A stretch of DNA of 62,975 nucleotides, filler included, from Kipferlia bialata (lineage: Eukaryota): assembly GCA_003568945.1 (NCBI GenBank). It is 4 parts of 4 records of this genome, joined end to end, with 100 filler letters (N's around TTAATTAATTAA, not from the genome) between each part and the next. Parts side by side here need not be neighbours in the genome. Positions count along the whole stretch, not along the records: positions 31,313 to 50,567 come from BDIP01000435.1; 3 more parts are not named here. The stretch is one strand, 5' to 3'. Of this stretch, positions 1-62,975 are shown one piece after another. The stretch's first letter is position 1; each line of letters begins with the position of its first letter. A program made the translations under genes and the position numbers. Under the pieces are notes generated by a model. It was not told where the DNA came from, ran no database searches, and saw only the letters and a program-made list of their open reading frames with translations.

Positions 1-13439: not shown

Positions 13440-15163
13440 CATACATATATATGTATATATAATAAAGACTTACCTCCCAGCCTCCCACTCCCCTGTGACC
13501 CCTGTCCCATCAGGTTGAAGCCCTTCTTGGCCCTCTCTCTCCCTCCCCCACTCTCTCCCTGCCTTAAGGGTGTAGCCCTAACCGTACTCTCAACGGGCAA
13601 AGCTAGGAACAATCCTGACAAGACACTCTTCTTCTGGCCCATACGCACAAGTCCACTTGTCACAGCTGTGAGAGACCGTGTAAGGGAACGTGTAGTGACG
13701 TCTGGTCCCACATAGTCACCTAGTCTATCTAGAGCAGAGTATAACTGAGTGAGGGCAGCTGTGACTGGGGCCATCACGCTCTTCTGCACCCTTTCTCTCT
13801 CTCTCTCTCTCTCCCTCTCACGCTGTGCCCGGTGTGTGTGTGTGTTCTCCCTCTCTCCCTCTCTATCTCTCTCTCCCTCTGTCCGCATATGTCTGGGGTC
13901 AAAAATATGATAAACGGCGTAGAGGGAGAAAGGGGGAGAGTGAGAGAGAGAAAGAGAGAAGATGTACCTGACTAGAGATATGGCACTGAGAGCACCGCAT
14001 AGTGTATCCTCCACACCCACTCTCTCTCCCTGGCCCTCCCTCTCACACACTCTCTCCCCCTCAGCGGCCTCAGCGTCTGAACGTCCCAGCGTTTCAACCG
14101 GTAGTAAGGTACGGGCCATGTCGTGTACCAGTGCAACTGACTCTCTCCGTGACCTCTCTCTCTCTCTCTCCTTGCCACTCTCCCTACCCCTCTTCTCGGT
14201 CAGCCTCTTCCTAGACATAAGTAATAATGTATATATACCCGTATTGTAGTCGAGATCATATATGTGCAGTTTAGTATTACTCTCCCTGCCCCTCTTCTCG
14301 GTCAGTCTCTTCCTAGAGAGTAAGAATACATGCATATGCATCAGCTCAATATAGGATAGTGTAAGTATTCTACTGTCACTGTCCCTGCCCCTCTTCTCGG
14401 TCAGCCTCTTCCTAGGGTTTGGGGATACACATTTATGCTACTATATATATATGTATATTGAGTAAAATATTCTACACAAAACTGAGAGAATATCTGCCAA
14501 GATAGTGAGAGAGTATAAGTCTCTTCCTGGGTGTGAGACATAAACACTATGTAGCAATTCAATGCATATACTAGTGAGAGAGTCTAAGTCACCTGAGACC
14601 CAGTGCCACTATAGAACAAATAATATAAACATACATATGTAATTATTCATGACACAGTACTATATGACTGTAAAACTAGAGTATATATAGGTCGCTAAGA
14701 TAGTGAGAGAGTCTAAGTCACCTGAGACCCAGTGCCACTATGTCCAGCAGCTGCAGACCAGCCTCTCTCTCTCTCTCCCTCTCTCTCTCCACAGTCTGGC
14801 GCCTGATGTGAATAAAGGGTGTAGAACGAGAGAATAAAGGTTTCATCCCGATACCTTATGTACTGAGAGAGAGAGTTCTGCACAGCCTGGATGGTATCCA
14901 GCAGGTCCTCCTCTCCCTCTCTCTCTCCCTCTAGACCCTTATTCGAGGAGTCAAGGTCTATCCGGTGCAGGAAATGCATCCTATGATAAGACATCGCATT
15001 GTCTATACATATATATGAATATAACAAAGAGGAAGTGTGGGACGCAATAGTTAGAGAGAGGCAGTTAGAGAGTGATGAGATAGAGTAGATCCCAGTGAGG
15101 GAGAGAGAGACGATACCTGAAGACAGATACTAGCAGGTTTCAGCCATCTTGAGCATAGGGTGT

Positions 15164-15194
<31 letters not shown>

Positions 15195-16183
15195 TACCTG
15201 AACACAGACACTGCCAGCGACACTCTCTTGTGCTTGACCATTAGATTAAGGGCATCTGATATGTTGCCTGGGTCATCAGATTAAGGGCATTAGATAAATA
15301 ACATTAGTTCAAGGTCTATTGTGCTTGTAATATCCTCTCTATATATATCTATATACCAATATACATTTATAATACTATATAGAATATATCTATCTATCCA
15401 CTCACCTGCCAGCATGAACCATGCCGCTGCCCTCTCCCACTCTCCCTTGCCCAGCAGGACATAGGCATTCTTGGAGGCAGCGACCTGAACAGTAAGTACA
15501 CACACATCAATAGTAGTATATTAGTATAATAATATTCATATACAAATATGTATGGCCTTGCCCAACAGGACATAGGCATTCTTGGAGGCAGCGACCTAGA
15601 CTATTAGTGAATATTTGAAAACACTGTGAATACCAATACCAATAATGAATGATAAACCTACATATATATAATTACATAAAGAGCAGCAATGGCATTATTG
15701 GAGGCCGCGACCTATGGCATCATATATATTATAAATTATATTATTATATTATATTTCTATATATTATTTGGATACCCAGAGCAGCATCACACAGGAATGG
15801 ATAACTAAAACCAGAGAGAAGTGCTCACTAATAGAGTGACTTGTATAGTCTTCTTCCACTTCAGATACGGGGGTGTATAGAGAGAGAGATACCTGGTTCT
15901 TCCTGATCACTGCGGCTGGAACACCCTCCTTGGGGACAAAGACCCTAGAGTTCAGAAAGACATGGAAATAACCAATATACAAATATGTATAGAGGTATAT
16001 ATAGAGGTATATATGAGTGTAATTGAACTGCATCTGGGACTATAACTATACTATAGCGGTATATACACACACTATTTATTGAAAATCATATATACTCGTG
16101 TACCTATCAGTGAGGAATGAGCCCAGCTTCCCCTGGTCGTTGGCCTTGTACAGGGCACCCAGTTGCCTACTGTAAAAGGGTCT

Positions 16184-16217
<34 letters not shown>

Positions 16218-17209
16218 TTGGCCTTGTACAGAGCACCCAGTTGCCTAGATAAGGCGTAGCGAGAGAGACAGAGAGACAGTACCTCTCTTTCCCCATTGCC
16301 ATGAGTGGCAGACACAGACAGTCTGGTACACATATAGCAATACATTCCTATCTCTCTAATAGTATATATAGTATACTTATACTCTTATACATTATTACCT
16401 CTCCTTGCCCATAGCCATGAGTGGCAGACACAGACAGTCAGGGCACTTGGATCTGTGGGTGTTGTGGGACAGGAAGAGACTGGGTTAGAGTACATATATA
16501 TATAATAGTATATATATATTAGTATAGACAGAGACAGGGAGAGAGAGAGAGAGAGAAAGGGCACTTGGATCTGTGGGTGTTGTGGGACAGGAAGAGACTT
16601 GGGTGAGAGGGAATCAGAACCATACATATATACATATATATACATATAGTATATAGTATAGAGAGAGGGAAAGGGAGAGGGAGAGGGAGACAGGAAGAGA
16701 CTGGGGTAAGAGGGTGTATGTCATCAAAATAGCAATATTAGAAACACAATATGGGTGTAGGTACAAACACACCTCTGGATGGCGTGCTGGAGAAGGTCTC
16801 TCTCTCTCTCCCTCTCCTTCTCTGCGGAGTCTCTCTCTCTCTCCCCCTCACATGGGGAGAGGGATGTGAGCAGAAGGGTGTAGAAGGCGTCGGGGTTGGC
16901 ACTGATCAATCTGGAGTTAGCACTGTAAATTAACAATACCCATAATGAAACATATATATACATACTGTGAATTGGCGGATATCAACCTGGCATTAGTACT
17001 GTATATACATTTACACTCACATATATAGTATCTGTACACATACACGTATATATACTCATACCTCGAAATGGTATCCTTGGCTGCCTTCTTCAAGTCAGAT
17101 CCTGCCTCACTCACTCTCTCTCTATCCCTCTGCTTCTTGCGTAGGGAGGGTGGAAGGGAGAGAGACAGAGGAGAGGTCACCTGGAAGTGAGTGCATAAAG
17201 CGTCTAGGA

Positions 17210-17240
<31 letters not shown>

Positions 17241-17276
17241 AGGTCACCTGGCTGTGAGTGCATAAAGGGATTAGGA

Positions 17277-17307
<31 letters not shown>

Positions 17308-19111
17308 AGGTCACCTGGCAGTGAGGGTACAAAGGGTCTAGAGAGGGAGAGAGAGAGAGAGAGAGAGTACCTCGAGATTAGCAAGGAGACCCAGGAGCAA
17401 TACACTTGCACTAGGAATGTGACCGCCAGCCTTCCTATCAATTCCTGAATGGTCAAGTCCTGGTTGGTCAAGGACTGACCCAAAGAAGCGCCTTGCTACT
17501 CCCGCTACGCCGTCTAAGGCAGATACTATCCTGGCACTTTCTCTCTCACTCTCCTTCCCTGCACTCTCTCCACTTATCTCTCTCTCTCTCTCCTCCTTTG
17601 AAGCAGAGGGAGAGAGGGAGAGGAAGGAGTGGTTGGGAAGAGCCATTGTGTCGGAGAGAGAGAGGGAGAGAGAGTCGAGGAGACTCGGAGCGTTGGACTT
17701 CTCAGCAGTTTGCCTCTCTCCCACTACCCCCTTACATACAAACACTGTCTGTCTCTCCAGTCCGACACTGGTGCAGAGGGAGAGAGAGAGCATGTGCCCC
17801 CTTTCAACCACCTTACAGGCATCCACTGAGACAGAGAGGTACCTCAGCCCACACCCAAGTGCCCTGACACATGCGTCTCTCTCTCCCCCTCTCCCTCTGC
17901 AAGAACTGAACTGCGAGGGTGAGTATATATGTAGCTCTCTGCCACCAGAGGGTAGTGCAACCACCACTGCCACAATGCCAGTCTCCTTGCCCAGTGCCGC
18001 ACATGCCACTCTCTCTCTCTCTCTCTCTCCCTCAATGAGAGTGGTGAGTAGCAGAGAAGTGTGTCCGAAAGGTGCCTCTCCAACACCACTTGAGGGTGTA
18101 GACGGAGAGACTATATGTGACAAGAGGGACTGCCGCACAAGCTGGCAAGAGCCTCTCTCAGTGGTAGAGAGGGACACTACGCCATGATGCGATGCACCCA
18201 CATGAGACGCTCCAGACGATTCAAACGCTCTAGAGGTAGGAAGTGCGTGGTGATAGCCCTGGTTCAGAGACCGGAATGCACATCTACCCGAGTCACAGAG
18301 AGAGGGAGAGAGAGAGATTACAGTGTGGCCCAGAGTTGGGGTGCCAACAGTTAGCAGAGTCTCCCTCTCCCTCTCTTTCTCCCCTGCCTTCCCCTTAACA
18401 GGGTGAGAGTGGGGGTAGGGGGAGAGTCTCTCCAGGATGAGTCTCTCTCTCTCCCTGCCTCCGCACAGAGGGGGTAGGCCTCTGAAGGTAGAGAGTCTAG
18501 AGACAGAGAGAGATACACCCTCTCTCTCTCTCCCTCTGGCTGTAGTAACACTCACTCTTAGGAGAGATAGTGCAATAGAGGCACCCAAACCCTCCTCGCC
18601 ACTCTCTCTGTTTTGGAGAAGGCAGGCAATGTCCAGAGTACTCTCTCCCTCTCCCTCTCCCTCTGCCTCACCATTTGTGCACCCCACTACCACTGTTGAG
18701 CATAGTGTACCACTACTGACTGGACCGTCCAGCTGGACAGGGGCAGACTGAGGGTCAGACCCAAATGTAATATAGATAGAGGTAAGTATATATATATATA
18801 TATATAATACTACTACACTATATATTGACCAGCTGGACAGGTGCAGACTGACAATGAGAAACATATACACTCTCACACACATACATAATGTATTACTCAC
18901 CTCCCACTTCTTGAGCACTCTGGCGGACTGGTGAATGGACCCACAGATACCACCCACACTGTCAGAAAGATCAAAGGACACGATGTGCATAGAACCCCTC
19001 ATCATCGCGTAGTTTTGGTCCTTCATGTGCTCTCCAGGCACATATCTCAGTCCCAGTAGGAGTGGGAGTGTGGGGTGGAAGAATAGGGAGTCAGGGTGGA
19101 TACCCAGTGCC
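1836..19111 (-). CDS. RAV1: Rav1/DMXL (rabconnectin-3A, RAVE V-ATPase assembly subunit)-like protein; many exons, 5' end truncated by the contig end
   Basis: Spliced exons at about 15.4-16.5 kb give CLPLMAMGKERQLGALYKANDQGKLGSFLTD..VAASKNAYVLLGKGEWERAAAWFMLAG, matching the Rav1p_C signature (FYLAMKKK..LWGLF..AALKNAFSLLGKQRFE.AAAFFLLAG). C-terminal WD-like exons (LLVGSSKGDIAVY, TSICFNTAGSVLCIGG) end GGVLIGSATGVIYALM* with TGA at 1838-1836. That the whole span is one gene is inferred, not proven. Confidence 0.75.
2824..3060 (-). repeat. Tandem array of about four 60-65 bp units: (CT)n-ACACCCTTATT-acceptor plus the first ~30 nt of an exon (DVPGSASRPI)
   Basis: ATGGGACGGGAGGCACTGCCAGGGACATCCTGCAATAAGGGTGTAG at about 2825, 2888 and 2951, degenerate copy at about 3015. 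Confidence 0.9.
5802..5830 (-). other. tRNA-like 3' fragment (Gly/Asp-like) with B-box, inside intron 5779-5839
   Basis: Minus strand reads CGGGAGGCCCGGGTTCAATTCC, matching the typical tRNA-Gly(GCC) variable-loop/T-arm; no 5' half. Confidence 0.6.
5969..6009 (+). other. tRNA-like 3' fragment (Leu-like acceptor) ending in CCA, inside an intron
   Basis: CCGGG-TACGATT-CCGGT-TCCAACC-A-CCA: T-arm register, 7-nt acceptor strand, discriminator, CCA; the T-stem has mismatches. Confidence 0.5.
6329..6400 (-). repeat. Coding 21-bp tandem repeat (SMSNLHG x3-4) in a Rav1 exon
   Basis: ORF 6250..6630 reads AMSNLHGSMTNLHGSMSNLHGSMHGS. Confidence 0.85.
7352..7379 (+). other. tRNA-like 3' fragment (Leu-like) with a perfect B-box, inside intron 7334-7397
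   Basis: GCGGG-TTCGATT-CCCAC-TGGCACC-A. Confidence 0.65.
7944..7991 (+). other. tRNA-like 3' half (Lys/Ile-like) with B-box, inside intron 7939-8038
   Basis: GTTAGAC...ATGGG-TTCAAGC-CCCAC-CGGGAGC-G. Confidence 0.65.
8234..8275 (-). other. tRNA-Glu(TTC)-like 3' half inside intron 8213-8280
   Basis: Minus strand TTTCAC-TCTGG-TGTT-CGGGAG-TTCAAAT-CCCGT-CACCGAT-A: anticodon loop through acceptor strand in roughly tRNA-Glu spacing. Confidence 0.6.
8753..8782 (+). other. tRNA-like 3' fragment with a perfect B-box, inside intron 8743-8801
   Basis: GGGCGTGGG-TTCGAAT-CCCGG-CAGTGTA-A. Confidence 0.65.
9497..9860 (-). repeat. Four ~97-bp units, each an acceptor plus the first ~45 nt of an exon (VNLGVSVNDETALV); only the 9497-9540 copy continues as the exon
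   Basis: GCAGTCTCATCATTGAC...GGTTGACCT at about 9497, 9595, 9693 and 9790, with ATCGCGTAG-containing spacers. Confidence 0.9.
11489..13055 (-). repeat. Array of phase-1 symmetric mini-exons encoding GGFGMRNVPQP(Q/K)P..DPMAAFG, plus partial copies
   Basis: Copies with both AG and GT at about 11490-11537, 11685-11738, 11892-11960, 12149-12210 and 12741-12809; a related exon at 13005-13055; truncated copies at about 12007, 12305, 12450 and 12655. Confidence 0.85.
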
Positions 19112-19180
19112 CTAGTATTAGAGAGAGAGAGAGGGAGAGAGAGAGAGGGAGTCAGGGTGGATGCCAAGGGTCCTAGTATG

Positions 19181-19222
<42 letters not shown>

Positions 19223-19276
19223 GGTGGATGCCAAGGGCCCTAGTATGAGATAGATAGAGAGAGAGAGAGAGAGAGA

Positions 19277-19376
19277 NNNNNNNNNNNNNNNNNNNNNNNN
19301 NNNNNNNNNNNNNNNNNNNNTTAATTAATTAANNNNNNNNNNNNNNNNNNNNNNNNNNNNNNNNNNNNNNNNNNNN
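19277..19376. other. Artificial contig linker
   Basis: 100 nt: N-run + TTAATTAATTAA (stops in all six frames) + N-run. Confidence 0.97.
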
Positions 19377-19383
19377 GGGGGGT

Positions 19384-19430
<47 letters not shown>

Positions 19431-21185
19431 ATCAAGAGACAGGGTGGGATGACAACATATCACACAGCAATAATTACGGATACCCCCAAAGGACGCGACT
19501 ATCACACTTCGTAAATATACAACCCACGCACTGGTTAGTGGACGACACAAACTCGTTGGACAGCCCAGCATGGTCTGCGTCATGGGCACTCATGGCCAGA
19601 CAGAGCAGTAGGTGGGACAGGGACGGGACAACGCACCGGCCCACGCTCTTGTCGTGCCTGATCTTGTTGGCCAGGTGGTATGCAAACTGGATTACATCGA
19701 GTGCATGGAGGCATGAGTGGTAGGGGACAGCGCGGTACAGGGGGTAGATGGTGAGGGAGTACTCTGCGATCTGCCTCTCTGTCACGTTGTGTCTGACCCA
19801 CCCCTCCTTGTGGAACATATGCAGGAGCAGGTGGCACAGGCCAAAGCCACCGCAGGAGTCCTGGGAGTCAGGGGTGTACTCACTCAGGTTTCTACACGAT
19901 ATGTAAGTGACGTATATATGTGTTACAAGATGATGTGGCACCTCGAATGCTGTTGCGTCGAATGACCTCTGGTCCTCTGATACCAGTGCCTGATCCAGGA
20001 TGGCATGGGTCGTGGGGTCGGCTAGGAGGGCAGCCCTGGGGTGAGGAAGATATAGTAACACAAGCGGTAGTGGCATGTCTATTACCTCCTGACCAGCAGG
20101 GCATCGACGTGTGACTCCGGTGCATAGAAGTCGGTGGGGAACACAAACTGACCATCGTCTGGCAAGGTGGGTCTGGGGTGAGGGGGTTGGTATCACATAC
20201 ATTCCACACTCATCGCGTAACTATCTTTCACCTGTATGTCTTGTGCAGTGATGTCCAGTCGTCCATGCAGGTGAGGGACACAGGCGTGGGAGACACTGTC
20301 CTTGTGGGGTCGAAGGGTGACAGGGCAGACAGGGCAGCAGAGCATGCGTGGTTGGTGTGGTGGGGGTGGGGGTGGGACGGCTGGGGGTCCACCTTGGTCG
20401 CCCCTCCCATCGCCCCAGTCTCACTGCGGCGCGATGGTCGGGTCTTCTTCGAGGTGGCTAGGGTGAGCGATAGTGATGAAGAGAGTCTGGACGATAATCA
20501 CTACCAGACTACATACTGTGGTTATGCATACCCTCGTCTGTGAGCCGTGCCCCCATGCCCGTGAGGGTGTGTGCTGGCAGGGACTGCCTCCTGCCTCCTC
20601 TCTCTCCCCCTCTCTCTCCCCCTGAGCTGACGCTGGACCTGTGCAGCTGGTTGATGCGAGAGTGGAGGGCCTCGTCCATGTCCTATGGAGTGGGGTGCAT
20701 ACACTCTAGTATCTGAGGTACAGAGACATATCCAGCAGAGACACACTGTAGCACACTACCTGCACCACAAACGAGAATGACCCTATGACCACACTGGGCA
20801 GGTCCTGACTGGTCCTGGCTGCCGCATAGCCAAAAGCAAGCTGGGTGAGACAGCGTTGGAGAGAGATAGGTGGGTATGAGAGAGAAGAGGGTTCAAGAGA
20901 GCATATAGACTCACCGCCAGCACCCACTTCTCGCCCACTCTGGGGGTGTCCGTGTCTCCCTCTCCCTCCCCATAGGAGGGTCTCTCCCCATCCCCATCTC
21001 CTTCGCCACTGGCCTCTCTGTCTGCTCTGCTTGACTCTCTCTCTCTCCCCTCTGCCTCCCCCCCAGACTCTGACTCCTCCTGATCGGGTACCTTCACCCT
21101 GTACCGGAACAGCACGTGGAAGTTGGGCTTCTCCCCTCTAAGGAACGCATAGACTGCCTCCCTGACAAGTCAGACACAGAAGCAA

Positions 21186-21230
<45 letters not shown>

Positions 21231-24200
21231 GAGGTCGAGCAGGTCCACCCACTTGATCCTGGATAGGAATGAGGCAAAGCCCCCGTCGCTCATGCCCAGT
21301 GATGCCTCGGCCTCCCCCTCCCCCTCTGTCTGTGTATCAGTGCCTGTACCTGAGGCATTGGGGGGGACAGGGACCTTGGGCTCGGGGATGTCGAAGATGC
21401 GGAACCAACGCTGGCTCAGCTTGAACACACCTGGGGTGGGGGTGGGGGGGGTGCATTGATATACACAGTACACAGACACAACAATACAACTACACATACT
21501 ACACTGATATACACACACCCCTACCTCTGTATGGCCAGTATGTCCACTTGGCATTAGTGTATGTGAACTGGGAGTGGGCAGGCAGGTAGTAGTCAAAGAG
21601 CCACAGCTCGGCCTCGTCCCTTGCTAGGGTGACAGCTGATCTGAAGAAGGGCACCACGCCCTTGGGGGGGTCTGCCTTGGGGGTGGCCTCTGTCTGTGCC
21701 CTCCTCTCCAGGTCAAGGACAAGGCGCGAGGGGGGGCGCTGGGGTCAGGGAGACAGCTAACGAGGCATAGTACAGACACCACTGATCGTGTCTGATACAC
21801 ACCAATACACACCCACCCACCTTTGCAGCTGCCGTGGACGCACTCTCCATCTGACTGTCCAGGGTCACATCCACACGCGTCCTGGGGGTCATGCGAAGAC
21901 AGAATCCTACTACTGTGGAATCCATACACTATATACACCGTCATATACCCACCTGATGTTGTAGAGTGTCTTGGAGAGCAGAGCCTCCTTCAGCTCGGCA
22001 TACTTGGCCCTGGGGGTAAGGGGGACGGGGAGGTGAGAGAGACTATCAGCCACAGTGACACAGCCTCTCCACCCACCTGAACCTGCCGTGACTGGGGAAC
22101 CTCTGGAGCTCTGTGAGGATGTGGGCTATCTCGTCTGCGTCGTACCGGAATGTCCTCTGCCCGTCCCCGTCCCTGTCCCCGTACAGCATGTCAGAAGACA
22201 CCCCAGACGACACAGACCCAAACACCTCGTCGGGCCCCTGGTGCAGAGGGGTGGGCAGGAAGGAGCGGGACACAGACGCCAACACGTGTCTCCTGACGGT
22301 GCTGAGGGGCCACGATATGTGCCAGACTGAGTGAAGGTGCCTGCAGAGGGGAAGGAGGGACAGACACACACCCCTCAGTAGCAGTGCCCCGGAGTGATTG
22401 GACAGCAGACCTAGAGACTCGGCTGTGAGGTGGACGTCCAGGCGCTGCTGGGGGTGAGACAAGGAGTGCGTGAATGTATACACACAAGGAAGTGCATATC
22501 AGTATGAGCCCCCACCTCATGGGGCATAACCCCCTCCAGGTGTGAGTGTATCCACTCCACGGTGGCCACTGCTGCCTCGTCTAGATAGGCCAGGGCAGTG
22601 TCGGTGGGTACGGCAGGGGTGGGGGAGGGGGCACCGCCCCTGGGCTCCCCCCAGCTGGTCAGACCCTGCCCCTCCTCACTCTCCTCCCACTCCGCCTCGT
22701 CACTGTCCAGCTCTCCATCGCTGTCTCTCTCCCTCTCACGCAGCCTGGCCTCGTGTCTCTCTCGCTCCAGTTTCTCTCTCTCCCTCCTCTGATCCTCCTT
22801 GCCCATCCCCACACTCTCCAAATGTGCTGTGACATGCAAGAGGAAAGGGGAGGTGCCAGGGCAGTCCAGCATGTCTGTGAGCAGTGTGTGTGCCTGTGTC
22901 ACTAGACTGGCCAGGGTGGCTGGGGCTGGGCCGCAGTCAGGGCTGGGGTCGACAAGCATGGACCGGTGCCGCATATACTGGCACACCACAACCCTGGGGT
23001 CAGAGAGCATTAGATGTAGTGTACCAATTAATAAGGCGGAGAAACTGGAGAATACTGGCATATGTGAGCCCGTACCTAGCCCTGTCTGCCAGTCTGTCTG
23101 TGGTGCCTCTCTCTCTCCCTCCCCTTCCTCTGCTAACAGTGCCCTACAGTGAGGGGAAGGGTATGGCAGAGTGGTATCAGAAGCAGTACAATGTCCATTG
23201 TTGGTCACTATACACACACCTGTCCCTTTGTGAGGGCACACCCCTCAAAGTCTACGAGGTGCAGCACACACACGTCGAGGACTAGGTACATGCCTGGGAG
23301 TGAGGTCGATACACACATATATATACCAACTATATCCTCCCATGCCCCCCACCTCCGAGCAGTGTGAGCAGGATGAGCCTGGTGACTGAGTCGTCTGTGG
23401 CCATGCCGGTGGATGCCATCCCTAGTAGGGTCATGTCTGTCTCTGCCCCCCCTCCCAACAGGAGGCCTGGGCACAGCGTGTAGGCACAGGCCACGGCCAG
23501 ACCGATGCTGCTCACTATGCCAAAGTGGTCGAAGTATTGCCCGTACACGCTGGGTCGGTAAGGGGCCAGGGACAGCTTCCTAGGTGTGAGTCAGAGGGAG
23601 ATATAGTATAGAGAGGTGTCAATCCCACCTGAAGATGTCTGATGACGTGACCTCTGACGTCTGGGTCTGGGCACCCTCTCCCTTGGCCTCTGAGGCAGGG
23701 GTGCCGAGGGGGGGCGACTGCCTCTTCTGCACCCCGTCCTGCCACATCCCCAGGCCCAGGCCCACCCCTGACACCAGGAGGGACAGGGCCACAGCGCACA
23801 GAGAGAGAGGCCCCACACCCTGCACCGGGTGGGTGGGGATGGGGGTATGCGAGGCGCCTCGGCCGGGTGCCCCCAGGGGGGTGGGCAGGGCGGGGAGACA
23901 GTACAGCACCCTGTACCCCTGGCTGGCCACAAACACCAGCAGCAGACACGTGCTGGTGAGACACAGGCTGTGCATCTTGGTGCGCCATCCGGACGGGACT
24001 ACGCGGCTCAGACCCCTGAAGGTTAAAGGAAGAGGCAGGGGGGAGTTAGAGAGAGGCGGGAGAGAGAACGAGTAGCGATTCAGAGAGAGGAGAGATGTGA
24101 TGGGGGGGGAGGGGGGGGGATATCGTGACATTATAATGTTATATCATACTGGAGCAGTTAACAACACACACTCAGTCCACCCACCATGTCACGTGGTTTG

Positions 24201-24740
24201 CATAGAGGGATGGATACACCCCCAGCAAGGCGCTCACTAAGGGCACGTCCTCGATGCCGCGCCACAGTAGACAGGCGGCCAGCAGGGTCCCTAGGTGGCC
24301 TAGGAAGTACCTGAGTGAGGGAGTCAATTTGAGAAGAGACAAATGAGAGGGGGGGGGAGGGGAGAGGGGGGAGAGAGGGATACGCCATCTGTATGGATAA
24401 TACTAGCCCTACAGACGCGCAAGGATGGCGCGTCCTCATATCTCTCTGTCTCCATCCCACCTGTGAGTGTACGGACTGAACGAGAGCATTGGTGTACACA
24501 AGGACCTCGGGCAAGGGGGGGACTACAGTGATGGGGGGGAGTACTCCGTGGAGTATTGGCGGGTGTGACCCGGCTGTATCTAATGGGATCGGCACTGTCT
24601 ATGCTTACGGGACTGGTATCGTCCAGTCACACCGCTGAACAGGGTCTCACCCGGCACTCTCTCCAGTGGCCAGTGAGAGAGGCACACACCCCACATGCTC
24701 TCCTCACACCCCACAACATACCCTCACTGTTCACACCCAT
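19377..24740 (-). CDS. Class I 3',5'-cyclic nucleotide phosphodiesterase with an N-terminal multi-pass transmembrane region; 3' end truncated by the contig end
   Basis: Exon at about 19520-19890 encodes PYHSCLHALDV and AHDADHAGLSNEF (YHN..HA.DV and HDxxHxGxxN PDEase_I motifs). Upstream exons carry hydrophobic helices (CLLLVFVASQG, AVALSLLVSGVGLGLG, GIVSSIGLAVACAY). The start codon and single-gene status of the 5' exons are inferred. Confidence 0.8.
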
Positions 24741-24891
24741 CCGCGTTCTGACGTATATGCCATACTGTAGATAGAGTGTGAGTCGGAGTAGACTGAAATG
24801 TCTGACAATCAGAGTCGGATCTCATGACGTCTGATCGAGTGACTTGGAATCCACCTTGGGATCGCTGTTCTCTTCACCATACTCATCGAAT
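24741..24891. promoter_or_regulatory. Putative short bidirectional promoter between the PDE (-) and Tudor-SN (+) genes
   Basis: Head-to-head genes about 150 bp apart; depends on the inferred PDE start. Confidence 0.4.
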
Positions 24892-27800
24892 ATGGCCATC
24901 AAGGGGAAGGTAGGGCTTGTCAAGGCCGTGATCAGCGGGACTGAGCTGGTTGTGACCAACCCCAAGTCGAAGGGGACCAGCGAGGAGGTCACCATAGGCT
25001 TTGCATACATCTCGGGCCCCTCTTGGAGGCGGGACCAGGGAGACCCATTCGCATGGGCCGCCAGGGAGTTCCTGAGGAAGCTGCTGATTGGCCAGGTATG
25101 GGTAGAGGTCTATATGTGCAGTTGCAGTGGTGTGTGTGGCTGAGTGTATCTCTACACTGACTCACCCGTAGCTTGTCAGGTTCAAGCCTGTCTTCACCGG
25201 CCCCTCTGGGCGCCAGTTCTGCCAGGTTGAGATGAAGGGCAACGTGGACGTGGGTCTGGAGCTTGTCAAGAAGGGGTATGCCACTGTGAGGGAGAATGCC
25301 GCCGAGGAGGCCAGTGCCTATGTCACGGCCATGTCTGAGGCAGTCGCTGCCAAGGTGAGGGGGGGGTAGGGGTAGTCGACAGTGTGTATATGCATGGATG
25401 TGTCCAGTGATGGGGTTTGTCTAGTTGTATGTGACCCAGAGTGTGTGTTGCTGTACACTCTCCTCCTCTCCTCACTGTCAGGTTGGCATCCACGGGTCCC
25501 CCGACAGCCCCGAGGCCACCAACCCCCCCATCATATCCGACTATGACACAGACGTGCTCAGCGAGAACCTGCAGGGTGAGTCCCAATGTGATATGAATGG
25601 ACCAATACTATTTGCCGCAGGTCAATGGTCATCTCGGTGGCTCCACGCCTCCCCCCTCCCCCCCCTCTCTCACTACCCCCCTATTCACCCCCCTCATACT
25701 CACCCGTAGGCAAGAGGGTCAAGGCCCTCGTGGAGTATGTCAGAGACGGTAGCTTCTGGTACCTGATTCTGTTCCCCTCCCACATCCGTATCCCCTTCCA
25801 GCCAGCCGGCATCAAGTGCCCCAGGTACCCTAGTGGATGTATATCATGTGACTATCTCCTGTGACAATATATATATATGGGTGTATATATCCCCCCTCAC
25901 CCCCAGGTGGGTTGTGGGTGACTCCGGCTCCGATGCCTCCGCTGCCCAGACCAGGACAGCTGAGCCGGGTGCCATCCAGGCTAAGTGGGCCGTGGAGTCC
26001 AGACTGCTCCACAGGACAGTCACAGTCACCATTCTGGGTATGTCTATATATATTGTGTATACTGGGTGGGTGTATGTAGTAAATACTGTGCCACATGACA
26101 GTCAGAGTCACTATCCTGGGTGGGTGTGGTTTGTTACTCATGCTCTGGCAGTGTACTCGCCCTATATATGCAACGTCAAAGACTGTATTCCAAAGAGAGA
26201 TGCCTGATTAATGTATGCATCTTGTAATCCCTCACTGCCAGGCCGTGACAACATCGGTGTGTTTGTGGGTGATGTGCGCACTGCCGCTGGGGGTGACATT
26301 GCCAAGCTGCTAGTCACTGAGGGCCTGGCCAGGCTCATGCCCTGGTCCCTGTCCCTGTGTGGCGAGGGGTCGGCTCTCAGGTATGGAGATGGATGGGGGT
26401 GTCATCTATAGTGTGCATCTCTCTCTCTCTTACTCTAGGACAGCCCAGGCCGGTGCCCAGGAGAAGAGGCGCGGCATCTGGAAGGACTGGAAGCCAGAGC
26501 CCATCAAGCAGGTGGGGGGGGGATAGAGTATGCGTACTCAGTATGTATGGAATGTATTCTGTGGACCCTGCCATTCCTGTCTGTCCCTCACCCCAGGGCG
26601 TTGGCAATGCCTTCTCCGGCACTGTGTGTGAGGTGCACTCCGGTGACACCCTGTCTGTCAAGAAGGAGGACGGCACCATCGTCAGGGTGTGGCTGTCCAG
26701 CGTCAGGGCACCCAGACTCGCACCCAGGTATCAGATAGTGGGGACAGTGTCCTATGTGTATTTGGATATTCATGTATGTCCCTTCTGACCTGATCAGGAT
26801 GGGCTAGGCTAGTATCTTTCCACACTCCCTCTTTCTCTCCCTCTCTCTCTCTCCCCCTTCTACCTGATGCATATTTATGTATATACCCATCCTCACCTTC
26901 TCAGGATGGACTGGGCCAAGGCCGAGCCCTGGGCCGTGGAGTCCTGGGACTGGCTCAGGAAGAAGACCATCGGCAAGGCCTGCAACGTGACAGTGGACTA
27001 TATCGTCGACAGCACTCAGGTGGGGTGTGTAGGGGTGTATGTATGTCTATAGTCGACCTTGTGCTCTGCCTCGTGATCCTGCTCACCCCCTCAGGCCCAG
27101 ATGCCGGACAGGTACTTTGTGACCCTGGTGTGTGGCAAGAACAACGTGGCCCTGCTGGCTGTCAAGGAGGGATACTGCACTGTGGGAAGGTATGTGTGAC
27201 ATACTTCACTAATAAACCTCACCCCACTACCTTACCCCCCCTCACCCTCCAGGCACCGTGCCGATGACATGCAGAGGTCCCCAGTCTACGACCAGCTGGT
27301 GGCAGCTGAGGTGCGTGCCAAGGACATCAAGAAGGGCATGCACAAGGAGACCGAGGCCCCCATCCACCACATCAACAACCTGGCCCAGGCCAAGAACACA
27401 GCCAGGAGCCACGAGATACTCAGGATGGTCAAGGACAAGCCCTCTCTCTCCGGCATTGTCATGGGTGCCTCATCTGGACACAGGGTGACTGTGCTGATCC
27501 AGAAGCCCATCCACGCCCATGTAGCCGTTGTCATCCAGGGCGTGCAGTCCCCCTCGGTCAGGGAGAAGGAGCCCCTGGCCAGAGAGGCCACCCAGTTCAC
27601 AAGGGCCCTGCTCATGAACAGGTGGGGAGGGGGGTGGATATATATATATGGGTGTGTCCTCAGTCTATAGTATTCCTAACCCCCAGGCAGGTCCAGGTGA
27701 CCCTCAACAGCACCGACAAGTGGGGCTCCTTCCTGGGCTCAGTGGAGTACCAGAAGAAGGACCTCGGCATGACCCTGCTCGAGTCAGGTACATAGATATT

Positions 27801-28963
27801 CGTATACCCCTCTCTGTTTAACCCCATATTACCACGTCCCTTCTCCTCCCTCTCTCCCCCCCTCACCCCCAGGCATGGGCACCATCTCCCACCGCAACCC
27901 CCCCCAGCAGATGGTGTGGGCCCAGCAGAAGGCCAAGGAGGCCAGGCTGGGCATCTGGAACATTGCAACGGAGCTGGCCGTAGACACCTCCGTCATTGGC
28001 ACATGCGACAAGCCCCAGATTGTGGAGGGCGAGATATCCTCCCTGGACCGTGCCTCCAGGGGCAGGAATGACGACCCCCTCCTCTTCCTGTTCAGACTGG
28101 CAGGCCCCATGCCCAGGGTGACACCCGCAGTGTGTGCCACGCTGGCCACAGTGACAGAGGACACAGTCTACAAGGGCATGTTTGTGGCTGTCCCCCTGGC
28201 CCAGAGTGTCGATTACACCAGGGGCAGGGTGCTGTCCATCAGCAGTGACAACGAGTCGTGCCGGGTGCAGCTCATCGACCAGGGCCCCACCAAGGTGTAC
28301 GGACTGAGGGAGCTGCTGGGACCCCTCCCCTCCGACCTTGCCCACATCCCTCCTCACGTGTACATGGGGCGTCTGGCTGAGATTGCCATCCCCGACAGTG
28401 CCAGGGGTGCCTTTGACGACACCTTCGACGAGGCCTGCAAGTCCAAGATGACGGTGCTGTCCTTCGGTTTCATCGACCAGGCCCAGACCACGCTGGCATG
28501 CTTCCTCTACAACAACAGGTATATTCATTTGCATACGTGGTATGTAGCTGTATGTTGACTCCATCAACCCCATCCCCTCTCACCCCCCAGGCGTGATGCC
28601 GAGAGGTATTCCACCAACAGCTACAATTCCTTCCTGGTGTCTGACGGCATAGCCTGTGTGCTGCCTGTCAAGAGAAGGCCCGCCATGCCCATCACGGATA
28701 GGTGGGTGGATTATGTACCTACCTTCCCATCAGTGATACTGATACCCCTCACCCTCAGGATCCAGACCCTGCGCAGGGGCATGACCAAGGTGGAGGACCA
28801 GGCTCACCAGGTAACGGGGATGTATAGTTATGGGTGTGGGTGTGTATATATGACATGTATACTGGTACAGACGTGTGTGAATACCCCCCCTGACCCCCAG
28901 GACAGGAAGGGTATCTGGATGCACGGATACGGAGGCATTGAGTCCGACGAGGAGGACTACTAG
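24892..28963 (+). CDS. SND1: Tudor staphylococcal nuclease (Tudor-SN/p100), about 16 exons
   Basis: MAIKGKVGLVKAVISG..DPFAWAAREFLRKLLIGQ (SN1); VEYVRDGS (SN2); VCEVHSGDTL..LSSVRAPR..EPWAVESWDWLRKKTIGK (SN3); EPLAREATQFTRALLMNR (SN4); Tudor region; ends RKGIWMHGYGGIESDEEDY* at 28963. Confidence 0.95.
25470..28900 (+). promoter_or_regulatory. Fused branch point/3' splice site consensus CTNAC-N2-5-YAG in nearly all introns
   Basis: ctcactgtcag, ctcacccgtag, ctcacccccag, ctcactgccag, cttactctag, ctaacccccag and ctgacccccag at SND1 acceptors; resembles the fused BP-AG of Giardia and Trichomonas. Confidence 0.85.
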
Positions 28964-29167
28964 ACAGGACACCGTGTACACAGGGTCTGAGGGGTATATG
29001 CATCGGAACCAGTGATGCTACGACAGGCACCTGCAGCTGTGAGTCTCCCAAGGTGGCTCATCAGGGCACCAGTCGCATCTACATAGATCTAGTAACAAGA
29101 ATAGACTTTCGTCAAGATTACACTACGTTACATTCGTTGTATCTGTCGTTAATGAGGCGTTTGGTGT

Positions 29168-30564
29168 CTATTCTCCTTGGCCTTTGTGCCATGATATACT
29201 GTCATTGATATCCTGAGTGTGGATTTCACTTCTATACCCATCTGCAACCGCAGCCAGACTGAGCCACCCCCCACCCCCATCTGGACCCATATCCAGACAG
29301 GCACTGGGTGTCACTAGCAGTGTCTGGGGGACCCCCTTCCTAGGGTACAGGAAGCACAGATGGGATGGGGCAGAGACAGGGGCCATGGCACAGGCCGTGC
29401 CTATCTCAGGCACAGTGCACACAATGCACTCAGAAGAGACTGTGTCATACACCGCCACATTGGCATTGGCCTTGCCCAGATGCATGGTGCACCGGATGAT
29501 GTATCTGCCGTGGGTCTGGGGTCAGAGGGGGTCAAGGCGTAGACGGCTGTGGTATCCAAGTGTCTATCAGGGTGTAATGGACATACCAGTGTGGGCCCTG
29601 ACTGTCCAAAGATAGAGCGGACAGGGCTCTGTTGCCCTAGAGAGGCAGAGAGAGAGAATGTGAGGTGGTATTCCACGTATGTGTTGGGGTGGGACATCAT
29701 GTGGATGGTGTCTCCCATGGGAGTGGCAGCCCAGAAGGAGCTGGGGTGAGGGGATGGTGAAGAGAAACGAGAGAGACTGCTAATAAACACGCACCCTGTG
29801 TTTATGATGGGAGTGGGTATGGCGGGCGGGGGTGCCCTCTCCCACGTGTCAGTGTCAGGATCATACAGCACACACCCTCTGATATGCCCTGTGTGACTGT
29901 ACCCCCCTATCACAACCAGCCTCCCATCCAGGCACTCCCCTATGTGACCATATCTGGCCTGACTCAGCACCCTGCCGTGCTCCCTCCTCAGCACAGCATC
30001 TGGGAGGTCTGTCCTGCTCTGCCACTCCAGTGTATCCACAGACAGTATGTGCATGGCATTGGTCACAACCTGGGGGGGGGGGGATCGAGTAAGAGAGAGA
30101 GTTATGGAAGGGGGGTCTCTACATCAGTCACCAACCTCGTTAGCCTTCCCCCCAAACACATAGACATGTCCATGGATCCTGGTCACACTGAAGCGATGCA
30201 ACCCGGCAGGAAGGGGACTCTCCAGCCGAGTGGCTGTGAATCGGACCATCGTCTCCTCTCTCTCCCCTCCACCCCATGAATATGAGTCTCCTCCCCCCAC
30301 TCTCTCCACCACAAACACTGCCGGTCTCCTCTCGTCTATGTGTGTCTCGTCCCCCAACTGGGCTATGACTAGGGCACGGCCAGTGTCTAGTCCTACACAG
30401 GTGTGGAACCGTCTGACCCTCACACCTTCCGGCCACTCTACTGCACATGCCTTGGTACAGAGGGGGGAGGGGGAGGGGGCAGGTGGCATCAACAGGGGAT
30501 GGACAGACAGAGAGACGGCAGGGCTATTACTGAGTACTGTCTCCTGTAGAGAGCCCTGAGTCAT
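29168..30564 (-). CDS. Kelch-repeat beta-propeller protein, 3 exons
   Basis: HVYVFGG, ARYGHIGECLDGRLVVIGG, YDPDTDTWE Kelch motifs; introns at about 30070-30134 and 29516-29586 restore the frame through to TAG at 29168. Confidence 0.85.
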
Positions 30565-30993
30565 CAGGGGACTTCACAGAATGTGAAAGGGTTCAGCTTG
30601 TCACAAAGGCTAGAGACCACGTATCAACACCAACTCGTCCACTACCACAAAAACCAATACTCTATTGTTATTGGTATCAGTTCAAAGAGCTGAGTGTCCC
30701 ATATACATACCAGGGCAAAGAATAATGAATGCCCCGGGAAGACCAATCAGTGGGCCAAGTATATACAACCCACTCATCATCAGGTCACAATGGATAAGGC
30801 CTGAGTCACACACACTCACTGTCAGACAGAAAGTCAAATGGAATGAAGGAGTGAACGTGTAAGGGAACGGTAAAACTGGATACAGTCCCAGACGAATAGA
30901 CTGAGAAATGTCTCATGACCCACTCCTGCTCTACAGGCTGGACATCACCAGACAGCACATAGGACTGGGAAGGGGAGGACGGGTAGTGGTGCC

Positions 30994-31162
30994 TCACTGC
31001 TTGTGCCTCACCCCCATCTTGTCATCGGAGATGCCCTCCCACCTGGGGGTCAGGGTTATATGTGTATATATATATATACATATAACCCTACTACTGTGTG
31101 CCGCACCTCTTCATGAACCTTGCCAGCCATGTCTGGTATGCAGCCTGGTCGTGGTCACGCTC
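30994..31162 (-). CDS. Last two exons of an unidentified gene truncated by the contig end
   Basis: ERDHDQAAYQTWLARFMKR|WEGISDDKMGVRHKQ* with canonical splice sites. Confidence 0.55.
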
Positions 31163-31212
31163 CTGGGGGTGGGGGGGGGGGGGGGGGGGACAAAACCCCC
31201 CCCCCTTTTGTC

Positions 31213-31312
31213 NNNNNNNNNNNNNNNNNNNNNNNNNNNNNNNNNNNNNNNNNNNNTTAATTAATTAANNNNNNNNNNNNNNNNNNNNNNNNNNNNNNNN
31301 NNNNNNNNNNNN
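31213..31312. other. Artificial contig linker
   Basis: 100 nt N/TTAATTAATTAA/N. Confidence 0.97.
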
Positions 31313-31800
31313 CTAAGGGAGGCGTTCTGGAAGTACTCTCCCTCAATCACTGCTGGGGGTGAGGAATAGAGTGGCAATGATTACTCGACATATCGGTGCA
31401 TACTATGCTCTAGCATGCCGCCAATGAGAGAGAATACGCCATATAGACATACTACATATGGACTGAGGGTACAAATGCAGAGATGAAGTGTTTGATACTA
31501 TGTCGGAAGGGGTCAGAAACAGAGTAAGATGCAGTGTATTTGTAATTCGACATTGCATTGATTGCAGCCTAGGCTCAACACCCTACCCCACCTATTACTG
31601 CCGCGCCCTGTCTCTTGCGCCATGCCTGTCCCTTGTGCCGAGTCACCGGGGCCTCCCATCTGCGCCGGGTAGGTACCCTCAGCCTCACAGGGCGGGTGCG
31701 CGGGGAGGGGTTGGTGCTCATTCTGTCTGCCCCCTCTTCTCCTTAATGCACTGGATACACAGCTACGGCGCTATATGTGTTCAAGGGTCCCTAAGACAGC
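31313..31800 (-). CDS. Possible exons of an unidentified gene running off the contig end
   Basis: An open exon ending ..RQGAAVI|G joins in phase to AVIEGEYFQNASL after a ctcacccccag acceptor; no recognisable domain. Confidence 0.3.
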
Positions 31801-32487
31801 TCTGAAGGAACAGGAAGAGAGCAGAGTTGATATCAATCCATTACAAAAACACTTGAGGGTGTTGTACATGAGGTATGTCTCCCTTATGCGACACACTGGA
31901 TATGCCGAATCAAGACGGGCATCAGGAGGAAGATGAACACACTAGTTCTATTTATGAGGCTTAAATCTCCTATTTGAGAATGATGTGGTCGATGAATCTA
32001 CTCAGGATCATCGGATCATGTGTATCAAGACATGGTGTCTTGTGTTATGTACATACTATATCTATATGGATATACTATACTCATACAGCACACGTGCTAT
32101 TGCTATATACCATGTGTGTCTCTAGCAGTGACGTAGTGCCCTGGAAGAGCTGTATAATCACAGTAGCCGCGACTTGGTATTTGTTTCGGGAAGGCTACTC
32201 ACATTGTGAGTCACAACTTAATAGCCTGCCGGAGTAAAGATTCAAAGAGAGTAGCTTCATCGGAGACTTCAATGTGGGGTTCTCTACTTGTCAGTCAGCT
32301 GCAGTGAATGGACCAGAGTAGTGAATCTACCCTCTGATCCCAGTCTAATGCAGTGTGACTCAACTTTTCAGAAGACCATTACTGTCGTCGATGTCTCTCC
32401 ATCAATCTTCCTATTCCACTCCCTAATCGACTCCAAGTCTCCTGTTACACATTACATATCTAACTGCTGATATCATACACAACAATA

Positions 32488-35400
32488 TCACTGCGAGAAC
32501 CCACATGCGAGCCCCGTGTCCGTGTCCCTGACGACCATGCCCCTGCCTAGGTGTCTCTGACCCTTGACCAAGGGGAGAGAGAGCATCCCCCGCACCACTG
32601 CCTCTGTGCCGTAGAAGGGGTGGGCACACACTGCATCTACAGTGACACCATGCCCCAGACACAGCACTACCTGGCTGTCTATCAGCATGGCAGGGGGTCT
32701 GGGGGCAGAGGGGGCAGGCCTCTCCAGACAGAAGGAGTACACTCTACACTCTGAACCACAGGGTACGGTAGATAGACCATCCACATCGATGGGGAAAACC
32801 CATGGACCCTCGACACCCTCCTTGACCGGGTGGTAGGGCGTGATCCTCAACCCATCTGGGAGCACCACAAGGGTCTGGGTGTCTGAGCACTCGGTGGCCA
32901 GGACGTGCTCGACCTGTGGTAAGGGGGTGACCGTGGGTACATGTACTGTATACACTAGGGCCTGACGAGAACTACACGACGTTCACACCAACCTTAGCCG
33001 TCCCTCCCCCAGGCACCATGACCTCTGTCCCAGCCACCACCTCTTGTGCCATGCAGACAGACCCATTGCCTAGGGTCACCCTAGACTCCTGGTGCACACA
33101 CGGACCGTCACTGGGGTGGGTACTACTCACTAACAACGTCTAATATAACACCGCATGTCAACATGCCGATCATCACCTACAGTTGAAGTCTGACGGTCTG
33201 ATGTATGCGGGTCTGGACTGGGTCGCCGATGAAGACGCCGCAGTGCAGTCATAACAATTGTCCGAATCATCTGACTCCTCATCGTATCTTGTCACCCTGG
33301 GCTTGGGTGGTGGCATCGTGTTGAAGGTAAGGTTGTGGTCCTTAACAAGACCCCTAAAGAGACTGCCACCGTATGACGCCAGGGATCCGTCCTTGTGGTT
33401 GTTGCATACCTGAGAGGGAGAGGCATATTGTATACTTAGTGGTGTATCTATACCGACAATAGACAACAGTGAAGTATTGATGGTGTAATAGCCACGATAA
33501 CGACCCAGGGTATACACCTGTCATACTGGTGCTGTATGACATCCCCCTTCCTACCTCCCTCTGGTGACTGAGGCATATGGACAACAAGTAGTGCAGGCCC
33601 CACTTGTATAGGTACTGTCCTGTGAATGCCATGGCCATCTGACTAGACCAGTCCTCATAGAGCTTGGATAGCCAAACAGAGGGTCCAGACTCCTCAGCCT
33701 CGGATGGAGTGGCCTCTGCGATAGATGCCAATGCAGCCACAATGTCTGTGACCTCCTCTGGCACCCCTGCAGTGACGAATGGGGCAGACATGGTCTCAAG
33801 GACGGTGGTGCTAAGGGTGTGACGGATGTAGTGCCACAGGTGGGATGGAGAGGGAGACACAGGAGTAGAGGGAGGCTTGTCAGTAGAGGGGGTGCACGGA
33901 ACCGTGATGACTGGGGGTGAGACGTTAGAGACCTCACAGTATATATACAAGGTCATTTACGCCACACCATATGTACACAACAACCTTTATATATCACACA
34001 CATCCACATAGACATATATACACATTCACTCAACCTGTGGCTGGCTCACAGGGCAGTCTGTACTTCAGGCACATGCCCTCCCCAATGGCCACAGGCATCG
34101 ATCTCTCCTGCCCACACAGGACAGGGCCTAGCATGAGGTCACCTCCCTCGCACCCACAAAGAGTCACATCGGTGGCAACGGTGCAGAGGGCAGCTAGGGG
34201 TAAGTGATGGTCCTACAACAACACATATTCACATACAAATATCGCCACACCTGCCGCTGCATGGACAAAGGCAGTGCCCACGAATGAGCTGTCTGGGATG
34301 TATGTGTACTGCCCTGACCCCCTTACGGCAAGGTCGGTGAGGAGGCTGGAGTCTACGCTGTAGAACCCAAAGGCAAAGGTGTCTATGCGGTAGCCCTGAG
34401 GTAGGTAACAACAATGAGATGTTGTATATATATATGGTTACATATAGTAGGGTACTCTCCCACACATCCACACCCACACACCCACACCTTGCTCTCTGGG
34501 TGTGTGTCGTGGTACTCTGTCAGCACATCATCTGCGGCGTCATCCTCATTGGGCTCCCCATCGGTCAGGACACATATCTGTCTGGGGTCAGCCGTACACT
34601 AGGGCGTGTGTGGAGAGCATGTCTCACAAGTTTGTATCCACCCACCTGACCACATCCCTTGGCCCTTTGAGACAGAGGTCAAGGGCTGCCTTCAGTCCAT
34701 CCCCCAGGGCAGTCGTCCCATAGGTGTCGAGGGTCTCTGGAGAGTGAGGAAGAGGGGATAGGCACTCGTGTATACAATCAAATGCCTTTCTTCCTATACT
34801 CTTGAATATCCATTGCTGTATTTGTTGTCACATAGACTACAATATCCCATCTCACGGCAATCCTAACTACACTGGGAGAGGTATCACGACATGTAATGGA
34901 AGGGGGCCGTACCTATCATCTCTGTTGCCTTCTCCCTCCCCTCCTTGGTAGCCCTGGTTGGTGTCAGTGCTACAGTCACCCGTGTGCCAAAACCAACGAC
35001 AGAAACGTAGTCTAGTGGGTCAGAGAGGGAAGTTCCATACTATACACTATTCATACACTTAACATATACTATATAACCACCGTACCATCCTCCCCGAGGA
35101 AGTGGGTATACGCCTTGGCACCAAGCTTCACAATGTCGAGAAGGTTGTTGGAAAACTCCTGGGGTTAAGAATAGAATCGAAATAGGAATAGCACTGCTGG
35201 AGAGCTTATTGAATACATGGACGCTTGTCATGAGTTAGTATGTCACAGAGGATGAGAGAGAAACACCATAATACTATCTCAGAGATGTGTACTTATACAA
35301 GGAGGCCACACTTCCCTCAATAATAGTCCGTATAGTGATCACAATCTACGTGTAAGGTATCCAATTCCACAGTAATACCCACATGAATTAGCTCACCCCA

Positions 35401-35696
35401 CCTCCATCTCGTTGTTGGCGTTTCTCTTGCTGGCCCTGTCACTCATGCTGCCTAGGGGTGAGGGCTGGAGTGCATATATACTCACATATTGTAAGATATC
35501 TCATACACACATATGTACCACTCCTCCACCTGATGTGTCCAGCAGTAACACACAGTGCACAGGCTGTCTGGTCTGGGGGTGAGGGAGAGATAGGGGGAAG
35601 AGTCTGGCGGGGGGGGGGGGGGGGAGAGGGGGGGAGAGAGAGAGAGAGAGAGAGAGAAGGAGAGAGAAAGAACACACTACATACCTCCACTTTCAT
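32488..35696 (-). CDS. vWA - Vwaint - Vint (Hint/intein-like autoprocessing) protein
   Basis: MKVE|TRQPVHCVLLLDTSG|SM (MIDAS DxSxS), GTTALGDGL, TFGF..YTYIPDSSFVGTAFVHA (vWA); KWGLHYLLS..H.REVCNNHKD..YGGSLF..PPPKP (Vwaint); DGPCVHQESRVTL, LRITPYHPV, VYSFCL, LGHG..HPFYGT (Vint). Confidence 0.92.
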
Positions 35697-36381
35697 TTCA
35701 CACTCAATTCATACCTTCTCTCCCTCCAACCTCTCTCTCCCTACTCCTCGCCGTAACATTCTCCCTCTTACATCAGATCGATGTGAGGGTGAGAGGGAGA
35801 GCGAGAGCGAGAGCGAGAGTGAGAGTGGGTCTGAGTCCTATGAGAGTGTGGAGGATGGAAACAGCAGTGACACTATGGTATGTATATTGGTAGCTCATGT
35901 ACTAGTTCCCTGGAATCAAATGCCTACATTAGGCAGGTATCTGTATCTCTGGTGGTCTGCCGCCCTTCTCTCTCGTGTGTCCCTGTACCTCCTCTCTCTC
36001 TCTCTCTCTCTCGTGTCTGCCTTCCACTTCATTCCCGAGTGTGCCGCGATATTTGGCTCTCTCTTTCCTCCCCCTCCCCCTTCTCTTCTCTCTCCTCCAT
36101 ACATATATACATATATATATACATATACACATATATACATACATATGTTCAGAACATGGCCCATTATTATGATTCAGGTGTCCTCTTCCACTCTATCTCA
36201 GTGGGTAAACGTATCTATATATATGTGTGTGTGTGTGTGTGTGTGCATTTATGTGTATTTCTTCTCTCTTCCTCCCCTTCCACTCATGCACAACTATACT
36301 TATCTCTCTGTATATATGGGTATATATATATACATGTATACACACGTGAACTCTTCTCTCTCCCCTTCCACTCATGTTTAG

Positions 36382-39300
36382 GACATACCAACCAGAGTAG
36401 TGATCCACGACTCATCCCGGACATGCCCCATACCCCTTGACACACCAGTAGGGATGCTCAGGGTGAGGCATAAATGTGCATGTATATGGTGTGCACTGCA
36501 TATCCATAGTAATCTAATCCCTTATTAACACCAGTATCTAGTTGAACCGGGACACATCGGCCCCCTCACCCTCTCAGCCTCCTTCGTCTCTGACACCCCT
36601 GACATAGGTGAAGATAGGGAGAGAGAGAGAAAAGGAATACTGGCAGACACAGTATACCCCTCTCTCTCCCCTATAGTCCTTGCTCGAATACCCGGCATGG
36701 AGGTAGACCCTGAGACAGCTATCCTAGGGTCCTATCCAGGTAGAGGTACAACTACACCCCTGGTGTCCGTGCTCTCTCAGTGCAAGAGTGCACTCCTGCA
36801 GATAGGGAGGGGAAGGGTGGAGCAGGTGGTGTCACTTGGAAGTGTACCTCAGGGTAGGGGCTGTGGGGTGAGTACACGGGGAGGGATACACACCCTACTC
36901 TCCATCTTACCGACTACCGGTGTGGAGGGAGAGGAGGAGACACCACTAGCCACTGCCTATGTAGTGGGTATGGTAGAGGGGAGGCCAGCGTGGAAGAGAG
37001 TGGGCTTAGACATGACACAGCCTGTGACTGCTCTCCTATCTGAGTGCAGAGCACATGTAGAGAAAGAGAGTCTCAGTGCATGTATCCTCATGGGGAGGGA
37101 CAGTGACACCGGGTCCCTAATAGTAGGTGTGGGAAGGGGGGACTCCTACTCCCACCTGCTCTACCTCGACACTTCCAACCCCACTCCTACTCTCTCCGTG
37201 TACTGCAAGCTGTCATCACCTGTCAAGGCGTCTGATGTGTCTGCTCTATCCTGCTGTGGCAGTGTGGCTACACTATCGCCTAAGGAGACTTCTCCATCCA
37301 TCTCCGTATGTCTAGGTAATGGTGCAGTGCATGCATCTAAGGTTGAGGGCACAGGACACAGAGCATGTAGTGTCGGTACTGTGTCCTACATGCCCCTTGC
37401 ACCAGAAGAGAGAGTGGGGGAGAGAGAAAAGAATGGCGTAGGTCTCCAAGTTTCAGTAAGAGACTCTCTCTGTGTCCCACTGCCGCTGGTTGCTGTGAGT
37501 TACGCGGTTGTAGGGACCTCCCTCATCTACACAGACACAGACTCATCTCTCAAGTTGGTGGACCTCTCTCCTCTGCTAGAGTGCAGTCTGCTTCCAGTTG
37601 TTACAGAGACTGACGTGCTGCCTAGCAATGGACCTCTACCCTGGGTCAACGACGGCACATCCTCTCCGCCCTTCCAACCCACTCTCACATGCGCCCTAGA
37701 CAACAGACTAGTGGCTGTCTCTTTGGTGCAAGGGTCTCTTGACGTCGTCGGACTGGCGGAGTTTGACTATGCCACGTGTGAATGGAGTGTGACATGTACT
37801 CCAGACCCCGGTGCTGCCACTCTACCTCTGATCAGCAAGGATACAGTTGTGGTGGGAGACTGCATGTACGCAACATACCAGGGGCGACTGCTATCCGTGC
37901 CCCTCTCAGTCGAGTCAGACTCTGCCACTTTGCACCTTATCTCCCTCACAGGACAGCCTCTGTACTGTAAGGACAGCCAGTTCATTGTGCTACCCACATC
38001 TACTGGTATGAGGCTTCAGCGTGTCCTCCCGGAGGTGTCACTTGCAGCGTACTCACTTGTGACAACTACCGGTGACAGGCAGGCCATTGGAGAGTGTTAC
38101 GGGTCAAGGTGTGTGACTGGTATAGTAGCTAGTGAGGACGGATGCTACAGTGTGAGAGGGTGTGTGTGGAGAGAGATGGAGGGGAAGAATGAGGAACAGG
38201 AAGTGGCAACCAACAGTGAAACAGTGGTCCACTCTCTCGACTCCATCGTGCCACTTGCTCTCTCTCCCACTGCTAAGCATGTGAATGTGGAAAGAGTGAA
38301 TGTCGGTGACGCACTCAGCAGACAGAGCGTGGAAGGATGGGAGTTCACCAAGTGCACCTTCACCAATCTCTCTTTCGCCACTCTTAGTAAGTGCAGGTTC
38401 ATTGAGTGTGACCTCAACCACTGTGACATACAGGGCACATCACTGCACAACTGTGTCTTCACCCAGTGTGACATGAGTGTGATCACAGTGACAACAGGAG
38501 CGTCACTTCTGAACGTGACACTCAAGGAGTGTGACACGACACACATGAGACTCAAGGGGTGCTCTCTCAGTGGGGACAACGTCGGACTCCCACTGGTAGA
38601 CAAGACCAACAGGGACTTGACTTCCGAGGACTTTGATGGACATGACGTGACTATTTGGGACATGACTGGTAGCAGAGTGTGCGGCATGGATCTGAGAGGG
38701 GTAGAGGGTCTGACTGTGGAGCACATTGGCTCCCTCACATCTATCAACCAGTGCAACATGTCTGGGTTGTCAATTGGAGGTCTTGATCTCTCAGACACTG
38801 ATGCCACTGGAAGTGACTTCTCCAGTTGCGATTTGACTACATGTGTTGTCACTGGTGCCACTCTAACTGAGTGTGACTTCAGCAACTCTAAGCTTGTCAG
38901 CGTCAAGGGTCTCACCCTAGAGCAGCTTGGTAGCGTAAGTAGTCTGATGGGTGCAGTTATAAGCGAGGTAGACATGCATGGGTGGGACATGCAGCACGTG
39001 GATTTGAGAGGGGTTGATCTCAGTGGGTGTGACATGAGAGGGTCTAAGGTGAGGGATACCCTGGTGGAGGGAACAACCCTACCTATGGGAGACCAGGCAC
39101 CCACAATGACACCCCCACCCAAGGCTTGGTTTGAGGTAGCCCAGGGAGTTACTGAGACGGTGACAACCACTAGTCTTCCCCATCAGGGTACCTACAACAA
39201 CCCAGTCACACTAATGCTACCAAGTGTGGAGAGCACTTGGAGACTTACAGCCACCTCAAGCACAGGTCAAGGCATGGTTGTCTCTTCCACAACACCTGGA

Positions 39301-39489
39301 AGCGGAGAGGGACCCTTCTGGCCACACAGTGGGGATGCAACTGTAACTCGGTCTGGAACTACCATCACAATATCTGGCCCTCGTTGTACTACATCCCACC
39401 CATGTGTAGAGGGTCAAGAGGCACATGTCACCTTGTATGTGTATGCATATCCCAATTACCAAGGCTCTTTGACAATAGCTTCACAATAG
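36382..39489 (+). CDS. Large protein with Cys-rich pentapeptide repeats (about 38340-39080) and an unassigned N-terminal region
   Basis: 930-aa ORF with FTKCTFTNL, FIECDLNHCDI, ATGSDFSSCDLTTC, ATLTECDFSNSKL. Two small upstream exons (36382-36462, 36535-36607) splice in frame. The initiator may be the ATG before the donor at 35875-35877. Confidence 0.85.
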
Positions 39490-39754
39490 TGGATTCCACT
39501 ACTGTGTACCGGTTCTCTGGGACATCTAGCTCCATAATAATGTATATTCAATGCGTCGCTGTCATAAGAGTGTAGGTGGCAAGAATAGACGAACATTACA
39601 ACGTAGTCAAGAGAATACAATACACACTATCAATAGTACAACAATTCTGGAATCGTTTGATTTGATGAGAAAACCTTACTAAGAACTATCAGGCTAATAA
39701 AGGAGTCTATTTCTAAAACCAAACAGCCGCAGCGTAGCTACATAGTGGCATAGT

Positions 39755-42170
39755 TTAGAAGTTGTCTACACGGAGCTCAAAGTATGCCTAAGCGTGAGAT
39801 GGGGGCTTCCGTAGAGTGAAGCATCCGTGGTGAATGAAACGCTGAACATACCTGAGGGTGGCTGCATGTGGCACAAGTGGTGGGCGCCTTCTTGCCATGG
39901 TGGATGTGGCCACACACACGGCACTCCCAGTACACTTCCTATTCATTAGATAGAGGGGAGAGAGAGAGAGAGGGAGACTATGTGGCAACAGTTACAGCAT
40001 CCCAAATTCACCTCCTAGCCTGCCGTACCACATACAACCACAAATGCAGCAAATGAGATAGCGATCAGGAGAGAGAGAGAATTGTGGATGTGGCAGCAGA
40101 GACACCGTTATCGCAATAACTCCTGAGGGGTAAATATACTTCTCAGTTCTGTAATGAGACAATACTAATGAAACAATCAGTGTAGTATACCTCCTCCTTC
40201 TCAAACACTGACCCAGACTCGACATTGTCTAGGAGGGCCTTGAAGCGGCGTTCATGGCTCTCCTCACACTGATGTTAGGCCTGATCGTGTAATCAGGTGG
40301 GAATGATGTACACTGTATCCTTCATCGATTTTTACTCAGAGAGATATTACCTTTGCAATCAGTCGGTAGGCCACTGCGATCTCTCTGAAGCCTAGTGTAA
40401 GAGCCACACGACATTTGGAGACAAAGACATGTAAGCACTATAAAAGCAGTAAGTACCACGGGGAAAGAGATAATATTACCTCATTCGTCCATACTATAAA
40501 GGGAGCGAAAAGGGAAGAAAACAACGAGAGAGATCTGAGGAGAGTCAGTCATGTTTTGTCACACACCTTCCTCCTGGGCTGTCTGTGCGAACTGGGGATA
40601 GAGAGTGGTCCACTCCTGGTACTCACCACCTGGGGCGAGTACAGTATATACACATACATATATGTAGAATATGTGTGTACTTGAAATACTGGCTCCAAAT
40701 ATAGCATAGCACTACTGTTAATGATACGAGAGGAAACACATACCTGCTGCCTCTCTGAGATTAGCTACTGTGTATCAGTAACAGTGTCAGTATCAGTATC
40801 AAAACATACAGTAACTATATATAGTTATATATAATTTGTATAATTACTACATAAAATTACTATATAGGTACCTGCTGCCTCTCTGAGGTTGGCTGCTGTG
40901 TCTCCAACGACACCTGCCCTGTAGGTGGCAGTGATCTAGGGTAAGTACAGAAATAGATGGACAAGAGTAGGTGCAAGTTACTATATATATGGAAGTAATC
41001 AAGGGGAGAGTTGGACACTTGTCACTACTAAGCAGATAGTCAAAGATATAGGGAGATAGACTGGACCTCCGTGTCTGCCCCTGACTCTAGGAACCTGAAG
41101 AACCTCTTGGCATGCCACTTCTCCTAGGGGTTAAGAGGAATGGAAAGTGTATATAAGACATAAACACCATTAGGTATCTGAAGAACCTCTTGGCGTGCCA
41201 CTTCTCCTGAGATATATATATATATGTGTGTGTGTGTGTCTAATAGTCATTGTCTATAGAGGGTGAACAGCAAGGAAGAACATCAGTGATAGAGAGGTTA
41301 CATCACGTAGTCTCGAGCCAAGAGCCGTCATTACCGAAGGAGTACATTGTGGTGATACATATATAGAATCATATATAGTATCATTGTACTGTGATACCTG
41401 GTCCGCTGTCTTCTGGAAGATCGCGCTGATCTGCTCGTAGCCCTCCTTCTTGGCAACCTTGGCAAACATCTCATACCTAGGGTGAGGAGTGTATTACTGC
41501 TATATATCTATAGAGAGAGAGAGAGTCCAAATGTATAACTAAGGAGTCCCTCCTTCTTGGCAACCTTGGCAAACATCTCATACCTATAGTGAGGGTATGA
41601 GTAATACACATAAAGAGATAGAGAGAGAGAGATCTAAGCCAAGGAGTCCCTGCTTCTTGGCAACCTTGGCTAACAGCTCATATCTAGAGTGAGAGGTACA
41701 GAAGTAAGGGATATAGAGCAGGGTTTCCCCCCTTCTCGCATATATCGAGAGTTTCAGCTAACAATACAGCGTAACGACAAAGAGAGACACACCCGCATCA
41801 CCTCACTGTGATGATCAGTGATCATTGATCACACTCAATCACATATATGCGGTGTCCTTTCCTATTGTATATCATACATTACTGCTGTAAGTAGAGATGG
41901 TTACTATGTTGCACTGTACAATCAACAGTTTCAGTATCAGTATCAGTCGGCGTGGAAGGAGGGGGGCACTAACATATTCACTACCTTGACATGTTCACAG
42001 CCTCTATAATACTGGATACTCTTATAGGTAGCATATAGACAACAGGTGACTGACAGAGCATAACCTATCTATCTCTCTCTCTCTTACCTCTGCCTGGCCT
42101 GACACTTCCTGGCAAAGGAGTTCAGCAGGTTGTACTCGGTCTGGGTGCCTGTCACGGACTTGGTGGACAT
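39755..42170 (-). CDS. rbr: Rubrerythrin (di-iron four-helix bundle plus rubredoxin-like domain), 9 exons
   Basis: MSTKSVTGTQTEYNLLNSFA..QARQR|YEMFAKVAKKEGYEQI..|EKWHAKRFF..|GGEYQEWTTLYPQFA..EEG|FREIA..|CEESHERRF..|WECRVCGHIH..CATCSHPQ|AYFELRVDNF*. Confidence 0.95.
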
Positions 42171-43027
42171 TGCTACTGTGTCACGGATACAGTACGCACT
42201 GTAGGGCTGGAGAGACATGCTCCAGGCTGAACAGTTCACAACAAAAACGAGTCCTACACCCTTAGCAAATAGATACCACGTAGTTCCTTCTTCATGCTGG
42301 AGCAGTCACATATCCTGTCATCTGCGCATTGAGAGGGTTAAGTGGTAATACAAAGGTAATATATCAATCAACTCTGAGAGGCTGACATTGATGGTCAGAA
42401 TACTGGGTGTATCGTATCTTTCGTGAATTAGAGCGACTCGTACTCTCTTGTGTAGAAGTAAACGTATATACAATATTAAGTTACTGCTTGAATATACAAT
42501 ATGTAATATTTGTATGCGTCCTCACAATTTCTCCCCTATCCCCCCCCCTCCTCTCCCTGTTCGCGGGCTATCACTTCTGGATGCACTGAGCGTACTTCCG
42601 TATCATACTCCCCTCCTGGACTCTGTACTCAACTTCCCCCTACAATGCACACCTTGTGAGATGTACTATAACACTAGGAATCCTAGTCTAGGATGCCCCC
42701 CTCCAGTAGTATATATATATATATACTAATATGAATATCTGTATATAGACATCTATGAATACCTAATACTTGGATGCCCCCCTCCAGTAGGAGAGAGTTT
42801 GCCGTCGAGCTGTCTACGTGCACAGTGCAATGGCCAATGTCTATCCTTCACCACCACTGTAACGCTAACTGGATATCCATAAGAGAGCATGTCATGATGG
42901 TAGGTATGGATCCGAGATGTAGAACAAGAGCATTGTAAATTTGAGTGTATTCTCCGTCCTGCGCATCCACTGATGGTAGGGCAGTTCGATAATCTAAGAG
43001 GATCATGATCTTGAGAATACTGGGTAC

Positions 43028-44374
43028 ATGCCTGAGGGCACACCAGGGGTGTATGTTATGCTGGACGTCTCTGGTCTGGAAGAGTGTGGTACCGTGAGGG
43101 TAGAGAGTGTGTGGGTGGACTATGACACGTGGGACGAGGACAGTGACGACGAAGAGGACGAGAAGATTCTATGTGGATGCATTGGTAGTCTGGCACTGGA
43201 AGCTAAGGTCCGTTCCTGTCCGGAGTGCTATACCAGCAAGCCGTCTCTCTCTGTCTACGACATAGCCACCGACAAGTCCTCCAGCGTGTCGTACCACCAC
43301 TGTAAGAGGTACATCACTGAATCTGGCTCCATTGCAGAGCTCCCTGGACAAGCGAGTCTCTTTCTCGAGTGTCCGTCCCTGAGAGATCCCGAGGGTTGCT
43401 GCCTTGAAAGGGAGTTTGTGTTGTTTGACACCACATGTGTGGTATTGTATAACCCAGAGACAGAGACATGGACCCAGGACAGCAGGAAAGATGTCGTACT
43501 ACCCCTCTCATTCACCCACACGGTTGAGAACGATGTGCTTCACGTGTTTGCTCCAAACATTCACATGACATACACAATCAGGGGGGGTTGGAGGGAGGAA
43601 GCAGATCCCCCATCTACACTCGGTACTATCCAGCAAGCCAAGGTGATATTGCATATAGTCTCACTCTGCCGCGTGGATACATTGACATTGTATCTTATCA
43701 TACATTGTCAGTGTGAATGCATTGCGATATTACAACCCCCATTCCTGTGCCTAACGGTCAGCGTTTTGGTCGCTCTAGTCCACAGTATCCGATATTTCCT
43801 CTCTATACGCAATATCACCCATCCATTGGGACAACAAGCCGTGTTACATGAGTAACTGACGCGTAGTGTCTAAATATAGTTAAGGGTAGCTCTCAACTGC
43901 TGTCTCATTATTAGAGCTTTGACCGCCTCATCCTCCTCTTCTGTGAGAGTGGAGTACACATCTATGACTGTATTAGTGGGGACTACGCCAGGCTAGCAGA
44001 GACTAGCTCACGGGTATAGCAATAATGCACGCTCTCTTGTCATGATCCGGCCTAATTCCCTAGTTTACTATATCATAACCACTGGTAAATGCACATCGTA
44101 TCTGATTTACCAGGCATCGAGATTCAGCGGGACTAGGGTGGGGCACAACACGCTGCTGAGCCAGGCCGAGATGGACTGCCCTGACATGCACTACAACCAG
44201 GAGCTGCATCGAGAGATGATGATGGTGGACCACAGCAACTTCACCCCCGCATTGACTGCCCTATGGATGTGCTCACCCTCCACCCTGACCTCCTATACCC
44301 CAGTGCAGAGATGGGGTGGGGGAGGGTGGTGGAGTGGGGGTGTGATGGAGTGGTGTAGAGACCCCGAGTACTAG
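43028..44374 (+). pseudogene. Kelch-like family paralog 1 (3 exons) with a 1-nt frameshift in the last exon
   Basis: YNPETETWTQDSR, HTVENDVLHVF, GTIQQAK|SFDRLILLFCESG shared with paralogs 2 and 3. In the C-run at about 44244-44248 the frame shifts before the conserved RIDxxMDVLTLHPDLLYPSAEMGWG block; this could be a homopolymer error. Confidence 0.6.
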
Positions 44375-44859
44375 GCCTAGTGAGAGTGTCACACACCACA
44401 CACATAGTATGACTCACACTCTTTCCTCGATAACGCTGGCACTATGGCCTCTGGTGTATCGCTGACAGCAACTTGTATATCTGTAGTATAGACTAGGATA
44501 TAGCAGACGCACAAGAATAATTGAGGGAACTATATACATAGAACTATGACCGGTGTGAGTATCTATGTGGCATAGTATTCCTGCAGAGTCGATATGTGAC
44601 TGCAGTCGGATACGTGCATAGAGCAGTAAGAGAAAATATTCTCTTCTTACTGTTAAGAGAATGTGTGAGGGAAATGGCACTAGTATGACCACATAAAGAG
44701 TATTCAATGAGTTCAACTCATGATAGAATACACATTGTTCTGTTCTATTTGGAGCAGATACTTATGATCGACTATCAAGTATTTACCGAGGCATGTTGGG
44801 CGGCCCAAGTTGGGCCCCCGGCTATCGACGGATTAGTATGACTGTATTGTGTGACACTC

Positions 44860-46280
44860 TCAATAGTGCATATAGTCCCTACACCACTCCATCACACGGT
44901 GTGATTCACACCCCCACTCCACCACCCTCCCCCACTCCCTCTCTGCACTGGGATATAGCAGGTCAGGGTTGAGGGTCAGCAATTCCATAGGGAGGTCAAT
45001 ACAACGGGTGAGGTCCTGTATCCAAGGCCTCGAGCCCATCTGGTAAATCTGCTGCCACAAGTCCCGATTCTCTACAGTATGCGGAAGTCTGACTCTAGCG
45101 CTGCTCACCATTGTGTTGGAGCCAACTGATAGGCCTCGGAAATAACACACCTTGGATTGGTAAATGATGGACATAAATAGTGTATCTATAATGTAGATCT
45201 TCCACACACTCATGTATATAGAATGTATAGAGAAGTAAACATGGATCAAAAGTCTACCATACCTCAGAGTTCTTGTCTGCAACCTTAGTGTAGTCTCCGC
45301 TAATGCAATCGTAGAGGTGTGTTCCAGCGGAACCTAAGAGGAGAATGAGACGGTCGAAGCTCTGTGTGTAAGAAGGCTCTCTTTCGAGTAGGGCCCATAC
45401 TCAGTAGGCATAAGAGAAATCTCCCGTATGGTGTATATGAATAGAAATATACCTGGTCTTGCCAGTAAATGCCACCCTATGACAGAATCTCCTGTTACAG
45501 AGCTTGCAGTCACTGTGTATATATACAATCATATGTAGCATGGTGCATGAAATCGTACGCATGTCGGGAAATGTATACCTGAGCTTGGTGGATAGTACCA
45601 ACCGATGAGGGAATCTTCTCTTCCTCCCTAAACCCCCTCTTGATGGTGTATGTCAGGTGCCTACCATCACCAAACACGTGTAGAACGTCGTTCTCGACTG
45701 TGTGTGCAATACGATACCGAACATGGATCCCCTCTCTGCGGTCTAGTGTCCACTGCTCAGTATCTGGGTTGTACATTGTCACCACAGGGGTCCCATCTCT
45801 GAGAGTGAAGAGGACAAACTCTCCGTCAAGGGTACAACTCGCTGGTTCCTGAATCCTAAACCATTCTAGAGCATCCCTCTCTGCCACAGTAACAATACTG
45901 CCCTCGTCACCAATGATCCTCGTGCATCTACGGGACCCACCACTGTACTCCTCTGTGGCTAGATCGTAGAGGTCGAATGTTGGCTTGTGCACAGAACCAA
46001 CTCTCTGCACTTCCAACATAAGACCACACATGCACTCCCGCAGTATCTTTCTCTTCTCCCAGTCGTAGGTGTTACTCACGGCTCTGTCTGCCAGGCGAAC
46101 ACGTTGCACAACCACCCTCCTCTCCCCATCCTCTCTCCCCTCCTGTGAAAGGGCAGAGATGTCCAAGTTTAGTGTCACTACTGCAGCTGTGTCATGTTCC
46201 TCAAAGGGCAGTAGAGTCTCGCGTGCCTCCACCAAGACACACTGATCCCCAGCAGACACCCAGTTCAGCTGGAAGTGAGA
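44860..46280 (-). CDS. Kelch-like family paralog 2 (3 exons); initiator ATG missing at the homologous position
   Basis: SHFQLNW.., YNPDTEQWTLDRR, HTVENDVLHVFGDG, GTIHQAQ|SFDRLILL.., LLTLNPDLLYPSAE; CAG stands where paralog 3 has ATG. Confidence 0.65.
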
Positions 46281-47860
46281 CTGTTCTCTATACTACGTCT
46301 TAGCCTGAGAGTGGCTTTGCATACATGTCTACACAAAGAGATATATGCACTGTCTATATACATATGACAATTGTCACCCAGTCTAGCTGCAAAGTGAGAC
46401 ATATCCATTTCAAGAATTGTTCTGAGCGCTATATACCTCAATATATATTGAGAATGTCAATTAGATACACATACAAAGGGATAGAGATAGAGAGATAGAG
46501 AGGGAGAGAGAGAGAGAGAATGTCCCATCCACCTCAAAAACTCCGGCAAGAAGAGCCACTGGCCAATTCACGGTACATGCCGATATATCAACTGCAGGGA
46601 CACTACCATAGGGTGGCATTGCGATACACGCTACTCAATGTATTTCTGGGTGTGAGAGTGTGAATTGTGCTATTTGTGGAGGGGTGGAGAGCTAGTACGG
46701 GAATTTGTCGGATGTCGGGGGGGGAGGAATTCATAGAGAGAGTGAATGATTATGATTTGGGAGAAGCGGAGAGATACAGAGCATATCTATAGGCATTAGG
46801 CTGAGGTCAAGCTATAGATGTCAGACTAGTGAGAGTAATTTCCAGGTACCATATCAGTGGGTACGTACCTGGATGAGTCTGCCAACCTACAACAGATACA
46901 GGAGTGAAGAAACTGCCTCCTCTAGGGGTAGAGGTGGACTAGTACCTGGGGTCGGGGGAAGGGGAGGGGAGGAAGACTGGGGAGGAAGGTGATATATCAA
47001 TTAGGAGTGAAACCGGAAAGGGTGAAAGAGAGAGGGAGACTAGCCTCTATAGGGAGATGGATAGGAGAGGTATAGGCGAAAAGAAGCGGGGGGGGATTTA
47101 ACGCGAATTGAATGCCAGTGAGCGATGTATCACAACTATATACACAATATGGGAGTGCTACTGATTCTGTATCAGGTATGATTCATGTAGATTGGGAATG
47201 GTGCTGTTACATCACACTCTCTCTTACCCCAAACACAGTACCCAGATATATGATAGTAATCATTTAGAGAAGGAAACCAGTAGCCATCCTGCCTGTAGCA
47301 CTTAAAAGGTGCGTGCACTTACCGCTGATTTGTGGTTAAAGGAAGAGGGACCAGCCAAGTGATCCCGTTTTTGATGAATGGAAAAGGGGTTCTTCTACTC
47401 ACAGAATAGGGAACATCGTACGACCCATATCAACCTTCTATTCGGATTCTGGAGGCGTTGATAAGATTTCCATCACAATTGGGCGTATGTGCTGTTTTTG
47501 CAACCCACACTGTGGGCCACAGATCTCAGAAACTCTGGGAAGAGAGAGAGAAGCAAGGAGTGTTGAAAGAGTGCATTGACCGGAATAGGACTCTAGAGAA
47601 GCGTCTGACTCTCGACTACTACGGGTACGTACTTGGAATATAGTGTGTTATCGCAATGCGATAGTGGCAAAGAGTCTATTCAAGCATCATAATGTGTCTC
47701 TATATGCCTTCCTGCCGCCATCAGGGTCTCTGTCTGTATTGCAGATAGGACTTAGACTGCTCCACAACTGGCAGTTGTCAACTGCCCTAATAGCCCTCTA
47801 CTCACCTCTCGCTCTCTCAGTGATTATATTCGTTTGTAAGCTCCATAGTGCCTGGAAACT

Positions 47861-49351
47861 CTATACCACTCCATCACACCCCCACTCCACCAGCCTTCCC
47901 CACCCCATCTCTGCACTGGGGTAGAGGAGGTCAGGGTGGAGAGTAAGCACATCCATAGACATGTCAATGCGCTGGTCCAGGTCGCCAACGCCACCGTAGT
48001 ACATATCCTCCCACACTCTTTTACCTTCCTCAGTGTCTGGTAGGGTCACCTTAGACGTACTCAACATCCTGTCAGGGCCGACTAACAGTCCTCTAAACTG
48101 GGATGCCTGGAGAGAGTGAGAGATTACAGATATGTGTCAGTGTTGTACACAACTGATATGCTGTTGGGAGGTGTGCCTTTTCTTAGTGTTGTTGTCTGAC
48201 TACTGTCATACTTAACACTAGTACGTATTATACAGAAAGAGTAGGAAGAGGGGTTCTTGTCGAACGTACGGAAGTATCCTTCTCTGCCACCCTGGCGTAG
48301 TCCCCACTAACAGTGGTTATGATATAGTAAACTAGGGAAATAGGCCGGATCATGACAAGAGAGGGTGCATTATTGCTATACCCGTGAGCTAGTCTCTCCT
48401 AGCCGGACGTAGTCCCCGCTAATACAGTCATAGAGGTGTAGTCCACTCTCACAGAAGAGGAGAATGAGACGGTCAAAGCTCTGGGTATGAGATGGCGTTA
48501 GTGTGTATACCAATTGGCTACCGGCCACTCTACGCTCAGTGGGTACCTGACATATAGAGCTTGGAGTAACTGTATGCAATATATATACATATATGTGGGG
48601 GGCATATATGTACATGTACCCATATCCAATAATATACCTGGGCTTGGTGGATAGTACCAACCGATGAGGGAATCTTCTCGTCCTCCCTAAACCCCCTCTT
48701 GATGGTGTATGTAATGTGTCTACCATCACCAAACACGTGTAGAACGTGGCTCTCGACTGTGTATGCGATATCAGACGGAAGACTGAGACCCTTTCTGCTG
48801 TCTAGTGTCCACCTCTTGGTGTCCGGGTTGTACATGGTCACGACAGGGTCCCTGTATGGCTCATATAGGCTATATGAGTGAGTGAAGAGGACAAATTCTC
48901 CAGCAAGGGTACAGCTCTCTGGTGCATCCATTTGTGGCCACTCTAGAGCAATACGCTCTGGTATCCTGACGACGGCGCCGTATTCATCTATGAACCCAGT
49001 GCACCGACAAGGCACCCTATAGCCCTTGTCCTTGGCTGGCTCCGACACAGAGACTATTGGCTGGGACGCACCGTTTGTTACGTCAGCCACCACAACTAGA
49101 CCACCTATGTACTCTCGTAGTGGTCTCTTATACCCCCAAGCACTATCTGGGTCGTGAACATTCCATTCCTTTTTGGCACGGTCAATTACTATTCTCCTAT
49201 CCCCCTGCTCCTGTGAAAGGCCAGACACGTCGAGGTCCAGCGTCATGACAACTGTATACCCATCAGGGGCCAATGCACTCAGAGAATCCGAAGCATCTAC
49301 TCTGACACTATGCTCCCCAAGAGGCATCCACTCCAGCTGGAAGTGAGACAT
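47861..49351 (-). CDS. Kelch-like family paralog 3 (3 exons, apparently intact)
   Basis: MSHFQLEW..YNPDTKRWTLDSR..GTIHQAQ|SFDRLILLFCESGLHLYDCISGDYVRLGETSSR|ASQFRG..LLYPSAEMGWG. Confidence 0.75.

Positions 49352-62975: not shown

Follow-up and report, generated by a model that had tools for sequence, protein, structure and literature searches.

In the free-living protist Kipferlia bialata, a Giardia relative with 124,912 introns in its genome according to the genome paper (PMC5874029), we found a gene, P3, in which a single exon carries two exon-end/intron-start signatures: one is that of an inverted paralog, P1, and the other is unique. This structure is probably the product of a 112-nt insertion into P3 that was templated from P1, entered through exon homology and was resolved out of register, leaving the old exon end within the intron. 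The window, that is, the whole stretch of DNA analysed (62,975 nt), consists of four scaffolds placed end to end, with spacers (44 N, 12 nt, 44 N) at 19277-19376, 31213-31312 and 50568-50667. One segment, 31313-50567 (19,255 nt), holds three paralogs: P1 on the plus strand, and P2 and P3 on the minus strand. Since P1 lies on the plus strand, the P1 and P3 copies are inverted; they are 4.3 kb apart around P2, while P2 and P3 are in tandem in the same orientation. P1 is the annotated KIPB_002570, exon B of P3 corresponds to KIPB_002571 of K. bialata (100% over the aligned part), and a fourth paralog, P4 (KIPB_005423), is located elsewhere. The features of the locus are as follows:

49529-49443, minus strand: exon A of P3, 87 nt
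49336-48638, minus strand: exon B of P3; its last 120 nt agree with P2 at 113/120 and with P1 at 82/120
48480-48382, minus strand: exon C of P3, 99 nt, the third exon of the gene
48311..48480, minus strand: block shared with P1, made up of exon C (48480-48382) and intron (48381-48311); of this block, exon positions 79-99 and the 71 nt of intron are diagnostic
48268..48310, minus strand: echo and its donor, that is, a 41-nt second end of exon C (48310-48270, exon positions 59-99) with GT at 48269-48268
48107..48269, minus strand: intron segment behind the echo, 163 nt, likely the original intron of P3
48106-47861, minus strand: exon D of P3; its 5' part is 44% identical to P1 and 54% to P2, and its 3' 111 nt agree with P1 at 101/111
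43915-44013, plus strand: exon C of P1, the likely donor; the shared part ends at 44084
44014-44113, plus strand: intron after exon C of P1, complete, 100 nt
45263..45361, minus strand: exon C of P2, the comparison copy, 70/99 to P3 and 69/99 to P1
43967..43970, plus strand: 4-nt word, P1 exon positions 53-56, equal to the last 4 nt of the shared intron (44081-44084)

The gene family itself is a patchwork. A search against 50% representatives returned 19 matches, and all ten that were looked up are K. bialata proteins. When six family sequences were scanned with Pfam, the Kelch models were matched by one and had no match in P1, P3 or P4. P2 and P3 have a second shared block (45496-45846 and 48553-48923), which covers the end of exon B at 113/120 nt and continues into the intron, and P1 and P2 have common sequence after the stop (0/500 shuffles as high). 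Several peculiarities of the gene models were also observed. In the public model KIPB_002571, P3 sequence (the end of exon B, and exon C) is joined to exons B and C of P2, over 48480-48382 to 46268-45263 (minus strand), and exon D of P3 is left out; the model looks like a mis-annotation. Exon D of P1 (44114-44358, plus strand) has a frame break before its conserved end, near a run of C at 44244-44248; KIPB_002570 follows the other frame past this point, and a contig of sequencing run X1 over 44056-44290 shows no gap relative to the window. The last exon of P2 contains a 14-nt fold-back (inverted-repeat) insertion at 44898-44911 (minus strand) that shifts the frame of the final codons and that we take to resemble a snap-back templated insertion. 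Elsewhere on the segment, a 986-codon open frame at 36529-39489 (plus strand) encodes pentapeptide repeats (PF00805, E 5e-23).

The initial annotation had described exon C of P3 and the start of its intron as nearly identical to P1, with strongly diverged upstream exons. Both observations were borne out, and the exon, which had been labelled exon 2, proved to be the third, given the 87-nt exon at 49529-49443. Self-comparison by blastn aligned 43913-44087 (plus strand) with 48482-48308 (minus strand) at 93.7% over 175 nt (E 3e-71). Within this alignment 91/99 nt of exon C (8 differences) and 69/71 nt of the intron start are alike, with the two intron differences at 44031/48364 and 44055/48340, and identity stops at 48311. 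On either side of the block, the agreement between P1 and P3 amounts to 312/561 nt in exon B and 58/132 nt in the 5' part of exon D, and neither the intron before exon C (88/500 shuffles as high) nor the sequence after the stop (367/500) could be aligned. The 3' part of exon D agrees at 101/111 nt; this end is conserved family-wide, as P1 and P2 also agree there at 78/90 nt. A check set in advance concerned whether the identity is uniform along the gene or confined to a discrete tract. The values of 56% in exon B, 92% in exon C, 97% in the intron start and 44% in the 5' part of exon D show a discrete high-identity tract between diverged paralogs, as ectopic gene conversion predicts.

How much of exon C belongs to the tract is a separate matter. 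All of it had been counted as tract, but P4 differs from P3 at only 7/76 nt in this exon, so that exon C is similar across P1, P3 and P4. Because P4 is about as close as P1, the exon part is not diagnostic, and with the three copies about equally alike, no left edge of the tract stands out. At exon C positions 12, 18, 46 and 63, P3 agrees with P2 and not with P1, and these bases suggest that the first part of the exon is P3's own. P3 is P2-like elsewhere as well: the end of its exon B is closer to P2 than to P1, which indicates a P2-like backbone, its intron before exon C is homologous to that of P2 (0/500 shuffles as high), and the 5' part of its exon D agrees with P2 at 73/135 nt. Within the tract, the intron was not significantly younger than the exon (2/71 vs 8/99 differences, Fisher p 0.20).

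Directly after the position where identity with P1 stops, P3 continues with the echo, SGDYARVAEKDTS, which has no stop and no indel, is in the same phase as exon C, and is followed by an intact GT after the same codon. The echo agrees with P1 at 20/20 of its first 20 nt and 28/30 of its first 30 nt and at only 1/11 of its last 11 nt. The corresponding values are 17/20, 24/30 and 1/11 for the working P3 copy, and 15/20, 23/30 and 5/11 for P2. Working P3 differs from P1 at positions 63, 74, 76 and 83, and at all four the echo carries the P1 base. Codon 27 encodes V in the echo, P2 and P4, and L in P1 and the working P3 copy. The last four codons of exon C differ among all four paralogs and the echo; therefore, these codons together with the intron start constitute a signature of each gene, and P3 has two of them, P1's and a unique one. 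Among six contigs retained at 80%, a filter that can drop contigs, the echo end and the intron behind it had no holder besides P3's own contig, the only one that aligned to 48150-48310. The initial annotation had called for a family member whose exon C ends in AEKDTS; the search was run, and none of the 19 family proteins, 16 of which show the motif region, has this ending. The absence of a second holder in these searches fits a recipient that kept its old end while the donor, P1, persists.

The 163-nt segment behind the echo could be aligned neither to the shared 71 nt (398/1000 shuffles as high) nor to the P1 intron (472/1000). Its lack of relation to the shared 71 nt argues that the echo is not a plain tandem duplication. 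Homology with the P2 intron could have proved the segment native; none was found (655/1000 shuffles as high), and it is therefore its uniqueness that points to the segment being the original intron of P3. The second exon end had been proposed as a full-length alternative with its own donor. The in-frame GT agrees with this proposal, whereas no in-frame use was found: one codon past the first donor, read-through meets an in-frame stop, and if the junction's AG served as an acceptor, the result would be a 37-nt mini-exon that is out of frame. Judged by these predicted products, a role of the echo as an alternative 5' splice site or a mutually exclusive exon end was rejected. Run X2 contributed one short contig over 42900-49800 and none over 48150-48560, an outcome that carries no information on splicing.

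We then considered the junction between the shared intron and the echo, for which a micro-homeology (actggtaa/actgttag) had been put forward. This match is largely built into the comparison. The left half of the match is the shared tract itself, the right half matches at 2/4 nt, as is seen at 25% of random positions, and flush microhomology amounts to 0 nt on both sides. The only candidate microhomology is the 4-nt word at 43967..43970, which lies 2 nt out of register with the echo start; a 4-nt match of this kind occurs at about 1% of random position pairs, and this one was chosen after the fact. The log-likelihood of a 112-nt insertion at position x of exon C was -45.3 at x=58 and -42.9 at x=76-78, a gain of 2.4, so that a permuted insert, made by slip-back on P1 or from a small circle, fits a little better; overall, entry positions 58-78 fit about equally. 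Because the first 20 nt of the echo equal P1, two insertion points are possible: either exon position 58/59, with the echo wholly P3's, or near 76-78 with slip-back on P1, in which case those 20 nt would derive from P1 too. It was also observed that the unshared part of the P1 intron, 44085-44113 (plus strand), starts with GT exactly at the end of the tract.

Read data support the junction. In run X1, it lies within a contig of depth 500 that extends over 46527-48340 and has zero differences from the window; X1 is not a long-read run and is possibly the source of the window DNA, and hence not an independent sample. In the contig graph of X1, both copies collapse into one 87-nt piece that matches P3 and has a depth of 518.6. 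The predicted depth of this piece is 525 if both intron differences are real, 718 if one is and 977 if none is. By this arithmetic on how such graphs are simplified, the observed depth fits both differences being real.

Taken together, we propose that the event was triggered by a break or a stalled fork in exon C of P3. A 3' end in this exon would pair with the inverted P1 copy 4.3 kb away through their exon identity of about 90%, and synthesis would pass the P1 donor site and proceed 71 nt into the non-homologous intron of P1. Without homology to anneal to, the end would be rejoined by end joining of the polymerase-theta type or by a template switch, possibly via the 4-nt word. Use of the first donor in splicing would keep the protein length and lengthen the intron from 163 to 275 nt. 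A single event in P3 accounts for both of its signatures; P1 has one complete 100-nt intron and no echo. We infer the transfer direction and the repair pathway, and the event as a whole is read from one strain. Several observations weigh against this reading. Flush microhomology is 0 nt, and use of the 4-nt word would require the loss of 2 further nt; exon C is similar to about the same degree in P1, P3 and P4; and the 163 nt could not be aligned to the P2 intron. At all four differences between working P3 and P1 in positions 59-99 the echo carries the P1 base, which is awkward for the simplest version. With P1 and P3 91% identical where exon D ends, an older conversion that reached further is also conceivable. 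The repertoire of the lineage is compatible with the proposed route. Metamonads lack Ku70/80 and DNA-PKcs, and it has been argued that homologous recombination is their main break repair (PMC8516963); the supplement of the same paper lists PolQ (g1038.t1) and five Rad52 entries for K. bialata as presence only. Replication template switching has also been described (PMC4888836) and is equally compatible as a route to the P3 structure.

The same 112-nt insert, circularly permuted, would arise if a small circle from P1 (positions ~59-99 plus the 71 nt of intron, closed at the 4-nt repeat) had integrated by a single crossover into exon C of P3 near positions 76-78. We consider this unlikely. The 4-nt word does stand at both ends of the segment inside P1 (positions 53 and 167 of 170), the first 20 nt of the echo equal P1 while the working copy differs from P1 at 3/20, and insertion at 76-78 has the slightly better likelihood; reintegration of circular DNA is also the subject of reviews. 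However, the gain is small for a breakpoint picked among 21 positions, slip-back while copying yields the identical sequence, and 112 nt is very short for a circle. Two successive transfers are a distinctly unlikely origin: P3 would have taken the 3' half of P1, from exon C to the stop, and a third paralog would then have provided the stretch that runs from the echo through the 163-nt intron to the start of exon D, with entry via the intron junction and exit in exon D. Consistent with this, P1 and P3 agree at 101/111 nt at the end of exon D and the first 30 nt of the echo are 28/30 like P1. On the other hand, conservation of that end of exon D extends across the family (P1/P2 78/90), the 5' part of exon D of P3 leans to P2 (54% vs 44%) as exon B does, none of the 19 proteins ends exon C like the echo, and the echo and the intron behind it are covered only by P3's own contig, under a filter that can drop contigs.

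The direction would be reversed if P3 had acquired its echo earlier, by whatever process makes echoes in general, and had afterwards acted as donor in a conversion of P1 that covered exon C and 71 nt of intron. The window does contain many echoes for which no paralog is visible (57 repeat pairs, against none in any of 3 shuffles), the other 29 nt of the P1 intron start with GT, and P1, which has a frame break in exon D, may be under relaxed selection. Nevertheless, the tract would have to end at the echo junction to the base, and no relic or decayed exon end was detected in P1's own intron (482/2000 shuffles as high, not significant). In addition, 10 of the last 11 nt of the echo disagree with the working end, yet only 2 of its first 30 disagree with P1, a pattern that decay of a self-copy would not produce; this order of events is improbable. 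Very improbable is an origin by plain tandem duplication of the P3 exon-intron junction followed by decay, or by inverted duplication at the breakpoints of a P1-P3 inversion. Some window echoes do retain 10-48 nt of flanking intron, and P1 and P3 are inverted repeats around P2. Yet the sequence behind the echo is unrelated to that behind the working donor (398/1000), and P2 and P3 lie in tandem in one orientation with a common exon B and its intron; an inversion would separate the P2-like halves of P3 and would by itself make no echo. That a short-read assembly mixed P1 and P3 is hardly conceivable. The contig graph of X1, maybe the source of the window, does collapse the two copies into one 87-nt piece matching P3, but a contig of depth 500 crosses the junction without a difference, the depth of that piece (518.6) fits 525, with both differences real, and not 718 or 977, and the sequence of the echo, like that of the intron behind it, is unique.

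The templated insertion from P1 into P3 has parallels in known systems. In gene conversion both tract ends are homologous; here the right end is non-homologous and P3 has gained 112 nt, so the P1-P3 event works like conversion with one aberrant end. The conversion-tract mechanism of the initial annotation is supported as far as the discrete block, the unrelated 163 nt and an echo end that agrees with P1 at 1/11 nt are concerned; its microhomology argument is not supported in the form given. One-sided invasion, reportedly described by Belmaaza and Chartrand in 1994 and by Puchta in 1998, is said to combine homologous entry with non-homologous exit and to copy donor sequence beyond the homology, reportedly at engineered breaks in mammalian and plant cells. 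P3 is alike in its non-homologous exit and its copied donor intron, of which 69/71 nt beyond the homology agree with P1, and would be alike in its entry, which lies in exon C with positions 58-78 fitting about equally. In the literature searched, no description of one-sided invasion as a source of displaced exon ends in introns was found. Aborted synthesis-dependent strand annealing (SDSA) is similar in that a break end is extended on a homologous template and joined to the other end without annealing; its junctions show microhomology or small insertions, where P3 has 0 nt flush and the 4-nt word at an offset of 2 nt. In C. elegans helq-1 and brc-1 mutants, failed SDSA ends were joined by polymerase theta and the copied stretch was duplicated (PMC8654963). 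The C. elegans events reported there used the sister as template and gave head-to-tail duplications of ~100 bp to 10 kb in repair mutants, whereas P3 involves an inverted paralog as template, an unrelated intron, a 112-nt insert and a wild organism. In its mode of operation, the P1-P3 event resembles one-sided invasion, or SDSA that was aborted and then completed by end joining.

Other routes to repeats at introns fit less well. Intron transfer between paralogs also moves intron sequence by recombination, but in the cases reported it places an intron at an intron-less site (PMC3443670). In all four paralogs, P1 to P4, the same codon is followed by a GT donor, so the intron of P3 was already there; only the 5' 71 nt and the donor moved, and the old donor was kept downstream. 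Tandem duplication and staggered-break repair resemble P3 in that they leave a repeat of exon-end sequence within an intron or next to it, and a succession of breaks has been proposed to lengthen introns (PMC3443670, PMC4202315). A tandem genomic duplication would show a repeat after the second donor, and none was detected (398/1000 shuffles as high). The exon-intron repeats reported in Daphnia measure 4-12 bp and lie at the far end of new introns (PMC4202315), unlike the echoes of the window, which are copies of ~20-70 nt situated 50-240 nt from the working site, and unlike P3, whose spacer is traceable to another gene.

Beyond P3, a scan of the window detected 57 pairs of local direct repeats, and none of 3 block shuffles yielded any; the pairs lie in 389-19275, 40741-41693 and 54183-62427. 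By eye, most are an exon end with its donor, or an acceptor with its exon start, copied within introns. They are often stacked two to four deep, and the nearer copy is usually the closer in sequence. They occur, among others, in a Rav1-like gene (PF12234, E 8e-7) and in a rubrerythrin (PF02915, E 0.0015, below the cut-off). Paralogs had been suggested as the general source of echoes, which is not what the window indicates: most of its echoes are in the Rav1-like gene, the rubrerythrin and other genes without a paralog seen in the window.

The divergence of the echoes was quantified at 48 splice sites, hand-picked from the repeat lists and not a census; echo frames were assigned manually with the help of open frames and a codon score, and the differences at a few sites had already been seen. 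The first count yielded 44 echoes at 36/48 sites, with GT or AG retained in 38/44, and 86 distinct differences, of which 62 were at third positions and 54 synonymous. A synonymous share of 26% would be expected of a copy that evolves neutrally, and one of 41% if silent sites of the working copy drift as well; the excess over 41% had p 5e-5. In a frame-free control, 49/96 mismatch pairs were in phase vs 30 expected (p 0.0003), and third positions changed more whichever of the four bases was considered. When the count was repeated with the splice site as anchor, over 46/48 sites (2 were below 17/24) and with split codons skipped, it gave 107 differences, 70 at third positions and 64 synonymous (p 9e-5 vs 41%, 0.026 vs 50%). 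By scaffold, the synonymous differences were 52/79 on the first, 4/6 in the rubrerythrin and 8/22 on the last, where the excess is absent; the excess is driven by the first scaffold, and sites within one gene are not independent. The clearest coding-type divergence was seen at 9194-9376 (minus strand), in a 71-nt echo whose 9 differences comprise 7 synonymous and 2 conservative ones (M/L, R/K). At 4/16 donor sites and 9/19 acceptor sites, the spacer resembled what lies beyond the echo more closely than any control spacer did, which indicates that some echoes are true tandem copies and many are not. In a search within the window, only the spacer of P3 could be traced to an origin.

Some further features of these introns were observed. 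Small repeated exons at ~11490-13060 (minus strand) code a GGFGMRNVP-type repeat; an echo at 12649 has A, as in other repeats of this type, where the working copy has S. The echo stacks at 4058-4345 and 7494-7728 straddle N gaps, and the near-identical copies flanking these gaps (50/51, 49/49) may be extra echoes or scaffolding overlaps. By eye, arm fragments that we take to be tRNA-like appear in first-scaffold introns at ~5810-5840, 5980-6010, 7350-7390, 7970-8000, 8240-8270 and 8730-8780; ARAGORN called no tRNA gene.

Many echoes and their working copies seem both to have been coding when they drifted apart. Such divergence is what displacement by a diverged copy predicts, and this process may be a general source of echoes; self-duplication that later gained allelic variants by recombination would give the same silent excess. 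For genes without a paralog seen in the window, alleles are the likelier donors. We found no description of the echo pattern in Kipferlia in a literature search that covered few subscription papers, and in the text of the K. bialata genome paper as consulted the string 'duplicat' occurs 0 times (PMC5874029).

The origin of new intron sequence is usually untraceable, as noted in PMC4202315. In P3, the 71 nt of new intron sequence lead back to a nearby gene, and the exon end that was displaced has survived. The P3 event alone is one natural example of a known repair outcome; the repair route is known, and the genome-wide scar is the unusual part. Displacement of the P3 type would be one way in which K. 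bialata introns grow. More broadly, and tentatively, it is possible that K. bialata introns are rebuilt from their ends by recombination between diverged copies, with alleles as the usual donors and P1-to-P3 as a rare case in which the donor is still present. Repair would enter a conserved exon, run into the partner's unrelated intron and rejoin out of register, installing a new splice site and intron end and pushing the old exon end, with its synonymous differences, into the intron. Repeated rounds would stack echoes in age order, and the donor alleles would come from a highly diverse, recombining population. If the synonymous excess holds genome-wide, it would show that recombination between diverged copies lengthens introns and swaps splice sites, and it would point indirectly to recombination between alleles in this free-living Giardia relative. 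If the broader reading is true, a lineage without NHEJ would have a previously undescribed way of lengthening introns and replacing splice sites across its genome, and the echoes would be a fossil record of lost alleles and past sex.
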